This document shows positions 1-64,000 of a stretch of 64,000 nt of DNA, in pieces; positions within the stretch are counted from its first letter, which is position 1; each line of letters opens with the position of its first letter. Below the pieces are notes generated by a model. The model searched no databases. It was not told where the DNA came from and worked only from the letters and a program-made list of their open reading frames with translations. Origin of the DNA: Parcubacteria group bacterium GW2011_GWC2_42_12 (GTDB lineage: Bacteria; Patescibacteriota; Patescibacteriia; Patescibacteriales; GWC2-42-12); NCBI GenBank assembly GCA_000997945.1, contig LCCP01000002.1, forward strand, positions 14,284-78,283, read 5' to 3'. The position numbers and the translations under genes were made by a program.

Positions 1-93
1 CTCTATGGGAACTGCCTAGAAGATGTAAGTGCGGGAGTAAAAAATGCCGCAAAATTATAAAATCAATTCAGTTTTTGCCTAAAGAGGTGTTTA

Positions 94-312
94 ATGGCTA
101 TTTACCATATATATCAAAATATTTTCAGCAAGTTTATATTAAATATCATAAAAACAAAAACAATGGGAAATAAGTCAAAAAAATTCATAGTCATTTTTAT
201 TATTTTGGTATTTTTATCAATAGTTTTTTCGTATTATACTTTTGTGATTAAAGAAAATTTTGAAATTTTTACGGATGAAAAAGCATTTAATGAAGCCTTG
301 TTAGAAGAATAA
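94..312 (+). CDS. hypothetical small membrane protein
   Basis: 72-aa ORF with one hydrophobic segment; no recognisable motif. Confidence 0.25.
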   Translation: MAIYHIYQNIFSKFILNIIKTKTMGNKSKKFIVIFIILVFLSIVFSYYTFVIKENFEIFTDEKAFNEALLEE

Positions 313-316
313 TTAT

Positions 317-1923
317 ATGGAAACATCAATTCAAACATTCGTAGAGATGTGTCAATGGGATACTGCAAAATTTTTAATTATCTCTGATAATGTTTTTGCG
401 CCTCTTATATATTATTCTCACTTTTTTGCTTTGATACCCTCTTTTTTTATAGGTTTAATTATTTTTTTAAAAGATAGGAAGTCTTTAATAAGCCAAGTTT
501 TATTTTTTATTACCACAACTTTTTCATTATGGGTATTTGCTGATCTTGTCTTATGGGCAAATGAAAAACCTGGCCTTATAATGTTTTTTTGGTCATTACA
601 AGTCATTATTGAGCCGATAATTTATGCTGCCTGTGTTTATTTCATTTACATATTTATAACCAAAAACGACATAAGTCTTAAAAAAAAGTTAGGTATCACA
701 GTTTTTCTTATACCAACCATTCTTTTTGCATCAACGAAATTTGCACTCCTCGGATTTGATTTAAGTAATTGTTATCGAGAAACAACAGAAGGGCCACTTA
801 CTTTATATGGATATGGTATTGAGATTATTTACACATTATGGATACTATTTTTTACATTCCGTAAATCTTGGGATGCAACAAGAGGAGAAAAAAGGCAGAT
901 CATTTTTATTGCGACAGGTATAATATTATTTTTACTTAGTTTAACTTCTGGAAATATCATAGGGAGTTTGACTGAAAACTGGACCTTAGCGCAGGCTGGT
1001 CTTTTTGGCATGCCAATATTCGTAGCATTTTTAGCTTATATGATTGTGAAATTTAAAGTGTTTAACATAAAACTAATTGGAGCACAAGCGCTTGTGTTTG
1101 CCCTTGGATTTTTGGTACTTGCCATATTATTTATAAGAAAGATTGAAAATGTCCGGGTGGTGGTAATTTTAACTTTATTATTTTCCAGCAGAGAGAAGAA
1201 CTGGCCAAACTTAATGTTGATTTGCAAAATCTCTTAAAGCAAAGGGAAGCCCTGGTGCATTTAGTTACCCATAAAGTTAAGGGCTCATTTACCAGATCCA
1301 AATACATTTTCGCCGAATTGCTGGAAGGCGCTTTCGGCGTTATTTCGCCGGAAATGAAGGACATAGCGGAAAAAGGTTTACGCTCGGATAATGAAGGCAT
1401 TAAGACGGTTGACTTGGTTTTAAGCGCGGCCAACCTGCAAGGCGGCAAAGTTAAATATGACATGAAACCGATTGATTTTAAGAAGCTGACCGAGGAAATT
1501 GTTAATAGTAAAAAAGAACAGGCCAGTCAGAGAGGCCTGAAATTAAAGGTCGAAATTAAAGCTGGCAGTTATAATATTTTGGGCGATGCCCCTTGGCTTA
1601 AAGAGGCGGCGCAGAGTTTCGTGGACAATGCTTTAAAATACACTTTGCATGGCAGCGTGACCGTCGGCCTGGAGAAGCGAAACGATAAAGTTATTTATTC
1701 CGTTAAAGACACTGGAGTGGGGCTTACCGCTGATGACAAGCAGAATCTTTTTAAAGAAGGCGGCCGAGGCCAGGACTCGTTAAGGATTAATGTGGACTCA
1801 ACCGGCTATGGATTGTATTCGGCCAAAATGGTTATTGAAGCGCATCAGGGCAGATGCTGGGCCGAATCGGCAGGCCAGGACAAGGGCAGTACTTTTTTCT
1901 TGGAATTGCCGAGACGGGGTTAA
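317..1923 (+). pseudogene. sensor histidine kinase (7TM N-terminal domain, H-box, HATPase_c), interrupted by a 1-nt frameshift in a T-run near 1150-1190
   Basis: Track ORFs 317..1237 (multi-TM) and 1222..1923 (H-box LVHLVTHKVKGSFT, G-boxes, C-term EAHQGRCWAESAGQDKGSTFFLELP). Frame +1 upstream of 1222 reads QQREEELAKLNVDLQNLLKQREALVHL, so the two parts are one gene in two frames. Paralogous to the intact HK at 32889..34481. Confidence 0.55.
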
Positions 1924-2008
1924 ATAGCATCAAACACCAAAACAATCTCCCTAACCCTCCCGCATCAAGCGCGGGACAGGCTCTTTATCAGAGGGGAAAT
2001 AAAAAATA

Positions 2009-2037
2009 GGCGTCTTGAAAAGACGGCCTGTTTTTTT
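2009..2037 (+). terminator. rho-independent terminator hairpin AGGCGTCTTGAAAAGACGGCCT followed by a T-run
   Basis: GC stem with GAAA loop followed by TGTTTTTTT, downstream of the HK stop. Confidence 0.5.
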
Positions 2038-2128
2038 AAATTTGCCGATTATCCGATCCACGGCTAAAAAATTATTTTGACGATTACAAAAATTTGTATT
2101 ATTCGGCTGCTTTTAGTATAATATCAGT

Positions 2129-2545
2129 ATGAAAACAACCAATCCGCCGACTGGCAGGCAAAAATTTAAAATCGCTAAAATCGCTAAAAGATTTCAATTA
2201 AAATTGATTGTTATTTTTGGTTCTTTTGCTGATGGGAAAAATAGAAAGGATAGCGATTTGGACATTGCGGTTTTGGGATTTAAAGAAGTTTCTTTTAAAG
2301 AGCAAATCGGTTTAACAAATGAATTGTCCCATCTTTTTAGCAAAAATGTTGATTTATCGGTTTTAAATAAGGCCAATCCGCTATTGCTTTTCGAGGCCAG
2401 TAAGAAGCCGATTCTACTCTACGGCAGCCGGGAAGAATTTTTGAAATTTAAACTTTACGCTTTTAACGCCTATAACGATTACGCCCCGTATTTTGCCATG
2501 GAAAAAAATTTGAATAAAAAAATAATCAGCGCTTATGCCAATTGA
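2129..2545 (+). CDS. minimal nucleotidyltransferase (MNT-type, antitoxin-like)
   Basis: GSFADG...DSDLDIAV motif (GS-x9-13-DxD) typical of MNT/Pol-beta-superfamily nucleotidyltransferases. Confidence 0.6.
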   Translation: MKTTNPPTGRQKFKIAKIAKRFQLKLIVIFGSFADGKNRKDSDLDIAVLGFKEVSFKEQIGLTNELSHLFSKNVDLSVLNKANPLLLFEASKKPILLYGSREEFLKFKLYAFNAYNDYAPYFAMEKNLNKKIISAYAN

Positions 2546-2684
2546 TAAAAAACTTATCAGTCGAAAAATAACTTTGATAAATTACGATGAAATTGACGCC
2601 AAGAAAGTTTTCGCGGCCATGGTAGCTTGCCTAAAAGATGTTCCGAAATATCTAAAAAATATCGTTAAGTCCCTAGGTTTATAA
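2535..2684 (+). CDS. small ORF overlapping the MNT stop by 11 nt; possible truncated HEPN/HepT-like partner
   Basis: 49-aa ORF MPIDKKLISRKITLINYDEIDAKK..., arranged like a toxin-antitoxin overlap; no HEPN Rx4-6H motif within the retained length. Confidence 0.15.
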   Translation: MPIDKKLISRKITLINYDEIDAKKVFAAMVACLKDVPKYLKNIVKSLGL

Positions 2685-2689
2685 AAAAT

Positions 2690-2815
2690 ATGGACAGCAC
2701 CGATTATGGTTTTTCCACGACCAAGATAGTTGTGGAAGCGCATCAAGGCAAGGGCTGGGAAGATATGGAGGTGGGCCAGGGCAGTATTTTTTATGTGGAG
2801 CTGCCGCTGGCGTAA
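2690..2815 (+). pseudogene. C-terminal remnant (41 aa) of a histidine-kinase HATPase domain
   Basis: Encodes MDSTDYGFSTTKIVVEAHQGKGWEDMEVGQGSIFYVELPLA, alignable with the C-termini of both HKs in the window (…GYGLYSAKMVIEAHQGRCWAESAG..GSTFFLELP). Confidence 0.5.
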
Positions 2816-2831
2816 AAATAAGCAGTATAAT

Positions 2832-4127
2832 ATGAATTGCCAACATTTCAAAAACTTCTTTTTATTTACTGCGGCCGTTATTTTAATTTTGGGCCTATCC
2901 ATTTCTTTCCAATCGCTGCTGGCCGCCTGGACGGCGCCTTCAGTTAATCCGCCGACTTGCGCTAGCGGCAAGCTGGGCTGCGACGCGCCTTTAAATATCG
3001 GGCCGTTGGCGCAAACTAAATTAGGCGCGCTACGAATTGTCAATCAAAATTATCCGGCCAGCCCTTATGGCCTAATTGTTGAGAACGGTAACATCGGCAT
3101 CGGCACAGCCGGGCCTGACAACAAGCTTACCGTCAACGGCGGCGGCTTAACCGGCAGTGGAATTAATAATGTTTTTCGTCTTTCGGGCGGGACCATGACC
3201 AGCGTGAATGACGCTACCGGCTTGCTTTTTATTCAGCGAGATGCCAATGATGACTATGGAGCCGCTATCCGTTCAGTCAACACGCAATCAACTCCCAATT
3301 GGCTTAATCCGCGTTTGGATTTTTTTGTTCAGAACCCTGATACCAATACGCAGGCGAACATCGGAGTAAAAATGAGCATCTTAGGCAACGGCAATGTCGG
3401 TATCGGCACAACCAATCCGTCGTCTAAACTGGAAGTGGCCGGCCAAGTTAAAATCACCGGTCCCTTAGCTGGTTTAGCCATTTCTGGACAGATTTTTGAT
3501 CATCAGACAGATAACTTTTTTTACCTTAATTCATTTGACGGCCTGCAGCTGCGCGTTAACAGCAATGGCGGCGCCGCTAATTTTCAAATTAATAATAGCT
3601 CCAACAGCACGGTTTTTACGGTTACCAACGCCGGCAGAATCGGCATTGGCACGACCAGGCCCACGGACGTTACTAAGCTGGATGTGATCGGCAAGGTGCG
3701 GATCGCGGATGGGACCGAGGGCGCGAATAAGCTCTTTGTTTCCAGCCCGGAAGGGATCGGTTCGTGGCAGAAGGCCTTGCCGGAGATGTACTTTGATAAA
3801 TGGTGCAGCGCGGACGGCACGACTTGCCTAACGCTGTTTGAATTGATCAATCGGCTGAACAACCCGCCGCAGCCGACTACGATCATTAACACTTCTTATG
3901 CTTGGGTTTATGGCGCTTGGAGCGGCTGGATTAACGTTGACGACGAGGATTGCTACGGACGGCCGTGCGTCTGGCAGTACCGCACGCGGAGCGTTACCTG
4001 CGTCGGCGACCAGAGCGGAACAATTGTCGCTAATGCCTATTGTTCGGGCGTGCCAGATCCTGCCTATGAGCGGCGGAGCGGCTCGTTAATTGCCCATAGT
4101 ATAAACAGCGGAAGCCATAAAATTATT
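2832..4127 (+). CDS. secreted repeat protein with IGIGTTxPxxKLxVxG (tail-fibre-like) repeats; no stop codon, runs in frame into ruvA
   Basis: Signal anchor MNCQHFKNFFLFTAAVILILGLSISF; repeats GNIGIGTAGPDNKLTVNG, GNVGIGTTNPSSKLEVAG, GRIGIGTTRPTDVTKLDVIG. The track gives a single 658-aa ORF 2730..4706; the first 34 codons overlap the HK remnant and are probably not translated. Confidence 0.5.
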
Positions 4128-4706
4128 ATGATCTCATATTTAAAAGGGAAAATTAAGCATAAAGCCGCTGGCTTTGTAATTTTAGAAGTAAGTAATATCG
4201 GCTATCAAATTTTTGTTGCCTCTTTGCTTCACGCCGATTTGAATCTAGGCCAGGATTTTGAATTTTGGACCCACCAGCAGGTGCGCGAAGACGGTTTAAA
4301 TTTATACGGTTTCAGCCGGCTGGAAGAGCTGGAATTATTTGAAATGCTGATAGGTATTTCCGGCATTGGTCCGAAATCGGCCCTCGGCATTATGTCAATC
4401 GCCACGGCGGCTGATATTAAGGAATCAATCGTGCGGGGCGATCCGGCTCTCTTAACTAAAGTTTCCGGCATCGGCCGGAAGACCGCGGACCGAGTGGTTT
4501 TGGAATTAAGGGAAAAAATTAGCAAGTTAAGTTTCAAAGATAATAAATTAACCAGAGGCGGCTTGGGTTCAAGCGACGAAATAGACGCTTTAATGGCCTT
4601 GGGTTATTCTTTGTCGCAAGCCAGAGAGGCCTTAAACGGAGTAGAGGCGAAGATAAAAGACAGCGGGGAAAGAATCAGGCAGGCGCTTAAAAAAATGGGG
4701 AAATAA
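4128..4706 (+). CDS. ruvA: Holliday junction DNA helicase RuvA
   Basis: MISYLKGKI...ILEVSNIGYQIFV (OB domain), LFEMLIGISGIGPKSALGIMS and VSGIGRKTADRVVLEL (HhH pairs), C-terminal domain III. Confidence 0.8.
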   Translation: MISYLKGKIKHKAAGFVILEVSNIGYQIFVASLLHADLNLGQDFEFWTHQQVREDGLNLYGFSRLEELELFEMLIGISGIGPKSALGIMSIATAADIKESIVRGDPALLTKVSGIGRKTADRVVLELREKISKLSFKDNKLTRGGLGSSDEIDALMALGYSLSQAREALNGVEAKIKDSGERIRQALKKMGK

Positions 4707-4713
4707 AAAAATT

Positions 4714-5685
4714 ATGCAAATAATTGAAATTACGGATAAAAAACAATTAAATGATTTTGTCAGCTCGCAAAAGATGAGTCAGTTTTTGCAGTCCTGGCAA
4801 TGGGGCGAGTTCCAGAAAAAAGTCAGCGGCATAATTTGGCGGATTGGCGCGGTAGAGGACGGCGAACTTAAGGCCTCGGCTAAGTTGGTAAAAAAGCAAT
4901 TGCCCATGGGCAGAAGTTATTTTTATTGCGGCCGCGGGCCGGTTTTTAAAGATGGAGTTTGGCATGACGCGGCCGGTAATATGTTGCTTAACGAGATTAA
5001 GAGATTGGCCCAGGAAGAAAGTATTATGTTTTTGCGCTTTGATCCGACTTTTTCCGTTGCTAATTTTAAATATCCGCTAATTAAAACCATTGATGTTCAA
5101 CCGTCTAAAACCGTTATCTTAGATTTATCTTCGAGCGAAGAAGAAATTTTAAAGAAGATGCATCAAAAGACCCGCTATAATATTAGATTGGCGGAGAAAA
5201 AGGGCGTAAAAATCGTCGAGTCGGGCGCGGCCAGATTTGAAGAATTCTGGCAGCTTTTAGTTTCCACCGGCGACAGAGATGAATTTAATTTGCACGGCCG
5301 CAGCTACTATCAGGAAATGTTAAAATTTGACAGTAATTTTGTAAAATTATTTTTTGCCGAATCTGAAGGCAAGTTATTGGCCGTGAGTTTAGTTGTTTTC
5401 TTCGGCGATATGGCTACTTATATTCATGGCGGTTCAGCTAACGAAAATCGCGAGGTCATGGCGCCATACGCCCTGCAGTGGCAGATGATTAAGTTAGCCA
5501 AGCAAATGAATTATAAATATTATGATTTTCACGGCGTTGATGAGGTTAAATGGCCGGGAGTGACTCGTTTTAAATTTGGCTTTGGCGCAAAACAAGCAGA
5601 TTACCCGGGAACATTTGACTTAGTCTATGATCAGGGCTGGTATAATATTTATAAGATGGTGAGAAAAGTTAGGCGAACATTTTAG
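4714..5685 (+). CDS. FemAB-family peptidoglycan interpeptide-bridge peptidyltransferase (FemX-like)
   Basis: N-terminal FLQSWQWGEFQKK motif and overall FemAB architecture (~320 aa); adjacent to a Mur ligase gene. Confidence 0.7.
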   Translation: MQIIEITDKKQLNDFVSSQKMSQFLQSWQWGEFQKKVSGIIWRIGAVEDGELKASAKLVKKQLPMGRSYFYCGRGPVFKDGVWHDAAGNMLLNEIKRLAQEESIMFLRFDPTFSVANFKYPLIKTIDVQPSKTVILDLSSSEEEILKKMHQKTRYNIRLAEKKGVKIVESGAARFEEFWQLLVSTGDRDEFNLHGRSYYQEMLKFDSNFVKLFFAESEGKLLAVSLVVFFGDMATYIHGGSANENREVMAPYALQWQMIKLAKQMNYKYYDFHGVDEVKWPGVTRFKFGFGAKQADYPGTFDLVYDQGWYNIYKMVRKVRRTF

Positions 5686-5726
5686 AAAATTTAAAGTTTA
5701 AGATTATTTATAATGGCAAATAACTA

Positions 5727-5837
5727 ATGTCAAATCAAATCTAAATGTCAAATTTCAAATGTCAAAAAATTAATTAATTTGTCATTTAGTTATTTGACAT
5801 TGATTTGGCATTTGTCATTGGATATTTGTCATTTTTT
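5727..5837. promoter_or_regulatory. array of seven (A/T)TTGTCA(A/T)-type motifs in both orientations at ~15-bp spacing upstream of murE
   Basis: aatgtcaaat, aaatgtcaaat, aaatgtcaaaa, atttgtcattt, atttgacatt, atttgtcattg, atttgtcatttt; the same TTGTCATT core forms the termini of the large repeat family. Confidence 0.3.
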
Positions 5838-5860
5838 AACTTTTTATTTATACATTATTT

Positions 5861-7267
5861 ATGGAAAAATCGTTGCATATTATAAAGAAATACATCCCGG
5901 TTAAATTGTTTGTCGCCCTACAGCCGGCTTATCATTGGTTATTTAGCGCCTTAGCCGCCGCTTGGCACGGCTGGCCCAGCCGCAGGTTGATTGTGATCGG
6001 CGTCACCGGCACTACGGGGAAGACCGCCAGCGTTTATTTAATGGCTAAAATGCTGGCCGCGGCCGGATATAGGACCGGTTTTACTTCAACGGCGATGTTT
6101 AATGACGGCCGAAACGAATGGTTAAATGATAAAAAGATGACCATGGCCGGCCGGTTCTTTACCCAGGCAATGTTAAAGAAAATGGTCAAGAATAATTGTC
6201 AGTATGCCATAATTGAAACCACTTCCCAGGGCGTTCTGCAATATCGCCATCGTTTTATTAATTATGACATCTTGGTTTTCACCGGCCTTTATCCGGAGCA
6301 CATTGAAGCTCATGGCAGCTTTGCCAATTATAAGCAAGCTAAAGGCAAATTATTCGCGCATCTCAAAAACTGTAAAACCAAGTATGCCGACGATAAGAAG
6401 CAAGTAATAAAAGCGGAGAATGGTTTTAAAAAAATAGAAGCCAATCGCGTGAAGAAGACGATTATCGCTAACGGCGACGACGAGCAAGCTGATTATTTTT
6501 TGGATTTTTGGGCGGAGAATAAGTATGCGTACGCGCGGGGAAATAAACCAATCAAGAATTTAACAATTGATAGATTAGTATGGTATGGCGAGATTGCTTC
6601 TAGTGGCGATGGCGTGAGTTTTAAAATAGATCAGACGGAAATAAAATTAAATTTGTTGGGCGAATATAACGCGGCTAACGCCATGACCGCGGTTTGCCTC
6701 GGACTTAGCCAGGGGATAGAACCGGCAGAAATTAAAACCGGCTTGGCAAAAGTTAAATCAATTCCCGGCAGGATGGAATTAATAAGAAATGAGCAATCGT
6801 CTTTTACCGTGGTGATAGATTATGCCTTTGAGCCCGAAGCTCTAAAAAAGATCTACGAAACAATCTTAAAATTAGATCATCATAAAATAATTCATGTTCT
6901 CGGTTCGGCCGGCGGCGGCCGAGACGTGGCGCGCCGACCCAAGCTAGGTCAGTTAGCCGGAGAGAAAGCTGATTTGGTAATTGTAACTAACGAAGATCCT
7001 TACGACGACGACCCAAAAATAATTATTGATCAGGTAGCCATGGGCGCGGCCAACGCGGGCAAAATTCTGGACAAGAATTTATTTAAAATAGAGGATAGAA
7101 GAGAAGCCATTAAAAAATCCTTAACGCTGGCGCAAACCGGCGATATAGTTTTAATTACCGGCAAGGGCTGCGAGCAGGCGATTTGCGCGGCCGGTGGCGT
7201 CAAGATTCCCTGGGATGATAGAGAGGTGGTTAGAGAGGAGTTGAGGCGTTTAACTCATAACTCATAA
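5861..7267 (+). CDS. murE: Mur ligase family protein, most likely UDP-MurNAc-tripeptide synthetase MurE
   Basis: P-loop VIGVTGTTGKT; IETTSQGV...RFINYDILVFTGLYPEHIEAHGSFANYKQAKGKLF (Mur ligase central domain); C-terminal domain. Confidence 0.65.
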   Translation: MEKSLHIIKKYIPVKLFVALQPAYHWLFSALAAAWHGWPSRRLIVIGVTGTTGKTASVYLMAKMLAAAGYRTGFTSTAMFNDGRNEWLNDKKMTMAGRFFTQAMLKKMVKNNCQYAIIETTSQGVLQYRHRFINYDILVFTGLYPEHIEAHGSFANYKQAKGKLFAHLKNCKTKYADDKKQVIKAENGFKKIEANRVKKTIIANGDDEQADYFLDFWAENKYAYARGNKPIKNLTIDRLVWYGEIASSGDGVSFKIDQTEIKLNLLGEYNAANAMTAVCLGLSQGIEPAEIKTGLAKVKSIPGRMELIRNEQSSFTVVIDYAFEPEALKKIYETILKLDHHKIIHVLGSAGGGRDVARRPKLGQLAGEKADLVIVTNEDPYDDDPKIIIDQVAMGAANAGKILDKNLFKIEDRREAIKKSLTLAQTGDIVLITGKGCEQAICAAGGVKIPWDDREVVREELRRLTHNS

Positions 7268-7293
7268 CTCATAACTTTGAGTTACAGTTATGA
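7266..7293 (+). terminator. hairpin CTCATAACTttgagttacAGTTATGAG after murE, preceded by a 3x ACTCATA(A) direct repeat
   Basis: Inverted repeat immediately 3' of the murE stop. Confidence 0.35.
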
Positions 7294-7431
7294 GATGTGG
7301 GCTATGAGATTTTGGCTTGTGGATAATTTTCTATTAGAGAAAGTTAGATCGTGATAATAAGAGATATTATAGCTAAGATTAAGCAAAATTAATTACTCTT
7401 GAATAATTTCATAAAATTACTTTAAAAATCC

Positions 7432-7460
7432 TTGACAAGCCGGGCAATTGTTGTTAGTAT
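7432..7460 (+). promoter_or_regulatory. sigma70-like promoter (TTGACA-17 bp-TAGTAT) for the rpoBC operon
   Basis: Perfect -35 hexamer TTGACA, 17-bp spacer, -10 TAGTAT, ~350 bp upstream of rpoB. Confidence 0.5.
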
Positions 7461-7544
7461 TTAATAAGTTTTTAGCCGAATAACATTTGAATAGTTTTTC
7501 CCTCAAATGTCATTTAACTAAAATTTACGAGTGAAGAAAATCAA

Positions 7545-7604
7545 AACGGCTCCGCCAAGATTGAATAAAGCGGAAAAGGAAGGTTGTGTCTAGCCGTTTT
7601 TTTG
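7545..7604 (+). terminator. leader hairpin plus U-tract (putative attenuator) in the rpoB 5' leader
   Basis: AAAACGGCT...AGCCGTTTTTTT, 9-bp stem followed by a T7 run, between promoter and rpoB start. Confidence 0.4.
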
Positions 7605-7809
7605 TTATCTATTTTAAAAATCCCCTGCGACCATCTCAATATATTTTAAATCTAAAATAAGTGCGAATTTACTTCATCAATTAAATATTTCATTTTAATC
7701 AACGCCAACCGACAGTTTGAGATTTTTTGTTTTTTGCAAATATAACCCCTCCTAGCCTCTCTTGTCAGCCGTAGCAGCCTGGCAGGCCAGGGGAGCATAA
7801 TAAAAAAAT

Positions 7810-10800
7810 ATGACCACTAAACCTAAGTTAGAGTTAGCGGGCAGAAAATTTTTTAATGAAACAAAAGTGGCAATTGATTTGCCGGATTTAATTGAAATCC
7901 AAAAAGATTCTTACAATTGGTTTTTGCGCGAGGGACTGGCTGATTTGTTCCAGGAGATTTCTCCGGTGACTGATTTTATCGGCCGCAACCTCGAATTATC
8001 TTTGGAGGATTATTATTTGGATGAGCCGAAATTCGACGAAAGCGAAAGCAAGTCTAAAAACATTACTTATGAATCCTCGCTAAGAGTCAAGGCCCGCTTG
8101 ACCAACAAAAAAACCGGCCAGACGGTTGTGCAAGAAGTCTTCTTAGGTGATTTTCCTTTAATGACCAAGAACGGCACTTTTATCGTTAACGGTATTGAAA
8201 GAGTGGTGGTTTCCCAGCTGATTAGAAGCGCTGGCGTTATTTTTACCTCGGAATTTATTAAGGGCAAGAAATATTACGGCGCCAAAGTCATACCTAACCG
8301 CGGCGCTTGGCTGGAAATTGAAACTGACATGAATAATGTAGTCTGGGTGAGAATAGACAGAAAGAGAAAAGTGGCCATCACTTCTCTGTTCAGGGCTTTT
8401 GGCTATTCAACGGACGAGGAAATAAAAGAGCTTTTCAGCGGCCAAGCTAAAGATCTAAAAACGGCTTTGACAGAGGAGGGGAAAACCGAGTTGAGCTTTA
8501 TTGAAGCGACTCTAGCTAAGGACGCGGCTAAAAATGAAGCCGAGGGCCTGAAAGAAGTATATAAGAGGATCAGGCCTGGCGATTTGGCTACTACCGACAA
8601 TGCCCGGCAATTAATTCATTCCATGTTTTTTAGGTTTGACCGTTACGATTTTGATCGCGTCGGCCGCTATAAGATGAATAAAAAATTTGGCTTGGATGTT
8701 CCTAACGATAAAGCCAACCGAGTTTTAAGAAGAGAGGACTTGGTGGCGATTGTTAAAGAAGTCATTCGCCTGAATATCACCCAGGAGAAAGAAGATGACA
8801 TTGATCATTTAAGCAACCGCCGAGTTAGAGCGGTTGGCGAATTGATTCAAAATAAATTTAGGGTCGGCCTGGCTCGCATGGAAAGAATTATCAGAGACCG
8901 GATGAGTATTATGGATATAGATAGTTTAACGCCGAATAAACTAATTAACGCGCGGCCGGTCATCAGCGTGGTTAAGGAGTTTTTCATGTCAAGCCAGCTC
9001 TCCCAGTTTATGGATCAGACCAATCCTTTAGCCGAGCTGGAGCATAAGAGGCGTCTCTCTGCTATGGGACCGGGCGGATTAACTAGGGAACGGGCCGGTT
9101 TTGAAGTTCGCGATGTGCACGCGACCCATTACAGCCGCATTTGCCCGATTGCCACTCCGGAAGGCCCGAATATCGGGCTGGTCGGGCACTTAGCTAGTTT
9201 CGCCCGGCTGAATAGCTATGGTTTTATTGAAGCGTCGTATCGGGTAGTTCTCCATGATATTGATAATAAGCCGGAGATTAGCGAAGGTAAAACCGCGCGG
9301 GAAGATATTTATGAGATTAAGGGTTCTTCGGCAAGTTCAGGACAGGCGAAACAAGGCAAACTGATTATTAAGGCCGGAGAGGTAATTGATAAAAAGACAG
9401 CCCGCGAACTTAAAGAAAAGCTGCCTCATGTTACCATACCGATCGCGCCGGTTTTAACCGATGAAATTATTTATCTTGATGCTTTTGAAGAAGAAAAATA
9501 TATTACTACCGCCGCCACTACGCCGATTGACGCGGCCGGCCATTTTACGGTCCTAAAAGCTGAAGTCAGAAAATACGGCCGGCCGGCCATGGAAGTGGTG
9601 GAAAAAATAGATTTAATCGGCGTAGCGCCGAATCAAATAGTTTCCGTGGCTACTTCTCTAATTCCGTTTCTAGAACATAACGATGGTATTCGAGCTTTAA
9701 TGGGAACTAACATGCAACGGCAGGCCGTACCTTTGATTACCAGTGAAGCGCCAGTCGTTGGCACCGGCGTGGAAAGGCGGGCCGCGACCGATTCGGGCCA
9801 TATTATTTTGGCCGAAACTGACGGTGAGATTGTTAAGATGGATGGCGGCGCCATAGAAGTTAAAGACAAGACGGGTAAAATAAGCAAGTATGTTTTAAAT
9901 AAATTTCTCCGTTCCAACGCTTCAACTTGCATTAACCAAAGACCGATTGTTAATCGGGGAGATAGGATCAAGCCGGGAGACGTTTTAACCAACAGTTCGG
10001 CCGTTGATCACGGCGAATTGTCGCTCGGGCGCAATGTCCTGGTCGCTTTTATGAGCTGGGAAGGCTTTAACTATGAAGATGCCATAATTATTTCCGAACG
10101 GCTGATAAAAGAAGATGTTTATTCTTCTATTCACATAGAACATTATACGATTGATGTCCGCGACACCAAGCTTGGTCCGGAATTAATCACCAACGATATA
10201 CCCAATATTAGCGAGGAAAAATTGAAAGATTTGGATGAGCGCGGCATTATCCGCGTCGGCGCCGAAGTTTCTTCTGGCGATATTTTAGTCGGTAAGATTA
10301 CTCCCAAGGGCGAAACTGAATTATCGGCTGAAGAAAAACTCTTGCGGGCGATTTTCGGCGAGAAAGCCAAAGACGTTAGAGATTCATCGCTCTACTTAGA
10401 GCATGGCGAGCACGGCAAGGTGGTTGATATCAAGATTTTTTCTCGAGAAGACGGCGACAAGCTGTCCGCCGGAGTCATCCAGTCCATTCAGGTGACGGTG
10501 GCTAATTTGAGAAAAATCCAGATTGGCGATAAAATGGCCGGCCGGCACGGCAATAAAGGCGTTATTTCCAGAATTGTGCCGGTTGAAGACATGCCTTGCC
10601 AAGCCGACGGCACGTCGATTGATATAATTTTGTCGGCCTTGGGCGTAATTTCCAGAATGAACCTGGGCCAGCTCTTAGAGACGCATTTGGGTCTGGCCGC
10701 TAGAAAATTGAATTACCAAGTAGCCGTGCCGTCATTAAACGGCATCTCTGAAGAGCAAATTAAAGACGAGCTTCAGAAAGCCGGCCTGCCGACCGACGGT

Positions 10801-11295
10801 AAAGTTGCTCTTTTTGACGGCAAGTCCGGCGAGCCGTATGATAATAAGATTGTGATTGGCGTCCAATATATGCTGAAACTGAATCATATGGTGGAAGATA
10901 AGATGCACCAACGGTCAATCGGCCCGTATTCCTTGATCACCCAGCAGCCCTTAGGCGGCAAAGCCCAATTCGGCGGCCAGCGCTTTGGCGAAATGGAAGT
11001 TTGGGCTTTAGAAGCTTATGGAGCGGCGCATTGCCTGCAGGAGATTTTAACCATTAAATCGGATGATGTGCCGGGCCGGAGCAAGGCCTATGAATCGATT
11101 ATTAAGGGCGAACCGATCAGAAAGATAAACGTTCCGGAATCTTTTAATGTCTTAGTCAGGGAATTAAAGGGCCTGTGTTTGGATGTGGAGCTTATGCAGG
11201 GTGGCCAAGTAATAGATTTGGAACGGCAGGGGAATGATAAGCCCATGGCGGAAGGGGAGAGAAGAGAGGGCTTTGAGGCCAGAGAGCAGAAATAG
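7810..11295 (+). CDS. rpoB: DNA-directed RNA polymerase subunit beta
   Basis: 1161 aa; conserved RpoB blocks including the rifampicin-cluster region FMDQTNPLAELEHKRRLSAMGPGGL and the C-terminal catalytic region. Confidence 0.97.
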   Translation: MTTKPKLELAGRKFFNETKVAIDLPDLIEIQKDSYNWFLREGLADLFQEISPVTDFIGRNLELSLEDYYLDEPKFDESESKSKNITYESSLRVKARLTNKKTGQTVVQEVFLGDFPLMTKNGTFIVNGIERVVVSQLIRSAGVIFTSEFIKGKKYYGAKVIPNRGAWLEIETDMNNVVWVRIDRKRKVAITSLFRAFGYSTDEEIKELFSGQAKDLKTALTEEGKTELSFIEATLAKDAAKNEAEGLKEVYKRIRPGDLATTDNARQLIHSMFFRFDRYDFDRVGRYKMNKKFGLDVPNDKANRVLRREDLVAIVKEVIRLNITQEKEDDIDHLSNRRVRAVGELIQNKFRVGLARMERIIRDRMSIMDIDSLTPNKLINARPVISVVKEFFMSSQLSQFMDQTNPLAELEHKRRLSAMGPGGLTRERAGFEVRDVHATHYSRICPIATPEGPNIGLVGHLASFARLNSYGFIEASYRVVLHDIDNKPEISEGKTAREDIYEIKGSSASSGQAKQGKLIIKAGEVIDKKTARELKEKLPHVTIPIAPVLTDEIIYLDAFEEEKYITTAATTPIDAAGHFTVLKAEVRKYGRPAMEVVEKIDLIGVAPNQIVSVATSLIPFLEHNDGIRALMGTNMQRQAVPLITSEAPVVGTGVERRAATDSGHIILAETDGEIVKMDGGAIEVKDKTGKISKYVLNKFLRSNASTCINQRPIVNRGDRIKPGDVLTNSSAVDHGELSLGRNVLVAFMSWEGFNYEDAIIISERLIKEDVYSSIHIEHYTIDVRDTKLGPELITNDIPNISEEKLKDLDERGIIRVGAEVSSGDILVGKITPKGETELSAEEKLLRAIFGEKAKDVRDSSLYLEHGEHGKVVDIKIFSREDGDKLSAGVIQSIQVTVANLRKIQIGDKMAGRHGNKGVISRIVPVEDMPCQADGTSIDIILSALGVISRMNLGQLLETHLGLAARKLNYQVAVPSLNGISEEQIKDELQKAGLPTDGKVALFDGKSGEPYDNKIVIGVQYMLKLNHMVEDKMHQRSIGPYSLITQQPLGGKAQFGGQRFGEMEVWALEAYGAAHCLQEILTIKSDDVPGRSKAYESIIKGEPIRKINVPESFNVLVRELKGLCLDVELMQGGQVIDLERQGNDKPMAEGERREGFEAREQK

Positions 11296-11317
11296 CAATA
11301 ATTTTTAAATTTTGTAT

Positions 11318-11508
11318 TGTCATTGCGAGCGACCGAAGGGAGCGTGGTCGTCGCTACGCGAGATCTGGCGTAGTCATGACAATCTCACGAACGGCAATGT
11401 GTCTAATATAAATAGTGGCGAGATTTAATGAAATATAGACATTCGTGAGATTGCGAAGCTTGTCCCGAGCGATAGCGAGGGATCTGTGTTCGCTCCTCGC
11501 AACGACAA
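11318..11508. repeat. MITE-like nested-palindromic repeat, subtype 2, copy A, in the rpoB-rpoC spacer
   Basis: TIRs TGTCATTGCGAGCGACCGAAGGGAGCG ... CGCTCCTCGCAACGACA; inner modules CTACGCGAGATCTGGCGTAG and AATCTCACGAACGGCAA...CATTCGTGAGATTGC. Confidence 0.75.
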
Positions 11509-11517
11509 TAATATATT

Positions 11518-14500
11518 ATGCTTAATCCAATTAAAACTTCCGATTTTGACGCCATTAAATTAAAATTAGCTTCGCCTGAAGTAATTTTAAATTGGTCGCA
11601 TGGCGAAGTCACCAGGCCGGAAACCATAAATTACCGAACGCAGAAACCGGAGAAAGACGGCTTGTTCTGCGAGCGCATTTTCGGGCCGTCCAAGGATTGG
11701 GAATGTTGTTGCGGCAAATACAAGAAAATTCGCTATAAAGGCATAATTTGCGATAAATGCGGGGTGGAGATTACGAGAAGCTTGGTTAGGCGCGAACGGA
11801 TGGGCCATATCAAGTTGGAAGCGCCGGTAACTCATATTTGGTTTTTAAGAGGAACATCTTCAAAAATCGGCTTAATCATGGATCTATCCATGCAGGCACT
11901 GGAGAAAGTGGTTTATTTCGCCAGTTTTATAATTTCTGATGTTAACGAGGAGCTACGGCTGGCTACCATTGAGCAAATTAAGCAAGAATATAAAAATAAA
12001 AGAAAGACCATTGAGCAAGATGGGCAGAAACAGATTAATGAGATCAAAAATAAAAAAGGCAAATTACTCACTCAAGGCAAGAGTGAATTTGAGATTGAAG
12101 ATATCCTAAGCGCGGAAATTGAGGTTTTAGAAAAGATCAGGAATGACAAATATAATGATTTAGAGCAAGCCTTTGACCAAGCGCAGAAGGAACTTAAGGA
12201 CTTAAAGCCGTTAACCATTATTTCCGAAAGCGTTTATCAAAATTTAAGCTTGAAATACGGCCATATCTTTACGGCCGATATTGGCGCCGATGCCGTCAGG
12301 AAGCTATTGGCCAAAGTTGATTTTGCTAAATTAATTCCCATGCTAGAAAAAGAATTAGCCGTGGCGATTGATTCAAAAAAAGATAAATTGATTAGACGTT
12401 TAAAGCTTTTAAAGAGCTTGCAGCAAAATAATTTAAGGCCCGAATGGATGATTTTGACCGTGGTGCCGGTAATACCGCCGGATCTCCGTCCTATGGTGCC
12501 GCTGGACGGCGGCCGGTTCGCCACCTCCGACTTAAATGATTTGTATCGCCGGATTATTAACCGCAATAATCGCTTAAGGCAGCTCTTAGATCTTAACGCG
12601 CCCGAGGTTATTTGCCGCAATGAAAAAAGAATGCTGCAGGAGGCGGTGGACGCGCTGGTAGATAATTCCATCAGGCACGGCAAGACCGTGGTGGCTTCAA
12701 CCGGGCAAAAAAGAATGCTTAAGTCGTTGGCTGATTCGCTTAAAGGCAAGCAAGGCCGGTTCAGGCAGAATTTATTAGGCAAGAGAGTGGATTATTCCGG
12801 CCGCAGCGTCATCGTGGTTAATCCTAATTTAAAATTGGACCAATGCGGTTTGCCCAAGCGCATGGCTTTAGAGTTATTTAAGCCCTTTATTATTTCCCAG
12901 CTCATCAATAAAGAGATTGTTCATAATGTTAGAAGCGCTTCTCGTTTTATTGAATCCGGGAAAGAGGAAGTTTGGGATATTCTGGAAGACATTGTTAAGA
13001 ACGCTTATGTCTTCCTCAATCGCGCGCCGACCCTGCATCGCTTAGGCATCCAGGCCTTTAAGCCGATCTTAATTGAAGGTTTGGCTTTGCAGATTCATCC
13101 GCTCGTTTGTACGGCTTTTAACGCCGACTTTGACGGCGATCAAATGGCCGTTCATGTGCCTTTGACCGAGGAAGCTATCGCCGAAGCTCGCGACATTATG
13201 CTTTCTAGCCACAATCTGCTTAAGCCGGCTACTGGCGACCCGGTAGTAACACCCAACCAAGATATTGTCTGGGGAGCTTTTTATATTACCAATATCGGTC
13301 CAGATTACGCGGCCGTTGATGGAACCAAATTAAAGAATTTTTACGCGCCCGAAGACGCCATGCTGTCCTATAACCTGGAAAATATAAAATTGCAGCAAAA
13401 GATCAGGGTGATGATTAACGGCAAGTTTATCATCACTTCGGTCGGCCGGATTATTTTTAACGAAGCTCTGCCGGTTAAGCTTAGGTTTGTCAACGAAGTC
13501 GTGGGCAAGAGCCGGTTAAGGAATCTAATCAAGGAATGTTTAAGGCACTTTGGCGAGCAAGCGACCATTGATTTATTGGATAAGATTAAAAATACCAGCT
13601 TTAAATATATTACTAAGAGCGGATTATCTTGGGGCATGGATGATATACCTCATCTTTATGAAAAGGATCAGATGATTGTTAATGCTACGGCTCAAGCCGA
13701 AGAAATCGGCGAACAATATCGCGACGGGCTCTTAACCGATAGCGAGCGCTATTCTAAAATTATTGAGCTTTGGACCACGGTTAAAGAGAAGGTTACGGAA
13801 ATTTGCCGTAATCATTTGCCTAAGGACGGACCGGTTTTTTCCATGATTGAATCAGGCGCGCGCGGTTCCTGGGCGCAGTTAACGCAGATTTTGGGCATGA
13901 AGGGCTTGGTAACCTCTCCTTCGGGCGATATTATTGAATTGCCGGTGACGGGTAATTTTAAAAAAGGTTTTAGCGTTTTGGAATATTTTATCGCCACGCA
14001 CGGCGTCCGCAAGGGTTTATCCGATACGGCTTTGAGAACCTCTAACGCCGGTTATTTAACCAGGCGTTTAGTCGATGTTTCCCAGGATATTATCGTGGTG
14101 AATGACGATTGCGGCGACAAAGAAGGGTTATTGATTGTTAAGAAAGAAAGCGAAGAAATGGGCGAGAATTTAGTTAAGCGCATGACCGGCAGATTTTTGG
14201 CGGCTGATTTAAAGAATAAGGCCGGTAAAGTTTTGTTAAAGACCGGCGAGCTCGTAACCGAGGATATCGCGGATAAAATTGCTAAAGAAGATATCAGAGA
14301 AGTGAAAGTTAGGTCAGTCCTGACCTGTAAAATACATCGCGGTATTTGCTCAAAATGCTATGGTTACGATTTGGCCTATAACAAACCGGTGAAAATCGGC
14401 ACGGCCGTAGGTATCATCGCCGCCCAATCCATCGGCGAACCGGGTACGCAGCTTACCATGAGAACTTTCCATACCGGCGGTGTGGCCGGCCAGGAAGATA

Positions 14501-15519
14501 TTACCCAGGGTCTGCCGCGCGTAGAAGAAATATTTGAAGCCAGGCCGCCGAAGAAGAAGGCCTTTATCGCTGATGTTGCCGGTACGGTTAAGATTGAAAC
14601 CGGTCAAAGAACCATTACCAATGAAACCGGCGAGATGATTATCTCTAATCCCCAGGCCAAGATTTTAAAAGTCTATTATCAAGGTTTGGAGACCGAAAAA
14701 TACCATTTTGCCGAAGCGATTCGCGAGGCCGTGCTGGAGAGCAAGACCAATAAGAAACAAGAAGTTCACCCCGTTAAATCCCGCAAGGCGGGAATTCTGC
14801 CGAAAGCAGAATTATTTAACGGGGTAGAAATCTTAGTTAAAGATGGCGTTACGGTTAATAAAAATAGCGAGTTATTTTCCATCGGCAAGAAAGTTTTTAA
14901 AGCTAGGCAATCAGGCATCGTAAAAATAGAAGATAAATTAATTAAAGTCATGAGCCAAGCGGAAAAGACTAAAGAATATGTCGTGCCTAAGGGCTTTGGC
15001 ATTTGGGTTAAGGACGGCGAAGAGATTAAGATCGGCGATCAGCTGACCGACGGCTCGCTGGATCTGCATCAATTGTATAATTTGCGCGACAAGTTGGAAG
15101 TGCAAAAGTATATTATTAAAGAGATTCAATATGTTTATTCTTCCCAGGGCCAGCCTTTGAATGACAAGCATATAGAGATTATCGCGCGCCAGATGTTCGC
15201 CCGGGTTTATGTTAATGATGCCGGCACGACTGAATTATTGCCCGGCGAAATCGTGGAAAAAGCGATTTTTGACCGCGTCAACGATGAAGCAAATCTCGCC
15301 GGAAAGAAAGAAGCCAAAGGCGAAGAACTATTATTAGGTATTACCAAGTCATCGTTAACCACTAATAGCTTTTTATCGGCCGCTTCATTTCAAGAGACGG
15401 CCAGAGTTTTGATTGACGCGGCCGTCACCGGTAAGATTGATTATCTTGAAGGCCTAAAAGAGAATGTCATAATCGGCCGGCCGATTCCGGCCGGAACCGG
15501 GTATCGGGCGCAAGTATAA
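11518..15519 (+). CDS. rpoC: DNA-directed RNA polymerase subunit beta'
   Basis: 1333 aa; Zn-finger CCGKYKKIRYKGIICDKCG, catalytic NADFDGD motif, trigger loop and bridge helix regions. Confidence 0.97.
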   Translation: MLNPIKTSDFDAIKLKLASPEVILNWSHGEVTRPETINYRTQKPEKDGLFCERIFGPSKDWECCCGKYKKIRYKGIICDKCGVEITRSLVRRERMGHIKLEAPVTHIWFLRGTSSKIGLIMDLSMQALEKVVYFASFIISDVNEELRLATIEQIKQEYKNKRKTIEQDGQKQINEIKNKKGKLLTQGKSEFEIEDILSAEIEVLEKIRNDKYNDLEQAFDQAQKELKDLKPLTIISESVYQNLSLKYGHIFTADIGADAVRKLLAKVDFAKLIPMLEKELAVAIDSKKDKLIRRLKLLKSLQQNNLRPEWMILTVVPVIPPDLRPMVPLDGGRFATSDLNDLYRRIINRNNRLRQLLDLNAPEVICRNEKRMLQEAVDALVDNSIRHGKTVVASTGQKRMLKSLADSLKGKQGRFRQNLLGKRVDYSGRSVIVVNPNLKLDQCGLPKRMALELFKPFIISQLINKEIVHNVRSASRFIESGKEEVWDILEDIVKNAYVFLNRAPTLHRLGIQAFKPILIEGLALQIHPLVCTAFNADFDGDQMAVHVPLTEEAIAEARDIMLSSHNLLKPATGDPVVTPNQDIVWGAFYITNIGPDYAAVDGTKLKNFYAPEDAMLSYNLENIKLQQKIRVMINGKFIITSVGRIIFNEALPVKLRFVNEVVGKSRLRNLIKECLRHFGEQATIDLLDKIKNTSFKYITKSGLSWGMDDIPHLYEKDQMIVNATAQAEEIGEQYRDGLLTDSERYSKIIELWTTVKEKVTEICRNHLPKDGPVFSMIESGARGSWAQLTQILGMKGLVTSPSGDIIELPVTGNFKKGFSVLEYFIATHGVRKGLSDTALRTSNAGYLTRRLVDVSQDIIVVNDDCGDKEGLLIVKKESEEMGENLVKRMTGRFLAADLKNKAGKVLLKTGELVTEDIADKIAKEDIREVKVRSVLTCKIHRGICSKCYGYDLAYNKPVKIGTAVGIIAAQSIGEPGTQLTMRTFHTGGVAGQEDITQGLPRVEEIFEARPPKKKAFIADVAGTVKIETGQRTITNETGEMIISNPQAKILKVYYQGLETEKYHFAEAIREAVLESKTNKKQEVHPVKSRKAGILPKAELFNGVEILVKDGVTVNKNSELFSIGKKVFKARQSGIVKIEDKLIKVMSQAEKTKEYVVPKGFGIWVKDGEEIKIGDQLTDGSLDLHQLYNLRDKLEVQKYIIKEIQYVYSSQGQPLNDKHIEIIARQMFARVYVNDAGTTELLPGEIVEKAIFDRVNDEANLAGKKEAKGEELLLGITKSSLTTNSFLSAASFQETARVLIDAAVTGKIDYLEGLKENVIIGRPIPAGTGYRAQV

Positions 15520-15524
15520 TATTA

Positions 15525-15707
15525 TGTCATTGCGAGGAGCTCCGCCAGCGGGCGGAGCGACGCGGCAATCTCTGGTTAGAAAGAAAGACGAGAATAAGAA
15601 AATGCGTTATTAACAAGATAAGATTTTGCTTAGAAGTATTTACAAATGATGTTTGCATGCGCTTTTGACCAGAGATTGCTTCGTCGCTGACGCTCCTCGC
15701 AATGACA
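15525..15707. repeat. MITE-like nested-palindromic repeat, subtype 1, copy B
   Basis: TGTCATTGCGAGGAGC...GGCAATCTCTGGTTAGAAAG...GACCAGAGATTGCTTCGTCGC...CGCTCCTCGCAATGACA, directly after the rpoC stop. Confidence 0.75.
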
Positions 15708-15806
15708 ATTCACATTATTTATTTGTTCTTTTAGATATCAAAAACAAAAAAGGCATTGTGGTTAAACCCGATGCCTTTTTTGTTTAGACAATAGACAAAA
15801 CTATTT

Positions 15807-16628
15807 TTATAATTGACGGATTCTTTCCGAATAGGCAGTAAGAGGCATCTTATGAATAGAGTCTCTCAAGTCCTCCTTAGAAACATTAAACGCGTCAAGA
15901 GTTCCTCTTAGGGCGGATACGGCTACTGCCCAGGCGTCTCGCTCTTCCTTTAAAACATTTTTTCCGGCAAACTCGTTAAGTTTTTGGGGTAAGAAAAAGT
16001 GGAGGTATGGTGAATTATAAATTTTTCTGGCCGTCGATTGTTTCACTGCCGTCCCTAGACCTTTTAGGGCTCCCCCGAGAGTGTCAGAATCAGAAATAAT
16101 TTTTTGCACAACTGTTGTATGACCTATCTCATGCAAAAGAGTCATTATACCCAGGAAGCTGTTAGGAGAAAAATAACAAAACACTTTATTTTTAGCTAAA
16201 CTGCTATGGAAATTTTTATTATCTATGGCAAAAAATATATCACGAACTTCAAAATCTTTCATTAAATCCAGTTCATTACCCGACGGATTATCAATCGAAA
16301 GACCTACCAATCGTCGGAATTTACCGGCTTCAATATCTTGTTTAAGCGATTCGGGGATTTCGTTTGAGGTTGAATAGGAATTAATCTCCTGCTCGCTTAA
16401 TGTTTCGTAAGTATACTCTAGCGTCCAGCCGTCTTTTAATTCAACTTTTTCTTTACCACTTTTTCCGTATTCAATATTGGGGTTAAATAAGCGGCGTACA
16501 CTTTCCGGATGCTGTTCAAAATGTTCCTGTTTGGTTTTGTGTTTTTCCTTGTCTGGCAAGGGAGGCTCAAGACGTCTTTCAAGGTAATTTTTTTTTGGAG
16601 CTTCAAATTTTGGCATTTCAATTCCCAT
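15807..16628 (-). CDS. putative zinc metallopeptidase (HExxH)
   Basis: The track lists this ORF as '+', but only the reverse complement encodes it: 16626..16628 is CAT (ATG), and revcomp of 16100-16125 gives LLHEIGHTT. HEIGH motif; 273 aa. Confidence 0.5.
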   Translation of the reverse strand: MGIEMPKFEAPKKNYLERRLEPPLPDKEKHKTKQEHFEQHPESVRRLFNPNIEYGKSGKEKVELKDGWTLEYTYETLSEQEINSYSTSNEIPESLKQDIEAGKFRRLVGLSIDNPSGNELDLMKDFEVRDIFFAIDNKNFHSSLAKNKVFCYFSPNSFLGIMTLLHEIGHTTVVQKIISDSDTLGGALKGLGTAVKQSTARKIYNSPYLHFFLPQKLNEFAGKNVLKEERDAWAVAVSALRGTLDAFNVSKEDLRDSIHKMPLTAYSERIRQL

Positions 16629-16641
16629 AGCATTGATTTCA

Positions 16642-17577
16642 TTACAAATTATATTTTTTCGCGTTTTCGTCGGCCAGATGCTGGATATAAGCGATTTGCT
16701 CTTTGCCGCGTTGGTCTTTGAATAAATGTTTAAATCGGCCTTGGGGCTTTAAATAATCTTCAACGCGCGGCGGCTGGGCTGGCCGTTTCATAACCTCGCC
16801 CAGTTGGCCGTTAATATATTCCACTACCGGGTAGATGCCGGTTAGGGCGGCTAATTTAGCCAGCTCGATTGTGTCCTTAGGTTCGGTTTTCCAACCCGGA
16901 ATGCAAGGCACGAGAATCTGTAAGTAAGACGGGCCGGCCGCGGCCGCGGCCCTTTTAACTTTTTTTATAATATCCAGGGGGTAGGCGACCGTGGTTTGCG
17001 CCACATATTTTAGGCCATGAGCCAAAGCCACGGCCAGCATGTCTTTTTTCATAAAATGCGAGCCTATGCCGACGAGATCTGGCGATTTGCCGGCCGGCGT
17101 GGTTGTAGTATTGGCCGCCCAAGGCGTGGCCGCGGATGCCTGGGCGCCGGTGTTCATATAGCCCTCATTGTCATAGCAAACATATAAAATATTTTCGCCC
17201 CGTTCCCACAGGCCGCTAATCAGGCCGAAACCAATATCAAAAGTGCCGCCGTCGCCGCCTTGGGCAACCACAAAAATTTTCGAATTACGATTTTCGATTT
17301 TCGATTTGTAGTCCAGCGCCGCTCTAATTCCGCTGGCGACAGGCGCCGCGTTTTCAAATAGCGAATGTATCCAGGGCAGACCCCAGGAGCTTTCCGGATA
17401 GGCGGTGGTGACGACTTCTAAGCAGCCGGTGGCGTTAGCGATAATCGTCTTCGGGCCTAAAGCGTCGGCAACTAAGCGGGCCGCGATCATCTGGCCGCAG
17501 CCGGCGCAGGCGCGGTGGCCGGGAGAGAGCAGAGTTTTTGGCGGTGTTAGTGTAATTTTATTTATAGTGATTGGCAT
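16642..17577 (-). CDS. porB: 2-oxoacid (pyruvate):ferredoxin oxidoreductase beta subunit (TPP-binding)
   Basis: GHRACAGCG cysteine motif and GGDGGTFDIGFG...YDNEGYMNTG TPP-binding motif. Confidence 0.85.
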   Translation of the reverse strand: MPITINKITLTPPKTLLSPGHRACAGCGQMIAARLVADALGPKTIIANATGCLEVVTTAYPESSWGLPWIHSLFENAAPVASGIRAALDYKSKIENRNSKIFVVAQGGDGGTFDIGFGLISGLWERGENILYVCYDNEGYMNTGAQASAATPWAANTTTTPAGKSPDLVGIGSHFMKKDMLAVALAHGLKYVAQTTVAYPLDIIKKVKRAAAAAGPSYLQILVPCIPGWKTEPKDTIELAKLAALTGIYPVVEYINGQLGEVMKRPAQPPRVEDYLKPQGRFKHLFKDQRGKEQIAYIQHLADENAKKYNL

Positions 17578-17654
17578 AATTTTTATTAGTTTAAAATGTA
17601 AAAATTAAAGTTGAAAATGACAGTTAAAAATGTAAAGTGAAAATTTCGCTTGAT

Positions 17655-17755
17655 TGTCATTGCGAGCGATTGAAAGGAGCGAAGCAATCCCTGGTTCGAA
17701 GGGATTTACCAGAGATTGCTTCGTCGCCCTGAGTACAGGGCTCCTCGCAATGACA
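17655..17755. repeat. MITE-like nested-palindromic repeat, short subtype-1 copy C, embedded in a larger AT-rich inverted repeat (about 17585..17818) built from AAAATGTAAAAT motifs
   Basis: TGTCATTGCGAGCGATTGAAAGGAGCGAAGCAATCCCTGGTT...ACCAGAGATTGCTTCGTCGCC...GCTCCTCGCAATGACA; flanking TTTACATTTT/AAAATGTAAA arms are mutually inverted. Confidence 0.7.
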
Positions 17756-17814
17756 AAAGAATTTTAAATTTTACACTGTCATTTTACATTTTGAGATTTC
17801 AATTTTACATTTTT

Positions 17815-18024
17815 TTAATTCGTTTCCATTATTTGTTTTTTTATACTCTCAAGTTTTATTTTATTTTTTTGCTCCACAAATTTAGAGGCATTGAGGATTT
17901 CAATTAGCACCGGTTTTTTACCTTTGGAAAGGTGAATTATAAAATTTCCGAGTTCCAAACAATGGTCAATCGGATCTTTGGCTATTTCCCAACTTAAGAT
18001 ATTGGTTTCAATATCGTATTGCAT
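17815..18024 (-). CDS. DUF2283-family small protein (antitoxin-like partner of DUF4258)
   Basis: MQYDIETNILSWEIAKD...GNFIIHLSKGKKPVLIEILNASKF matches the DUF2283 pattern (YD.E.D.L.I......G.ivGiEIL.AS). Track ORF 17815..18066 starts inside repeat D, so the start is trimmed to the Met outside the repeat. Confidence 0.5.
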   Translation of the reverse strand: MQYDIETNILSWEIAKDPIDHCLELGNFIIHLSKGKKPVLIEILNASKFVEQKNKIKLESIKKQIMETN

Positions 18025-18033
18025 ATCTTTGTT

Positions 18034-18214
18034 TGTCATTGCGAGCTTCTGAAAGAAGCGAAGCAATCTCTGGTTAGAAATGTTTTATTAGTTTAAAGTT
18101 AAATTTCCCCAAACAAAATTTAATTTGTTAATCAGGGCTATTTCCTTTTTTCCATTTTTCTTTCTTACCAGAGATTGCTTCGTCTCCGCCGGCTGGCGGA
18201 TCCTCGCAATGACA
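18034..18214. repeat. MITE-like nested-palindromic repeat, subtype 1, copy D, inserted between the DUF4258 and DUF2283 genes
   Basis: TGTCATTGCGAGCTTCTGAAAGAAGCGAAGCAATCTCTGGTTAGAAA...TTTCTTACCAGAGATTGCTTCGTC...GATCCTCGCAATGACA. Confidence 0.75.
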
Positions 18215-18222
18215 AATAGGAG

Positions 18223-18438
18223 CTATTTCACCGGAAAGAAAGTCATGATTTTTAAAATATCTCCGTCTTTTTTATAAATAACTTTTATGCCTTCCTTTTG
18301 CGCCGCCATTAGCTTGCCCTTGCGATTTTGTTTTTCCGGCGCGGCCACGGCGTCTTCAACCTGTTCGCGCGTAAAAAAAACCTTATGTCTATTTAAAATA
18401 TCAAATTTTTGTTCGGCGTATTTTGTGAAATAAAACAT
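18223..18438 (-). CDS. DUF4258-like small protein (putative toxin of a DUF4258/DUF2283 pair)
   Basis: MFYFTKYAEQKFDILNRHKVFFTREQVEDAV...GIKVIYKKDGDILKIMTFFPVK follows the DUF4258 pattern (FTKHA..K...R...........V.VVY...gd..ViTvy). Confidence 0.45.
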   Translation of the reverse strand: MFYFTKYAEQKFDILNRHKVFFTREQVEDAVAAPEKQNRKGKLMAAQKEGIKVIYKKDGDILKIMTFFPVK

Positions 18439-18442
18439 AAAT

Positions 18443-18844
18443 TTAAATTAACTTAACTCTTTTATATAAATATACATCGGCTATGGCAAAGATTTTCTTC
18501 GTCCAGGAGAGAAATTCATCGGCCTCTTTCTTAGAAATAAGCGCGCCACCGCCATAAAGATCCCAGTTTCGCTTGGCGCGCATTTCTTGGCCGATAATTA
18601 TTATATCTTGCTCTTTTATGATTTCTGACAGCTTGTTTATCAGCTCGGCCTGGTGCCCTTGGCGCGATTTCACCCGCAGATTATTTTTAGCGCAAACGGC
18701 GATAGCCAATTTCAGCAAAGCGTCATAGGAGAATTTAAAAATAACTTCCGGAATGTCCGAAGTTTGGGCGATCTTTAGATCGCGCGCTGCGGATTTATAG
18801 TATTGATCAATTTGCCTTGAGGTAAAAGCGAATTTTTCAAACAT
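18443..18844 (-). CDS. HEPN-domain protein (toxin-like partner of the upstream MNT)
   Basis: 133 aa, all-helical, contains RVKSRQGH (Rx6H HEPN-like motif); overlaps the MNT gene stop by 1 nt. Confidence 0.45.
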   Translation of the reverse strand: MFEKFAFTSRQIDQYYKSAARDLKIAQTSDIPEVIFKFSYDALLKLAIAVCAKNNLRVKSRQGHQAELINKLSEIIKEQDIIIIGQEMRAKRNWDLYGGGALISKKEADEFLSWTKKIFAIADVYLYKRVKLI

Positions 18845-19389
18845 TAGATTAGTTTTATGGTTTTATGGCCGAAAATATTGGCTATTAATTCGTCTTTTTG
18901 TTTTTTCCTTTTTTTAAGATCCGCCGCGGTTAGGTCAATGATATTAAACTCTCTCTTGAATTCCTTTTCCGTTTTAATCAGCAATCTTTTAGCTTCGATT
19001 GAAGAATGGCTGCCGATGAGGAGGATATCAATATCGCTGGCCGGCCCGAATTTATTATTGGCGTAGGAACCGAAAATATAAGCGTTGGTTAATTCGGGCA
19101 GATCTTTAAGCAGAGCCGTCAGCCGATTTTCCAGGCCATATTTTAAATGATAGAGTTTTTTTAATTCGTTTAACAGGGGATAGCGCCGATTTAGAGAATA
19201 ATGCCTTTGGTTGCCGATTGGCTTGGAGATTAAAACATTTTCCTTTTCCAGTTCTTTTAATTTTCTGTCTAAGTTGCCCGGGTCAAGAGAGAGCGCTCTA
19301 GCCAGTTCGTTGATGTAGTGTTCGGCGCCGGTATTGACGAAGTAATAGCCAAGCAATTTTTCGGTAATTTTTGATTTGAAATCAAGCAT
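18844..19389 (-). CDS. nucleotidyltransferase (MNT-type) with N-terminal winged-helix DNA-binding domain
   Basis: N-terminal HTH (INELARALSLDPGNLDRKLKELEKENVL); C-terminal YIFGSYANNKFGPASDIDILLIG (GS...DxD). Track start 19419 lies inside the operator palindromes, so the start is taken at the downstream Met (19389). Confidence 0.55.
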   Translation of the reverse strand: MLDFKSKITEKLLGYYFVNTGAEHYINELARALSLDPGNLDRKLKELEKENVLISKPIGNQRHYSLNRRYPLLNELKKLYHLKYGLENRLTALLKDLPELTNAYIFGSYANNKFGPASDIDILLIGSHSSIEAKRLLIKTEKEFKREFNIIDLTAADLKKRKKQKDELIANIFGHKTIKLI

Positions 19390-19396
19390 ATTTTTA

Positions 19397-19434
19397 TTGT
19401 AAATATTTACAATAATCATTGTATATTATTACAA
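19397..19434. promoter_or_regulatory. tandem TTGTA-N6-TACAA palindromes (putative TA-operon operators)
   Basis: TTGTAAATATTTACAA at 19397..19412 and TTGTATATTATTACAA at 19419..19434; the first is repeated exactly at 20244..20259. Confidence 0.45.
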
Positions 19435-19442
19435 TAGAATTA

Positions 19443-19526
19443 TCAAGTCTGTCCGCGCGTCAGAAATATTTTATGTTTATTTAAAATATCAAATTTTTGC
19501 TCGGCGTATTTAGTAAAATAGATCAT
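19443..19526 (-). pseudogene. truncated duplicate of the DUF4258 gene 5' end (27 codons)
   Basis: revcomp encodes MIYFTKYAEQKFDILNKHKIFLTRGQT*; ~85% nt identity to the 5' end of 18223..18438. Confidence 0.5.
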
Positions 19527-19813
19527 ATATCAATTTGATATGTTATAACCGCGACAGCACCTCTTTAATATCAATTCCGCCTTTTTTTATTTTGGTAAAA
19601 TCAATGACTTTTTTCCATGGCTTGCCGGCCGTCTTTTTGTTTCTTCTCATAGTTATTCTCTAATTTTAGGTATTTTTTTAGCTATTGACATCATATTAAA
19701 TTGTGCTATACTAATCATAGGTATCAATCAGTGGAACTCTAGTGTCCGAAGCATCTTTAATAACAATTTCAAATTTTTGGGGTTGTTATTTTTTTTGTGC
19801 TAAAATAATAATC

Positions 19814-19913
19814 GTGGTAGGTGGTAGGTATTTCCCGGTGGCCCGGGACACTGATTGATACCCAGCTGATGCTCTTACGGGCATGGGGTTCGATTCCTCT
19901 GCCTACCGCGCCA
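19814..19913 (+). tRNA. tRNA-like element, non-canonical (possible tRNA pseudogene or integration-site remnant)
   Basis: T-loop GGGGTTCGATTCC, D-arm TCCC-GGTGGCCC-GGGA with a GG pair, 7-bp acceptor pairing GGTAGGT/GCCTACC (or the outer GTGGTAG/CTACCGC followed by G-CCA); 5' acceptor strand is tandemly duplicated (GTGGTAGGTGGTAGGT). Possible anticodon loop TTGATAC (GAU) closed by mismatched pairs. Class-II-like length with a CTTACGG variable arm; no clean cloverleaf. Confidence 0.3.
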
Positions 19914-19960
19914 AAGCCATCTCAATCCGAGGTGGTTTTTGGTTTGCCAAAATTTTAAAA

Positions 19961-20122
19961 TTACATTAAATCGGCTAACGATTTTAATTTATAAACTTTT
20001 CCTTCTTTATAATCCCTTTCCGCTCTTTTTATCATTTTCAATAGATCTTCAGCCGAAATTAATTCATCATTCGCCTCTGATAATGGCAGAGAATTATTTT
20101 TTTTTAATTTTTTCTTTGTCAT
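19961..20122 (-). CDS. small hypothetical protein (53 aa), antitoxin-like by context
   Basis: revcomp encodes MTKKKLKKNNSLPLSEANDELISAEDLLKMIKRAERDYKEGKVYKLKSLADLM; own promoter and palindromic operator upstream. Confidence 0.25.
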   Translation of the reverse strand: MTKKKLKKNNSLPLSEANDELISAEDLLKMIKRAERDYKEGKVYKLKSLADLM

Positions 20123-20162
20123 TTTTGTGGTCGATGAGGGACATAATAATCCCTTATATAAT

Positions 20163-20196
20163 AGTAATATTGTATACAGCTGTATTACAATGTCAA
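20163..20196 (-). promoter_or_regulatory. sigma70-like promoter on the minus strand (TTGACA-16 bp-TACAAT) overlapping a near-palindrome TTGTAATACAGCTGTATACAA
   Basis: revcomp of 20163..20196 reads TTGACATTGTAATACAGCTGTATACAAT, upstream of the 19961..20122 ORF. Confidence 0.4.
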
Positions 20197-20243
20197 GGTG
20201 GTGAAGAAGAGCGGGTTATTTTCGCATATATTTACAATGATTA

Positions 20244-20259
20244 TTGTAAATATTTACAA
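20244..20259. promoter_or_regulatory. TTGTAAATATTTACAA palindrome (second copy of the TA operator)
   Basis: Identical 16-bp palindrome to 19397..19412. Confidence 0.45.
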
Positions 20260-20304
20260 TAAAATATTAAGCCCGCTCGCGCGCCAGAAAAACTTTATGT
20301 TTAT

Positions 20305-20388
20305 TTAAAATATCAAATTTTTGCCTTGCCTCGCTGTAGCTTCGGCGAAGCGGGTCGTAGCTTCGGCGTATTTGATAAAGTAGAACAT
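20305..20388 (-). pseudogene. second truncated duplicate of the DUF4258 5' end, with an internal 18-bp tandem duplication
   Basis: revcomp MFYFIKYAEATTRFAEATARQGKNLIF*; shares CGCGCG(T/C)CAGAAA..TTATGTTTATTTAAAATATCAAATTTTTGC with the 19443..19526 copy; internal tandem repeat GCCGAAGCTAC(G/A). Confidence 0.45.
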
Positions 20389-20389
20389 A

Positions 20390-21331
20390 TTATTTTGTTG
20401 CACATTTATAACCAGAACCAATGCTTTGACATTCACCATTAGGCATATAGCTTGGAGTGACAGGAGAAGTGTTGAGTTTTTTGCAATCATCCAGAGACAA
20501 ATTTATTTTAGCAATACAATCTTTCCAATAATTGTTACTGAAACTCGTATAAAAATTATAAAGACAGCATGGCGTAGGATTAGGATCTGCTTTTACTTCG
20601 CAGAAATAGCCCCCGCTTAATTCCTGTTTACATATGCCATACTCTGTATATTTTCCATTAAGGGTTTTTTCACAATAAGTTGGTGAAAAATTTGCTTTAT
20701 CATCGCAAGACCTCCGACCGCTTCCAACATAATTCCAAGCACAGCATGACACCGCAGGACATACTCCTCCCTTTATAAAATTACCAGCCTTTTTATCACA
20801 AGCCTCTTCGCTAAGAACAATTTCGCAAATAGATGTTTCTGGCGAATTCCGGTATGTGCAGCTCCCGTTAACCTGTTCCGCCACCCCTGGTATTTTGGTA
20901 ATCTGTAAATTTACCAGCGCCGGATTAACCGTGCTTAAGATTAAATAAGAGGTTAGGGCCAGAACCAGGCCGGTCAGGGCGGCGCCGATATAGGCCTTGG
21001 CTTCGCCGATTTGCGTGGCGTTGCCGCCGGCCACGATCCAGAGCACGCCGCCGACCATTAAGACCACGGCGGCTAAGATACCGATAATGCCGATGGCGTA
21101 GTTGTAAATCGCCCTAATGTATTTAGCAATCGGCGCAGTAGAGTCGTTTGGATCGAATTTATAACTGCCGCCCGGCGCAAAGTCCTTTTCTGCGCCAGGT
21201 ATGCCGACTTGTGGTTTAAATTCAATCGCCTGACTGGCGACCGGCGCGGCTAATAAGAAAAAGACAAAGATCATTTGTAAAATAAATACGGTCAGAAAGA
21301 AGATGGTTAGAATTTTGGGGAAAGATTTCAT
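20390..21331 (-). CDS. secreted Cys-rich protein with VirB2/TrbC-like pilin N-terminal module
   Basis: Signal anchor, then two hydrophobic helices IYNYAIGIIGILAAVVLMVGGVLWIVAGGNATQIGEAKAYIGAALTGLVLALTSYLILS (VirB2/TrbC-like hairpin); C-terminal ~170 aa with 17 Cys. Paralogous N-terminal module to 50787.. and 53694.. Confidence 0.5.
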   Translation of the reverse strand: MKSFPKILTIFFLTVFILQMIFVFFLLAAPVASQAIEFKPQVGIPGAEKDFAPGGSYKFDPNDSTAPIAKYIRAIYNYAIGIIGILAAVVLMVGGVLWIVAGGNATQIGEAKAYIGAALTGLVLALTSYLILSTVNPALVNLQITKIPGVAEQVNGSCTYRNSPETSICEIVLSEEACDKKAGNFIKGGVCPAVSCCAWNYVGSGRRSCDDKANFSPTYCEKTLNGKYTEYGICKQELSGGYFCEVKADPNPTPCCLYNFYTSFSNNYWKDCIAKINLSLDDCKKLNTSPVTPSYMPNGECQSIGSGYKCATK

Positions 21332-21343
21332 AAAATTTTATAC

Positions 21344-21502
21344 TGTCATTGCGAACGACCGTTTATTTTTGTCATTCCCGCGAAGGCGGGAATCCAGATT
21401 AATTTTCGTTTTATCTTTCTGGATCCCCGGGTCTCGCTGGCGCTCGCCCGAGGATGACAGGAGAGGAGATTGCTTCGTCGCTGCTGCTCCTCGCAATGAC
21501 AA
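21344..21502. repeat. MITE-like nested-palindromic repeat, variant copy E (contains GTCATTCCCGCGAAGGCGGGAATCCAG sub-hairpin)
   Basis: TGTCATTGCGAACGACCG...TGTCATTCCCGCGAAGGCGGGAATCCAG...GAGATTGCTTCGTCGCTGCTGCTCCTCGCAATGACA. Confidence 0.7.
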
Positions 21503-21509
21503 GAGGTTA

Positions 21510-22826
21510 TTATTTTCCAACGAATGTAGCTTGGTCACTTTTTTTGCCGGTCTGTTTAATTATTTTTTTAATTATTTCTTTGGTAATATCGCGTCCGCCT
21601 AGGCCGACGATGAAACTGGAAATATTGGCATTGGTCTGGCCTTGAGCCACGGCTTTAATGTCCGAAGCTAACGGACCAATATGGCCTAGAGAAATGGATT
21701 TATCTATAACCGCGACATTTTTAGCTGGTTTGATAATTTTTAGAATTTGTTCGGCCGGGAAGGGGCGGAAACATTTGATTTTTAGGATGCCAACGCCACC
21801 GATCCTTCTATTAGAGAACAAACCCCCCTCGCTCCCCTTGTCAGGGGGGAAGTTGCTAACCGTGTCTTTAATAGTGCCGATGACCGAACCCATAGCCACT
21901 AGTATAGTGTCGGGATTTTTTGGACCGGTATATTCCAGCCAGCCGTTATCAACTGTTATCAAATCTTTACTAGAATTTTTAATTTTGTCCCCCTTCGCTA
22001 ACGCTGCGGAGGATAAATAATTTTTAATTTTTAATGAAGGAAAAATTTTATGAAAAGCTTTATATTCCTGGTCAATAGTTTTTAGGCTGGCGATTAAGTC
22101 TTCATGCAATTCTTGCCTGATTTCCATATAATGGGCGGGCGCGGCTAAGGGGCCCATGGTGATGGGATTAGCCGGATCAAGGAAGGTTCCGGGCGCAGGC
22201 GCGTAATCTGGCAGGTATTTTTTTATCTGTTCGGCCGAGGGGATAATCACCGGTTCATACGAATGGGTCATAATATAACCGTCAACATTCACCATGACCG
22301 GCAGCTTAAGTCGCTCGGCAATTTTAAAGGCCATGATATGCTGGCTAACCGCTTCCTGGTGGTTTTCCGCGAACAAGAGAATCCAGCCGGCGTCTCTTAC
22401 TGCCATCACATCTTGCTGATCATTCCAAATATTGATTGGAGCTGACACGGCGCGGTTAGCGCAAGTTATGACCACGGGTAGACGCAGGCCGGCGATATTA
22501 AAAATTACCTCAATCATAAGCAAGAGCCCTTGCGAGCTGGTGGCGCTATAGGTTCGCACGCCAGTGGCGCTGGCGCCCAAAATAATAGAAGCGGCCGCAA
22601 ATTCTGATTCAGCCCGAACATATTCGTAGTCGGCCTGACCCCGCCCACCTCGCGAGCGAAACGTCGCGGGCGCGGCGTCGGCTTTAAATTGGGCCAGGTC
22701 TTCAACAATATGCGTTTGCGGCGTAATCGGGTAAGCGGAAATAACCGCCGGGGCGATATTTTTTACGGTTAGAGCGATGGCCCGGGAACCTTCTAACATC
22801 TGTTGTTTATTATTTTTGTTATTCAT
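21510..22826 (-). CDS. porA: 2-oxoacid (pyruvate):ferredoxin oxidoreductase alpha subunit
   Basis: 438 aa; typical PorA/KorA N-terminal and central regions; carries an in-frame GC-hairpin element at 21823..21849. Confidence 0.88.
   Translation of the reverse strand: MNNKNNKQQMLEGSRAIALTVKNIAPAVISAYPITPQTHIVEDLAQFKADAAPATFRSRGGRGQADYEYVRAESEFAAASIILGASATGVRTYSATSSQGLLLMIEVIFNIAGLRLPVVITCANRAVSAPINIWNDQQDVMAVRDAGWILLFAENHQEAVSQHIMAFKIAERLKLPVMVNVDGYIMTHSYEPVIIPSAEQIKKYLPDYAPAPGTFLDPANPITMGPLAAPAHYMEIRQELHEDLIASLKTIDQEYKAFHKIFPSLKIKNYLSSAALAKGDKIKNSSKDLITVDNGWLEYTGPKNPDTILVAMGSVIGTIKDTVSNFPPDKGSEGGLFSNRRIGGVGILKIKCFRPFPAEQILKIIKPAKNVAVIDKSISLGHIGPLASDIKAVAQGQTNANISSFIVGLGGRDITKEIIKKIIKQTGKKSDQATFVGK
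21823..21849. repeat. GC-rich short palindromic element, in-frame within porA
   Basis: CCCCCCTCGCTCCCCTTGTCAGGGGGG, encoding ...FPPDKGSEGG... in PorA. Confidence 0.6.
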
Positions 22827-22836
22827 AAATATGATA

Positions 22837-23028
22837 TGTCATTGCGAGCGACCGAAGGGAGCGAAGTCATCGCTACGCGAGATCTGGCGTAGCCATGACA
22901 ATCTCACGAACAATGTGTATAGAAAATTATATTAAATGGTATGTTTAGTGGCTATTCGTCATGTCTGAGATTGCCTGCCTACCGGTAGGCAGGCTTCGTC
23001 GCTCGAGTACGAGCTCCTCGCAATGACA
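22837..23028. repeat. MITE-like nested-palindromic repeat, subtype 2, copy F (porD-porA spacer)
   Basis: TGTCATTGCGAGCGACCGAAGGGAGCGAAG...CTACGCGAGATCTGGCGTAGCCATGACAATCTCACGAAC...GAGATTGCCTGCCTACCGGTAGGCAGGCTTCGTCGCTCGAGTACGAGCTCCTCGCAATGACA. Confidence 0.75.
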
Positions 23029-23036
23029 GTAAGAAT

Positions 23037-23309
23037 TCACTTCTGATCTAATTCCATCACAATCGCCTTGAACGGGCAGACCTCGGCGCATAAACTGCAG
23101 CCCTTGCAGTAGTTAAAGTCGCAGTCATAAGGCAATTTGCCCAAGGAATTTATTTTGTCAATTTGCTTAATTATGCCTTCCGGGCAGACGCGCGGGCAGA
23201 TGCCGCAAGCCGTGCATTTATCATATAAAAATTTTGGCTTTAAAGTGCGCCAGGAGCCGGTTTTATTATTCATCGTCGTTTTAGGTTTTACGGTAATTGG
23301 TATTTTCAT
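23037..23309 (-). CDS. porD: 2-oxoacid:ferredoxin oxidoreductase delta subunit (2x[4Fe-4S] ferredoxin)
   Basis: Two CxxCxxCxxxCP motifs (CTACGICPRVCP, CKGCSLCAEVCP). Confidence 0.8.
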   Translation of the reverse strand: MKIPITVKPKTTMNNKTGSWRTLKPKFLYDKCTACGICPRVCPEGIIKQIDKINSLGKLPYDCDFNYCKGCSLCAEVCPFKAIVMELDQK

Positions 23310-23323
23310 AACTTATGCTTTTT

Positions 23324-23366
23324 TGTCATTGCGAGCTCCGACCAAGGCGTCGGAGCTCGCAATGAC
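23324..23366. repeat. minimal hairpin form of the TGTCATTGCGAG repeat (copy G, porG-porD spacer)
   Basis: TGTCATTGCGAGCTCCGAC-caaggc-GTCGGAGCTCGCAATGAC, perfect 19-bp stem. Confidence 0.7.
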
Positions 23367-23376
23367 GGTAAAAAAT

Positions 23377-23916
23377 TCAAATTTTATATGCTCGCTCTAT
23401 GGCCCTAATGTTTTTAGCTATTAATTCATTATGTCCGGCAAATTTTTCTTCAATCGCTTCGGTCAGTGATTTCAAGCTGATTAGTCCGGTAGCTTTGGCG
23501 AAACTGCCAAGGATAACCGTATTAACAATATTCTTGCCGATAATTTCCAAAGCGATCTTAGTCGCGTCAATGGTATGGATATTATTTAGCGGGAAATTTA
23601 TTTTTAGTTCAGCCTTGGTTTTGGCCGTGTTAATTATAATTATGGTTTTTTTATCTACGCCCTTAGCAACTTCCGGAGTTTCTAGCAAAGTGGGATCCTG
23701 AATAATTAAAATATCCGGCCGATAAATCTGCTGCCTCGTTATGATTGGTTGATCATCAATTCTGGCAAATGATTCTACCGGAGCGCCAGTCCTTTCCGCG
23801 CCGAAAGAAGGAAAGGCCTGGGCCTCTCTCCCGCCCTTAAAAGCGGCGGTGGCAATTAATTCCGCGGCGGTTACCACGCCTTGGCCGCCGCGGCCGTGAA
23901 TTCGTATTTCAATCAT
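23377..23916 (-). CDS. porG: 2-oxoacid:ferredoxin oxidoreductase gamma subunit
   Basis: MIEIRIHGRGGQGVVTAAELIATAAF N-terminal signature of PorG. Confidence 0.85.
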   Translation of the reverse strand: MIEIRIHGRGGQGVVTAAELIATAAFKGGREAQAFPSFGAERTGAPVESFARIDDQPIITRQQIYRPDILIIQDPTLLETPEVAKGVDKKTIIIINTAKTKAELKINFPLNNIHTIDATKIALEIIGKNIVNTVILGSFAKATGLISLKSLTEAIEEKFAGHNELIAKNIRAIERAYKI

Positions 23917-23974
23917 AAAAAATGTAAAATTAAAATCTCAAAATGTAAAATGACAATGCAAAATTATCTATTAT

Positions 23975-24156
23975 TGTCATTGCGAGCCGCCTTTGTACTC
24001 AAGGCGGCGAAGCAATCTCTGGTTAGAAGCGCTTTACCAGTCTAAGGATAAATCTCTCTGAGCAAAATTAATTTTGTTGATTAAGGCTATTTTGTTTTTG
24101 TTTATTTTTTCTTTCTTACCAGAGATTGCTTCGTCGCTGTCGCTCCTCGCAACGAC
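23975..24156. repeat. MITE-like nested-palindromic repeat, subtype 1, copy H, flanked upstream by AAAATGTAAAAT motifs
   Basis: TGTCATTGCGAGCCGCC...GCGAAGCAATCTCTGGTTAGAAG...TTTCTTACCAGAGATTGCTTCGTCGCTGTCGCTCCTCGCAACGAC. Confidence 0.75.
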
Positions 24157-24165
24157 CATCGTCGT

Positions 24166-24864
24166 TTATTTTCTAAGCTGTTCTATTATTTGTATAAAGA
24201 CATCAAGCGGAACATCGCCGGCTAGCTTATAGCCGTTAATAAAATAGGTCGGCGTGCCGGCGATGCCGAAATTTTGCCCGTCGGACAGATCCTTCTGAAT
24301 TTGGGGAAGATATTTTTTTTGGTTCAGACAATTTTTAAACTTAACTTGGTCGGCGCCGATTTGGTTGGCTAAAGCATTGAGCTCATCGGCCTGGACGGCC
24401 TTATTATCCGTCTGACCCACGCCTTGGTTTTGAAATAATTTGTCATGCATGGGCCAGAATAAGCCCTGCTCGCCCGCGCAGCGTCCGGCTAAAGCCAGAG
24501 TAGCTGAATAATCGGAAACTACCGGGTAATCTCGCCAGATGAATTTTATATCATTTTTGTATTTTAAGCTAATCTCCCTAACGGTAGGAAACGATTGCAA
24601 GCAAACCGGACAAGCAAAGTCGCCGAATTCCACGATGGTGATTTTGGCGTTAGTTGAACCAAGCCAATAACTATTGCTGGCCGCGGCCGGATATTGCTCA
24701 CCAGTTAATTCCCGTCCGGCCTGGCTAAGTTTAAGTTTAGCATTTCTTATTTCACCCAGAAAGTAAAAAGCGCTCGCCGCCAGGAAAAATAAAACTATGG
24801 CCAGGATTATGATTATTAAGACGCCCCACCATTTCCTATACCAAATTTTATTTGAATATTCCAT
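24166..24864 (-). CDS. membrane-anchored DsbA-like thiol:disulfide oxidoreductase
   Basis: N-terminal TM, thioredoxin fold with CPVC active site (FGDFACPVCLQ). Confidence 0.7.
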   Translation of the reverse strand: MEYSNKIWYRKWWGVLIIIILAIVLFFLAASAFYFLGEIRNAKLKLSQAGRELTGEQYPAAASNSYWLGSTNAKITIVEFGDFACPVCLQSFPTVREISLKYKNDIKFIWRDYPVVSDYSATLALAGRCAGEQGLFWPMHDKLFQNQGVGQTDNKAVQADELNALANQIGADQVKFKNCLNQKKYLPQIQKDLSDGQNFGIAGTPTYFINGYKLAGDVPLDVFIQIIEQLRK

Positions 24865-25085
24865 TGATATTTTCTTAAATTAGTTTTACTATATGAGAGT
24901 AAGCTAAATTCTTGGATATGAATATTATAACATTTATTTTATGAATAAACAAAATTTGGTTGATCTGGATCTGGAAATAGAAAAACGGCTTAAAAAGCGG
25001 GAAAAAAGAAAAAGACAACGGATGAAAGTTAGCGGCGCTATGGTTAAAGAATTGCAAAAGATGATAATGAGATAATTTTATTGTC

Positions 25086-25247
25086 TCGCTACGCGAGATC
25101 TGGCGTAGCCATGACAAAATAATCACAAAGTTGTATAATTAAATCACGCCTCAAGGCGCAAGCTAATTATTTAATTAATTTTTTCCGCTTAAAGAGCGGA
25201 TCCGCCTCGGGCGGAAATCAAACCTACCTGCCGGCAGGCAGGCCAGA
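25086..25247. repeat. degenerate/partial repeat copy I (CTACGCGAGATCTGGCGTAGCCATGACAA module followed by short GC hairpins)
   Basis: Shares the CTACGCGAGATCTGGCGTAGCCATGACAA module with subtype-2 copies, followed by hairpins CCGCTTAAAGAGCGG, CCGCCTCGGGCGG and CCTGCCGGCAGG. Confidence 0.5.
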
Positions 25248-25260
25248 AATCAAAAAAAGT

Positions 25261-25905
25261 ATGTTCACACCAAAGAAAATGTTCTTAACCAAAGGAGTCG
25301 GCGTTCATAAAGACCGGCTGGCGTCTTTTGAGCTGGCTCTTAGGGACGCTGGCATTGAGAAACATAATTTAGTGACCGTTTCCAGCATCATGCCGCCTAA
25401 TTGCCATATTACTTCTAAGGAAAAAGGCGAAAAAATGCTCTATCCCGGACAAATTGTTTTTTGCGTTCTGGCCAGAAGCGAGACTAACGAGCCCAACCGG
25501 TTAATTTCCGCCGCCATCGGCTTAGCCAGGCCGAGCGATCATAATAATTATGGCTATTTGTCCGAGCATCATGCTTTCGGCGAGGTGGCGAAAAAAAGCG
25601 GCGAGTACGCCGAGGACCTGGCCGCCACTATGTTGGCCACGACCTTAGGCATTGAATTTGATTCAGCCAAGGCCTGGGAAGAAAGAGAGCAGATTTATAA
25701 AGCTAGCGGCAACATTATTAATACTTGCAATATTTGCCAATCGGCCGAAGGCAATAAAGACGGCCTGTGGACTTCGGTAATCGCGGTGGCGGTTTTTTGC
25801 GAGTACAGCATGCATAAAGACGTGATCGCGCCGATTATAAAAGACGAGATGCAAAATAAGGATAGCGGCGACGATAAATCTGATGGTCCGGCCGGCAAAA
25901 TATAA
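25261..25905 (+). CDS. pdaD: pyruvoyl-dependent arginine decarboxylase
   Basis: [39 protein letters not shown] matches the PdaD signature (ser-ser self-cleavage site region). Confidence 0.75.
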
Positions 25906-25947
25906 TAATTTATTAGCGTGATTAGAACGGGCTTAGTTCTTTAGGAG

Positions 25948-26106
25948 CCTATCTTAAAAATAATCTCTGGTTCATTTTCGGTCTTTTTTGGCTGCAAAGT
26001 TAAAAAATTTCGTCGGTATAATTTATTATGCCTCCTCAATTTTTTAACTTTTCGCTCAAAAAATCTTCGAAAATGACCTAGAGCTATTTTTAAGATAGAC
26101 TCTAGG
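25948..26106. repeat. 15-bp inverted repeat pair (CCTATCTTAAAAATA / TATTTTTAAGATAG) spanning ~160 bp
   Basis: Arms at 25948..25962 and 26085..26099; interior contains AATCTCTGGTT, the motif of the subtype-1 inner module. Confidence 0.35.
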
Positions 26107-26130
26107 ATTAAGTCCGTTTTAAAAAGATAT

Positions 26131-26574
26131 ATGGCTTTAGAAAAATATCAGGCCAAAAGAAAATTTGATAAAACCTCCGAGCCCAAGGGCGAAGTTAAGA
26201 AAAAAAGCTTGTCGCGTTTTGTGGTGCAGAAACATCAGGCCAGCCACCTGCATTATGATTTTCGGCTGGAGCATGAAGGCGTGTTAAAATCCTGGGCCGT
26301 GCCTAAGGGTGTGCCAGAGCAGCCGGGAATTAAACGATTGGCCGTGGAAGTGGAAGATCATCCGGTGGAGTATATAAATTTTTCCGGCCGTATACCAGAA
26401 GGCGAATATGGCGCCGGCACCGTGGAAATTTGGGACAAAGGCAAGTGGCAAAAGTTAGGCGGCATCCTGGAACGAGGCAGTATGAAATTTAATTTAATTG
26501 GCAAGAAATTGAATGGAGATTATGTTTTAGTTAGGATGAAAGACAAAAAGAATTGGTTGATTTATAAAAAATAG
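26131..26574 (+). CDS. stand-alone DNA ligase D 3'-phosphoesterase (LigD-PE) domain protein
   Basis: VVQKHQASHLHYDFRLEHEGVLKSWAVPKGVP...GTVEIWDKGKW matches the LigD phosphoesterase signature. Confidence 0.7.
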   Translation: MALEKYQAKRKFDKTSEPKGEVKKKSLSRFVVQKHQASHLHYDFRLEHEGVLKSWAVPKGVPEQPGIKRLAVEVEDHPVEYINFSGRIPEGEYGAGTVEIWDKGKWQKLGGILERGSMKFNLIGKKLNGDYVLVRMKDKKNWLIYKK

Positions 26575-26576
26575 TT

Positions 26577-26606
26577 TTCCCCCTGACAAGGGGGAGCTAG
26601 AGGGGG
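26577..26606. repeat. GC-rich short palindromic element (intergenic copy)
   Basis: CCCCCTGACAAGGGGGAG-CTAGAGGGGG. Confidence 0.5.
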
Positions 26607-26610
26607 TTTT

Positions 26611-27018
26611 GTGAAAAGAAGCAAAAATTTAAAATATTTGCCTTATAATTCTGAACTAAAAGAAAAAGCTCGAGATTTGAGAAAAAATATGACTATTGCA
26701 GAAAAGAAACTTTGGCGAGAGTTTTTAAAAAGTCATAAATATAAGTTTACTCGCCAGAAGCCGATTGATAATTATATTGTTGATTTCTATTGCTCAGAAT
26801 TAGGTTTAATTGTTGAAGTTGATGGTACGACTCATTTGGATGATAAAGATATTTTATATGACAAGAAACGGACCATTAATTTAGCAAAATATGGATTAAA
26901 GATTTTACGTTTTTGGAATGATGATATATTAAGCGGGATGTATGTTGTGGGAGAAATAATTAATTGCGAAATAAATAAGATAACCCACCCCAACCCTCCC
27001 TTGTCAGGGAGGGGGTAA
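26611..27018 (+). CDS. DUF559 (Vsr-like endonuclease fold) protein with GC-hairpin-encoded C-terminus
   Basis: GTG start; LW.EFLK...F.RQKPIDNYIVDFYC....LIVEVDG..H....D..R...L...G..ILRFWN pattern of DUF559. The last 11 residues (THPNPPLSGRG) are encoded by the element CCCTCCCTTGTCAGGGAGGGGG. Confidence 0.6.
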   Translation: MKRSKNLKYLPYNSELKEKARDLRKNMTIAEKKLWREFLKSHKYKFTRQKPIDNYIVDFYCSELGLIVEVDGTTHLDDKDILYDKKRTINLAKYGLKILRFWNDDILSGMYVVGEIINCEINKITHPNPPLSGRG

Positions 27019-27059
27019 TAGTTGCCTTTTCGCCAATTTTAGGATAAAATAGGTTTATT

Positions 27060-30000
27060 ATGGAGAAGTATAATCATCAGAAAATCGAAGCCAAATGGCA
27101 GAAAAAGTGGAATAAAGAAAAGCTTTATAAGACTTCGGGTAATAAAGATAAGCCAAAATATTATGTTCTGGATATGTTTCCTTATCCTTCCGGATCAGGC
27201 CTGCATGTCGGCCACCCCAAGGGCTATATTGCCACGGATATCTTCGCGCGCGCCAAGATGATGCAAGGGTATAATGTGCTCCACCCTATGGGCTGGGACG
27301 CTTTCGGCTTGCCCACGGAAAATTATGCCATGCAAAATAAAATTCATCCGTGCGCGGCCACGGAAAAAAATATTGCCACTTTTAAAAGGCAATTAGGCCT
27401 CTTGGGTTTTACTTACGATTGGGATAGAGAGATAAATACTACTGATCCGGAGTATTATAAATGGACGCAATGGACATTTTTGAAAATGTTTGAACGCGGC
27501 CTAGCTTACGAATCTTATGAGCCAATTAACTGGTGCCCGAAATGCCAGACCGGTTTGTCTAACGAAGATCTGGAAGATGGCAAGTGCGAGCGCTGCGATT
27601 CGGTCGTGGAAAAGAAGCCCATGCGCCAATGGCTGCTGAAAATTACCGATTACGCCGACCGCCTGCTTAGTGACCTTGAGAAATTGCCGGCCTGGGAAGA
27701 GTCCATTAAAGAAATGCAGAGAAATTGGATCGGGCGGAAAGAAGGCATAAACATAGATTATAAAATTGAAGGGCTGGACAGTAAATTATCGGTTTTTACC
27801 ACTCGGCCGGACACTAATTTCGGCGCGACTTTTATCGTGGCGGCGCCGGACAGCGTTTTTACGGCCGAAAAAATCGGCAGTTTTCCCAACCAGGCGGAAG
27901 TTAAGAAATATGTAGAGGCGGCCAGGCATAAAACCGAATTGGAGCGCATTAGCGAAGGTCGGAAAAAAACCGGCGTTTTCACCGGCCTTAACGCCATTAA
28001 TAATCTGACCGGCCGGAAAATGCCGATTTATATCAGCGATTTTATTCTAGCTTCGGTCGGCACTGGCGTGGTCGTCGGCGTGCCCGGCCATGACTTAAGG
28101 GATTTTGAATTCGCCCAGGCCATGGGGCTGGAAATTATTAGGGTTGTCGTCGGAGCGGACGGCGATACTTCGCCCATAACTAAAAAAGAGCAGGTTCAGG
28201 AAGAAGCCGGCACCATGATAAACAGCGGTTTGCTTGATGGCATGAATATTCATGACGCCACCAGAAAAATAATGGACCATATTGAAACCAAGGACTGGGG
28301 CAAGAAAATCGTAAGTTATAAAATAAAAGACTGGGTGTTTAGTCGGCAAAGATATTGGGGCGAACCGATCCCGATTATCCATTGCCAGGCCTGTAAAAAT
28401 AAGAAATACAATTTTATTTTTATTCATGGTTATGGCAGCAGTGGCAAAGAAGGCTGGAGGCCATGGCTTAAAAGAGAATTAGAAGGCCGAGGACATAAGG
28501 CATATTCGCCCGATTTGCCCAACAGCTTAAAACCTAATGTTGATGAACAGGCTGATTTTATAATTAAGAATGTTGAACTTGGGGAAGATACAATTTTAAT
28601 AGGCGGCAGTTTAGGGGGAGTGGTTATTATGAGGATTTTAGAGAAAATTAAAATTAAGATTGCAAAAGCCGTATTTATTGATTCAGTATTTAAACCAGAG
28701 TTTGCCGATCATGATAGGCCGGATGTGGCCGCGGCATGTGATTGGAAATTTAATTTTAAAAAAATTAGTCAAGCGAGCAGTAGTTTTGTAGTATTGGCGG
28801 ATAGTGATTTTCCAGTGATAAAGAAAGAACATTCCGAAGAGTTAGCGAAAAAATTTAATACTAGCGTTACTTATGTTAAACCAAACGGCCAGCATTTCTC
28901 TAAATCCGCCACTGAACCGGAGATTTTGAAGATTTTTGGAAATTTAGGAATAGTTATCGTGCCGTACGAAGATTTACCCCTGAAACTGCCGGAAGTGAAA
29001 AATTACCAGCCCACTGGCACGGGCGAGTCGCCGCTGGCGAATATTAAGGAGTGGGTTAATACCAAGTGTCCGCAGTGCGGCGGGAGGGCTTTGCGCGAGA
29101 CCAATACTATGCCGCAATGGGCTGGGTCAAGTTGGTATTATTTAAGATATATTGATCCAAAAAATAAGACAGCGTTGGTTGATAAAGATAAAGAAAAATA
29201 TTGGTCGCCGGTGGATTTTTATGTCGGCGGCGCCGAACATGCTACGCGGCATTTAATTTACGCGCGTTTCTGGCATAAGTTTCTATTTGACATTGGCGCG
29301 GTAAATTATGATGAACCGTTTACGCGGCTGCAGCATGTGGGTTTAATACTGGCCGAGGACGGGCGCAAGATGAGCAAGCGCTGGAACAATGTTATTAACC
29401 CAGATGAAATCGTGGAAAAATACGGTGCTGACGCCATGCGTATTTATGAAATGTTCATGGGGCCGTTTAGCCAACCTTGCGCTTGGAGTACAAAGAGTTT
29501 AATCGGTGGCAGGAGATTTCTAGAAAAGATTTGGCATTTTTATCACCAAGTAAAGCTATTTGATTGCGGCGGCGTCGGTTGCGATAAAGCGCCGACAGGC
29601 CTGCCGCAGCTAATGCATAAGACCATAAAGAAAGTTACCGAGGATATTGAAAATTTTCATTATAATACGGCAATCAGCCAAATGATGATTTTCATGAATT
29701 TTGCCAGCCAGCTTGACTCTGTGCCGCGCGGGGCTTTAGAAAATTTTCTAAAGATCTTAGCGCCGTTCGCGCCGCATCTTACGGAAGAACTTTGGTCAGG
29801 GCTGGGGCATCCCTCCGCGAAGCTCGGGACAAGTAAGCAAAGCATCTTTAAAGAAGAATGGCCAAAATATAATCCGGAATTAGTTAAAGATGAAACCATA
29901 AATTTGGTGATTCAAATAAATGGCAAGGTGCGTGATACCGTTGAAGTTTTTGCTGATATTAGCGAAAAAGAAGCGAGAGAGTTTGCTCTGGATAGTGAGA

Positions 30001-30080
30001 AAATAAAGAAGTGGTTGGATGGGAAAGAAATAAAGAAAGTAATTTTCGTTAAGGGAAAGTTAGTTAATGTAGTTATCTAA
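27060..30080 (+). CDS. leuS: leucine--tRNA ligase with an inserted alpha/beta-hydrolase (RBBP9/YdeN-like) domain
   Basis: HVGH (HIGH) motif, CP1 editing domain, KMSKR (KMSKS). About 190 extra residues (nt ~28410..28960) sit between the zinc-knuckle halves HCQAC and CPQCGG: IFIHGYGSSGKEGWRPWLKREL...ILIGGSLGG (GxSxG). Confidence 0.93.
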   Translation: MEKYNHQKIEAKWQKKWNKEKLYKTSGNKDKPKYYVLDMFPYPSGSGLHVGHPKGYIATDIFARAKMMQGYNVLHPMGWDAFGLPTENYAMQNKIHPCAATEKNIATFKRQLGLLGFTYDWDREINTTDPEYYKWTQWTFLKMFERGLAYESYEPINWCPKCQTGLSNEDLEDGKCERCDSVVEKKPMRQWLLKITDYADRLLSDLEKLPAWEESIKEMQRNWIGRKEGINIDYKIEGLDSKLSVFTTRPDTNFGATFIVAAPDSVFTAEKIGSFPNQAEVKKYVEAARHKTELERISEGRKKTGVFTGLNAINNLTGRKMPIYISDFILASVGTGVVVGVPGHDLRDFEFAQAMGLEIIRVVVGADGDTSPITKKEQVQEEAGTMINSGLLDGMNIHDATRKIMDHIETKDWGKKIVSYKIKDWVFSRQRYWGEPIPIIHCQACKNKKYNFIFIHGYGSSGKEGWRPWLKRELEGRGHKAYSPDLPNSLKPNVDEQADFIIKNVELGEDTILIGGSLGGVVIMRILEKIKIKIAKAVFIDSVFKPEFADHDRPDVAAACDWKFNFKKISQASSSFVVLADSDFPVIKKEHSEELAKKFNTSVTYVKPNGQHFSKSATEPEILKIFGNLGIVIVPYEDLPLKLPEVKNYQPTGTGESPLANIKEWVNTKCPQCGGRALRETNTMPQWAGSSWYYLRYIDPKNKTALVDKDKEKYWSPVDFYVGGAEHATRHLIYARFWHKFLFDIGAVNYDEPFTRLQHVGLILAEDGRKMSKRWNNVINPDEIVEKYGADAMRIYEMFMGPFSQPCAWSTKSLIGGRRFLEKIWHFYHQVKLFDCGGVGCDKAPTGLPQLMHKTIKKVTEDIENFHYNTAISQMMIFMNFASQLDSVPRGALENFLKILAPFAPHLTEELWSGLGHPSAKLGTSKQSIFKEEWPKYNPELVKDETINLVIQINGKVRDTVEVFADISEKEAREFALDSEKIKKWLDGKEIKKVIFVKGKLVNVVI

Positions 30081-30179
30081 AAAAGGATTGAATCGCAGCG
30101 CTCGCCACAAAAAATTCAGTGAATAGCGCAATCGTGTTTGATAAAAAGGCTTTTAGTTATATTGTTCGCCACAAAAAAA

Positions 30180-30270
30180 TTAGGGATTTAGTCTGAAATT
30201 TTAACAAAATTTCTATGAGAAAAGGAGAAAGAAATGTTTGTAAGAAATTTCAGACTAAATCTAATCCTAA
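30180..30270. repeat. 21-25-bp perfect inverted repeat (TTAGGGATTTAGTCTGAAATT / AATTTCAGACTAAATCTAATCCTAA) with 45-bp loop between the convergent leuS and 30350..31336 genes
   Basis: Long hairpin; the loop contains GGAGAAAGAAATG and a tiny ORF. Confidence 0.4.
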
Positions 30271-30349
30271 ATTTTTCTATACTCACAATATAACTAAAAG
30301 CTTTTTTATTTTCTAATTTTTTTAGGCTCGCAATGTAATTAAGGGTTTT

Positions 30350-31336
30350 TTAAAGATTTGTCATCAGCCACTCTTCGTCCGGTTGTTTTTCCACATGAAA
30401 ACGCACGGTGTGCTTTTCGCCCTGGAAATAGACTTCATTGGCATAAGTTTTTTTAGTTGCCGTAGAAGATTTTAGCGTACTGCCGGAAAGTATGTTAGCG
30501 AGTATTAGCAAACTTTCTTTTGACATATGTTCCATGGAATATTCAATAGGTTTGTGCATATTCGGCGTGAAATATGATACGGCGCTGGCCGCGCTGGCCG
30601 CTCTGATGGCCGCGGCCGCCAGGGACAGCGTATTCTCTGCCGGAGTAATTATCGGATCAGTTAGCGGCGGGATAATAATAGCAACCGGCGGCTGGTCGGC
30701 CGGTATTTTTTCCAAATCAGCATTAGTAATGCCCAGACCGAAAGTTCGCATTACTTGAAAAGCGTCGCTCGGGCGACCTAGGAAATATCGTTTTTGTGTT
30801 ATCGGTTCTAGATACCAGGCTTCGCCGTTTTTTTTCACCTGTAAAAATATTTTGCCGGCATTATTTTGAGTAAATCTGGCATCAATAGCTTGTTTACCCG
30901 CGCCCAGCGGATTATAGCCGCTGGTCAATTCTATCTTATCATCATAGCCGTCCGCGTCCGTATCCTTTTTATTTTTATCCGTGCCTATAGCGATTTCCAA
31001 ATTATCATCAAGCCAGTCAGCGTCGCTATCCAAATTATTGTTAGTCGAAAAACCAACGGGTATTTTGGCTAAGTCCTCATTACTAATACCAACACCTAAT
31101 TGGCGCATTAAAATAAAGGCATCGTCCGGCTTGCCTAGCCCATATTTTTTTTCATCACCAGGGGAGATATACCAGGCCTGACCATTATCTTCAACTTGCA
31201 ACAATATCCTGCCCGAGAGCGCGGTTTCACTTCTAGCGATATTGGGTAATATTATGCAAAAAATTAAGCTAATTAAGAGGATTTTTTTTACCCCGTTAGA
31301 AATTTGATTCATCATAATATATTTTTTCCACCCCAT
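30350..31336 (-). CDS. secreted protein with duplicated ~55-aa domain and thrombospondin-type-3-like Ca-binding motifs
   Basis: Signal peptide; repeats GRILLQVEDNGQAWYISP...DAFILMRQLGVGISNEDLAKIP and GKIFLQVKKNGEAWYLEP...DAFQVMRTFGLGITNADLEKIP; DSDADWLDDN...DTDADGYDD (DxDxDG). Confidence 0.5.
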   Translation of the reverse strand: MGWKKYIMMNQISNGVKKILLISLIFCIILPNIARSETALSGRILLQVEDNGQAWYISPGDEKKYGLGKPDDAFILMRQLGVGISNEDLAKIPVGFSTNNNLDSDADWLDDNLEIAIGTDKNKKDTDADGYDDKIELTSGYNPLGAGKQAIDARFTQNNAGKIFLQVKKNGEAWYLEPITQKRYFLGRPSDAFQVMRTFGLGITNADLEKIPADQPPVAIIIPPLTDPIITPAENTLSLAAAAIRAASAASAVSYFTPNMHKPIEYSMEHMSKESLLILANILSGSTLKSSTATKKTYANEVYFQGEKHTVRFHVEKQPDEEWLMTNL

Positions 31337-31395
31337 TTAGCCCAATGAATTTCTAACGGGGTGAATATTTTATAAAGAAATGGTATAATATTACT

Positions 31396-31911
31396 ATGAG
31401 AAAATTACTTATATTTTTAACTTTCATCGCCATTATCTTAATCGGCGGGTATTATTATTACTTACCCGAAGTCCGTTGGCATAAAGCTGCGCAAGCGGCC
31501 GGCGGCTATCCATATCAGATTGGTTTGACTAATGTTACTATTACTCAATGTGTAACAATTGGGACGCCACCAGTTTGTGTTGGCGCTGGTTCTGATCCGA
31601 TAGCAACACCCCTATGCAACACCAAGGGTCCGGCAGTTTGTACCGCCTATTCGGTTGCTAGCGGCATGCCAGCCGGGGGAATGGGAAATATTGCGTTATT
31701 TTTAACTACCGCTATCGGTCAAGCCGGATTGACACCTGGCGGACAATTAATTGCTGGCGGTATATCGCCGGTTTTAATGGACAGCGGAGTTTTGGCTTCG
31801 GCCGGCGGTTGCGCCGGTTGCGGCCTGGGTAAAGCCGATTCCAGTATCATTGACAGAATCGCCAAGGTTGCTAATTATATTATAGCAGGGTTTAAAGATA
31901 AAATTAAATAA
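31396..31911 (+). CDS. hypothetical secreted Cys-containing protein
   Basis: N-terminal TM/signal anchor, Gly/Ala/Cys-rich 171 aa. Confidence 0.3.
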   Translation: MRKLLIFLTFIAIILIGGYYYYLPEVRWHKAAQAAGGYPYQIGLTNVTITQCVTIGTPPVCVGAGSDPIATPLCNTKGPAVCTAYSVASGMPAGGMGNIALFLTTAIGQAGLTPGGQLIAGGISPVLMDSGVLASAGGCAGCGLGKADSSIIDRIAKVANYIIAGFKDKIK

Positions 31912-31913
31912 TT

Positions 31914-32819
31914 ATGGATTTATTGGAACAAACAAAAAAGTTATGTAAACTCTATCATATAATTCCTGCCCGCTCTAAGGGGCAGAATTTTTTAATTAAG
32001 GAAGAGATTTATGATGAAATGGTGGCCGCGGCAGATTTAAAGCCGGACGAGACGGTTTTGGAGGTCGGTTCGGGTTTGGGGTTTTTAACGGCTAAGTTGG
32101 CGGCTTGCGCCGGGCGAGTAATCGCCGTGGAGCTGGACGATAAATTGGCGGGGGTTTTAAAAACCGGGTTGATAGCGAAGAAAGTTAAAAATGTGGAGGT
32201 GGTGAATGAAAATGTGCTTGATATAAAAATACAACCCCCCTTATTCCCCCCTTATCAGGGGGGGCACTATAAAATTGTTGCCAATTTGCCGTACAACATA
32301 ACCTCTATATTTTTAAGAAAATTTCTGGAGGCGGAGACTAAACCGGAGTTAATGGCGCTAATGCTGCAAAAGGAAGTGGCGGAAAGAATTACGGCTTCAC
32401 CCCGTGAAATCCCGACAATAAGTCGGGGCGCAAAGCGCATTTCACGGGGTAAACCCGGTAAAATGAGTTTATTGGCCGTATCGGTGCAATTTTATGCTAA
32501 CGCGGAGATAATAAAATTCGTGTCTAAAGAATTTTTTTGGCCCAAGCCGGAAGTTGATTCGGCGATAGTGAGAATAAAGTTAAATCCACCTTCATCCCCC
32601 TTTGTTAAAGGGGGCATTAAGGAGAAAGAATTTTTTCAATTGGTAAAATTCGGTTTTAGCGCCAAGAGAAAAATGTTAAAAAATAATTTAGCCGCCGGTT
32701 TTAAAATAGATCAAGGCGAGGCGGGGAGTAGAATAATTAAGGCCGGATTTAACGGTAAAATTAGAGCGCAAGAATTATCGGTTGATGACTGGCTTAAGTT
32801 ATTTACGGTTTTTCAGTAG
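31914..32819 (+). CDS. rsmA: 16S rRNA (adenine1518/1519-N6)-dimethyltransferase
   Basis: GQNFLIKEEI, VLEVGSGLGFLT (SAM motif I), NLPYNITS; carries three in-frame GC palindromic elements. Confidence 0.85.
   Translation: MDLLEQTKKLCKLYHIIPARSKGQNFLIKEEIYDEMVAAADLKPDETVLEVGSGLGFLTAKLAACAGRVIAVELDDKLAGVLKTGLIAKKVKNVEVVNENVLDIKIQPPLFPPYQGGHYKIVANLPYNITSIFLRKFLEAETKPELMALMLQKEVAERITASPREIPTISRGAKRISRGKPGKMSLLAVSVQFYANAEIIKFVSKEFFWPKPEVDSAIVRIKLNPPSSPFVKGGIKEKEFFQLVKFGFSAKRKMLKNNLAAGFKIDQGEAGSRIIKAGFNGKIRAQELSVDDWLKLFTVFQ
32234..32264. repeat. GC-rich short palindromic element, in-frame within rsmA (copy 1)
   Basis: CCCCCCCTTATTCCCCCCTTATCAGGGGGGG, encoding QPPLFPPYQGGH. Confidence 0.6.
32400..32449. 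repeat. 50-bp cloverleaf-like GC palindrome, in-frame within rsmA (copy 2)
   Basis: CCCCGTGAAAT-CCCGACaataaGTCGGG-GCGCaaaGCGC-ATTTCACGGGG, encoding SPREIPTISRGAKRISRG; ~16 aa extra relative to E. coli KsgA (recalled alignment). Confidence 0.6.
32596..32614. repeat. GC-rich short palindromic element, in-frame within rsmA (copy 3)
   Basis: CCCCCTTTGTTAAAGGGGG, encoding SPFVKGG. Confidence 0.55.
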
Positions 32820-32888
32820 ATGTGGTATAATAAAAAGGCAGTTTACTTATTTTTTCCAACAAAAAGGCATTAGTTTGGTTGTTAAATT

Positions 32889-34481
32889 ATGAATGTACAT
32901 TTGATTATACACAACCTCACCTCCATTGTCTCTTCAATAATTTTACTGGGCCTGGCTCTCTTTACTTTTTTGAACGGTAAAAGGAAAATAGCAAATATTT
33001 CGTTTGCCCTATTAATGCTGTCGGCAGCCGTTTTTACCATATCCCATGTTATCGGAGCTAATCTTGCCGATCCCAACATATCCAGGGCGGTATTTATGTT
33101 TAATCTGGCAAATTTTTTTATTGCCTGTTTTAATGTTCATGCGGTTATATCTCTAATCAACAAGAATCAAGAAAAGAAATGGATTATTCGGCTATTTTAC
33201 TCCGCCACCATATTGATAACGGCCTTCTTTTTAATTTTTCCTGATTTACTTTTGTTGCCGTCAGCGCCGAAAATGTATTTTTTAAATTACTATGAACCGG
33301 GGATTTTAAACTGGATGCGCCTGGCATTTCTTTATGTAATTTCCATACCTTACATGATTTACTTGCTGCTGGCGGCGTATAAAAAAAGTAATTTAGCCCT
33401 TGAAAAAAACCAATATAAGTATTTTATAGTTACTATTATTATTGGCTACCTACCGGCGTTTTTTCCCAATTTTCTTGTTTATGACATACAGATAGACCCC
33501 GCCCTGGGCATGATCTTCCCTTTGCTTTTTATATTTCCCTTTATGTATGGAGCGGTAAAATATGAATTATTTAATGTTAAGATAATCGCCAAACAAGCCT
33601 TTTTTTACTCTTTAGGAATTGCCGTGGTCGGAGGAATCATCACCCTATTGAATTATTCAAATAATTTAATAATAAACACTTATCCGGATTATCCGCCTTG
33701 GATTACCGCGATCATTTCATCTATCCTCGCCGTGACGATCAGCGTAATAGTCTGGAGATATTTACGAGAAGGAGATTTGCTAAAATACGAATTTATCACC
33801 ACCGTCACCCATAAATTTCGTACCCCGCTTACCGCTATAAGATGGGCGGCCGAAGATTTAGCAGAATCGGCCCTTTCCCCAAGCGACCAAGAACAAATTG
33901 AATATATCAAGAAAGCAAATTCTAAACTAGTTGAATTAACTAACTTATTAGTAGCGACATCAGAAAAAAAAATGGGTTATTATCAGTATAAGTTTTCCTC
34001 AAATGATCTGGCAACGGCGGTCAACGATATAATAATGTCATTTGACAGCCAGATAAAGAAAAAACAATTAACTATTGAAAAAAAAATTCAGTCCGGGATG
34101 TTAGCTTCGTCTGATTTGGCAAAAATAAAATTTGTGATCCAAACCATCATTGAAAACGCGATTAATTACACGGATAAAAAAGGAACAATTTCTATTTCCA
34201 TTGAAAAAATCAATAATGATATAGTATTTTCTGTTCGTGACATGGGAATTGGTTTTTCTCAAGAAGAAACTAAACATCTGTTCTCAAAATTTTTTAGAGC
34301 GCCGAGGGCCAGAACGATTGATACGGAGGGCCTGGGCATAGGACTTTATGTAGCAAAAAAAATTATTTTAAATCATAAGGGCAAAATCTGGGCCGAGTCG
34401 GCCGGCAGTAATAAAGGCAGCACTTTTAGTTTTTCTTTACCGGCGGTGAAAATAAGCCAGAGTGCCAAAGCTATTAAATAG
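32889..34481 (+). CDS. sensor histidine kinase with N-terminal 7TM sensor domain
   Basis: About seven TM helices; H-box TVTHKFRTPLTAIRWAAEDL; HATPase_c N/G1/G2 boxes (DMGIGF, GLGIGLYVAKKII). Confidence 0.8.
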   Translation: MNVHLIIHNLTSIVSSIILLGLALFTFLNGKRKIANISFALLMLSAAVFTISHVIGANLADPNISRAVFMFNLANFFIACFNVHAVISLINKNQEKKWIIRLFYSATILITAFFLIFPDLLLLPSAPKMYFLNYYEPGILNWMRLAFLYVISIPYMIYLLLAAYKKSNLALEKNQYKYFIVTIIIGYLPAFFPNFLVYDIQIDPALGMIFPLLFIFPFMYGAVKYELFNVKIIAKQAFFYSLGIAVVGGIITLLNYSNNLIINTYPDYPPWITAIISSILAVTISVIVWRYLREGDLLKYEFITTVTHKFRTPLTAIRWAAEDLAESALSPSDQEQIEYIKKANSKLVELTNLLVATSEKKMGYYQYKFSSNDLATAVNDIIMSFDSQIKKKQLTIEKKIQSGMLASSDLAKIKFVIQTIIENAINYTDKKGTISISIEKINNDIVFSVRDMGIGFSQEETKHLFSKFFRAPRARTIDTEGLGIGLYVAKKIILNHKGKIWAESAGSNKGSTFSFSLPAVKISQSAKAIK

Positions 34482-34558
34482 AAATATTTAACCATAATTA
34501 TAAATTTAGGCATTAAATAATTATTAACTAAAAACATATAGCTAACAACAAAATAAAA

Positions 34559-34924
34559 ATTTTATTAGTAGAAGATGATTCTTTTTTAAGAGATATCTGC
34601 ATCAAGAAATTAGCCAAAGCAGGCTTTTTGGTTTTTGAAACCGCCGATGGCGACCAAGTCTTAAAAAATTTAGAAAAGATAGAACCGGATATAATATTGT
34701 TGGACATACTTTTGCCAACGGTTAACGGTTTTGAAGTTTTAGAAAAAATTCGATCTGACAAAAACAGCAAAATAAGACAGACGCCGGTTATCGTGTTGTC
34801 TAATTTGGGGCAAGACGAGGATATAAAAAAAGCCATTAGTTTGGGAGCTAATGACTATTTAATCAAAGCGCATTTTACGATTGAGGAAATAGTCGGAAAA
34901 ATTAAAAACCGATTGGGATTATAA
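34559..34924 (+). CDS. single-domain response regulator (CheY-like receiver); start codon uncertain
   Basis: KILLVEDDSF...D(54)ILLP...SNLGQDEDIKKAISLGANDYLIK. There is no ATG/GTG between the upstream stop (34529) and the conserved KILLVEDD; the start may be ATT/ATA near 34553..34559 (the track begins at the internal TTG 34628). Confidence 0.65.
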   Translation: MLLVEDDSFLRDICIKKLAKAGFLVFETADGDQVLKNLEKIEPDIILLDILLPTVNGFEVLEKIRSDKNSKIRQTPVIVLSNLGQDEDIKKAISLGANDYLIKAHFTIEEIVGKIKNRLGL

Positions 34925-34994
34925 AAATATTCACCTCGTTAAATATTAGGTAATCACAAAAAACCAAGGCCAAGCATCTGACGAGGTAATAAAT

Positions 34995-35390
34995 ATGAAT
35001 ATGCCAGAATTACAAAGGACATCTAACGGAGTGAAAGAAATAAAAAATATTAATAAAAAGTCGCTGGCGAGAATAACCGCCTTAATTTACGGTTTAGTTG
35101 GATTTTTTATTGCTTTGGCCGTGGCCATCTCAACTATGGCCAATATTATGATGCAAAAGGATTTTCAGGGTTCGGTTATTTTAGTGACTTTATTTAATGT
35201 CGGGGCTGGTTTATTGATCGGGGTTTTAACCGCTTTGCTGACCGCTGCCTTGGGCTGGATAATGGGTTATCTAGAGGCAATAATATATAATTGGTTTGCC
35301 GGTAAAGTGGGCGGAGTGAAAGTGGAGTTCCTCGAGGCCGGTGAAATAGCAAAAGAGGAAACTAAAATTCAACATTATTTTAAATTTTAA
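34995..35390 (+). CDS. hypothetical membrane protein
   Basis: 131 aa, 2-3 TM helices. Confidence 0.3.
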   Translation: MNMPELQRTSNGVKEIKNINKKSLARITALIYGLVGFFIALAVAISTMANIMMQKDFQGSVILVTLFNVGAGLLIGVLTALLTAALGWIMGYLEAIIYNWFAGKVGGVKVEFLEAGEIAKEETKIQHYFKF

Positions 35391-35399
35391 ATTAAATAT

Positions 35400-35699
35400 A
35401 TGCCGCCAATCAATGAAAGCAAGGATCTATTATACATGGCCATTTCGCTGGCCGTTTTACTGTTAACGGTTTTTTCCTGCTGGGCGATTTATTATTTAGC
35501 CAGAATTTTGCAGCAGTCTTTTCAAATCGTAAAAGAAATGCGCGATCGATTGCATAAAGTTGATACCGTGATTGACGCGGTTAAGGAAAAAATAGAGCAT
35601 AGCGCGTCCTATCTCTTGCTTATCGGCGAGGGCATAAAGACTTTGGTCGGGATTATGAAGAGTAGGGGAGAGAAGAAGAGGAAAGCTAAGAAAGAGTAA
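35400..35699 (+). CDS. DUF948-like membrane-anchored coiled-coil protein
   Basis: Single N-terminal TM then coiled coil, ~100 aa, Lys-rich tail. Confidence 0.3.
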   Translation: MPPINESKDLLYMAISLAVLLLTVFSCWAIYYLARILQQSFQIVKEMRDRLHKVDTVIDAVKEKIEHSASYLLLIGEGIKTLVGIMKSRGEKKRKAKKE

Positions 35700-35728
35700 T
35701 AGAATCTATATTTAAATTTTTAATCACT

Positions 35729-36217
35729 ATGAATAATGATAAAAAAAAGAGCAGCTTTGTTTGGTTTATTATTATGCTTGTAATATTAGAAATTTTTGTG
35801 CAGTTTATAAAGTTAATTGGAGGATTTTTTGGAGCATTAGCTCTCTCTGCTAGTTTAGCGCGAGGTACGAATTTGAATATGGCAGTTACGACCACAGGAT
35901 CATCGTTAATGTTAATAATATTGTTATTGAGCATGATTGAGTTAATTGTCGCCATAGTCTATTTAGTAAAACTATTCAAATTAAGCAATGGTTTATTATT
36001 GTGGACAAATATTATTTTTGGTTTCACTCTTTTTACTTATTTATTGCTTAATTTAATAGAAATCATAGGTTCTGGTTTTTATGGTTTTCTCGTTGTAAGC
36101 GGAACAGGTTTTAACTTTAATGATATTATTTATATTTTCCTGCTAATCATAATTTGGTTATGGTTCTTCCATCATCTTAAGAAGAGGTATTTTTTTAGTT
36201 CCAATATTCAATCATAG
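35729..36217 (+). CDS. hypothetical polytopic membrane protein
   Basis: 162 aa, 4-5 TM helices. Confidence 0.3.
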   Translation: MNNDKKKSSFVWFIIMLVILEIFVQFIKLIGGFFGALALSASLARGTNLNMAVTTTGSSLMLIILLLSMIELIVAIVYLVKLFKLSNGLLLWTNIIFGFTLFTYLLLNLIEIIGSGFYGFLVVSGTGFNFNDIIYIFLLIIIWLWFFHHLKKRYFFSSNIQS

Positions 36218-36289
36218 AATTTCTAAAACGATAAACGGCGTCTTTGTGACAGGACGCCGTTTTTAAGTACATTACATTTTTTGCTTCGC

Positions 36290-38539
36290 TTATTTTATAT
36301 ACCCGCATTCTTTATTAGAGCATTTAACTTCGCCTTTTTTCGCGTCTTCGATCAATAAGCTATCGCAATCCGGGCATTTTTCTCCGGTGGGTTTGCCCCA
36401 GAAAGCGGTTTTACAGTCCGGATATTGGTTGCAGGCGTAGAAGATGCCGCGGCGGCTGCGTTTTTGCACGATTTCGCCTTTCTGACAAACCGGGCAAGTA
36501 AGGCCGGTCGATTGACCTACGCCGTTAAGCCCTTTAATGTTTTTGCATTTAGGGTAAGCGGAGCAGGCCAGAAAGGGGCCGAACTTACCGATTTTTACGA
36601 TCATGGGCGCGCCGCATTTACCGCAAATCTCGGCTTTATATTTATCTTTAAGCCCAGCAATTTCTTTATTGTCTGGCTGGCCGTTTTTATCTCGATCAGT
36701 TCCGGGCAGGGACTTGATATTTTTACATTCGGGAAAAGCGCTGCAAGCCAAAAATTTACCGAAGCGGCCGGTTTTGATAATCATGGGCGCGCCGCATTTA
36801 TCGCAGATCTCGCTTGATTTTTCTTCCGGCACAATATCATTTTTATTAATGGATTCATATTTACTTTCCAGGTTGGCGTGGAATGGCTCATAAAATTCTT
36901 TAACGATTGGCTGCCACTTGACCGAACCCTCGGCGATAGCGTCCAGATCGTTTTCCATTTTAGCGGTGAATTCGTAATCCACGATTTTCGGGAAGTGCTC
37001 AACCAACAAGTCAATCACCACAAAAGCGATATCGGTCGGAGCCAGCCGTTTGTTTTCATCTCGTTCGACGTAATTTCGGTCAATAATCGTGTTGATGGTC
37101 GGCGCGTAAGTAGATGGGCGTCCGATGCCGTGCTTTTCCAGCTCTTTAACTAAGCCGGCGTCACTAAATCTCGCCGGCGGCTTGGTAAAATGCTGTTCGG
37201 GTTTTATTGCCAAAAGTTCCAGCTCTTCTTTTATTTTCATTTCCGGCAAGACGATTTCCTGGCTGGCCTCCGGGTAAATTTTCAGATAACCGTCAAATTC
37301 TATAATTTGGCCGTTGGCGCGGAATTGGTAATTAATTCCCCTAACCCCTTTTATCAAGGGGGAAGTGGCGACAGCGTCAATATCAACCACGGTGGCGTCT
37401 ATTATGGCCTCGGTCATTTGTGAGCCAATGGCTCTCTGCCAAATTAATTTATACAGTTTATTTTGGTTGGAGTTTAAATCGCCAGCAATGGAGTCTGGAG
37501 TGCGCGAGACTTCGCTTGGTCTGATAGCTTCATGCGCTTCTTGCGCGCCTTTAGCTTTAGTTTTAAAGCGGCGCGTTAAACTGTATTTCTCACCCAAATT
37601 AGTTTTTAAATATTCGGCCGCCTCGTTTAAAAATTTATCAGCCAGGTTGAGCGAGTCGGTTCTCATGTAAGTAATAAAGCCCATTTCGTAAAGCTGCTGC
37701 GCCACCAGCATAGTTTGTTTGGCCGAGAAGCCGAGCCAGCGGTTGGCGGTTTGCTGTAAACTGGAAGTGGTGAAGGGGTTGGGCGGCTGTTTTTTGGTTT
37801 GTTTTTTTTCTAAATCGGCTACCAAATATTTCGCGCCCTTAAGTTCAGTTAAAATTTTCTCCGCCTGCTCTTGGTTTTTAATTTCTAACTTAGCAATGGT
37901 CTGGCCATTAATTTTATTCAGTCGGGCTAAAAAGGGTAGCTTCTGGCCGTTTTGCAGATTGGCCTGAACCGACCAATACTCTTCTATATTAAATTTTTTA
38001 ATTTCTCGTTCTCGTTCAATAATTAAGCGCACCGCTACCGACTGCACGCGGCCGGCCGATAAGCCCTTAGCTACTTTTTTCCAGAGGAAAGGGGAGAGTT
38101 CGTAGCCAACCAAGCGGTCAAGAATTCTTCTGGCTTGCTGGGCGTCAACCAATTTCATGTCAATTTTTCTTGGCTGTTCTAGGGCTTCGGCAATCGCCGT
38201 TTTGGTTATTTCATGGAAAACAATGCGATTGGTATCTTTGGTCTTAACTTTTAGCGCTTCGGCCAGATGCCAGGCGATAGCTTCACCCTCTCGGTCTTGG
38301 TCGGTCGCCAGAATTATCTGGTCTGATTTTTTAGCCAAGTCCTGGAGTTTTTTTAAATTAACTTTAGCTTTTTTCGGCACCACATATTTCGGCTCAAAAT
38401 CATGTTTAATATCAATGCCCATTTTACTGACCGGCAGGTCGCGGACATGCCCGAAAGATGATTCAACTATAAAATCAGAACCTAAGAACTTAGTAATAGT
38501 TTTGGCTTTGGTTGGAGATTCGACGATAACGAGTTTCAT
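36290..38539 (-). CDS. topA: DNA topoisomerase I with three C-terminal C4 zinc ribbons
   Basis: Toprim N-terminus (KLVIVESPTKAKTI), catalytic Tyr region, 3x CxxC...CxxC ribbons; an in-frame GC hairpin element at 37337..37363 encodes SPLIKGVRG. Confidence 0.95.
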   Translation of the reverse strand: MKLVIVESPTKAKTITKFLGSDFIVESSFGHVRDLPVSKMGIDIKHDFEPKYVVPKKAKVNLKKLQDLAKKSDQIILATDQDREGEAIAWHLAEALKVKTKDTNRIVFHEITKTAIAEALEQPRKIDMKLVDAQQARRILDRLVGYELSPFLWKKVAKGLSAGRVQSVAVRLIIEREREIKKFNIEEYWSVQANLQNGQKLPFLARLNKINGQTIAKLEIKNQEQAEKILTELKGAKYLVADLEKKQTKKQPPNPFTTSSLQQTANRWLGFSAKQTMLVAQQLYEMGFITYMRTDSLNLADKFLNEAAEYLKTNLGEKYSLTRRFKTKAKGAQEAHEAIRPSEVSRTPDSIAGDLNSNQNKLYKLIWQRAIGSQMTEAIIDATVVDIDAVATSPLIKGVRGINYQFRANGQIIEFDGYLKIYPEASQEIVLPEMKIKEELELLAIKPEQHFTKPPARFSDAGLVKELEKHGIGRPSTYAPTINTIIDRNYVERDENKRLAPTDIAFVVIDLLVEHFPKIVDYEFTAKMENDLDAIAEGSVKWQPIVKEFYEPFHANLESKYESINKNDIVPEEKSSEICDKCGAPMIIKTGRFGKFLACSAFPECKNIKSLPGTDRDKNGQPDNKEIAGLKDKYKAEICGKCGAPMIVKIGKFGPFLACSAYPKCKNIKGLNGVGQSTGLTCPVCQKGEIVQKRSRRGIFYACNQYPDCKTAFWGKPTGEKCPDCDSLLIEDAKKGEVKCSNKECGYIK
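37337..37363. repeat. GC-rich short palindromic element, in-frame within topA
   Basis: TCCCCTAACCCCTTTTATCAAGGGGGA. Confidence 0.55.
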
Positions 38540-38547
38540 ATAGAAAA

Positions 38548-38645
38548 GTCATTGCGAGCGACCGTAGGGAGCGAAGCAATCTCACGCACGTCTTATATAA
38601 TTATTCGTGGGATTGCTTCGTCGCCGAAGCTCCTCGCAATGACAA
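38548..38645. repeat. MITE-like nested-palindromic repeat, short subtype-2 copy J (AGTCATTGCGAG variant terminus)
   Basis: GTCATTGCGAGCGACCGTAGGGAGCGAAGCAATCTCACGCACG...TTCGTGGGATTGCTTCGTCGCCGAAGCTCCTCGCAATGACAA. Confidence 0.7.
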
Positions 38646-38652
38646 TAATAAT

Positions 38653-39744
38653 TTATCTTGCCAGCACATACTGCATGCCGCCCAGATTTTTTACTTGGCC
38701 TTTCATTTCCATAATAGTAAGTGTACTATTTATAATTGAAGCGTCAAGTTTTGTCAAACGAACCAGTTCGTCAACATGAACCGGTTCGTAATTTAATTTG
38801 TCTAAAATTAATCCTTCCTCGGCCGATTCAGGAATGATTTTTTTGTTTTCAGTATAGGCGACGGCATCGGTTAAATTGAGTGATTCAATTATGTCTTTGG
38901 CGCCGGAGACGAGTTTGGCGCCCAGTTTAATTAAACTGTTGGTGCCGGCCGAATAATCCGAATAAATATTGCCCGGGATAGCGAAAACATCGCGGTTTTG
39001 TTCTAAGGCGTGCATAGCGGTAATGATGGAGCCGGATTTTTCTCCGGCCTCGATTACCAGAGTGCCAAGCGATAAGCCGGAAATTAAACGATTGCGTTGG
39101 GGGAAGTGATGCCGGAGCGGCATGGTGCCAAGCGGATATTCGGATATGATGATGCCGCCATGAGCTTGAATTTTATCCGCCAGATAGCGGTTCTGCGACG
39201 GGTAAATGCTTTGTTGATCAAGTCCGCAGCCAAGAACCGCGATGGTGTTTCCGCCCGCGTCTACGGCCGCCAGATGCGCCAGAGTATCTATGCCTAAGGC
39301 CAGGCCGCTAACAATAGTTAAACCATTGGCGATTAATTCTCTAATTATTTTTTCCGTAACCTGCTGGCCGTAATGAGTAAATTTTCTTGTGCCGACGATG
39401 GCTAGCGCGAAGTCGCTAAAAGCTTCTAAATCGCCGCGATAGTAGATTAATAGGGGAGGATCATAAATTTGTTTTAAGAGTTTCGGATAAGCGGCATCAT
39501 CAATGGTTAAAATTTTAATTTTTTCTTTGTTTAAATTTTCCAGTAGCCGGTCTGGCTCAACTTGATGTTTAAAAATTGTAAATTCTTCAGCCGTCTTTTC
39601 ATCAATGCCGGCGCGGAGATATTCTTTAAACGGGGCTTTAAAAGCCGCGGCCATGTTCGGAAAATGCTTTTTTATTTTTTTTAACTTTACCGGGCCAAAT
39701 TTATAAAATTGGCTTAGGGCCAGCCAATATTTTAAATCCTCCAT
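38653..39744 (-). CDS. dprA: DNA processing protein A (Smf)
   Basis: Rossmann-like DprA core (GIDTLAHLAAVDAGGNTIAVLGCGLD) with N-terminal SAM-like and C-terminal winged-helix regions. Confidence 0.85.
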   Translation of the reverse strand: MEDLKYWLALSQFYKFGPVKLKKIKKHFPNMAAAFKAPFKEYLRAGIDEKTAEEFTIFKHQVEPDRLLENLNKEKIKILTIDDAAYPKLLKQIYDPPLLIYYRGDLEAFSDFALAIVGTRKFTHYGQQVTEKIIRELIANGLTIVSGLALGIDTLAHLAAVDAGGNTIAVLGCGLDQQSIYPSQNRYLADKIQAHGGIIISEYPLGTMPLRHHFPQRNRLISGLSLGTLVIEAGEKSGSIITAMHALEQNRDVFAIPGNIYSDYSAGTNSLIKLGAKLVSGAKDIIESLNLTDAVAYTENKKIIPESAEEGLILDKLNYEPVHVDELVRLTKLDASIINSTLTIMEMKGQVKNLGGMQYVLAR

Positions 39745-39794
39745 AAATTTTTTTAGCTAATTTACTGAATTACTAGCTAGTTTTAGCGCGCGTT

Positions 39795-39829
39795 CGCCCT
39801 TGACAGAGAAAATTGGTTATGATAATATA
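39795..39829 (+). promoter_or_regulatory. sigma70-like promoter (TTGACA-17 bp-TAATAT) driving a ~340-nt non-coding region
   Basis: CCTTGACAGAGAAAATTGGTTATGATAATATACT. Confidence 0.4.
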
Positions 39830-39835
39830 CTATGA

Positions 39836-40180
39836 CATTTAATTTTTTCCACTCTTAAGGGCGTGGGAACAAATAACGTTTAGCCCGCTACTTGCTTAAG
39901 GGCATAATTTAAAAATAGTTTTCCTCCTTAATTATTTTTTAAATTATCACATCCCTTCTAAGCAAGCAGCAGATTGCACGTCATTTTTCATAATAACATA
40001 TTTTAAGTTCGTAGAATAGTATTTTTGAGATAGTCTCCAGAATTCTGCCTAGGAGTGGCGAAGGTTAAACCTCCCTCCTGGTTTGGCCGACGTCTTAAAT
40101 CGGGTTCATCCCTGGCTTCTAGGCAGAATTTTGGATATTATAAAACGCCTCGCCGTTTTTAGGCCGCTGGCGTTTTTATT
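39836..40180 (+). ncRNA. candidate structured non-coding RNA (unknown family) bounded by a promoter and an intrinsic terminator
   Basis: No ORF >40 aa. Long-range stem AATTCTGCCTAG / CTAGGCAGAATT (about 40042..40053 pairing with ~40121..40132) enclosing GGCGAAGGTTAAACCTCCC and CGGGTTCATCCCTGG sub-hairpins. Terminator AAAACGCC...GGCGTTTTT at 40143..40178. Confidence 0.3.
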
Positions 40181-40250
40181 ATTAACTTTATTATAGATTA
40201 TAGCTAAAAAGAGCCCAAGGATTTATCATGCCCCGCGGACAAGCTGAAAC

Positions 40251-40278
40251 TTGCCATAATATATGATTGGAGTATAAT
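40251..40278 (+). promoter_or_regulatory. promoter-like TTGCCA-16 bp-TATAAT upstream of the response regulator gene
   Basis: CTTGCCATAATATATGATTGGAGTATAATAG. Confidence 0.35.
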
Positions 40279-40371
40279 AGTAATAGAGATTTTTAAGATA
40301 AGTGTTTTAAATTAAAAATTAAATAGTCTAAGTCGCGGTTTTTTAGCCGGCGGGAAAACCGACATTTTTAT

Positions 40372-40761
40372 ATGAATAAATCATTTGGTAAAATTAAAAT
40401 TTTATGCGTTGAAGATGATATGCTTTTAAGCAGTCTAATCGGTAAAAAATTAGGCGAGCTGGGCGCGGCTCTTTTTAGCGCCGATAACGGAGAAAGCGCC
40501 ATTGAAATCGCTCAACGCGAAAAGCCTGATGTTATGCTTTTAGATATTTTACTGCCGGGCATGGACGGCTTCGAAATCCTTAAAAAAATTAAAGCGGATG
40601 AAAGAACTAAGCGGATTAAAGTAATTGCGCTTTCTAATTTAAATCGAGATAGCGACATTGAAAAGGGTAAAAAGCTCGGCGCCGTTAGATTTCTTACTAA
40701 AGTATCGGTTGGTTTAAATGAAATTGTTAAAGAAATTAAGGCCGTTTTGGCGGAAAAATAA
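40372..40761 (+). CDS. single-domain response regulator (CheY-like receiver)
   Basis: KILCVEDDML...D(54)ILLPGMDGFEIL...ALSNL...KLGAVRFLTK. Confidence 0.75.
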   Translation: MNKSFGKIKILCVEDDMLLSSLIGKKLGELGAALFSADNGESAIEIAQREKPDVMLLDILLPGMDGFEILKKIKADERTKRIKVIALSNLNRDSDIEKGKKLGAVRFLTKVSVGLNEIVKEIKAVLAEK

Positions 40762-40819
40762 ATTAAGAAGTTTAGAAAATAACAGATAACAAGAAAGGTT
40801 TCAAAGTAAGCCTTTTTTG

Positions 40820-41080
40820 TTATTCTTGAATTTTTTTGTTCGCGTCAGCAATAAGCTCAAAGTCTCCCAAATTAATTTGACACGCTTTAACTTTTTTTTG
40901 GAAGTCGTCGTAAGTTAATAATTTTTGGGATTCTGCCTCATTTCCCCAGCTCATATAACGATAAACATTTTTGCCCAATAATTCATGATATAATCTGCAC
41001 CATTGTTCGGCCGTTTTTGGCGCCTTAAGATCAACTTTAATTTGTTCTATGTCTGGTTGGAACCCTTGTCCTTCTGGCAT
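40820..41080 (-). CDS. hypothetical protein
   Basis: 86-aa ORF, no recognisable motif. Confidence 0.3.
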   Translation of the reverse strand: MPEGQGFQPDIEQIKVDLKAPKTAEQWCRLYHELLGKNVYRYMSWGNEAESQKLLTYDDFQKKVKACQINLGDFELIADANKKIQE

Positions 41081-41109
41081 ATTTTTTGAATAATTATAAT
41101 TTGTATTGA

Positions 41110-41661
41110 TTAATTTTTAATTTCATTTAACGCAGTAGGCACGATAGTATCAATCATTTTTAATTCTTCATCATTGAATTTAATTAAAACGAATTTGTCC
41201 GCCGGAATATTTTCTAGCGTTGGCGTCTTGATGCCGATTCTAATACGTTTAAAGTTTTTGGTTTTGAGGTGGCTGATGATAGATTCAACGCCTCTGTGGC
41301 CGGCGCTCCTGGAGTCAATCGAAACTTTGAATTTGCCGAGTTCAATATCTAAATCATCATGGATAACCGTTAGAATTTCCGATAAGTCAGCGTTAGCGGT
41401 TTTAATTAGGCCAAGTTTTTTTGGCAATAATTTGTAATACGAAAGAACCGAGGCAACGGCCTGACCCGAGTTGTTCATGAAATCTTGTGGCTTAACTAAA
41501 ATGACCGAGTCATTTTTTGCTAGCTCGGCTTTGAATTTTTTATTATTCTCCCAATTTAAACCGAGCTTAATAGTTAAAGCATCAACCGCCATGAAGCCAA
41601 GATTGTGGCGAGTGTTTTTATATTGTTCGCCCGGGTTGCCCAGGCCGATGATAATGCGCAT
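41110..41661 (-). CDS. pth: peptidyl-tRNA hydrolase
   Basis: MRIIIGLGNPGEQYKNTRHNLGFMAVDAL Pth signature (catalytic His20). Confidence 0.9.
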   Translation of the reverse strand: MRIIIGLGNPGEQYKNTRHNLGFMAVDALTIKLGLNWENNKKFKAELAKNDSVILVKPQDFMNNSGQAVASVLSYYKLLPKKLGLIKTANADLSEILTVIHDDLDIELGKFKVSIDSRSAGHRGVESIISHLKTKNFKRIRIGIKTPTLENIPADKFVLIKFNDEELKMIDTIVPTALNEIKN

Positions 41662-41671
41662 AAAGTTTTAT

Positions 41672-41862
41672 TGTCATTGCGAGCGACCGCAGGGAGCGCG
41701 GTCGTCGCTACGCGAGATCTGGCGTAGCCATGACAATCTCACGAATGGCAAAGAATAGTTATAATGTAATGGTAGCAGGATTTAGTGGAATATAGACATT
41801 CGTGAGATTGCTTCGTCTCCAGCCCCAGTTTAAGAAACTGGAGCTGGATCCTCGCAATGACA
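41672..41862. repeat. MITE-like nested-palindromic repeat, subtype 2, copy K
   Basis: TGTCATTGCGAGCGACCGCAGGGAGCGCGG...CTACGCGAGATCTGGCGTAGCCATGACAATCTCACGAATGGCAAAGAATAGTTATAATG...CATTCGTGAGATTGC...CCAGCCCCAGTTTAAGAAACTGGAGCTGG...CTCGCAATGACA. Confidence 0.75.
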
Positions 41863-41868
41863 TGTGAA

Positions 41869-43302
41869 TTAATCTTGATGCAGTCCAGGCGTGCTTTTGT
41901 ATTTCGCGGTTTGCACGGTTAGGGGTGTACCGAGAAAACCGTAAGTTTCCCGTAGGCGGTTTTCAATAAAGCGCACATAAGAAGGATGCAGATCTTCTTG
42001 GGCGCCGATTTTTATTTCGAATTTGGGCGGGTTGATGCTCAATTGGGTAAAATCGCGGATGCGAGGATGCTTAACGCCCTTGCCTCTTATTGGACGGTGC
42101 ACTTTAACAATGCGCGAGAGGAAGTGGGCCAGCGTGGAGTCGCTTAAGGTTATTTTTTTCTGCTGATCAATTTGCAAAATTAAATCAAAGATTTTTTTTA
42201 CTTTTTCGCCGGTCTTGGCGGAAATAAATTGAATGGGCGCGAAGCGGGCGAAAGGCATTTTGCCATAAATGTAGTCAATATATTTTTTTGTGTCCCGTTC
42301 GGCGACTAAGTCCCATTTGTTGGCGATGAAGATAAAACTTTTTTTATGGTCAACGACTTCTGAAACTAGTCGAGCGTCTTGGTGGGTGAGCTCTTGGCTG
42401 ATGTCCATAACTAACAAAGCGATGTCGCTTTTTGATAAGGCGGACAAAGATTTGGCAATGCCGAATTTTTCCAGGCCGTAAGTTTTCGCGCCTTTGTGGC
42501 TGATGCCGGCAGTGTCAATTAATAATATGGGTTGGCCCGCATAAGTAATTTTTGTGTGCTGCGGTTCGCGGGTGGTGTGCGGCGTCGGGCTGACGATTAC
42601 CCGTTCATAGCCCAAGAGGGAATTAAGCAAACTGGATTTGCCGACATTCGGCTGGCCGATAATGCAAACTTTAATTAAGTTATCTACGACCGGTGGCGGC
42701 ATCTCTTGGTTTAAGTATTTTTTATTTTTGTCGCTTTTAATTTTTTTGAATTTAAGTTTTTTGGCGATTAGATCCAGTAAGTCGCCGGTGCCGGAGCCGT
42801 TGGCGGCCGAAACTAAAGCGGGCTCGCCAAAGGCCAATTTATAGAATTCGGAAATTTTTAGCCGATCCTTGGGCGCGTCAACTTTATTAACCGTTAAGAT
42901 AACTTTTTTCTGGTCAATATTTTTTTTAATTAAGAGCGCCAACTCTTTATCTTGGGGCATGAGTCCTGATTTATTATCCATTAAAAACAAAACTAAATCA
43001 GCTTGATTTAAATATTTAAAGGCTTGTTTTTGCACCTGGATTCCGACCGTGTCCGTTGGCTTGGCTTTATCGGCCAGATATTTAATATTAAGCATGCCGC
43101 CGGTGTCCACCAGGGTAAATTTACGGCCCAGCCAGGAAATTTCGCCGATATTACTATCCCGGGTGGTTTCTTCAATATCCGAAACCAGGGCCTGGCGCTT
43201 TTCAATTAGGCAATTAAATAAAGTAGATTTGCCGACATTAGTGCGGCCGAAGATAACGACGAGGGGGAGGGGTTTATTCTTTTTTTCGTTTGCATCTGCC
43301 AT
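41869..43302 (-). CDS. der: ribosome-biogenesis GTPase Der (EngA)
   Basis: Two G domains (GRTNVGKSTLFN, GQPNVGKSSLLN) plus C-terminal KH-like domain. Confidence 0.92.
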   Translation of the reverse strand: MADANEKKNKPLPLVVIFGRTNVGKSTLFNCLIEKRQALVSDIEETTRDSNIGEISWLGRKFTLVDTGGMLNIKYLADKAKPTDTVGIQVQKQAFKYLNQADLVLFLMDNKSGLMPQDKELALLIKKNIDQKKVILTVNKVDAPKDRLKISEFYKLAFGEPALVSAANGSGTGDLLDLIAKKLKFKKIKSDKNKKYLNQEMPPPVVDNLIKVCIIGQPNVGKSSLLNSLLGYERVIVSPTPHTTREPQHTKITYAGQPILLIDTAGISHKGAKTYGLEKFGIAKSLSALSKSDIALLVMDISQELTHQDARLVSEVVDHKKSFIFIANKWDLVAERDTKKYIDYIYGKMPFARFAPIQFISAKTGEKVKKIFDLILQIDQQKKITLSDSTLAHFLSRIVKVHRPIRGKGVKHPRIRDFTQLSINPPKFEIKIGAQEDLHPSYVRFIENRLRETYGFLGTPLTVQTAKYKSTPGLHQD

Positions 43303-43319
43303 AAAACATAAAGGCTATT

Positions 43320-43495
43320 TGTCATTGCGAGCGACCGAAGGGAGCGCGGCAATCTCTGGTAAAAAAGTAATACTAATATTTAAGAAAAGGTGTTAATTAA
43401 TAAGATTAAATTTTGCTTTAAGAGTATTTGCCTTAATTTTGGCATAGTCTTTCTAACCAGAGATTGCTTCGTCGCTAGCGCTCCTCGCAATGACA
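43320..43495. repeat. MITE-like nested-palindromic repeat, subtype 1, copy L
   Basis: TGTCATTGCGAGCGACCGAAGGGAGCGCGGCAATCTCTGGTAAAA...CTAACCAGAGATTGCTTCGTCGCTAGCGCTCCTCGCAATGACA. Confidence 0.75.
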
Positions 43496-43501
43496 TTAAA
43501 T

Positions 43502-45019
43502 TTATTGTGCCGTGTTTTCTATTCCTGATTGCGTCTGATCAGCGTCCCGGCCGAGAATCAAGATGAAATCCGGTTGAATCGGTTTAGAGGTTGGTTCTTT
43601 GGCCATTTCTTTGGCCAAGTCATTAATCAGCCATTCGGGCATGCCCAAGGCGACATTGGCGTTGGTTTTATTTTTTAAAATCGTTAAGGCCTGAATCTTT
43701 TCGCCGTAAGTTAAATCGTAGATAACTGATTTTTGAAAATTTTGCTGGCCGGAATTGCCGATACGGATAATATTAAAGCCGTATTTTTCCAAATCCAAAG
43801 CCATTCTGTTGGCCAAGCCGTTTATCCAAGTGCCATTTCTGATTTCAATCGCGGCCGGTTCCTGCTTAACTTTTTCTCGATCGGTTAAGGGCGCGTCAGC
43901 GAAAATATTATTAACCAGATATTGTATTTCCGAAAAATCGCCGCTGGTTGGCGATAAGAGATAGGCGCCATCAGGTCCGACAGTATCAATTAAGAGCCCG
44001 CTTGGATTATTATCAAGCACGCGGCTCGTGATATTTTCGCTGGTTATATCTTTAGCCAGCCCCCATAATTTAACTATCTCCCAAATTTTTAAATTGGTGC
44101 TGTGATTGGCGTTAATATCGGAAATTATTTTGGCAATGGCGCTGGGTTTAAATAAAATATTAAGCGACATGACTTTGGCTTTAATTGCTTCCAAAACTTT
44201 TTGCTGCCGGTGCGAACGGGCGAAATCGGAGCCCTCTAATCCCGCGGCATGCCTGGAACGGACATATTTTAAAGCTAGGGCGCCATTCATAGTTTGTTCT
44301 CCTTTGTCAATATGCAAATACTCCCATCTTTGTTCCCAGGGAGCGTTTTCGCTGCCTAATACGGGGTATTTGTAATCGTCAAAAGTATTTTCCACCTTGA
44401 TTTTTATGCCGCCCAAGTCATCAATAATTTTTTCAAAACCGGCAAAATCCACGGTTAAATAGTAGTCAATCGGGATTTGAAAAATGTCGCTCACGGTTTG
44501 GCTGACCGCTAATCCGCCCGAACCAGGCAGTTTAGTTTCGGCGTAAGCGTTGACGCTATTAATCCTTTGCCAGCCCATATTTTCGATTGGTACGGCCAAA
44601 TCGCGGGGGATGGAGAGTAAAGATAATTTTTTTTCGCTTGGTTTCAGCCCGGCTAAAATTATAGTATCGGTTAAGAGGCCGCCGTCATGGTTTCTCCCGC
44701 CAATGCCTAAGAGCAGGATGTTTATTCGATCATTATTTTCGCCTTTTAATTTACTGTCGGCGCTTTCAACCAGGTGTTTAATTTGGCTGATAATCGGCAA
44801 ATTATAAAACCAGTTGGCTGATTTTTCGCCTGACGGCTTACCGAGGCCGAAGATTATATAAATTACCAAGAGAGAAATTAAAACAGAAGCCACTCGCTTA
44901 AATGGTTTGTTGGTTTTCCGCCGAGCCGGCCTGATTAACTCCTCTGGTTTAGCTTCAGGTCGATTAAGGTTGGGATTTAATAAATTAATTTCTTTATCCA
45001 CCCCGTTAGATATTTTCAT
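43502..45019 (-). CDS. LCP-family (LytR-CpsA-Psr) cell-envelope phosphotransferase
   Basis: N-terminal cytoplasmic tail + TM; LCP core (NILLLGIGGRNHDGGLLTDTIILAGL, SIPRDL, FAGFEKIIDDLGGI) and C-terminal LytR_C-like region. Confidence 0.8.
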   Translation of the reverse strand: MKISNGVDKEINLLNPNLNRPEAKPEELIRPARRKTNKPFKRVASVLISLLVIYIIFGLGKPSGEKSANWFYNLPIISQIKHLVESADSKLKGENNDRINILLLGIGGRNHDGGLLTDTIILAGLKPSEKKLSLLSIPRDLAVPIENMGWQRINSVNAYAETKLPGSGGLAVSQTVSDIFQIPIDYYLTVDFAGFEKIIDDLGGIKIKVENTFDDYKYPVLGSENAPWEQRWEYLHIDKGEQTMNGALALKYVRSRHAAGLEGSDFARSHRQQKVLEAIKAKVMSLNILFKPSAIAKIISDINANHSTNLKIWEIVKLWGLAKDITSENITSRVLDNNPSGLLIDTVGPDGAYLLSPTSGDFSEIQYLVNNIFADAPLTDREKVKQEPAAIEIRNGTWINGLANRMALDLEKYGFNIIRIGNSGQQNFQKSVIYDLTYGEKIQALTILKNKTNANVALGMPEWLINDLAKEMAKEPTSKPIQPDFILILGRDADQTQSGIENTAQ

Positions 45020-45121
45020 GACTTTAATGATATTTATTTATCCCCGTCAGATAAATATCTAACGGGATCCATATTTACAATCTACAGCTTATTTTAAAAT
45101 TAGTCTAATTTTATATTAAAT

Positions 45122-45150
45122 TTTGACATAAGTCAAGCTTTGTGGTATAT
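45122..45150 (+). promoter_or_regulatory. promoter-like TTGACA-17 bp-TATATA upstream of 45284..45826
   Basis: TTGACATAAGTCAAGCTTTGTGGTATATA. Confidence 0.35.
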
Positions 45151-45283
45151 AGAAATTAATATTGCTCTTTAAATTTTGGTCGAATTATCGCGGCTTTTAG
45201 GGAATTTAAAGTTAGTTCTCTGTAAATCCCGATAATTCAATCAATAAAACTCAAAAATAACAAAACCGGAAGGAGGAAGATCA

Positions 45284-45826
45284 ATGAATACACTGACAGC
45301 AACGAATGTTTTTCGACTTAGGTCGCCAGAGGAACCAGACATGCCTGGTTTAATCTTGCGTCGGCGGGTAGAGGGCATTAATCGAAGATGCCAACCCCAG
45401 AAAATCATCACCAGCAGGTTTAAGGCCGTGGCTGGCTATTTGTCGCTGGTTGACACCCTGCCTTTAAGTCGGGGAGCCGAAGCGGTGGAGCTACACTATT
45501 TTCATCCTCATGAACAGCTCTCCGATCTCGAACTTCAGCTTGCGTTATCGTCTGGCGGATTATCGTCTGATCCGCTAGCTCAACTCTGGGACAATATCAA
45601 TCACCCGGAGTTCTCTAAAGCCCACCCCAACGGCTTCCATTGGCCAGATAGCCGCGGGTGGCGTTTCATGGCTTTTTATTGGTCTGAAGAAAAGCCATGT
45701 GTGACGGTAGACCAGCATAATAATGACCAGGATTGGCTTAAATCGTTCTGGTTCGCTGGTGTTCTTCAACCAGTCTCATTGTTTCGGCCGTCATTGCTTT
45801 ACCGATTACTTCTTTTGCGCCACTAG
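45284..45826 (+). CDS. hypothetical protein with atypical composition (GC ~50%, Trp-rich) and a strong AAGGAGGA ribosome-binding site
   Basis: 180-aa ORF; AAGGAGGAAGATCA-ATG is unlike most genes in the window, which lack an SD. Confidence 0.3.
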   Translation: MNTLTATNVFRLRSPEEPDMPGLILRRRVEGINRRCQPQKIITSRFKAVAGYLSLVDTLPLSRGAEAVELHYFHPHEQLSDLELQLALSSGGLSSDPLAQLWDNINHPEFSKAHPNGFHWPDSRGWRFMAFYWSEEKPCVTVDQHNNDQDWLKSFWFAGVLQPVSLFRPSLLYRLLLLRH

Positions 45827-45851
45827 GGCGCTCTTCATCTTCACGCCTCGC

Positions 45852-45884
45852 GGACATTTCGCGGGGCTTCTTTTTATATAAAAT
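45852..45884 (+). terminator. intrinsic terminator CCTCGCGgacatttCGCGGGG + CTTCTTTTT
   Basis: 7-bp GC stem followed by a T-rich tract after 45284..45826. Confidence 0.4.
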
Positions 45885-45980
45885 CAGGCAAATTGTTTTT
45901 TTATATATAACTTGTTATAATATGAGTGGACAAAAGTCGGGCAATGTTCTAAGCTTATCAGATAATCAATAGTAATTTTT

Positions 45981-46544
45981 ATGGTAAAAAACTTTTTTGC
46001 TTATGTTTTTGAATTAGTTAAGGTAGTAGTGATTTCTTTAGCCATTATTATTCCGATAAGATATTATTTGATTCAGCCCTTTTACGTCAAAGGCGCTTCC
46101 ATGGAACCGAATTTCTATGATAAGGAGTATTTAATTATTGACGAAATTAGCTATCGTTTTCATGAGCCGGCTAGAGGGGATATCGTAGTTTTTCGCTATC
46201 CCAGAAATCCGGAAGAATTTTTTATAAAAAGAGTCATCGGTTTGCCCGGAGAGAGAATTCAGGTTAAAGACGGGTTTATTTATATTTATAATCAAGAGCA
46301 TCAAGACGGCGCTCAGCTGGCAGAGAAATATTTGCCGGCAGATTTAAGGACTTATGCTTTGAATGATGAAATTACAACCTTAAACGATGGCGAGTATTAT
46401 GTTTTAGGCGATAACCGCAACTCGTCAAAAGATTCCCGGAGTTTCGGCGCGGTCGATAAAAAATTTATTACCGGCAAGGCGCTATTGCGCGGTTGGCCGT
46501 TTAATCGGATAGATGTTTTTTCCGCGCCGCAGTATAGCTACTAA
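45981..46544 (+). CDS. lepB: signal peptidase I
   Basis: N-terminal TM; VKGASMEPNF (catalytic Ser box), RGDIVVF, FIKRVIGLPGE (Lys box), VLGDNRNSSKDSR. Confidence 0.85.
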   Translation: MVKNFFAYVFELVKVVVISLAIIIPIRYYLIQPFYVKGASMEPNFYDKEYLIIDEISYRFHEPARGDIVVFRYPRNPEEFFIKRVIGLPGERIQVKDGFIYIYNQEHQDGAQLAEKYLPADLRTYALNDEITTLNDGEYYVLGDNRNSSKDSRSFGAVDKKFITGKALLRGWPFNRIDVFSAPQYSY

Positions 46545-46558
46545 AAAATTATAATAGC

Positions 46559-46687
46559 TTGCCATTGCGAGCTTCTGTAAGAAGCGAAGTAATCTCACGA
46601 ACGAATAGTATAAATCAAAATGGCGATTTTTAATTAATATTTGTTGTCTGTGAGATTGCTTCGTCGCGAACGCTCCTCGCAATGACA
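46559..46687. repeat. MITE-like nested-palindromic repeat, short subtype-2 copy M
   Basis: GCCATTGCGAGCTTCTGTAAGAAGCGAAGTAATCTCACGAACGAATAG...GTCTGTGAGATTGCTTCGTCGCGAACGCTCCTCGCAATGACA. Confidence 0.7.
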
Positions 46688-46696
46688 TAATATGTT

Positions 46697-48085
46697 ATGC
46701 CAAAAATGTTTAAGAAAAAAGAAGAAGAAAAAGTTTTTAAGGTTAGGCGCGGTAAGTTTGTTTCTCGCCTGCGGGGGATGAAAGATATTCTGCCGGATGA
46801 GTATAAATATTGGAATTTAGTCATTAAAAAAGCTTCGGAATTATCCAAGGCCTATGGCTTTAGGCGCGTTGATACGCCGGTTTTAGAGAGCTGGGAATTA
46901 TTTGAACGTTCCAGCGGCCGCAGTTCGGATGTTGTGACTAAGGAGATGTTTTCTTTTATTGATAAAAATAATGATAAGATCGCGCTCCGGCCGGAAGCGA
47001 CTCCGGGAATTGTCCGGGCCTACATTGAACATGGCATGTTTAACCTGCCGCAGCCGGTAAAATTGTTTTGGCTCGGTCCGGTCTTTAGGCATGATAAGCC
47101 GCAAGCCGGGCGTTTCCGGCAATTCAGCCAATTTAATTTAGAAAATATCGGCGAGCCCAGCCCGGTGGCCGATGCCGAATTGATCGCCGTCACTTATTAT
47201 TTTTTCCGCGAGCTGCAGATTGACGTCACTATTCAGATTAACAGCATCGGCTGCCCTTTATGCCGCAAGGATTATTTAGTAAAATTGGAAAATTTCTATA
47301 AAGAGCGCGGACGCCGAGTTAAATTATGCCATGATTGCAAAAAGAGGTTGATTAAAAATCCTTTGCGTTTGCTTGATTGCAAAGAAAAGCTTTGCGTGGA
47401 AATGGCTTCTGAGGCGCCGCAAATTGTTGACGGGCTGTGCGATGATTGCCGCAACCATTTTATAAAAGTTTTGGAATATTTGGATGAGCTGGATATGCCA
47501 TATAATTTACATTCAACCCTGGTCAGGGGTTTGGATTATTATAACCGCACGGTCTTTGAAATTTGGCCGACGCCGGCGGAAAGCCAAGCGACTAAGTCAG
47601 CCGATGCGGCAGCGCCTAAGAAGGATGAACTGCCCAGGCAAGCCGCTTTGGGCGGTGGCGGCCGCTATGACGGTTTGGTAGAATACATGGGCGGACGGCC
47701 AACCCCGGCTTGCGGTTTCGCTATCGGCTTAGAAAGAGTGATTTTAAAAATCAAAGAAAAAAATATTCCTTTGCAAGACGAGGAAAAAGGCGATATCTTT
47801 TTAGCCCAGCTAGGCGATCAGGCCAGAAGGAAGATTATGAAGTTATTTGAAGTTTTGCGCAAAGCCGGCTTTAACACGCGCCAAGCGTTTACTAAGGACA
47901 GCTTAAAGAGCCAATTGGAAATAGCCAATAAAATGGGAGTAAAATACACTTTGATTTTAGGCCAGAAAGAAATTATGGACGGCACCATTTTAATTCGCGA
48001 TATGGAATCCGGCATTCAGGAGATAATTGATTATAAGAAGATTGTGGCGGAAATTGAAAAAAGATTAGGCAATCCAGCCAAGTAA
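46697..48085 (+). CDS. hisS: histidine--tRNA ligase
   Basis: MKDILPDE motif 1 region, RPEATPGIVRAY, GGGGRYDGL motif 3, C-terminal anticodon-binding domain; Cys-rich insertion (CPLC...CHDC...CDDC). Confidence 0.85.
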   Translation: MPKMFKKKEEEKVFKVRRGKFVSRLRGMKDILPDEYKYWNLVIKKASELSKAYGFRRVDTPVLESWELFERSSGRSSDVVTKEMFSFIDKNNDKIALRPEATPGIVRAYIEHGMFNLPQPVKLFWLGPVFRHDKPQAGRFRQFSQFNLENIGEPSPVADAELIAVTYYFFRELQIDVTIQINSIGCPLCRKDYLVKLENFYKERGRRVKLCHDCKKRLIKNPLRLLDCKEKLCVEMASEAPQIVDGLCDDCRNHFIKVLEYLDELDMPYNLHSTLVRGLDYYNRTVFEIWPTPAESQATKSADAAAPKKDELPRQAALGGGGRYDGLVEYMGGRPTPACGFAIGLERVILKIKEKNIPLQDEEKGDIFLAQLGDQARRKIMKLFEVLRKAGFNTRQAFTKDSLKSQLEIANKMGVKYTLILGQKEIMDGTILIRDMESGIQEIIDYKKIVAEIEKRLGNPAK

Positions 48086-48095
48086 TATTTTCGCT

Positions 48096-48229
48096 TGTCA
48101 TTGCGAGCGACTGTAAGGAGCGAAGCAATCTCGCGAACGGCAAAGAATAGCTATAATTAGTGTGGCGAGATTAATGAAATATAATCATACGTGAGATTGC
48201 TTCGTCGCAGAAGCTCCTCGCAATGACAA
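48096..48229. repeat. MITE-like nested-palindromic repeat, subtype 2, copy N
   Basis: TGTCATTGCGAGCGACTGTAAGGAGCGAAGCAATCTCGCGAACGGCAAAGAATAGCTATAATTAG...CATACGTGAGATTGCTTCGTCGCAGAAGCTCCTCGCAATGACA. Confidence 0.75.
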
Positions 48230-48259
48230 ATACTATAATCTAGGAAGGTAGGTGGATTT

Positions 48260-48496
48260 ATGGCAGAATTTAAAAGGAAAAAGGGTGAAAGTTTTGAAAG
48301 CTTCTTGAGAAGATTCAACAAGAAAATGCAACAAAGCGGTAAGTTATACTTGGCCCGCCAGATTCAGCATGTTCAGCCAAAAATCAATAAAACGCAGCAG
48401 CAAAAGCGCGCTTTAGTGGGGATGAAGCTAAAATCAAACCGGGAATATTTAAAGAAAATCGGCAAACTAAAAGAAGAGCCCAGGAAGCATTGGTAA
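48260..48496 (+). CDS. rpsU: 30S ribosomal protein S21
   Basis: ESFESFLRRFNKKMQQSGKLYLARQ resembles the bS21 signature (E.F..ALRRFKR...G.L.E.R). Confidence 0.65.
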   Translation: MAEFKRKKGESFESFLRRFNKKMQQSGKLYLARQIQHVQPKINKTQQQKRALVGMKLKSNREYLKKIGKLKEEPRKHW

Positions 48497-48507
48497 ATAT
48501 TTTTAAT

Positions 48508-48688
48508 TGTCATTGCGAGTCCCGACGCTTTGGTTGGGACGAAGCAATTTCACGAACGGCCAAGAATAATCATAATTATATTATAGCGAAGTTTAATGGA
48601 ATGTAGATATGCGTGAGATTGTCATGGCTACGCCAGATCTCGCGTAGCGATGACCGCGTCGGACGAGTACGGCCTCCTCGCAATGACA
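48508..48688. repeat. MITE-like nested-palindromic repeat, subtype 2, copy O (inner modules in inverted order)
   Basis: TGTCATTGCGAGTCCCGACGCTTTGGTTGGGACGAAGCAATTTCACGAACGGCCAAGAATAATCATAATTAT...CGTGAGATTGTCATGGCTACGCCAGATCTCGCGTAGCGATGACC...CCTCCTCGCAATGACA. Confidence 0.75.
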
Positions 48689-48699
48689 GCGTAAAATAT

Positions 48700-49149
48700 A
48701 TGGCTAAATTATTAGAACAAATTAGTCAAGATTTAAAGCAAGCCATGAAAGCGAGAGAAGCCGAGACCATGTCCGTTTTAAGAATGTTGATCGCAGCCGC
48801 GCGCAATAAAGAAATAACTTTACGGAAAAATGGCAAAGCCGAATTGTCGGACGAGCAGGCTGTTGAAGTTATCGCCAGCGAAATTAAGAAGCGCCGAGAC
48901 TCCGTCGCAGCTTATACTCATGGCAACCGACCCGAGCTAGCCGATAAGGAAAGCGCGGAAATAAAGATTATAGAAAAATACTTGCCCGAACAACTAGGCG
49001 ATGAAGATCTGGAAAAGGTGATTAAAGAAGTAATTGCCACTGGCGCTACGGATTACGGCAGGGTCATGGGCCAAACCATGGCTAAGGTCAAGGGCAAGGC
49101 CTCGGGCGTGAAAGTCGGGGAGTTAGTGAAAAAATTATTGGCGAAATAA
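48700..49149 (+). CDS. yqeY: GatB/YqeY domain protein
   Basis: Start trimmed to Met outside the repeat (track ORF begins inside copy O); MAKLLEQISQDLKQAMKAREAETMSVLRMLIAA typical YqeY N-terminus. Confidence 0.75.
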   Translation: MAKLLEQISQDLKQAMKAREAETMSVLRMLIAAARNKEITLRKNGKAELSDEQAVEVIASEIKKRRDSVAAYTHGNRPELADKESAEIKIIEKYLPEQLGDEDLEKVIKEVIATGATDYGRVMGQTMAKVKGKASGVKVGELVKKLLAK

Positions 49150-49161
49150 ATCGTGATATAT

Positions 49162-49211
49162 AAAAAAACAATCCAGCCCCAGTTTAAAAAACTGGAGCTG
49201 GATTGTTTTTT
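49162..49211. terminator. bidirectional intrinsic terminator (CAATCCAGCCCCAGTTT-aaaaa-ACTGGAGCTGGATTG flanked by A7/T7)
   Basis: Near-perfect 16-bp stem between convergent yqeY and rel; the same CCAGC(C/T)CCAGTTT hairpin occurs inside repeat copy K. Confidence 0.7.
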
Positions 49212-49219
49212 TATATTTT

Positions 49220-50689
49220 CTATTTTATATTCGGCAACAACCTCTTGATGTTATCTATCATGGTATTTTTTAAATTTTGCTTGATTTTATCTCGGGCCGT
49301 GGAGGTTTTAACGAATTTAAGCCAGTCGCGGTTCGGTCCCTGACGTTTCTTTTCCGTAATTATTTCTACTAAATCGCCGTTTTTTAGCTCGGCATCCAGG
49401 GGCATAATTTTATCATTAACCATGGCGCCAACCGCTTGATTGCCGATGGCCGTGTGCACGGTGTAAGCGAAATCAATCGGCGTGGCGCCCTCGGGCAGAT
49501 CAAAGACATCGCCCTTGGGCGAAAAAACAAAAATTCGGTCATGGAAAATATTGAATTTTATTTGTTTGATGAAGTCGTGCGCGTCTTCGGTTTCTTTTTG
49601 GATTTTTAAAACTTCTTTGATCCAGGCCGGCTGGGTTCTTAGACTATTGTCGCCCTTGGTTTTCATTTTGTAATACCAATGGGCGGCGATGCCGTACTTG
49701 GCCCCTTCGTCCATCTCCTTAGTCCGGATTTGAAATTCGGTGGGTTTGCCTTCGGGCCCGAAAACCGTGGTATGAAGTGAGCGGTAACCGTTTGGCTTAG
49801 GCACGGCGATGTAATCTTTAAAACGATCTGGGTTCGGGCGCCAGAGCGAATGGATCAGCCCTAAGACTTTATAGCAATTAGCGATATCGGGGACAATAAC
49901 TCTTAAAGCGAAGACATCATAGATCTCGTCAAATTTCCGATTCTTTTTTTGCATTTTTTGGTGAATGCTGTAAAGCGGTTTAAAGCGGCTATCTAACTCA
50001 TAAGGAGTGCCGGCTTCGCGGAGCTTAGCGCTTAGGATATTTTTAACTTTTTGAATATATTGATTATTGGCAAACTTTTTTTTCACTTCATAGATATATT
50101 CAAGCTTCTTGTACTCTTCCGGGGAAAGATGCTGAAAGCAGAGATCTTCCATTTGCCATTTTAACCGCCAGATACCAAGGAGGCCGGCGATAGGAGCATA
50201 AATCTCCAAAGTTTCTTTGGCGATGCGCTGCCGTTTTTCCAGCGGCAGAGATTTTAAAGTTTTAAGATTGTGCAAGCGATCGGCAAATTTAATTAAGATT
50301 ACTCGGAGGTCGCGAGCCATGGCCAGAAACATCTTGCGCAAACTCTCGCGATAGCGTTCAACGCCGCGGTATTTGATTTTACTTAATTTGGTAATACCCT
50401 CTACCAATGTGGCTACTTCGGAACCGAAATTTTTTTTAATGTCCGCCAAGCCGTACTCGGTGTCCTCGGGGATGTCATGTAATAGACCGGCCATGACGGT
50501 TGCCAGGTCGGCTTTAATTTGCGCTAAAACAAAGGCCGTGTGCAAGCAGTGCTGGATATAGGGTTCGCCATTTTTTCTTTTTTGTCCGCCATGAGCTTTA
50601 AGCGCGAATTCAAACGCCAACTCCAGCATGGTAGTATCCGCTTTAGGGTGATTTTCTTTAAATTTATTAATGATTTGATTTATGGTCAT
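49220..50689 (-). CDS. rel: (p)ppGpp synthetase/hydrolase, RelA/SpoT family (HD + synthetase + TGS; no ACT domain)
   Basis: HD motif (HCLHTAFVLA...LLHDIPEDT), RelA_SpoT synthetase block (YRSLHTTVFGP), TGS (IFVFSPKGDVFDLPEGATPIDFAYTVHTAIG). Confidence 0.85.
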   Translation of the reverse strand: MTINQIINKFKENHPKADTTMLELAFEFALKAHGGQKRKNGEPYIQHCLHTAFVLAQIKADLATVMAGLLHDIPEDTEYGLADIKKNFGSEVATLVEGITKLSKIKYRGVERYRESLRKMFLAMARDLRVILIKFADRLHNLKTLKSLPLEKRQRIAKETLEIYAPIAGLLGIWRLKWQMEDLCFQHLSPEEYKKLEYIYEVKKKFANNQYIQKVKNILSAKLREAGTPYELDSRFKPLYSIHQKMQKKNRKFDEIYDVFALRVIVPDIANCYKVLGLIHSLWRPNPDRFKDYIAVPKPNGYRSLHTTVFGPEGKPTEFQIRTKEMDEGAKYGIAAHWYYKMKTKGDNSLRTQPAWIKEVLKIQKETEDAHDFIKQIKFNIFHDRIFVFSPKGDVFDLPEGATPIDFAYTVHTAIGNQAVGAMVNDKIMPLDAELKNGDLVEIITEKKRQGPNRDWLKFVKTSTARDKIKQNLKNTMIDNIKRLLPNIK

Positions 50690-50786
50690 GGTTATTTGCT
50701 TTTGTTAGGTTGTTGATGTTATAATATTATTACAAAACTGTGGAGAAGTCAAAGAGAATGATAAGGATAAAATTATTATTTTTCCC

Positions 50787-53618
50787 ATGCTTACTCGGCC
50801 AAAATATCCTAGAATTTTGCAGCTAGCTGTCTATTTGTTTATCGCGACAACAGCTATTTTTTTATTGGTCCCGCTAAGCGGGATTTTAGCCGCTAATCTG
50901 GATGTTGGCTTAGAGTACGCGGCCGGCACCGGTTTAAGCAATGCTTTAGACATTAGAATAATAATCGCTCGGATTATTAGGATTGCTCTGGGCTTTTTAG
51001 GCATCATCGCGGTGGGCCTAGTTATGTATGCCGGCTTCCTGTGGATGACCAGCGGCGGCAATGAAGAAAAGATTGAGCAGGCGAAAAAGATATTGCAAAA
51101 CGCGGTTATCGGCTTAATTATCATTCTCATCTCTTTCGCGATCGTCAGTTTTATTTTAAATCTACTGATCGGCGCGACCACTGGCGGCCAGAACGGTCCG
51201 GGTAGCGGGCCACCAAGTCGTTACGGCTTATCGGCTTTAGGCAATGGCATTATTCAATCGCATTACCCGGCTCGTGATCAGAAAGAAGTGCCGCGGAATA
51301 CCAGCATTATTATTTCGTTTAGGGAACCGATGAAAGCCGATACTTTATGCGTTAATCCTATCTCTCAAGGGACAGGCAATCCAGATAAATGTGAAGGGGA
51401 TAAAAATACAACCAAGGGCGATATTAATACAAGTGTAATTGGGATTTTTAAGAAAAGCGACGAAGATAAGTGTATCGATAATAATTTGCCTTTAGCTAGC
51501 TGTCCTTCTTTTGTCAGCGCTGAAGTTTATTCGACTCCTGACGGCAAAACTTTTGTTTTCGTGCCGAATAACTATTTAGGTTCGCCCTCGGAATACATTA
51601 ATTATACGGTTTATTTAGGCAAGGGCTTATTAAGACAGACAGGAGATTTGGCTTTTCCCAGCGGATTTGCAAAAGATTATGGCTGGAGTTTTGAAGTAAG
51701 CAATAAAATTGATTTGACGCCGCCGCAAGTTAACCCGAACGGCGTGTTTCCTCCGCCGGATAATCTAAAAGACATAACGGTGCCGGGAGTCGGCGCGCAA
51801 GCAAGAGGCACGATTATGGTTAATTCGCCGCGGTTTTATAGCGGCGCTTCGGTGTCTGGCATAACTCCGGCAGCCAGCGTGAGTATTAGTGAAAATTGCC
51901 AACAAGATGGAGATTTTAGCATAAATATTGCCAGTATTGCCAATGGTTTGGTTGCCACTCTATACCAAGGCACTTTTGATCCTAATAATCCGATTAATTT
52001 CATTAAGCTTGGTCAAGGAGTAATTAATGGTCAAACTGTTACTTTTTCTTCATGCAATCTAAGATTAACGATTGGCTCCGGTAATTTTGGCGCAGGAAAT
52101 TTATGGACATTTACTATAAATCCGATGATCACCGCCGATACCATAACCGTTGGCAATATAACTTATACTGCCAGCGACGCATCAGGGATCAATAATTTTG
52201 TAGTCGGATCAACAAATTTGACTACCGCTCAGAACATAAGGAATGTTTTAGGAGCCAATCCGGAGGTGGACATAGTGGTCGGAACGGATGATGTCGTTAC
52301 CATTAAAGCTAAACTCGCCGGCGCGGCCGGTAATAGCATCAATTTATCAAGCAGTAATGCCACGAGACTGCCGGTCGTTGCTATGGACGGCGGAGCCGAC
52401 AAAGTAGATAGGGTGACGGTTAACGGCAAAAAAGATCAACCCATGAACTCGGCTCTGCAGATTAATTTCAATGAAGCCATCATGCCGTTAACGGTTTCCG
52501 GCACCAGCGCCGAAGTTAAAGATTTTATTAGAGTGGTTAATGAAGGAGGGACTAAAATCGCCGGAGTAGTATGTACGGAAAATTATGAGTGCTTGTCTTA
52601 TAGATGCGAAGGATCGTCTGGCAATAAAGCATGTGTTACTAGCGATGCTCTAAAATCGGATGGCGATTCCTGTCAGTCTGACGGACAATGTTTATCGTAT
52701 AAATGTGAAAGTAGTAAATGCGTTGGTGATTCTTTGGCTGGCAAATTCGCGGTTTCCAATCAATATCAGACGGTGGAATTTTTATCCGATAAAGAGTGCG
52801 GTTTTAATTCCTGCGGCGAGAAGATTTATTGTTTGCCGGCCAATAGCCATTTAAGGGTTGAATTAAAAGCAGCCAAACTGGTTGACTGCGGCACTGACAA
52901 TTGCGCCAGCAAGAGCCCTTTTAATACTTGCGATTCGGGCAAACCGGCCTGTAAAGATGCCAATGATAAATATTATCCTCAGGCAGATCCGGCCAAGCTT
53001 ACGACGGTTGACGGCGGTATAACCGACGCGGCTTTTAATTCTCTGGATGGCAATCGTGACGGTTCGGCTTATGGTCCGGCGAGTTTTTATAATGAAAATA
53101 TACCGCCAACGGTACCGCCAGCGACTGACGGAGATAATTTTAAATGGTCATTTTTCATCAGTGATGTGCTTGATTTAATTCCGCCGAAGATCAAAGACAC
53201 GATACCAATATTAAAGGATCCGTTGCCGGTTAATTTAACTGACAGGATTACTATCAGCTTTGATAAAGTTATGTTGTCGTCACGCCTAACTACCGGAAGT
53301 TTAATGATTAAAAATGGCCAGCAGAATATACAACATTATTTGCTTAATTTAAGAAACCTTGCTGATCAACCCGTGGGCTATTGGGCGACCAATCTCGGGC
53401 AACTTAACGGAACCGGAGAGATAATTTCCACTGACGCCTATATCAATCATTCCTCATTTAACGCCAGTTCAACTTATAAAGCGCAAGCCGGCTCGGGCTT
53501 AAAGGATATTTATCAAAATTGTTTCTTGCCTTGCGCCAGCGAGTCTGGTGTTTGCGCCGGAGTTGATAGCCAAGAGCCATGCTGTTGCAATGGCACTCCG
53601 GCCGCGAGCTGTCCATAG
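50787..53618 (+). CDS. large secreted Cys-rich surface protein (943 aa) with VirB2/TrbC-like N-terminal membrane module
   Basis: N-terminal signal anchor + hairpin IIRIALGFLGIIAVGLVMYAGFLWMTSGGNEEKIEQAKKILQNAVIGLIIILISFAIVSFIL; extracellular region with paired Cys motifs (CLSYRCEGSSGNKACV, CLSYKCESSKCV). Confidence 0.6.
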   Translation: MLTRPKYPRILQLAVYLFIATTAIFLLVPLSGILAANLDVGLEYAAGTGLSNALDIRIIIARIIRIALGFLGIIAVGLVMYAGFLWMTSGGNEEKIEQAKKILQNAVIGLIIILISFAIVSFILNLLIGATTGGQNGPGSGPPSRYGLSALGNGIIQSHYPARDQKEVPRNTSIIISFREPMKADTLCVNPISQGTGNPDKCEGDKNTTKGDINTSVIGIFKKSDEDKCIDNNLPLASCPSFVSAEVYSTPDGKTFVFVPNNYLGSPSEYINYTVYLGKGLLRQTGDLAFPSGFAKDYGWSFEVSNKIDLTPPQVNPNGVFPPPDNLKDITVPGVGAQARGTIMVNSPRFYSGASVSGITPAASVSISENCQQDGDFSINIASIANGLVATLYQGTFDPNNPINFIKLGQGVINGQTVTFSSCNLRLTIGSGNFGAGNLWTFTINPMITADTITVGNITYTASDASGINNFVVGSTNLTTAQNIRNVLGANPEVDIVVGTDDVVTIKAKLAGAAGNSINLSSSNATRLPVVAMDGGADKVDRVTVNGKKDQPMNSALQINFNEAIMPLTVSGTSAEVKDFIRVVNEGGTKIAGVVCTENYECLSYRCEGSSGNKACVTSDALKSDGDSCQSDGQCLSYKCESSKCVGDSLAGKFAVSNQYQTVEFLSDKECGFNSCGEKIYCLPANSHLRVELKAAKLVDCGTDNCASKSPFNTCDSGKPACKDANDKYYPQADPAKLTTVDGGITDAAFNSLDGNRDGSAYGPASFYNENIPPTVPPATDGDNFKWSFFISDVLDLIPPKIKDTIPILKDPLPVNLTDRITISFDKVMLSSRLTTGSLMIKNGQQNIQHYLLNLRNLADQPVGYWATNLGQLNGTGEIISTDAYINHSSFNASSTYKAQAGSGLKDIYQNCFLPCASESGVCAGVDSQEPCCCNGTPAASCP

Positions 53619-53657
53619 AAATTAATTCAAAGTGGCAGGATTTAAGCAAAATTTTAT

Positions 53658-53699
53658 GTTCGTGAGATTGCTTCGTCGCTGCCGCTCCTCGCAATGACA
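53658..53699. repeat. partial repeat (right half) overlapping the start codon of the giant gene
   Basis: GTTCGTGAGATTGCTTCGTCGCTGCCGCTCCTCGCAATGACAAA; the ATG of 53694.. lies within CAATGACA. Confidence 0.55.
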
Positions 53700-56600
53700 A
53701 AAATCATTAAAAAAATTCTGTTGATTGTTTGCTTGCTGATAGCGGTTTTCACCGTGGCTCATTTTGCTTTGGCGCTTGATGTGGGTCTAGATGAAGTATC
53801 TTCGGAAATTGGTTTAGCAGTGGTTGATCCGAGAATCATCGTGGCTCGAGTTATAAATATTATATTGGGGTTTTTAGGTATTATCGCGGTTGGTTTAATT
53901 ATTTACGCCGGCTGGTTGTGGATGACGGCGGCCGGTAATGAAGAAAGAATCCAGCAGGCCAAGAAAATTTTAATTAACGCGGTTATTGGTTTAGTAATTA
54001 TTCTCTCCAGTTTCGCCATCGCCAGTTTTATTCTTTCTAGGTTAATAGCGGCGACTAGCGGCGGATCAGGTGGCGGCGCCTGTGGCGGCGGTTCAACCTG
54101 CGCTCCTGATCAGCACTGTTGCTGGGATGTTTGCGTGCCTATCACTACTCCTTGCGGATCAATACCGCCCCCCGATTCCAACTCTTTTAGAATTATTTCA
54201 ACTATACCGAGGAATTTAGACGCTGGCGCGATAAGAAATGTGGTGATTAAAGCTTTCTTTAATAAAGCCGCGGATACGGTTAATTTAGATACCAATTTCA
54301 GAGTGGAAAAAATCGCTGATATTGATCCGGTAACAGGAGAGCCAACAGATCCGGCAGATCCAGGCTTACCGGCAATAATTACTAACGCCAGCAGGGCATT
54401 TGCCAATGGCGGCCGGGTGGTTACTTTTAAAGATACCACTGCTTGCGGCGACGAAAAAAATACACCCAATTGCTTTGCCGCCTGGAGCAAATTCAAGGTA
54501 ACGATTAACGGTAGCGCTAATCCCCTTAACGGCGCTAACGGTTTATTCTCAATTGATAATAAACCTCTAAGTTGCAGCGCCGGCTCAATCTGCCAATTTG
54601 TCTTTTCCACTAATAATTTAATTGATGCCAGCGGGCCGCAGGCCGGCATAGTGCCGACGCAGATCTGTAAAACTGAAGTTGGAGTTCCCATGAAGTCAGA
54701 TGCTAATACTGTTACGGGCTGGGGCCGTGATGATGTAGGTATTTCAGGGCTAAGTTTTTATCAGCAAAAGTTAATTCCGCTTCCGGCCGGAACCGAAATT
54801 CAAGCGCTAGTTGTACCGGGTAACGAAGAAAAATATCAGTCAGTTGAACATACTTATCTTACTACCGGCATGACCGTGGGCGATACTTATAAATTGAGAG
54901 TGGAAGCCGTTGATCTGGCCGATCAATTGGCTTCTAGTGATTTTTCTACCACGATCAGACCAGGCCATTGTTGTAATGGCATAAAAGACGGTACGGAAAC
55001 TGACATAGATTGCGGCGGTGTTGGTTTAGATAGATGCGGCGCCTGCGATGGCGCGGCTTGCGCGACCGATATCTCTATACCGACTAATAACAATAACTGT
55101 AGTGCCAATAATAATTTATGCGCTTCGCAATTTTGCACCTCGCAAAATTCTGGTGTGACATCGTGCCAAGATGCTGGCTATGCGGCTGGCACTACCAATT
55201 GCTGTCTCTGCCAGCGCCCGCCGGTTATCACCGGAGTTTTTCCGGTCGGCGGTTTTTGTTCAAACGATAATAATAAGACATGTTTAATTAATGGTGATTG
55301 TGGTACAGGTAATACCTGTAATACGAATACGCCTAACGGCGCGGTTGGCAATTTTGTCACTATCGTGGGCAGGAATTTTGGCGCTAAGCCATCATCAGCT
55401 GGTTCGGGCGTATTTTTTAGCGGCACGACGGCGGGAACTTGGGTGAAAGCTACGCTGGCCGATGATGATAGTCTGGGTAATAGTCATTGTACGGATAATG
55501 TTTGGAGCGACGGACAAATTATTGCTATTGTACCGGCGGGGACGGCGGGTAATCCGATTAAGAATAATAGTCCGATTAATTTTTTCGTCAATACTATTTC
55601 TCGGCCCGGCATCTGCGAGCTTACTCCGAATAGTGGAAAGACGAATGATCTAATTACTTATTATGGCATTGAACTAACTGGTAATAAAGCTTACTTTGGC
55701 AATTGGACAGCCAGCACTTCAGCTCTAAGTTCAATATTCACAGACGCAAGCGGTAAGCAGGGAACCGCCCAAGTTTCCAATATTCAAACCGGCCGAACTA
55801 CCAGCTTTGTCGCTAAGGGATTGGTTTTTAGCAATTATTTAAGTTTTACCAAAGAGCCGGAGCCATATAGCGGACCGGTAATTTCTTCTTTTGATCCAAA
55901 GCAGGGTTCGGCCGGGCAATATGTAACTATAAGTGGCCGAGGTTTTGGTAATACTAAGGGAGCGAGTGAGGTTTATTTTGGCACCGTTGCTGAAGATAAA
56001 AAAGCTGGTTACAATTTTCCGGCAATTTGCGCTGATTCAATTTGGAGCGATAAGCAGGTAATAGTTAAGGTACCGGCGAAGCTAAGCGATCCGGAAGTTA
56101 GAGGAAGTTATAAAATATCCATGAAGATTGCTAAGGGTGGTGGCCAATACTGGGAGATTGATACCAACTCTTTAAATCCATCACAATTTGATTTTAATCC
56201 AGCTCTGCCACTCGCGCCGAGTTTATGTAAGATTGAACCGATCATGGGACAGACCAATAGTCCTATAAGTTTGTGGGGCGAGTATTTTGGAGTAAATAGC
56301 GAAGATTATAGCAAGGTTAGATTTCAACTTAATCATGATCAGGTCGGCGCGGCTGTTACTTCTTGGGGCGTGGATCCGGAAGCAGTGCCAGCAGGCACTA
56401 GAAAACCGGACAAAGCCGTGACTACGGTTCATCAGGATACCGTAACCGGACCGGTTAAGGCGGTTAAGACCGAGGTAATTCAGGGCACTGCCAAGGAGTT
56501 AATAGGCAATGGTTTGAATTTTACGGTTGGCGTTTGCCAGAATACGGCAGAATGCGGTTCAGAAAGTTTATGTTGTTCGATCGGTACGCCTTACGCCGGA

Positions 56601-59600
56601 CAATGCAAAGCTGGTGCTGACGCGCAAACAGTTTGTTTCCCGGAAATAAAATCTTGCGTTTATGAGTGGAATTTTAGTACTTTGGGCAAGACACAATGTT
56701 TAGCAACTCAGACTGTGTGCGGACGTTCTTGCTGTGCTCCAGGCGATGTCTGCGTTGATCCGAACGGCAATAACGGTAACGGCAGGTGTGATAGCATAAA
56801 TTGTCCAAATGGTGTCACCTGCGGTAATAATTGTTGTACAGTCAGGGCTATTTGTAGCGATGGGTTATGTTCATCTCCTCAAGTTTGCGCAGCTGGTCAG
56901 GTATCCTGTAACATTCCAGGCGCGCCAGCCGGCACCCCGCCGAATTGTTGCAATAACGGTCAATGCAATCAGTATACCGGCCAGTGCGATAGTTGCCCGC
57001 CGAACCAACCCGATCAATGCGGCGACGGCAGTTGCTGTAGTGATACGGCTAATTGTCGAGATATTGATAACAATCCAGCCACCACACTAACTGTTTGCGC
57101 TGATCCAGAATCCTGTTCCGGCTATGGCGGCGCGACCCAGGGTTGCTATGGCCAACTGTGCCCGAACTCGCCGGGTAGTTGTTCAACCAGGCCGGCGCAG
57201 ACAAACGTTGATACTGGTGTAAGTTGCGGTAATGATGCTTGCTTAGCCATAAGCCAATGCCGAGGCGCGGCTGTTGGGCAAAATTTGTGTTCCTATAATG
57301 CAAGCTTTAATAAGTGTCAGAAAATTTCTGACATTTGCAGTTTATCAAGGCCATTATCAGGGAACGCAAGTGTCACAGAAAAATGCGGTACGGTTGATAA
57401 TAAAAATGTTTGGTATTATGACAGCAATCAAACCTGCGTTAGCGGTTATACCAAAAGTATTGATAGAAGCAAATGTTTGGGCGCGGCTTGCAATATTTGC
57501 TCAACCGGTTTTAGTTGCCAGTCAGACGGTGGAGCCGGAATTTGCGTTACTAATGCAAATATTTGTCCGGTTAGTTCAATTTGCAATGCCAGTGGTAGAT
57601 GTATTAAAACCGACAACGCCGCTTGCGAATGCTGTTGTGATATAACACAAAACGATAGTACCAACGGTAATAATCCCGGCTGTTGTACCGGTCTTAGCTG
57701 TGGTGGCACTTGCGGCGCAGATACTAGTTTAACTGACGGTCCTGGCGGTAGTAGTAATATAGGGTTGGGCCAATGCACCGGCTGTACTAATGCGGGTTCG
57801 GATCAAGCCGCTCGTAACGCGGCTTGCAACTGTTTGGGTACCAGCGGAAAATTTTGCGATACGGCCGGCGCGGGCGGTAAGGGAGTTTGTAAAGATTGCG
57901 CGCAACTATCAACCGCTGGTTTATGTTCAGGTTTAGGCGCAGGCACCTGCTGTGTTGATGCCAAAAACAGTAATGCTTGCCGCAAAAATACGGCATACAA
58001 TGCCTCTGGAGGGCCGGTTTATGCTACCGGCGCGACAGGAGATGCAAATAATTATTGCGCTTATTATAATTGCGGTACCGGCAGTTCGGCCAATCAGTGC
58101 CAAGCCGCGCCGTTAAAAAACGGTAATTATAAAACAACCACTTGTGATAACAAATGCGCTTTTCCGCCGCGATTCGGCCAGGAGTGCGTCAAGATTTTGC
58201 CAGCGCCAGCCGCGCCGCAATGCGATAATAGCATCTGCGCCGGTTTTTCTTGCTTAAACGATACATATCCAACCGTCTTGACGCCACCCAATAATTGCGG
58301 TATTTGCTGTTGCGATCCGAATGCCGTGACCGATCAATGTAGCGCTATTAATGATAAATTGTCTTGTATAAAAAATAAAGGGTTATGCGCGGGCGCTAAC
58401 CGCGGTTTGTGTTGCGGCTGTTCTAAAGATAGCGAGTGCGGCGATGCGGCCACGGCCGGTTGCGGATCTGACACTTGCTGCCAGGCCAGGCCAAGTGTTA
58501 TTTCTACCGTACCGGCTAATGGAGCGACTAATATTTGCCGCAACACCATGATTAAAGCTACTTTTAATCAGGCCATGCAGATAGGTACTTTGGCCGGCAA
58601 TGTTATCGTGGCCGGTGATTATGGCGCCAGCCAATGCCCGGCCGGCACCGAGTATTTAACCGCTGTTTATAAACCTACTATTCTAGCTAGGGTAAAATCA
58701 TTTTTATCTAAACTGCCGTTGGTTAATAAATTATTCGCTTCTGACGCCTGGGCGCTGCCGGGAAATTTCTGTACTGTTTTGGGCTCGGCCAGCGGCTATA
58801 TTAGAACCGGCGCAAGCGGAGTCGAAACAACCATTATGGAATTTAAATTACAAAAAGCGCTAGAGCCGAATCAGAAATATTATGTTATAATAAAAGGAGA
58901 TTCTGATTTAACCGACGCGGTAAATAACGGAGTTTTAAGCCAAGCTGGCGTTGGCATGAACGGGCAAGGTTATAATTCTGTGAATCCGGCCATCTTCAAC
59001 GGCTTATCTTTTGTTAATGCTAAAATTTGGTCATTTACAACTAAAGCCAGCGCCAGTTCTGACAGCGGCATTTGCCAAGTGGATTCAGTTTCAATCATTC
59101 CGTCAAGTTATTTATTTAAGACGGCGGCAAGCGAAAAGATTTTTCAAGCCACAGCTTATTCGGCGGACGGGCAACCGATCACGCGGCTTCCGGCCGTATA
59201 TAACTGGCGATGGGACTGGACGGTTGATAATCAAGCAGTAGTAAAATTTAAGGAGGGAGTAGCAGCGGCTGATAATTCCGAACAAACCTTAGTGGCCCAG
59301 AACATTAAAGATGCCAATACTTTACTTCATGCCAAAACTACTATTACTCAAGACGCAATTGGTTCAACTATGGGCGCGACCGAAGAAGCCGCGGCGCAGA
59401 TTTATGTATTTTTATGCGCTAATCCTTGGCCGCTTTTTAAAGATGACGGTTCTTGGGAGCCGTGGCGCGACTCGTCTAACTGCAACGTTCCTGGCACCGC
59501 TGGCACCGGTTGTCCAGATACTGGTTTTGAATTATATTATTGCCGCGATGCCGGCGGCGAAGGAACGGCTGATGATTTGCCGGCGATTTTAAGCAATACG

Positions 59601-60989
59601 ACGGTTATTAGAGGCACAAATTTAAAATGCAGGAGTAATAATTTAAATTGTGATGATGGGGCTGGCAGTTGCGCAAGCAAGGTTAAGGGCGATACTTGTG
59701 GTGACGGTAGCGGCAAATGCGATTATAATGTAATTGGTAGCTGTTCAGTAGACGCGGCCGTCGATAGCGCTTGTGGCAGTGGTACCTGCCAAGTTGATCT
59801 TTTAAAAGAATTATATTTTTTCCGAGAGAGCTTGCCTAATGTAACCGGTATAACTTTAGCCACTACGACTAATGATGAGATTAAAAAGGGCGGCAAGGCG
59901 GGACTGACTTGGTCGGCAATTATACTACCTACTGTACCGCCAATACCAGTTTTAGATAAATATAAAGTTTACTATGGCACGGCTAGCGGTAATTATACTG
60001 ATTCAATTGACGCTGGTACGGCTACCAGCAAAGAAATAAGCGGTTTAACCAATGGCAGAAAATATTATTTTGCGGTTACGGCTAAATATAAAAGTGGAGC
60101 TGAAAGCGCTTATTCAAATGAAACCACGGCGATTCCGGCCGATACTACCGCGCCGGCCGTGCCAAGCATTTTATGGGTTTTACCCACGACCGATTCCACG
60201 GCGACTATTGGCTGGCGGTCCAATAGCGACGACACGGTCAATTATAAAGCATATTATGGCGCGTCTAAAGATTCAGCCGGCGCAATCATATATGGCGCGT
60301 CTATAAATGTGAATAAAAGTAAATGCTTTGGCCCCGGCTGCATGGCAACTATTACTAATTTAAATCCAGGCACAACTTATTATTTCGCGGTTGCCGCTTT
60401 AGACGCGGCAGCCAATAAAAGCGCCACATCCATAGAAAAAAGTTTGAAGATGGTTTTGGCGTCCAGGGCCAAAGATTTGGCCCAGCTGGCAGCGGGCTTC
60501 TACCGTTATGCCGGCGAGCATGGCGGCGCGTTTCCTAACTATGGAGCCTCTTGCCTCGGAGTTCCCACAGAACAAAGATGTTGGAATGGCTATGTAACAA
60601 ATTTAAGATGCAGCGACAATAGCGGCAACTGCGTAGACATAGTTAAAGGTCAACCCTGTAGCGATGGCAACGGCATATGTACTAACATCGCTGGCATATC
60701 TGGCAACACAGCCCTTAATAACGCGCTTGCTCCCTATATCTCTAAAATTCCCTTTGATCCTAAAAAACCCAGAAGCGTCGGCGATGCCTATATATATTTT
60801 CAAGGGAATGCTGATATTAACTGTTATGAGGCAACCAGGGAATCTGGAGCTTGGATCGTCTGGGAGCCGGATAGATTATTTTATACAAATGATCGAGACG
60901 ATTCTTTTTGCGGATTAAATAGCCGGACAGCGTGTTGCAGCGCGCTTGGTTGTAGCGCTAACTCGTTTTGCGTTTTTAAAATGAATTAA
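53694..60989 (+). CDS. giant secreted Cys-rich surface protein (2431 aa): VirB2/TrbC-like N-terminal module, Cys-knot-like repeats, IPT/TIG domains, two Fn3 domains, C-terminal type-IV-pilin-like globular domain
   Basis: N-term VINIILGFLGIIAVGLIIYAGWLWMTAAGNEERIQQAKKILINAVIGLVIILSSFAIASFIL; IPT/TIG-like PVITGVFPVGG...GNFVTIVGRNFG and PVISSFDPKQGSAGQYVTISGRGFG; Fn3-like KYKVYYGTASGNYT...NGRKYYFAVTAKY; C-term SRAKDLAQLAAGFYRYAGEHGGAFPN (pilin-like R..DL..L...Y...G.YP) followed by Cys pairs; >200 Cys. Confidence 0.6.
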   Translation: MTKIIKKILLIVCLLIAVFTVAHFALALDVGLDEVSSEIGLAVVDPRIIVARVINIILGFLGIIAVGLIIYAGWLWMTAAGNEERIQQAKKILINAVIGLVIILSSFAIASFILSRLIAATSGGSGGGACGGGSTCAPDQHCCWDVCVPITTPCGSIPPPDSNSFRIISTIPRNLDAGAIRNVVIKAFFNKAADTVNLDTNFRVEKIADIDPVTGEPTDPADPGLPAIITNASRAFANGGRVVTFKDTTACGDEKNTPNCFAAWSKFKVTINGSANPLNGANGLFSIDNKPLSCSAGSICQFVFSTNNLIDASGPQAGIVPTQICKTEVGVPMKSDANTVTGWGRDDVGISGLSFYQQKLIPLPAGTEIQALVVPGNEEKYQSVEHTYLTTGMTVGDTYKLRVEAVDLADQLASSDFSTTIRPGHCCNGIKDGTETDIDCGGVGLDRCGACDGAACATDISIPTNNNNCSANNNLCASQFCTSQNSGVTSCQDAGYAAGTTNCCLCQRPPVITGVFPVGGFCSNDNNKTCLINGDCGTGNTCNTNTPNGAVGNFVTIVGRNFGAKPSSAGSGVFFSGTTAGTWVKATLADDDSLGNSHCTDNVWSDGQIIAIVPAGTAGNPIKNNSPINFFVNTISRPGICELTPNSGKTNDLITYYGIELTGNKAYFGNWTASTSALSSIFTDASGKQGTAQVSNIQTGRTTSFVAKGLVFSNYLSFTKEPEPYSGPVISSFDPKQGSAGQYVTISGRGFGNTKGASEVYFGTVAEDKKAGYNFPAICADSIWSDKQVIVKVPAKLSDPEVRGSYKISMKIAKGGGQYWEIDTNSLNPSQFDFNPALPLAPSLCKIEPIMGQTNSPISLWGEYFGVNSEDYSKVRFQLNHDQVGAAVTSWGVDPEAVPAGTRKPDKAVTTVHQDTVTGPVKAVKTEVIQGTAKELIGNGLNFTVGVCQNTAECGSESLCCSIGTPYAGQCKAGADAQTVCFPEIKSCVYEWNFSTLGKTQCLATQTVCGRSCCAPGDVCVDPNGNNGNGRCDSINCPNGVTCGNNCCTVRAICSDGLCSSPQVCAAGQVSCNIPGAPAGTPPNCCNNGQCNQYTGQCDSCPPNQPDQCGDGSCCSDTANCRDIDNNPATTLTVCADPESCSGYGGATQGCYGQLCPNSPGSCSTRPAQTNVDTGVSCGNDACLAISQCRGAAVGQNLCSYNASFNKCQKISDICSLSRPLSGNASVTEKCGTVDNKNVWYYDSNQTCVSGYTKSIDRSKCLGAACNICSTGFSCQSDGGAGICVTNANICPVSSICNASGRCIKTDNAACECCCDITQNDSTNGNNPGCCTGLSCGGTCGADTSLTDGPGGSSNIGLGQCTGCTNAGSDQAARNAACNCLGTSGKFCDTAGAGGKGVCKDCAQLSTAGLCSGLGAGTCCVDAKNSNACRKNTAYNASGGPVYATGATGDANNYCAYYNCGTGSSANQCQAAPLKNGNYKTTTCDNKCAFPPRFGQECVKILPAPAAPQCDNSICAGFSCLNDTYPTVLTPPNNCGICCCDPNAVTDQCSAINDKLSCIKNKGLCAGANRGLCCGCSKDSECGDAATAGCGSDTCCQARPSVISTVPANGATNICRNTMIKATFNQAMQIGTLAGNVIVAGDYGASQCPAGTEYLTAVYKPTILARVKSFLSKLPLVNKLFASDAWALPGNFCTVLGSASGYIRTGASGVETTIMEFKLQKALEPNQKYYVIIKGDSDLTDAVNNGVLSQAGVGMNGQGYNSVNPAIFNGLSFVNAKIWSFTTKASASSDSGICQVDSVSIIPSSYLFKTAASEKIFQATAYSADGQPITRLPAVYNWRWDWTVDNQAVVKFKEGVAAADNSEQTLVAQNIKDANTLLHAKTTITQDAIGSTMGATEEAAAQIYVFLCANPWPLFKDDGSWEPWRDSSNCNVPGTAGTGCPDTGFELYYCRDAGGEGTADDLPAILSNTTVIRGTNLKCRSNNLNCDDGAGSCASKVKGDTCGDGSGKCDYNVIGSCSVDAAVDSACGSGTCQVDLLKELYFFRESLPNVTGITLATTTNDEIKKGGKAGLTWSAIILPTVPPIPVLDKYKVYYGTASGNYTDSIDAGTATSKEISGLTNGRKYYFAVTAKYKSGAESAYSNETTAIPADTTAPAVPSILWVLPTTDSTATIGWRSNSDDTVNYKAYYGASKDSAGAIIYGASINVNKSKCFGPGCMATITNLNPGTTYYFAVAALDAAANKSATSIEKSLKMVLASRAKDLAQLAAGFYRYAGEHGGAFPNYGASCLGVPTEQRCWNGYVTNLRCSDNSGNCVDIVKGQPCSDGNGICTNIAGISGNTALNNALAPYISKIPFDPKKPRSVGDAYIYFQGNADINCYEATRESGAWIVWEPDRLFYTNDRDDSFCGLNSRTACCSALGCSANSFCVFKMN

Positions 60990-61055
60990 CTTTAATAGTT
61001 TGATCATTGGCGGAATAATAAGATTATTAAAATTATTATTAATAAAATAAATTTT

Positions 61056-61721
61056 ATGTTTGACGAACTAAAGAATAACCAAGCCGTACCGCCGGTTAAT
61101 CAGAGACCCTTAAGCGCGCCGCTAGCTCCGGCCGCGCCGGTCAGGGCTGAAGATATTTTCGCAGAAGTTGATAAGACCGCTAAACCGGAAGTTTTTAGGC
61201 CGAATTCGAGCGATCCTAACTCGCCCCGCGGCACCGTCATACCGCCGGAAACCGGTTGGAAAAAAAATAAGATGGCAGTCCTTGGTTTGTTGTTTGGCGG
61301 TTTGATAGTGGTCGTGGGCGGAGGCTATCTCGGCTTAAAATTAGCGACTACGAGGCCGGAGATTGATAACTCAACTATTATTCAGGAGCAACCTGGAAAC
61401 ACCGAAGTGGAAACGGCGACGCCAGCGCCGGCCGCCGAAGTTGATAATACGGCTGCTCCGATAATTCAGCAACCGGCCGCCGCCGTGGTTTTGGACAGCG
61501 ACCTTGATGGCTTGGCTGACGCGGAAGAAGCAACCTTTGGCACCGATATCAATAATTCCGATACTGATCAGGACGGCTTAACGGACCGGGAAGAGGCCAG
61601 AGTTTATCGGACTGATCCGTTAAATCCGGATACTGACGGCGATGGCTTTAAGGATGGCGACGAAATTAATAATGGCTATAATCCTAAGGGCGCGGGGAAA
61701 CTGTTGGAGATAAATAAATAA
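61056..61721 (+). CDS. membrane-anchored protein with thrombospondin-type-3-like calcium-binding repeats
   Basis: Pro/Ala-rich N-terminus, one TM, DSDLDGLADAEE, DTDQDGLTDREE, DTDGDGFKDGDE (DxDxDGxxDxxE). Confidence 0.5.
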   Translation: MFDELKNNQAVPPVNQRPLSAPLAPAAPVRAEDIFAEVDKTAKPEVFRPNSSDPNSPRGTVIPPETGWKKNKMAVLGLLFGGLIVVVGGGYLGLKLATTRPEIDNSTIIQEQPGNTEVETATPAPAAEVDNTAAPIIQQPAAAVVLDSDLDGLADAEEATFGTDINNSDTDQDGLTDREEARVYRTDPLNPDTDGDGFKDGDEINNGYNPKGAGKLLEINK

Positions 61722-61822
61722 AGCCCCTTTAATAAAGGGGCGGCTCCGACCGCAAGGGAGGAGCGGGGATTTAAAAATGTGAAAAAGCATAAATCCTCCT
61801 AACCCCCTTTGTTAAAGGGGAC
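61722..61822. repeat. intergenic cluster of GC-rich short palindromic elements
   Basis: GCCCCTTTAATAAAGGGGC (61722..61744), GGGAGGAGCGGGG, and TCCTCCTAACCCCCTTTGTTAAAGGGGAC (61794..61822). Confidence 0.55.
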
Positions 61823-61832
61823 ATTATAGAAT

Positions 61833-62855
61833 ATGTTTAATCCTTTAAATTTTTTTAAGAAAAAATTAGCCGAATCGCCGGATTCTCTAAACAAACCAGC
61901 TGAGCCGGTCGTAGAAAAGCAAGTTCAAATTGATGATATTGCCATTCATACTATGCCGGAACGTTTCCGCCATCAGCCAAAAAAGGCGGATAGCGCCAAA
62001 ATCACCGGTTTATTGATTATTGGCGGCGGCGTAGTCATTTTAATTTTAGTTTCAACGGGGTTATATTTTTATTTATTTAAGACGCCAACCGTTACCGTTA
62101 AAGAGGAGCCGTCGACAGCCACGGTCACTCCGGCCAGCGAAAATCAAGTCCAGTCGGAAATTGATCAAAATACGGCCAGTTTAGGGACTTTAACCGCCAC
62201 GACAACTGAACCGACCGTGTTGCCGACTGACGATGATTTAGCCGCGGGAACCGCCAGCAGCGCTCCGGAGACGATTGAACAAGAATTAACCGTTGGTTTA
62301 ACGCCCGGATTGGATAGTGATAACGACGGTTTGACTGACGCGGCAGAAATTATTTTAAGCGCCAGCACTTCGACTCCGGATACTGACGGCGATGGTTATC
62401 TTGATGGCGCCGAATTGTTAAATCTGTATGATCCGGCCGGTTTGGGTAGATTAGCAACTAATCCTAATATCGCGCTTTATGATAATAAAACTTTTAATTA
62501 TACCGCGCTTTATCCGAGCGCTTGGCAAATATCCGTTAACGGCGGCGATGATTCAATCATGTTTAAAGCCGCCGGCAATCAGCTTTTGCAAATTATCGTT
62601 CAAGCCAATACGAGCCAACAGTCGCTTGACCAATGGTATATGGATCAGCTTGGCGCGATTACCATAAATGAGCCGGACAGAGTTTTCGGCGCCAATTGGC
62701 AAGGCATAAAAAGTTTAGACGGCCTGACTTTGTATTTAATGGACCCAAATCAAAAATACATTTTCACTCTGGCCTATAATCCGGGAGAAAATAATATTTT
62801 AGAATACATTAATATTTTTAACATGATGATTAAGTCTTTTAGCTTGAAAGAGTAG
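61833..62855 (+). CDS. membrane-anchored protein with thrombospondin-type-3-like calcium-binding repeats
   Basis: One TM (LLIIGGGVVILILVSTGLYFYLF), DSDNDGLTDAAE, DTDGDGYLDGAE motifs, C-terminal ~150-aa domain. Confidence 0.5.
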   Translation: MFNPLNFFKKKLAESPDSLNKPAEPVVEKQVQIDDIAIHTMPERFRHQPKKADSAKITGLLIIGGGVVILILVSTGLYFYLFKTPTVTVKEEPSTATVTPASENQVQSEIDQNTASLGTLTATTTEPTVLPTDDDLAAGTASSAPETIEQELTVGLTPGLDSDNDGLTDAAEIILSASTSTPDTDGDGYLDGAELLNLYDPAGLGRLATNPNIALYDNKTFNYTALYPSAWQISVNGGDDSIMFKAAGNQLLQIIVQANTSQQSLDQWYMDQLGAITINEPDRVFGANWQGIKSLDGLTLYLMDPNQKYIFTLAYNPGENNILEYINIFNMMIKSFSLKE

Positions 62856-62861
62856 CCATCT

Positions 62862-63302
62862 ATGGGAAAGATTGAAATCAACAACCGGTTAAACCGCAAA
62901 ATAGATTTAAAGCTGGTTAAACGGGTGGCGGTTGAATTCGCGCGCGTTTATAAAATAGAAGATAAAGAAATTTCCCTGGCTTTTGTCGGCGATGCCGAAA
63001 TTAAAAAAATCAATCAAGCTTATCGCGGACTGAAGGAGCCGACCGATGTTTTATCTTTCGCTGGAGCAGGGGATTATTTTGGGGAGATTATTATTGATTA
63101 TAGTCAAATCAAACGGCAGGCCGGTAAATTTAACCATAGCGCTAAACAAGAAATGATTTTTATTTTAGTCCATGGCTTACTGCATCTCTTGGGGCATGAT
63201 GATAAGACGGAAGCGGACCGATTAAAGATGATAGAGCTGGGCCAGAAATTTATATGTCATTGCGAGCGTAAGCGAAGCAATCTCACGAACGGCAAAGAAT
63301 AG
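62862..63302 (+). CDS. ybeY: endoribonuclease YbeY; the last ~17 codons are supplied by repeat copy Q
   Basis: HGLLHLLGHDD (H-x-x-x-H-x-x-x-x-x-H zinc motif); C-terminus ...KFICHCERKRSNLTNGKE reads through TGTCATTGCGAGCG. Confidence 0.85.
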   Translation: MGKIEINNRLNRKIDLKLVKRVAVEFARVYKIEDKEISLAFVGDAEIKKINQAYRGLKEPTDVLSFAGAGDYFGEIIIDYSQIKRQAGKFNHSAKQEMIFILVHGLLHLLGHDDKTEADRLKMIELGQKFICHCERKRSNLTNGKE

Positions 63303-63409
63303 TTATAATATAATAGTAGCGAGATTTAATGAAATATAGTCATGCGTGAGATTGCCTGCCTACCGGTAGGCAGGCTTCGTCGCTCGAGTACGAGCTCCTC
63401 GCAATGACA
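63255..63409. repeat. MITE-like nested-palindromic repeat, subtype 2, copy Q
   Basis: TGTCATTGCGAGCGTAAGCGAAGCAATCTCACGAACGGCAAAGAATAGTTATAATATAATAGTAGCGAGATTTAATGAAATATAGTCATGCGTGAGATTGCCTGCCTACCGGTAGGCAGGCTTCGTCGCTCGAGTACGAGCTCCTCGCAATGACA. Confidence 0.75.
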
Positions 63410-63420
63410 ATCAGAGTTTT

Positions 63421-63795
63421 ATGATACGACTTCATAGGTTATTTAAAAGTTTCAGTTACGCTTTTAAGGGTTTAATCAAGACTTTCCGTGAAGAGCAAAA
63501 TTTACGAGTTCAGCTTAGCGCCAGTTTAATAATTGTAATTTTGGGGATCTATTTTAGAATCAGCCGCGGGGAATGGGGTTTGCTTACCCTGGCTATCGCT
63601 TTAGTTTTAATCGTGGAAGTTACCAACAGCGCGGTGGAAAGAATTACCGATGTTTTAAGGCCCAGGATCAATAGTTATGTTAAAGAAATAAAAGACATTA
63701 TGGCGGCGGCGGTTCTCTTATCGTCAATCGCGGCCATGGTTATCGGCTTATTTATCTTTAGCCCCTATGCGTATAAATTATTTGGACAGTTTTAA
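63421..63795 (+). CDS. dgkA: diacylglycerol kinase / undecaprenol kinase (DgkA family)
   Basis: Three TM helices, EVTNSAVERITD motif typical of prokaryotic DAGK. Confidence 0.75.
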   Translation: MIRLHRLFKSFSYAFKGLIKTFREEQNLRVQLSASLIIVILGIYFRISRGEWGLLTLAIALVLIVEVTNSAVERITDVLRPRINSYVKEIKDIMAAAVLLSSIAAMVIGLFIFSPYAYKLFGQF

Positions 63796-63836
63796 ATTAT
63801 TTTAGTATAATTACCATACAAACATAATCGCAACTT

Positions 63837-64000
63837 ATGAAAGGAAACATTATTGCCGGTCTAGACATCGGCTCAACGGCCGTTCGGCTGGTGGTTGGCC
63901 AGAAAACGGCGAATGAAGCTGGAGAACAATTGCAAATTTTAGGCGCGGTTACCGTGCCGGCCGAAGGCATAAATCGCGGCGTGGTTAATAGCATTGAAGA
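63837..64000 (+). CDS. ftsA: cell division protein FtsA (N-terminal fragment, continues beyond window)
   Basis: MKGNIIAGLDIGSTAVRLVVGQ (actin-like phosphate-1 motif). Confidence 0.6.
   Translation, partial: MKGNIIAGLDIGSTAVRLVVGQKTANEAGEQLQILGAVTVPAEGINRGVVNSIE

Follow-up and report, generated by a model that had tools for sequence, protein, structure and literature searches.

A YdeN/RBBP9-type serine hydrolase domain nested in the ZN-2 zinc knuckle of a patescibacterial leucyl-tRNA synthetase, with a probably relocated catalytic acid

The leuS gene of the 64-kb window (the whole stretch of DNA analysed here) codes for a bacterial-type leucyl-tRNA synthetase (LeuRS) whose second zinc-binding module, ZN-2, is interrupted by an α/β-hydrolase domain of the YdeN/RBBP9 type. 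The joint reading that we favour, and hold to be somewhat probable as a whole, is that an intact LeuRS carries a nested, active hydrolase with its catalytic acid moved to Asp541, and that this domain was acquired laterally and acts on aminoacyl substrates. Literature searches found no published account of a LeuRS with a nested hydrolase, and the nesting of small hydrolases in tRNA synthetases is apparently an undescribed habit of candidate-phyla-radiation bacteria.

The length of 1006 aa that an earlier note on this DNA had given for LeuS holds for the open reading frame, and the product matches the NCBIfam equivalog TIGR00396 (leuS_bact) with 993.9 bits against a cut-off of 548.4, in two stretches with the insert between them. 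Pfam searches additionally recover the tRNA-synt_1, tRNA-synt_1_2 and Anticodon_1 domains. The main features of the host, with the position of the insert, are:

27060..30080, + strand: leuS open reading frame, stop codon included; 1006 aa, bacterial-type leucyl-tRNA synthetase (ORF list, TIGR00396, Pfam, AF2)
27204..27215, + strand: HIGH motif in the form HVGH, aa 49-52; H49, G51 and H52 invariant in 45 LeuRS
27534..27596, + strand: ZN-1 module CPKC...CERC, Cys159/162/176/179, aligned to Cys159/162/176/179 of Thermus thermophilus (Tth) LeuRS
27744..28319, + strand: CP1 editing domain, aa 229-420 (Pfam PF13603, 185.7 bits)
28383..28394, + strand: first ZN-2 knuckle, Cys442-x-x-Cys445, directly 5' of the insert, aligned to Tth Cys439/Cys442
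28395..28946, + strand: nested YdeN/RBBP9-type α/β serine hydrolase, aa 446-629, 184 aa (alignments to Tth and to relative P0012, PF06821, AF2, Foldseek)
29067..29078, + strand: second ZN-2 knuckle, Cys670-x-x-Cys673, equivalent to Tth Cys484/Cys487; C670 and C673 invariant
29367..29381, + strand: KMSKS motif in the form KMSKR, aa 770-774; K770, M771, S772 and K773 invariant
29382..30077, + strand: anticodon-binding and C-terminal tRNA-binding domains (Anticodon_1 at aa 852-968; aligned to Tth 638-876)

All eight zinc cysteines of LeuRS are present, comprising the ZN-1 quartet and the bacterial-specific ZN-2 quartet, as aligned to the Tth ligands; another bacterial-type LeuRS cannot aminoacylate without its ZN-2 cysteines (PMC4005665). 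Both the translation and the invariant alignment columns show the CP1 editing motifs to be intact, with the threonine-rich motif as TTRPDT at 247-252 and the GTG...HD.RD region, which has the conserved Asp, as GHDLRD at 343-348. With its catalytic, editing and zinc-binding motifs all intact, the host is a predicted functional bacterial-type LeuRS. The AF2 model of the full-length protein (pLDDT 86.2, pTM 0.79) matches known LeuRS structures with TMt values of 0.75-0.85, with the blocks of the insert at pLDDT 75-97, and the host fold is, according to this model, preserved despite the insert. No tRNA genes were found in the 64-kb window.

The zinc-binding motif that the earlier note described as split into halves is the bacterial-specific ZN-2 module: HCQAC begins at residue 441, CPQCGG at residue 670, and the 224 residues between them correspond to 41 in T. 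thermophilus LeuRS. A phmmer alignment to PDB entry 1h3n pairs residues 1-445 with Tth 1-442 and residues 630-765 with Tth 443-579, which delimits the insert exactly as aa 446-629, its place in Tth being the Cys442-Gly443 junction; comparison with the empty site of P0012 gives these boundaries too. The insertion keeps the reading frame and lies between Cys445 and Gly630, where the ZN-2 knuckle has its tip; no host residue is lost or duplicated. The previous estimate of about 190 extra residues at 28410-28960 was essentially right, and alignment to Tth refines it to 184 aa at 28395-28946.

The Pfam Ser_hydrolase model (PF06821, cut-off 22) matches the whole protein at 34.7 bits (E = 2e-8) and the segment on its own at 38.4 bits (E = 1.6e-9), and Abhydrolase_6 and Abhydrolase_1 likewise exceed their Pfam cut-offs. 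When a profile of the insert family was searched against the PDB it recovered YdeN (1uxo) with E = 1.9e-31 and RBBP9 with E = 3e-23. The insert modelled by itself gave a pLDDT of 96.5 and a pTM of 0.93, and the best Foldseek matches of this model were 1uxo and 2qs9/7oex (TM 0.84, rmsd 2.5-2.6 Å). The PF06821 search, the AF2 model and Foldseek thus agree on the RBBP9/YdeN-like α/β-hydrolase with a GxSxG elbow that had been read from the sequence, and the motifs quoted for it are found, IFIHGYGSS at 453 and GGSLGG at 515. As for independent folding, which the same note had left to structure prediction, the models indicate that the insert really does form a complete, well-folded and independently folding serine-hydrolase domain of the YdeN/RBBP9 type. 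A tblastn search found no paralogue of the insert elsewhere in the window.

The insert was probably acquired laterally, because the close relative P0012 has a clean empty site, the histories of host and insert are decoupled, and the gene is a mosaic. The empty site of P0012 reads HCEKC|GAVAVPEKDLP, with DNA 75-83% identical on both sides. Across pairs of proteins, the identity of the hosts does not correlate with that of the inserts (rho 0.04). The flanks of another locus, L013, are 89-91% identical to the window LeuRS (third-position identity 0.64-0.69), and its CP1 and insert are, respectively, 38% (0.39) and 44% (0.45) identical to those of the window protein. Similarly, the window CP1 is 81% identical to that of P0012 and only 32-46% identical to the CP1 domains of LeuRS whose flanks are 80-91% identical. 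Judging from these patterns of identity, the leuS gene is a recombination mosaic. The GC3 of the insert is 0.31 vs 0.52-0.55 in the adjoining leuS segments (a dip of -0.19), and values this low occur in just 1.6% of windows of equal size from other ORFs; as the insert also lies below its host gene in 57 of 67 loci (mean -0.078), the offset is systematic and the dip counts only in part as a sign of recent transfer. The module would accordingly not have been inherited vertically with the gene, and the simplest account of its gain would be that the ultra-conserved flanks ...SRQRYWGEPIPxxHC and ...NYEPTGTGESPLA...CPxCGG mediated homologous recombination.

On the reading favoured here, the domain would be an active hydrolase whose acid has shifted from the post-β7 position (Phe584) to Asp541 after β6. 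The model for the insert would be RBBP9, the only characterised member of the family, which is an aminopeptidase and amino-acid-ester hydrolase, and by this analogy the nested domain may form an acyl-enzyme with a free-amine α-amino acid. RBBP9 requires a free α-amine and is acylated by Leu/Ile, Met, Phe, Tyr and Trp (PMC8866121), and it activates the valyl ester valacyclovir (Shenoy 2020, as cited in PMC7730578). Because of the analogy with RBBP9 the nested domain might cleave aminoacyl esters or amides, and an α-aminoacyl ester or amide is our best guess for the type of substrate. Two roles could then be envisaged: the domain may remove aminoacyl species, either mis-acylated or stray, in the neighbourhood of the CP1 editing hinge, or it may free hydrophobic amino acids from peptides and so feed the synthetase. 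A hydrolase that compensates for a dead editing site is ruled out by the intact CP1 motifs, and as CP1 editing is intact an additional deacylase is not obviously needed.

Among 120 listed relatives about 40 LeuRS, from NCBI, JGI, ENA and Logan assemblies, carry the Ser_hydrolase domain, with 39 having an insert at the ZN-2 site. Nesting is seen in many LeuRS from Patescibacteria and in DPANN-labelled ones at two to three places, namely site A at the start of CP1, site B at ZN-2 and, once, within CP1; in P0058 ZN-2 is uninterrupted and the hydrolase lies inside CP1. Homologues were collected with an exhaustive HMMER search and a search with the whole LeuRS, as a word-indexed search with the insert alone gave a single stand-alone hydrolase. 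Synthetase hosts other than LeuRS include IleRS-like proteins, ValRS and AlaRS, and a small number of further housekeeping proteins also hold the domain. The hydrolase subfamily of the insert may hence be nesting-prone and may have colonised the class Ia synthetases of Patescibacteria repeatedly.

This distribution also bears on the possibility that the insert is a passenger enzyme, i.e. an active, small housekeeping hydrolase unrelated to leucylation that is lodged in a permissive loop at the surface of the product of an essential, constitutively expressed gene. Such placement would bring co-expression and protection from loss, and would amount to a neutral or selfish ratchet in symbionts with small populations. 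Consistent with this proposal, several non-synthetase proteins (Der/EngA, TsaD, SecA, an M1 peptidase, Adk in a fusion, and a methyltransferase) carry members of this subfamily, nested or as fusions, and its occurrence in such unrelated hosts implies that its function may be host-independent. Moreover, neighbouring loops of class Ia synthetases hold NUDIX, LMWPc, His_Phos_1 and even Y1 transposase domains. The ZN-2 site too takes unrelated inserts of 22-47 aa, which indicates that this loop is permissive. The insert is absent from close relatives, and since these (P0012 and others) function without it, it appears dispensable for LeuRS activity. The patchy, laterally mobile and multi-host distribution shows that the module is not dependent on LeuRS. 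Either option raised in the earlier note, an extra deacylase/esterase activity or a parasitic insertion, may therefore apply. However, the choice of hosts and sites is less easily reconciled with a mere passenger: 137 of the 165 embedded copies lie in LeuRS and about 12 in IleRS-like proteins, ValRS or AlaRS, counts that are biased by a search seeded with a LeuRS copy. In addition, hydrolases entered the identical LeuRS site B independently: no fewer than two clearly separate lineages occur there, B1 and B2, the latter stand-alone-like. The insertion sites of IleRS-like proteins and ValRS, furthermore, correspond by homology to sites A and B of LeuRS, which both adjoin CP1. We rate the passenger explanation as rather unlikely.

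A wider version of the aminoacyl-directed reading can be put forward more tentatively still, and we regard it as doubtful in its entirety. It combines mobile, in-frame nested-domain cassettes with a third hydrolytic site in LeuRS. The cassettes may include the serine hydrolase along with the NUDIX, low-molecular-weight phosphatase, histidine phosphatase and Y1 transposase domains, and may shuttle, by recombination at the ultra-conserved flanks, between alleles, sites and paralogous class Ia synthetase genes in Patescibacteria and DPANN; they may thus be intein-like in their population biology, yet never be spliced out. The third site may act on α-aminoacyl esters or amides, either in proofreading or in supplying hydrophobic amino acids to auxotrophic cells.

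The favoured reading further requires an active enzyme, and the residues relevant to catalysis are:

28425..28430, + strand: HG oxyanion-hole motif, His456-Gly457, kept in 97% and 92%, respectively, of 170 domains
28602..28616, + strand: nucleophile elbow G-G-S517-L-G, aligned to RBBP9 Ser75
28680..28682, + strand: Asp541, first residue after strand β6, the proposed relocated acid, invariant in the B1 clade
28809..28811, + strand: Phe584, at the place of the canonical acid (RBBP9 Asp138; from the alignment, with RBBP9 numbering checked)
28893..28895, + strand: catalytic His612, in 100% of the 170 domains, aligned to RBBP9 His165

Of the Ser-Asp-His triad looked for in the earlier note, the serine and the histidine are in place, and the canonical aspartate is replaced by Phe584. 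Ser517 is conserved in 99% of the 170 domains, the pairwise identities of which are as low as 21-60%, and it is invariant in 91 of 91 embedded ones. The column of residue 584 holds Asp in all 78 stand-alone homologues, and Phe, Tyr, Arg, His, Glu or Ala across the B1 clade. The two acid positions are nearly exclusive of each other, with an acid at 541 only in 30 domains, at 584 only in 133, at both in three and at neither in four, although these counts are phylogenetically non-independent and represent essentially one clade. The strand preceding Asp541 (536-540) is present in the models of both the insert and the full-length protein. As Asp541 replaces the canonical acid throughout the clade, the triad has, on the evidence of the alignment, probably been relocated and not lost, with Asp541 taking over the role of the acid at 584. 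Asp581 or Asp583 is less likely as a substitute: Asp581 is also conserved in the site-A domains that have Asp584 and is therefore no clade-specific compensation.

That catalysis has been lost, leaving a structural module or one for protein-protein or RNA interactions, might be suggested by the Phe in place of the canonical Asp at 584 and by the Gly before the nucleophile (GGSLGG), a position that is His in 91% of the family. We nevertheless consider such a pseudo-enzyme improbable, as the maintenance of Ser517, His612 and the HG motif in 97-100% of embedded copies across deep divergence would be unexpected without catalytic constraint, and as the compensating, invariant Asp541 occurs in exactly the clade that lacks Asp584. 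The strict conservation of the catalytic residues argues instead for an active enzyme.

Two artefactual or removable origins were rejected individually. An assembly chimera is contradicted by the identical protein, with the same neighbours, on an independent 51.5-kb ENA contig. An intein, which the earlier note had also excluded for want of splice junctions, is contradicted by the junctions C445|K446 and L629|G630 (...GNL|G): Cys445 is followed by Lys and there is no His-Asn, no Cys/Ser/Thr at the +1 position and no Pfam match to a Hint domain. Hence, while a patchy element of atypical GC3 that sits in frame where an essential gene is conserved does resemble intein biology, any chimera, intein or other element spliced from mRNA or protein is extremely improbable, given the identical architecture in dozens of MAGs from four sources and a full-length model that is confident across both junctions.

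Few enzymes are as conserved as the aminoacyl-tRNA synthetases, and extra catalytic domains are rare in the bacterial ones. Here, a second, apparently active hydrolase sits within a zinc knuckle, with kin beside the editing domain in the LeuRS, IleRS-like proteins and ValRS of ultra-small symbionts. If it is active on aminoacyl substrates, it might represent a new kind of module for translation quality control or amino-acid supply. If it is a passenger, it would offer a clear natural case of repeated in-frame domain nesting and lateral exchange in an essential gene, of use both to the study of how multidomain enzymes originate and to the engineering of permissive sites for insertion into synthetases. 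The apparent shift from Asp584 to Asp541, together with the three sequences that have both acids, provides a small natural experiment in active-site rewiring.

Among known systems, YdeN of B. subtilis (1UXO) and human RBBP9 (2QS9, 7OEX), both of PF06821, have the same minimal α/β-hydrolase fold of ~180 aa and share with the insert the HG oxyanion motif, the GxSxG elbow, the catalytic His and a PNxxxP motif. They are free-standing, whereas the window domain is nested in another enzyme and only 19-24% identical to them; RBBP9 has its acid, Asp138, after β7, where the insert, a predicted hydrolase, has Phe, its Asp lying after β6. The catalytic acid likewise follows β6 and not β7 in the haloalkane dehalogenases LinB/DhaA, as opposed to DhlA, and in pancreatic lipases. 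This swap is the same positional shift as that proposed for Asp541 and Phe584, though in different families, and here it is read from covariation only.

The free-standing trans-editing deacylases AlaX, YbaK/ProXp and DTD would be functional analogues if the nested domain deacylates aminoacyl-tRNA and so provides one more hydrolytic site for proofreading, although they differ in fold and mechanism; among the Pfam matches of the protein and of the insert with E up to 1, none showed AlaX/tRNA_SAD, YbaK or DTD homology. NF040702, an isoleucine--tRNA ligase containing an N-acetyltransferase domain, offers an earlier example of a class Ia synthetase that bears an extra catalytic domain. This extra domain, unlike the insert, is a GNAT, and the window protein, at 72.9 bits against a cut-off of 1999, does not match the model.

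The CP1 domain of class Ia synthetases is likewise a hydrolytic domain within the Rossmann fold of the same enzyme, and the insert lies 25 residues past its exit, with the site-A variants at its entrance. CP1 has an unrelated fold without a serine nucleophile and is an ancient domain of all LeuRS, IleRS and ValRS, whereas the nested hydrolase is lineage-restricted, patchy and dispensable. Like inteins, the nested hydrolases interrupt an essential gene in frame where it is highly conserved, have clean empty sites as counterparts in close relatives, are patchy in distribution and apparently spread laterally between alleles. They differ from inteins in that splicing motifs, homing endonuclease and Hint fold are all absent, and the insert most likely stays in the mature LeuRS as an enzyme in its own right.

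The leuS gene of the window encodes an intact leucyl-tRNA synthetase (LeuRS) that scores 993.9 bits against the NCBIfam equivalog TIGR00396 (cut-off 548.4) and contains, in Pfam searches, the class I catalytic domain, the anticodon-binding domain and the LeuRS editing domain (PF13603, 185.7 bits). All four ZN-1 cysteines are kept, and the remaining features of the host and its nested domain are as follows:

27060..30080, + strand: leuS ORF, 1006 aa, bacterial-type leucyl-tRNA synthetase
27744-28319: CP1 editing domain, mosaic in comparison with the related LeuRS L013, P0018 and P0012
28395-28946, + strand (aa 446-629): nested hydrolase domain, delimited by phmmer alignment to T. thermophilus LeuRS (Tth)
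aa 49-52: HIGH motif (HVGH), present
aa 770-774: KMSKS motif (KMSKR), present
aa 247-252 and aa 343-348: CP1 editing motifs TTRPDT and GHDLRD, both present
aa 442, 445, 670 and 673: ZN-2 cysteines, all four present

A phmmer search against the PDB aligns residues 1-445 with Tth 1-442 and residues 630-765 with Tth 443-579. As the alignment resumes at Tth 443, equivalent to residue 630, the extra segment comprises exactly residues 446-629 and falls between Tth Cys442 and Gly443, i.e. between both ZN-2 cysteine pairs. ZN-2 is restricted to bacterial and mitochondrial LeuRS. In another bacterial-type LeuRS, mutation of either ZN-2 cysteine pair leads to loss of aminoacylation (PMC4005665). In the phmmer alignment to Tth, the window protein lacks (region 29360-29380, aa ~765-771) the leucine-specific domain that T. 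thermophilus (Tth about 580-637) and E. coli LeuRS possess; all listed relatives lack it too.

The insert scores 38.4 bits against PF06821 as an isolated segment and 34.7 bits in the whole protein (cut-off 22), and likewise exceeds the cut-offs of Abhydrolase_6 and Abhydrolase_1. From 30 aligned homologous inserts, AlphaFold2 predicts a 184-residue α/β domain (mean pLDDT 96.5, pTM 0.93), for which Foldseek searches of the PDB recover B. subtilis YdeN (1uxo) and then human RBBP9 (2qs9, 7oex, 9fcr), with TM 0.81-0.84 and rmsd 2.2-3.0 Å; larger α/β hydrolases rank well below these two. A profile of the insert family also recovers YdeN (E = 1.9e-31) and RBBP9 (3e-23). These results bear out the earlier note, which had placed an RBBP9/YdeN-like hydrolase inside the LeuS zinc knuckle and had asked whether it folds on its own. 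In a full-length model of the window LeuRS (pLDDT 86.2, pTM 0.79) the secondary structure of the insert is unchanged, with 10-residue blocks at pLDDT 75-97, and the host part matches solved LeuRS structures (TMt 0.75-0.85). Given this agreement between the isolated and full-length models, and the match of the host to LeuRS structures, the insert is predicted to fold independently and to leave the host fold undisturbed. An assembly chimera, considered in the same note, is contradicted by a second, independent ENA contig (51.5 kb) that encodes an identical protein behind the same upstream neighbors (PvlArgDC, LigD_N, DUF559), and its view that the insert is not an intein holds, there being neither a Hint domain nor junction nucleophiles. 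Pfam searches revealed no relation of the insert to known trans-editing families. Just ahead of leuS (26131..27018, + strand) lie genes for a stand-alone LigD_N (3'-phosphoesterase) and for a DUF559 endonuclease-like protein, with PvlArgDC further upstream.

An alignment of 170 domains, 92 embedded (91 homologues and the window's own) and 78 stand-alone, reveals strong constraint on the nucleophile (Ser517, 99%), the base (His612, 100%) and the oxyanion residues (His456, 97%; Gly457, 92%). The residue preceding the nucleophile is usually His (91%) and is Gly in the window protein. The canonical acid is an Asp immediately preceding a Pro in the post-β7 loop, equivalent to RBBP9 Asp138 (numbering checked). 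Each of the 78 stand-alone proteins has Asp here; the window protein has Phe584. Thus, of the Ser-Asp-His triad that the earlier note had suggested locating, the Ser and His are in place, but the canonical Asp is not. The insert belongs to PF06821 by HMM, fold and two of the three triad positions, and lacks the canonical Asp of that family. Every member of B1, the insert clade that includes the window's domain, has instead an Asp at 541, the first residue past strand β6 (536-540 in both models), in a column that is Ala, Ser or Gly elsewhere. Among the 170 domains, which are phylogenetically non-independent, 30 have an acid only at 541, 133 only at 584, three at both and four at neither. Since the two acids are nearly mutually exclusive in this count of related sequences, we read the pattern as a probable relocation of the catalytic acid from 584 to 541 in B1, with the three proteins bearing both (P0125, P0126, P0129) as possible intermediates. 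Such catalytic-acid swaps are seen in other α/β hydrolases, such as dehalogenases and lipases. Alternatively, Asp541 might serve substrate binding rather than catalysis, as it aligns two residues ahead of RBBP9 Tyr99, which lines the α-amine site. Under the relocation reading, the active site would be Ser517-His612-Asp541, and these features suggest that the nested domain is quite probably an active hydrolase.

PF06821 is present in about 40 of the 120 best LeuRS relatives, the named sources of which are Parcubacteria, Falkowbacteria, Magasanikbacteria and Uhrbacteria; some carry the JGI label 'leucyl-tRNA synthetase/predicted alpha/beta hydrolase family esterase'. An exhaustive HMMER search recovered 1319 proteins matching the insert at E <= 1e-3. 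Nesting in LeuRS occurs at two main sites: the ZN-2 knuckle, as in the window (site B), and the entrance of CP1 at about residues 235-242, right before the threonine-rich motif (site A). In one protein, P0058, the hydrolase lies inside CP1. When GTDB species representatives were scanned with two peptide patterns, 315 loci were confirmed. Of the 80 best, about 60 encode a LeuRS that carries the hydrolase at site A or B (site B in 15 cases), and the labels cover many Patescibacteria lineages, including Saccharibacteria, Paceibacterota, Levyibacteriota and Doudnabacteria. Nine of these 80 carry DPANN labels, and seven of the nine are bacterial-type LeuRS with a site-A hydrolase (L017, L018, L021, L024, L027, L030 and L039, from MAGs labelled Woesearchaeota, Pacearchaeota or Iainarchaeum), reflecting either CPR-DPANN gene transfer or mis-binning.

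The domain also enters other hosts. Loci L073 (a Saccharibacteria-labelled MAG) and L032 encode IleRS-like and ValRS-like enzymes with nested hydrolases. The IleRS-like host contains an LMWPc phosphatase and a Ser_hydrolase domain directly before the WTTTPWTLP editing motif, a position homologous to LeuRS site A. In the ValRS-like host, a His_Phos_1 domain and three Ser_hydrolase domains in tandem follow the ...SRQIWFGHQVPVWH motif, a position homologous to site B. Further nested versions occur in another ValRS, an AlaRS, an M1 aminopeptidase, Der/EngA, TsaD and a SecA fragment, and there are hydrolase fusions with adenylate kinase and with a methyltransferase.

Related LeuRS proteins carry several other inserts. 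P0013, P0025, P0028, P0029, P0044, P0148, P0204 and others have 110-156 aa inside CP1 (equivalent to window aa ~364-374); in these Patescibacteria LeuRS the segment is a NUDIX domain (PF00293) wherever Pfam recognizes it, and some proteins combine it with the hydrolase for a total of 1120-1320 aa. P0018 and P0040 have a 218-226 aa insert at site A that Pfam does not recognize. P0124 (998 aa) contains an in-frame IS200-like Y1 transposase domain (PF01797, E = 5e-14; aa 269-374) near the CP1 start, in addition to a hydrolase at the ZN-2 site. Unrelated, probably helical inserts of 22-47 aa occupy the ZN-2 site (window aa 445/630) in P0014, P0049, P0064, P0097, P0112 and P0114, so the ZN-2 loop tolerates insertions in general.

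P0012, whose CP1 is the most similar to the window's, has an unbroken knuckle in which HCEKC is directly followed by GAVAVPEKDLP; in the window protein 184 aa separate HCQAC from GIVIVPYEDLP. The two proteins share 81% identity over CP1, 81-88% over the N-terminal half and the segments next to the site, and 64% over the C-terminal domain; DNA identity is 75-83% either side of the site, and comparison with this empty site reveals no junction duplication. Among 40 site-B carriers, the pairwise identity of the LeuRS core does not correlate with that of the insert (Spearman 0.04). The most similar insert (P0010/L001, 60%) resides in a LeuRS only about 60% identical to the window's, and LeuRS proteins 63-69% identical to the window's bear at the identical position a very different hydrolase, B2, which is 21-31% identical, has the canonical SDDDP motif and groups with stand-alone proteins. 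In a neighbor-joining tree the hydrolases at site B fall into as many as four separate lineages; B1 and B2 are robustly distinct, indicating at least two. L013 is 89-91% identical to the window protein in the N-terminal and post-insert core segments (third-codon-position identity 0.64-0.69), but only 38% in CP1 (0.39) and 44% in the insert (0.45), and in general, where the flanks of a LeuRS share 80-91% identity with the window's, its CP1 is either 71-81% or 32-46% identical. As CP1 and the insert diverge while the flanks stay alike, leuS is a recombination mosaic, the center of which (CP1, ZN-2, insert) differs in history from the ends. The insert has a GC3 of 0.31, compared with 0.52-0.55 for the leuS segments next to it and 0.46 +/- 0.07 for other window ORFs, and values as low occur in only 1.6% of equal-sized windows. 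However, inserts show a systematic offset below their host genes (57 of 67 loci among L001-L076, mean -0.078), which weakens this as evidence for transfer even though the window's offset of -0.19 lies in the extreme fifth of loci; the general offset could result from less stringent selection on codons, or from donors richer in AT having repeatedly supplied the domain. It is more likely that the window lineage gained the insert than that all its neighbors lost it, and the simplest route would be homologous recombination via the very conserved flanking motifs.

Low GC3 (window mean 0.46) also marks two other window ORFs, which may be of foreign origin: 317..1237 (+, 0.26), the product of which resembles a 7TM histidine-kinase N-terminal region, and 15807..16628 (-, 0.34). 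In the 658-aa ORF at 2730..4706 (+), the RuvA domains (N, HHH and C) are confined to aa 467-656 and the first 466 residues have no Pfam match, possibly reflecting a fusion or an over-extended TTG start. Very large proteins of 943 and 2431 aa, with T4SS-pilin-like N-termini and Ig-like/fn3/TIG repeats, are encoded at 50787..53618 and 53694..60989 (+); this build is typical of CPR surface proteins.

To our knowledge, RBBP9 is the only characterized member of the hydrolase family. It is a serine aminopeptidase that requires a free α-amine, and the amino acids with which it forms acyl-enzyme adducts are Leu/Ile, Met, Phe, Tyr and Trp (PMC8866121). It is also reported to hydrolyze valacyclovir, a valyl ester prodrug (Shenoy et al. 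2020, as cited in PMC7730578). By analogy with these compounds, our best guess is a substrate of the α-aminoacyl ester or amide type. The nested domain might be an extra deacylase for aminoacyl esters tethered next to the CP1 hinge, or an aminopeptidase freeing hydrophobic amino acids for synthetases in cells unable to make amino acids; both versions fit the host range of LeuRS, IleRS-like enzymes, ValRS, AlaRS and M1 aminopeptidase. A function coupled to synthetase substrates is proposed only tentatively. That the hydrolase is an independent passenger has close to an even chance. The CP1 editing site is intact, the insert is missing from close relatives and the same domain occurs in unrelated hosts, all of which argue against coupling to LeuRS.

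We found no published description of a serine hydrolase nested in LeuRS or of the wider pattern in the journals covered, and the architecture is not hidden, as automated pipelines already annotate it. Of interest are how often the architecture recurs and how it moves between sites and hosts, together with the mosaic CP1 region and the apparently relocated acid. Domains nested in or appended to synthetases are themselves a known theme, of which CP1 is one example and the IleRS with a GNAT domain, represented by an NCBIfam model, another.

Follow-up and report, generated by a model that had tools for sequence, protein, structure and literature searches.

A conserved cell-surface gene cluster of Patescibacteria encoding giant proteins headed by a VirB2-like pilin module

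Background

Patescibacteria encode VirB2-like pilins of the PF18895 type, small proteins that occur in tandem arrays, often near virB4, a proximity recorded in 1135 assemblies of a published survey. In Southlakia epibionticum a six-gene pilin array is essential (PMC10633639, PMC12102498, PMC12857230), and the T4SS of this organism has no recognisable relaxase or coupling protein. PrgB-like adhesins are reported to be absent from Patescibacteria (PMC12102498) and, according to the literature, no member of the group has been seen to build a pilus from PF18895 proteins. The classical TrbC/VirB2/TraA pilins (PF04956; T-pilus structures 8cue and 8exh) likewise combine a signal peptide with a two-helix hairpin, both mature ends of which lie outside.

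Adhesive modules grafted on a pilin are known from Streptococcus sanguinis PilB and PilC, minor filament subunits of a monoderm that carry a vWA or lectin domain and whose incorporation has been shown experimentally (PMC8179133, PMC9934059). Among T4SS surface adhesins, the VirB5 tip of Gram-negative systems, enterococcal PrgB and the "extended VirB6" proteins, whose hydrophilic domains are large (PMC12857230), make contact with the target cell. Large Cys-rich proteins of Peregrinibacteria (mean ~1650 aa; PMC4736985) are predicted to be extracellular and proposed to act in attachment; the parts of that source consulted make no mention of a pilin module.

Here we describe a locus from a 64,000-nucleotide stretch of the genome of the ultra-small Parcubacteria group bacterium GW2011_GWC2_42_12 (hereafter the window), in which such a module heads very large surface proteins. 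We found no description of this architecture in the literature searched, and pilin-ectodomain fusions go unmentioned in the PF18895 survey and reviews (PMC10633639, PMC12102498, PMC12857230). The features of the window are:

50787..53618, + strand: gene A, candidate modular pilin (943 aa), with signal peptide, PF18895 hairpin, linker and all-beta Cys-containing ectodomain
50949..51176, + strand: gene A helical hairpin, residues 55-130 (AF2 helices 56-87 and 93-130)
51177..51245, + strand: gene A Gly/Pro-rich disordered linker, residues 131-153 (pLDDT <50; 25% conserved)
51246..53615, + strand: gene A ectodomain (residues 154-943), Ig-like beta-sandwiches linked in series, with Cys-rich inserts
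53694..60989, + strand: gene B, candidate modular pilin (2431 aa; open reading frame and Pfam)
53829..54056, + strand: gene B helical hairpin, residues 46-121 (AF2 helices 46-78 and 83-121, pLDDT >90)
55875..56129, + strand: IPT/TIG domain, residues 728-812 (PF01833, E 5.8e-11 on the segment)
56511..58463, + strand: Cys-rich region, residues ~940-1590 (~100 of 156 Cys; 7-18 Cys per 100 aa)
58485..58649, + strand: Big_5 Ig-like domain, residues 1598-1652 (PF13205, E 4.7e-14)
59871..60443, + strand: two fn3 domains, residues ~2060-2250 (PF00041, two stretches, E 5.8e-14)
60456..60986, + strand: type IV pilin head, residues ~2255-2431, without the N-terminal hydrophobic helix and with a ~26-aa Cys-rich insert
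61056..61721, + strand: TSP3a, single-pass membrane protein (221 aa) with Ca-binding repeats (TSP3_bac, 44.1 bits)
61833..62855, + strand: TSP3b, single-pass membrane protein (340 aa; TSP3_bac, 31.1 bits; synteny)
20390..21331, - strand: third paralogue (313 aa), pilin module with a ~170-aa Cys-rich extension (16 Cys)
24166..24864, - strand: DsbA-like thioredoxin (Pfam Thioredoxin_4, DSBA)

The shared N-terminal module

The three open reading frames of the original prediction lie at the positions it gave, and their common N-terminal module is real, with a similarity far above chance in BLASTP and family HMM comparisons. BLASTP matches the 943-aa and 2431-aa proteins along 126 aa (59% identity, E 7e-33) and nowhere else significantly, and an HMM of free pilins picks exactly these three from all six-frame open reading frames of 50 aa or more in the window (E 1.8e-44, 3.3e-40 and, for the 313-aa protein, 1.1e-28). 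Both large proteins match PF18895 (T4SS_pilin) above its 26.6-bit gathering score (28.4 bits for the gene A protein; 33.6 bits for the isolated gene B module). The 313-aa protein falls slightly below it (23.9-25.9 bits); with a module 29-31% identical to those of A and B, it is a more distant paralogue.

In all three proteins the module amounts to a complete Patescibacterial VirB2-like pilin of the PF18895 type, comprising a signal peptide, a DPR motif, a helical hairpin and a GNEE..AKK loop; in A and B the N-terminus that holds the DPR motif is short and acidic, and the loop connects two long hydrophobic helices. It is longer than the ~90 aa first proposed, at ~120-130 aa with the signal peptide and ~95 aa when mature. 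The loop pattern G-N-x-x-x-I-x-x-A-K recurs in all three; the GGN start once ascribed to it does not, since the 2431-aa protein has AAGNEE. Polar D, P/R, N, E, A, K and T positions are conserved, so the similarity is not one of hydrophobicity alone. The modules align with hundreds of stand-alone pilins of ~125 aa; those of A and B do so end to end at 45-72% identity, from the signal peptide to the terminal ...AT, and exactly at the free-pilin end point their sequences run on into a disordered Gly-rich linker. AF2 predicts a hairpin (pLDDT >90) followed by this linker. Together with the tandem occurrence, these are the traits of known PF18895 pilins, the Southlakia array included, and they support identification of the module as a pilin of the T4SS kind.

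The proposed resemblance to VirB2/TrbC is borne out as far as PF18895 is concerned; PF04956, the profile of the classical family, gives no match even at E<=10. Kinship to the classical pilin is no more than suggestive: comparison with Agrobacterium VirB2 by hhalign (probability 59%, E 9e-5) lines up DP..I..LG..G..AV..G..WM motifs at similar spacing. Here the loop has 8 aa more and the organism is monoderm; no cyclisation or processing enzymes were identified. In a fold search its hairpin was indistinguishable from any other helical hairpin. The module also resembles the mycoplasma ICE pilin-like family NF045849 (E 5e-9, with a score below the cutoff).

Giant ectodomains and neighboring genes

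Downstream of the module all three proteins continue through a flexible linker into an all-beta, disulfide-rich ectodomain predicted to lie outside the cell, in line with the very large extracellular regions proposed earlier. Known PF18895 pilins are small, whereas these carry 170, 800 or 2300 extra extracellular residues. Extension lengths form a continuum, from pilins of 196-292 aa that head pilin arrays, through the 313-aa form, to giants of up to 3400 aa that carry lectin domains. ConA-like lectin domains are also seen in the ectodomains of relatives; those of A and B have Ig-like, TIG and fn3 domains.

The gene A protein (AF2 pLDDT 84) includes a Big_5 domain. The Ig-like ectodomain folds have counterparts in the S-layer protein SbsC and in alpha-2-macroglobulin, and between species the ectodomains can be aligned from end to end. 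The gene A family has 687 representatives at E<=1e-30. The gene B protein opens with the PF18895 hairpin and a Gly/Cys linker; beta domains and TIG come next, followed by ~650 aa of Cys-rich sequence, Big_5, a conserved domain, the fn3 pair and the type IV pilin head. The Pfam matches agree with the IPT/TIG-like and Fn3-like domains predicted for it. At least 287 homologues (1392-2718 aa) were found. Of the 120 retrieved, all have the N-module and the region 1600-2050 that Big_5 opens, and 119 keep the Cys-rich region, which has no Pfam match. The "hundreds of Cys" once attributed to this protein number 156 (6.4%), concentrated at residues ~900-1600.

The type-IV-pilin-like C-terminus (last ~180 aa) is indeed a homologue of the true type IV pilin head. 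Without a Pfam match of its own, it shows 47%, 38% and 35% identity to stand-alone proteins of 185-191 aa recorded with PF07963 N_methyl, a motif re-confirmed in the two closest. The head is lineage-specific, being present in only the near-identical one of the 120 gene B homologues.

The two thrombospondin type 3 proteins expected directly downstream are both above the 25-bit TSP3_bac cutoff. TSP3a has a single hydrophobic segment (residues 71-97), and its gene keeps its place in related loci; TSP3b has a transmembrane segment (residues 52-85), a TSP3 repeat and a C-terminal domain with no assigned fold. The DsbA-like protein probably aids extracytoplasmic disulfide formation and may be associated with the cluster. 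A CPR-enriched MdbA-like oxidoreductase family has been described (bioRxiv 10.1101/335083).

Conservation of the cluster and secretion machinery

The architecture had been thought uncommon; it proves to be a conserved core-genome cluster of its clade, with gene A relatives in at least 578 species-representative genomes. The order RelA / pilin-900 / pilin-2000 / TSP3 / TSP3 / YbeY-DgkA is kept in the 78 loci examined, A and B always being followed by the two genes for single-pass Ca-binding TSP3 membrane proteins. The cluster lies within a housekeeping block that adjoins ybeY-dgkA-ftsA-ftsZ, the TSP3b stop codon standing 6 nt ahead of the ybeY start. The four genes make up a cell-surface cluster that is inherited vertically in Patescibacteria, probably those of GTDB class ABY1. 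The large Cys-rich proteins reported from Peregrinibacteria, similar in size and Cys content, belong to a different lineage and are strain-variable (PMC4736985), whereas this is a conserved core locus. That the giant frames arose from misjoined genes or chimeric contigs, a conceivable concern for metagenome-derived sequence that nothing positive supports, is effectively refuted by recurrence of architecture and order in 78 independent species-level genomes, including the complete 869,590-bp CP129471.1, and by a 99% identical copy on an independent JGI contig.

A search for VirB4, VirB6 or a type IV pilus ATPase found none among the open reading frames of at least 100 aa in the 64-kb window. 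No pilin array adjoins the cluster in the related loci examined, and Pfam recognised no VirB4 in the gene calls of the four screened for it. The A and B genes thus differ from known PF18895 pilins in their housekeeping block, their two TSP3 genes and the lack of a recognised VirB4 nearby, and we infer that any link to a pilus machine acts in trans. VirB4 is encoded elsewhere in the genome in four of five cluster-bearing genomes checked (Table S1, PMC12102498), and short-pilin arrays also occur in ABY1 genomes. In three of three genomes the free PF18895 arrays directly follow an SBP_bac_1 solute-binding gene, with no recognisable VirB4 adjoining.

Proposed function and alternatives

Conservation within the gene A family peaks in the hairpin (52.6% mean pairwise identity versus 25-46% for other segments), which retains the pilin family's invariant Gly and polar positions. 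Within one genome the hairpins of A and B are 68% identical, as against 53% between genomes, and none of 1000 shuffles reached 68%; the within-genome excess extends to the polar N-terminus (63.5 versus 39.1%) and the loop. These identities indicate co-evolution of the two hairpins within a genome, which could stem from older gene conversion instead of physical contact.

We propose, with a probability of roughly 0.4, that A and B act as modular pilins, displaying adhesin-like ectodomains of giant size and co-assembling with short pilins through a VirB4-type system. After Sec export the hairpin would be lodged in the membrane such that its basic loop faces inward and its C-terminus outward, so that the ectodomain, folded oxidatively, would be displayed on a flexible tether. 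The hairpin would be retained as a working pilin and not as a mere anchor: that of A would pack with that of B and with the short PF18895 pilins whose genes lie elsewhere in these genomes, and the two proteins would thereby enter the pilin assembly as minor or tip subunits. The principle is that of S. sanguinis PilB and PilC, although these are type IV pilins of an unrelated superfamily with an N_methyl helix, their grafts are single domains and not 800-3300 aa, and incorporation is inferred for A and B. Against the modular-pilin reading stand the lack of any observed PF18895 pilus, of a PF04956 match and of a recognised VirB4 in the window or the four related loci screened. An ectodomain of 800-2300 aa cannot sit on every filament subunit, the predicted folds are generic Ig-like ones known in S-layer proteins too, and placement 6 nt before ybeY and near ftsA-ftsZ is also compatible with a structural part in the envelope.

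It is also possible, though we hold it somewhat less probable, that the hairpin, derived from a pilin, serves just to tether giant structural proteins to the cytoplasmic membrane, with neither filament nor T4SS; these might build a coat like an S-layer, act as a spacer in the envelope or determine cell shape, with the Ca-binding TSP3 proteins as partners. The deeply conserved housekeeping block, the absence of VirB4 or a pilin array beside the cluster in examined loci, the SbsC- and alpha-2-macroglobulin-like folds and the full-length alignable ectodomains, expected of a structural protein, all fit such an anchor. However, a simple anchor needs neither a whole pilin with signal peptide, DPR N-terminus and loop motif, kept at 53% as the protein's maximum, nor co-evolution between the polar parts of two hairpins; Pfam detected neither an SLH domain nor any other of the known S-layer or cell-wall anchors, and the lectin-type domains of relatives point to ligand binding.

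A further, rather improbable alternative is that PF18895 proteins are not pilus subunits and that the hairpins of A and B, alone or together with free pilins, oligomerise into a membrane channel or platform. This would serve for uptake or for contact-dependent host exchange, with the ectodomains as a docking device. The basic, conserved loop motif, the arrays that follow SBP_bac_1 and not a recognisable VirB4, and the essentiality of the Southlakia array despite the lack of a recognisable relaxase or coupling protein would agree with this; yet the modelled hairpin shows no evident polar pore-lining face, and pilin genes do adjoin virB4 in the surveyed assemblies.

If A and B are modular pilins, their TSP3 neighbors may be Ca-dependent partners or scaffolds. 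The proposed role is like that of VirB5, PrgB and extended VirB6, to which we found no sequence or domain relationship. Given the predicted Ig-like and lectin-type domains an adhesin role is plausible, and A and B would then be the adhesins otherwise missing from Patescibacterial T4SSs, binding the surface of a host or partner cell.

Gene content of the window

The original prediction described three genes whose products share an N-terminal module, and all three open reading frames (ORFs) are present at exactly the coordinates that it claimed. We refer to the 943-aa protein as A and to its giant 2431-aa neighbor as B; the third paralog has 313 aa. Two further genes directly 3' of B had been said to encode TSP3 proteins, and a Pfam search indeed recovered TSP3_bac repeats in both.

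The surface-protein genes of the window

20390..21331, minus strand: third paralog, 313-aa ORF
50787..53618, plus strand: A, 943-aa ORF
53694..60989, plus strand: B, 2431-aa ORF
61056..61721, plus strand: TSP3 protein of 221 aa; TSP3_bac (Pfam PF18884) 44.1 bits, cutoff 25; single-pass membrane protein
61833..62855, plus strand: TSP3 protein of 340 aa; TSP3_bac (Pfam PF18884) 31.1 bits, cutoff 25; single-pass membrane protein

The remainder of the window is occupied by chromosomal housekeeping genes, namely those for rpoB, rpoC, LeuRS, HisRS, TopA, DprA, Der, Pth and PFOR, along with RelA, YbeY, DgkA, LepB and LytR. Among the window ORFs of at least 100 aa none was recognized as coding for VirB4, VirB6, TrsD, a coupling protein or a type IV pilus ATPase, and scans of the whole window found no tRNA gene and no Rfam match. 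A promoter and terminator scan of the cluster formed by A, B and the two TSP3 genes gave counts near those of shuffled sequence and was uninformative. Only 6 nt separate the end of the second TSP3 gene from the ybeY start (62855-62862), which makes it probable that the surface-protein cluster shares a transcript with housekeeping genes; ybeY is followed by dgkA and, where gene calls were inspected in four related loci, by ftsA and ftsZ.

Several other ORFs of the window deserve mention. A DsbA-like thioredoxin gene (24166-24864, minus strand) would suit the formation of disulfides outside the cytoplasm in this genome's Cys-rich surface proteins. The 1006-aa LeuRS (27060-30080, plus strand) contains an alpha/beta-hydrolase-like insert past its editing domain (Ser_hydrolase / Abhydrolase_6, residues 453-610). 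In a 658-aa ORF with a TTG start (2730-4706, plus strand) the match to RuvA is confined to the C-terminal third (residues 467-656); Pfam matches nothing in the 466 residues before it, and the ORF may be over-extended or conceal a separate gene. Two ORFs code for small Pol-beta-type nucleotidyltransferases (18443-19419, minus strand; 2129-2545, plus strand), and a 133-aa ORF, unmatched in Pfam, comes directly after one of them; these are possible toxin-antitoxin pairs adjoining the 313-aa pilin paralog.

The N-terminal module is a complete pilin

The claim of a module common to A and B held up in a BLASTP comparison, in which the first 126 residues are 59% identical (E 7e-33) and no further significant similarity was found beyond them. 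Both proteins score above the gathering score of the Pfam T4SS_pilin family (PF18895; 26.6 bits), A with 28.4 bits over the full protein and 32.6 for the module alone, and B with 27.4 and 33.6 bits respectively; the 313-aa paralog falls slightly under the cutoff (23.9 and 25.9 bits). A hidden Markov model of free-standing pilins, searched against all six-frame window ORFs of at least 50 aa, recovered exactly three matches, which are A, B and the 313-aa protein (E-values 1.8e-44, 3.3e-40 and 1.1e-28). A search with residues 1-128 of B yielded 406 proteins, and the best 120 of them, 45-72% identical to the query, are nearly all patescibacterial PF18895 proteins of 119-220 aa that stand alone. 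When the free pilins were aligned with the three modules, the match covered the free pilins in full, signal peptide through ...AT terminus, beyond which the fusion proteins run on into a Gly-rich linker. Thus, the modules are complete pilins with an extension rather than fragments. PF18895 pilins are typically small stand-alone proteins of about 120-140 aa, usually arrayed or near virB4, whereas the window proteins measure 943, 2431 and 313 aa.

The two-helix hairpin proposed for the module also emerged in an AF2 model of the B module, with a signal helix (residues 2-27) followed by two hairpin helices (46-78 and 83-121) at pLDDT >90. In agreement with hydropathy, the hairpin also appears in the model of full-length A (mean pLDDT 84, pTM 0.70), where residues 131-153 form a disordered linker to an all-beta body of several domains. 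Together these results show that the module is homologous to the T4SS pilins of Patescibacteria.

The tie to classical VirB2, which the original prediction had raised, is weaker. None of the three modules matched the Pfam TrbC/VirB2 model (PF04956), even at E<=10; in the database, PF04956 is recorded alongside PF18895 for three related free pilins (P0049, P0095 and P0097). A profile comparison of the pilins with Agrobacterium VirB2 using hhalign (query sequence checked against PDB 8cue and 8exh) gave a probability of 58.9% (E 9.3e-5, 55 columns), with a sensible alignment of motifs and a pilin loop longer by 8 aa. The pilin profile had no match when searched against all PDB sequences, and a Foldseek search of PDB with the AF2 hairpin gave 50 listed matches (best E 0.45) that include neither VirB2 nor TraA and are generic helical hairpins such as ion channel helices, CHMP4B and ATP synthase subunit c. 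As the hairpin fold is too simple, Foldseek is not diagnostic here. In NCBIfam we recovered only a below-cutoff similarity to a 'pilin-like conjugal transfer protein' of mycoplasma ICEs, along with matches to CglD and MtsD that are TSP3-driven.

Free pilins, pilin arrays and the published record

A survey of patescibacterial T4SS, in which PF18895 proteins are regarded as VirB2-like pilins, detected them in 1948 assemblies, with virB4 close by in 1135, and reported arrays of 2-11 genes (PMC12102498). Such pilins and arrays are already known (PMC10633639, PMC12102498, PMC12857230), and in the one species of Patescibacteria tested the T4SS and its pilin array are essential. Large Cys-rich extracellular proteins were likewise noted earlier in CPR bacteria (PMC4736985). 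The literature records no observed patescibacterial pilus of PF18895 proteins and no adhesin for the system. Within the incomplete share of the literature covered, we found no description of an entire T4SS pilin joined to an ectodomain of 800-3400 aa, of the conserved four-gene cluster or of the co-evolving hairpins.

The free pilins closest to the module sit in arrays of 5-8 PF18895 genes, which we located in three unrelated genomes.

Free PF18895 pilin arrays in three unrelated Patescibacteria genomes

L083:6715-12131
L084:4815-12582
L086:6251-12755

In all three genomes the array lies directly 3' of an extracellular solute-binding protein gene (SBP_bac_1), and in none did Pfam recognize a VirB4 within 10 kb of it; an NTP_transferase gene sits just ahead in two of these three loci. 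The first array members, of 196-292 aa, are pilins with modest extensions, like the 313-aa protein of the window. Together with the giants they therefore place the family on a continuum from bare pilins to proteins of 3400 aa.

The cluster is conserved and vertically inherited

The original prediction had suggested looking for the module together with giant proteins in related genomes, and we found it at the N-terminus of each of the 120 B homologs retrieved (1392-2718 aa), out of at least 287. The A family comprises 687 representatives (50% identity clusters, E<=1e-30), typically of 850-1000 aa, and a scan using one genome per species found relatives of A encoded in at least 578 genomes. In public annotations these proteins appear as 'IPT/TIG domain-containing', 'Ig-like domain-containing', 'fibronectin type III domain-containing' or 'hypothetical' proteins.

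The 78 loci that we fetched show almost the same gene order as far as their contigs reach: SPase I, HisRS, (YqeY), RelA (minus strand), a pilin fusion of ~900 aa, a second of 1500-3400 aa, TSP3, TSP3, YbeY and DgkA. One such locus lies on a complete genome of 869,590 bp (CP129471.1). Because of this synteny we reject a mobile or variable island; the cluster is conserved and vertically inherited. Named carriers include Falkowbacteria, Buchananbacteria and 'Parcubacteria', and all five carriers looked up belong to the GTDB class ABY1. Pfam recognized no VirB4, VirB6 or TrsD in the four related loci with inspected gene calls, and no pilin array stands beside the cluster in related loci; four of the five carriers looked up encode a VirB4 elsewhere in the genome.

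The hairpins of A and B are strongly constrained and resemble each other within genomes

The hairpin is the most conserved segment of the A family, with a mean pairwise identity of 52.6% against 25-46% for the other segments (29-46% for those of the ectodomain), and it retains the invariant Gly and the polar positions of the pilin family, showing that it is under strong constraint. Across 51 related loci the hairpins of A and B from the same genome (50949-51176 and 53829-54056 in the window) are on average 68% identical, as against 53-54% for A-A, B-B and A-B pairs between genomes; when the pairing was shuffled 1000 times no value exceeded 55.1%. The within-genome excess extends to the polar N-terminus (63.5 vs 39.1%) and to the loop. 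Had the two modules arisen by an ancient duplication and then diverged independently, the reverse would be expected, which calls for either periodic homogenization or co-evolution. In the window itself the DNA alignment of the two hairpins shows many third-position differences, which argues against a recent gene conversion here. The pattern points to concerted evolution or to co-evolution of both modules.

Divergent ectodomains and a pilin head at the C-terminus of B

The module is predicted to adopt an N-out, loop-in, C-out topology, and the large regions would therefore be extracellular. Orthologous ectodomains are alignable across at least 86% of their length; their identity is 34-36%, whereas the housekeeping proteins on either side reach 47-65%. 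The cluster's second gene in Buchananbacteria (L062:7323-17708; also L064 and L070) keeps the pilin module and its position in the locus and encodes an unrelated ectodomain of ~3400 aa with a ConA-like lectin domain (Laminin_G_3), Big_5 and DUF4215 Cys-rich repeats. This looks like a cassette-like swapping of the displayed part. Pfam recognized no SLH domain, LPXTG sortase signal or CWB repeat in A, B or the TSP3 proteins, and the C-termini of A and B read ...CCCNGTPAASCP and ...SFCVFKMN.

In B, Pfam recovered the anticipated TIG domain and two fn3 domains, to which a match to Big_5 has to be added; the 'hundreds' of cysteines came down on counting to 156 (6.4%), mostly in residues 900-1600. 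Past the second fn3 domain lies a C-terminal domain for which a pilin-like character had been proposed. The last ~180 aa have no match in Pfam, and the domain is homologous to stand-alone proteins of 185-191 aa with PF07963, at 47% (E 1e-39, 97% of the query), 38% (E 1e-27) and 35% (E 5e-6) identity. N_methyl was re-confirmed in the two closest homologs (35.7 and 29.8 bits, cutoff 21.2). The domain of B has no prepilin leader, N_methyl or hydrophobic alpha1-N helix, the GFTLIELLVV helix of the homologs being unpaired in the alignment, and it bears an additional Cys-rich insert of about 26 aa. This homology identifies it as a type IV pilin head, as the original prediction had guessed. Among the 120 retrieved B homologs the head was found only in the near-identical copy and is a lineage-specific addition. 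The last ~130 aa of another B homolog, P0133, form a different tail after the fn3 domains (…DPWSHPYFIDEN…), which has no Pfam match and by eye resembles a GspG-type pseudopilin head (DPWSHPY); it is a candidate only. If it is truly such a head, pilin heads would have been joined to the giants more than once.

Functional considerations

We tentatively propose, with a probability of roughly 0.4, that A and B are modular pilins incorporated as minor or tip subunits. The two would assemble jointly, in company with the short pilins of a VirB4-dependent apparatus, and so assembled would display their adhesin-like ectodomains. The modular type IV pilins of Streptococcus sanguinis follow the same design, although their pilin family is unrelated (PMC8179133). 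The main alternative, in which the module statically tethers an envelope or coat protein to the membrane, is a real if doubtful contender: the housekeeping location of the cluster and the lack of T4SS genes nearby favor it, whereas the pattern of hairpin conservation speaks against it. That PF18895 proteins form a membrane platform or channel is a speculative idea, in line with the linkage of solute-binding protein genes to pilin arrays.

A more specific form of the minor-pilin proposal, which we consider unlikely in its entirety, would make A and B the first 'modular conjugative-type pilins', with their co-evolving hairpins joined in a heteromeric cap or minor-subunit complex on a monoderm VirB4-dependent pilus. 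Such a complex would stand in for the missing VirB5/PrgB adhesins and bear host-recognition modules of 800-3300 aa, in the present case ending in a type IV pilin head.

A sizable part of bacterial diversity belongs to the Patescibacteria, which live attached to other cells. The conserved pair of giants, each starting with an entire pilin under strong constraint, supplies candidate adhesins, and A and B are large, antigenic and easily tagged markers for the destination of PF18895 proteins, be it a filament, a membrane platform or the envelope. That a pilin hairpin can carry such enormous cargo bears on the assembly of conjugative-type pilins, and a type IV pilin head on a protein anchored by a T4SS pilin attests to domain shuffling between two unrelated pilus systems. 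Should A and B be modular conjugative-type pilins, the PF18895 hairpin would be a general polymerizing display scaffold in Patescibacteria, and the cluster would provide a direct handle on host recognition in ABY1.
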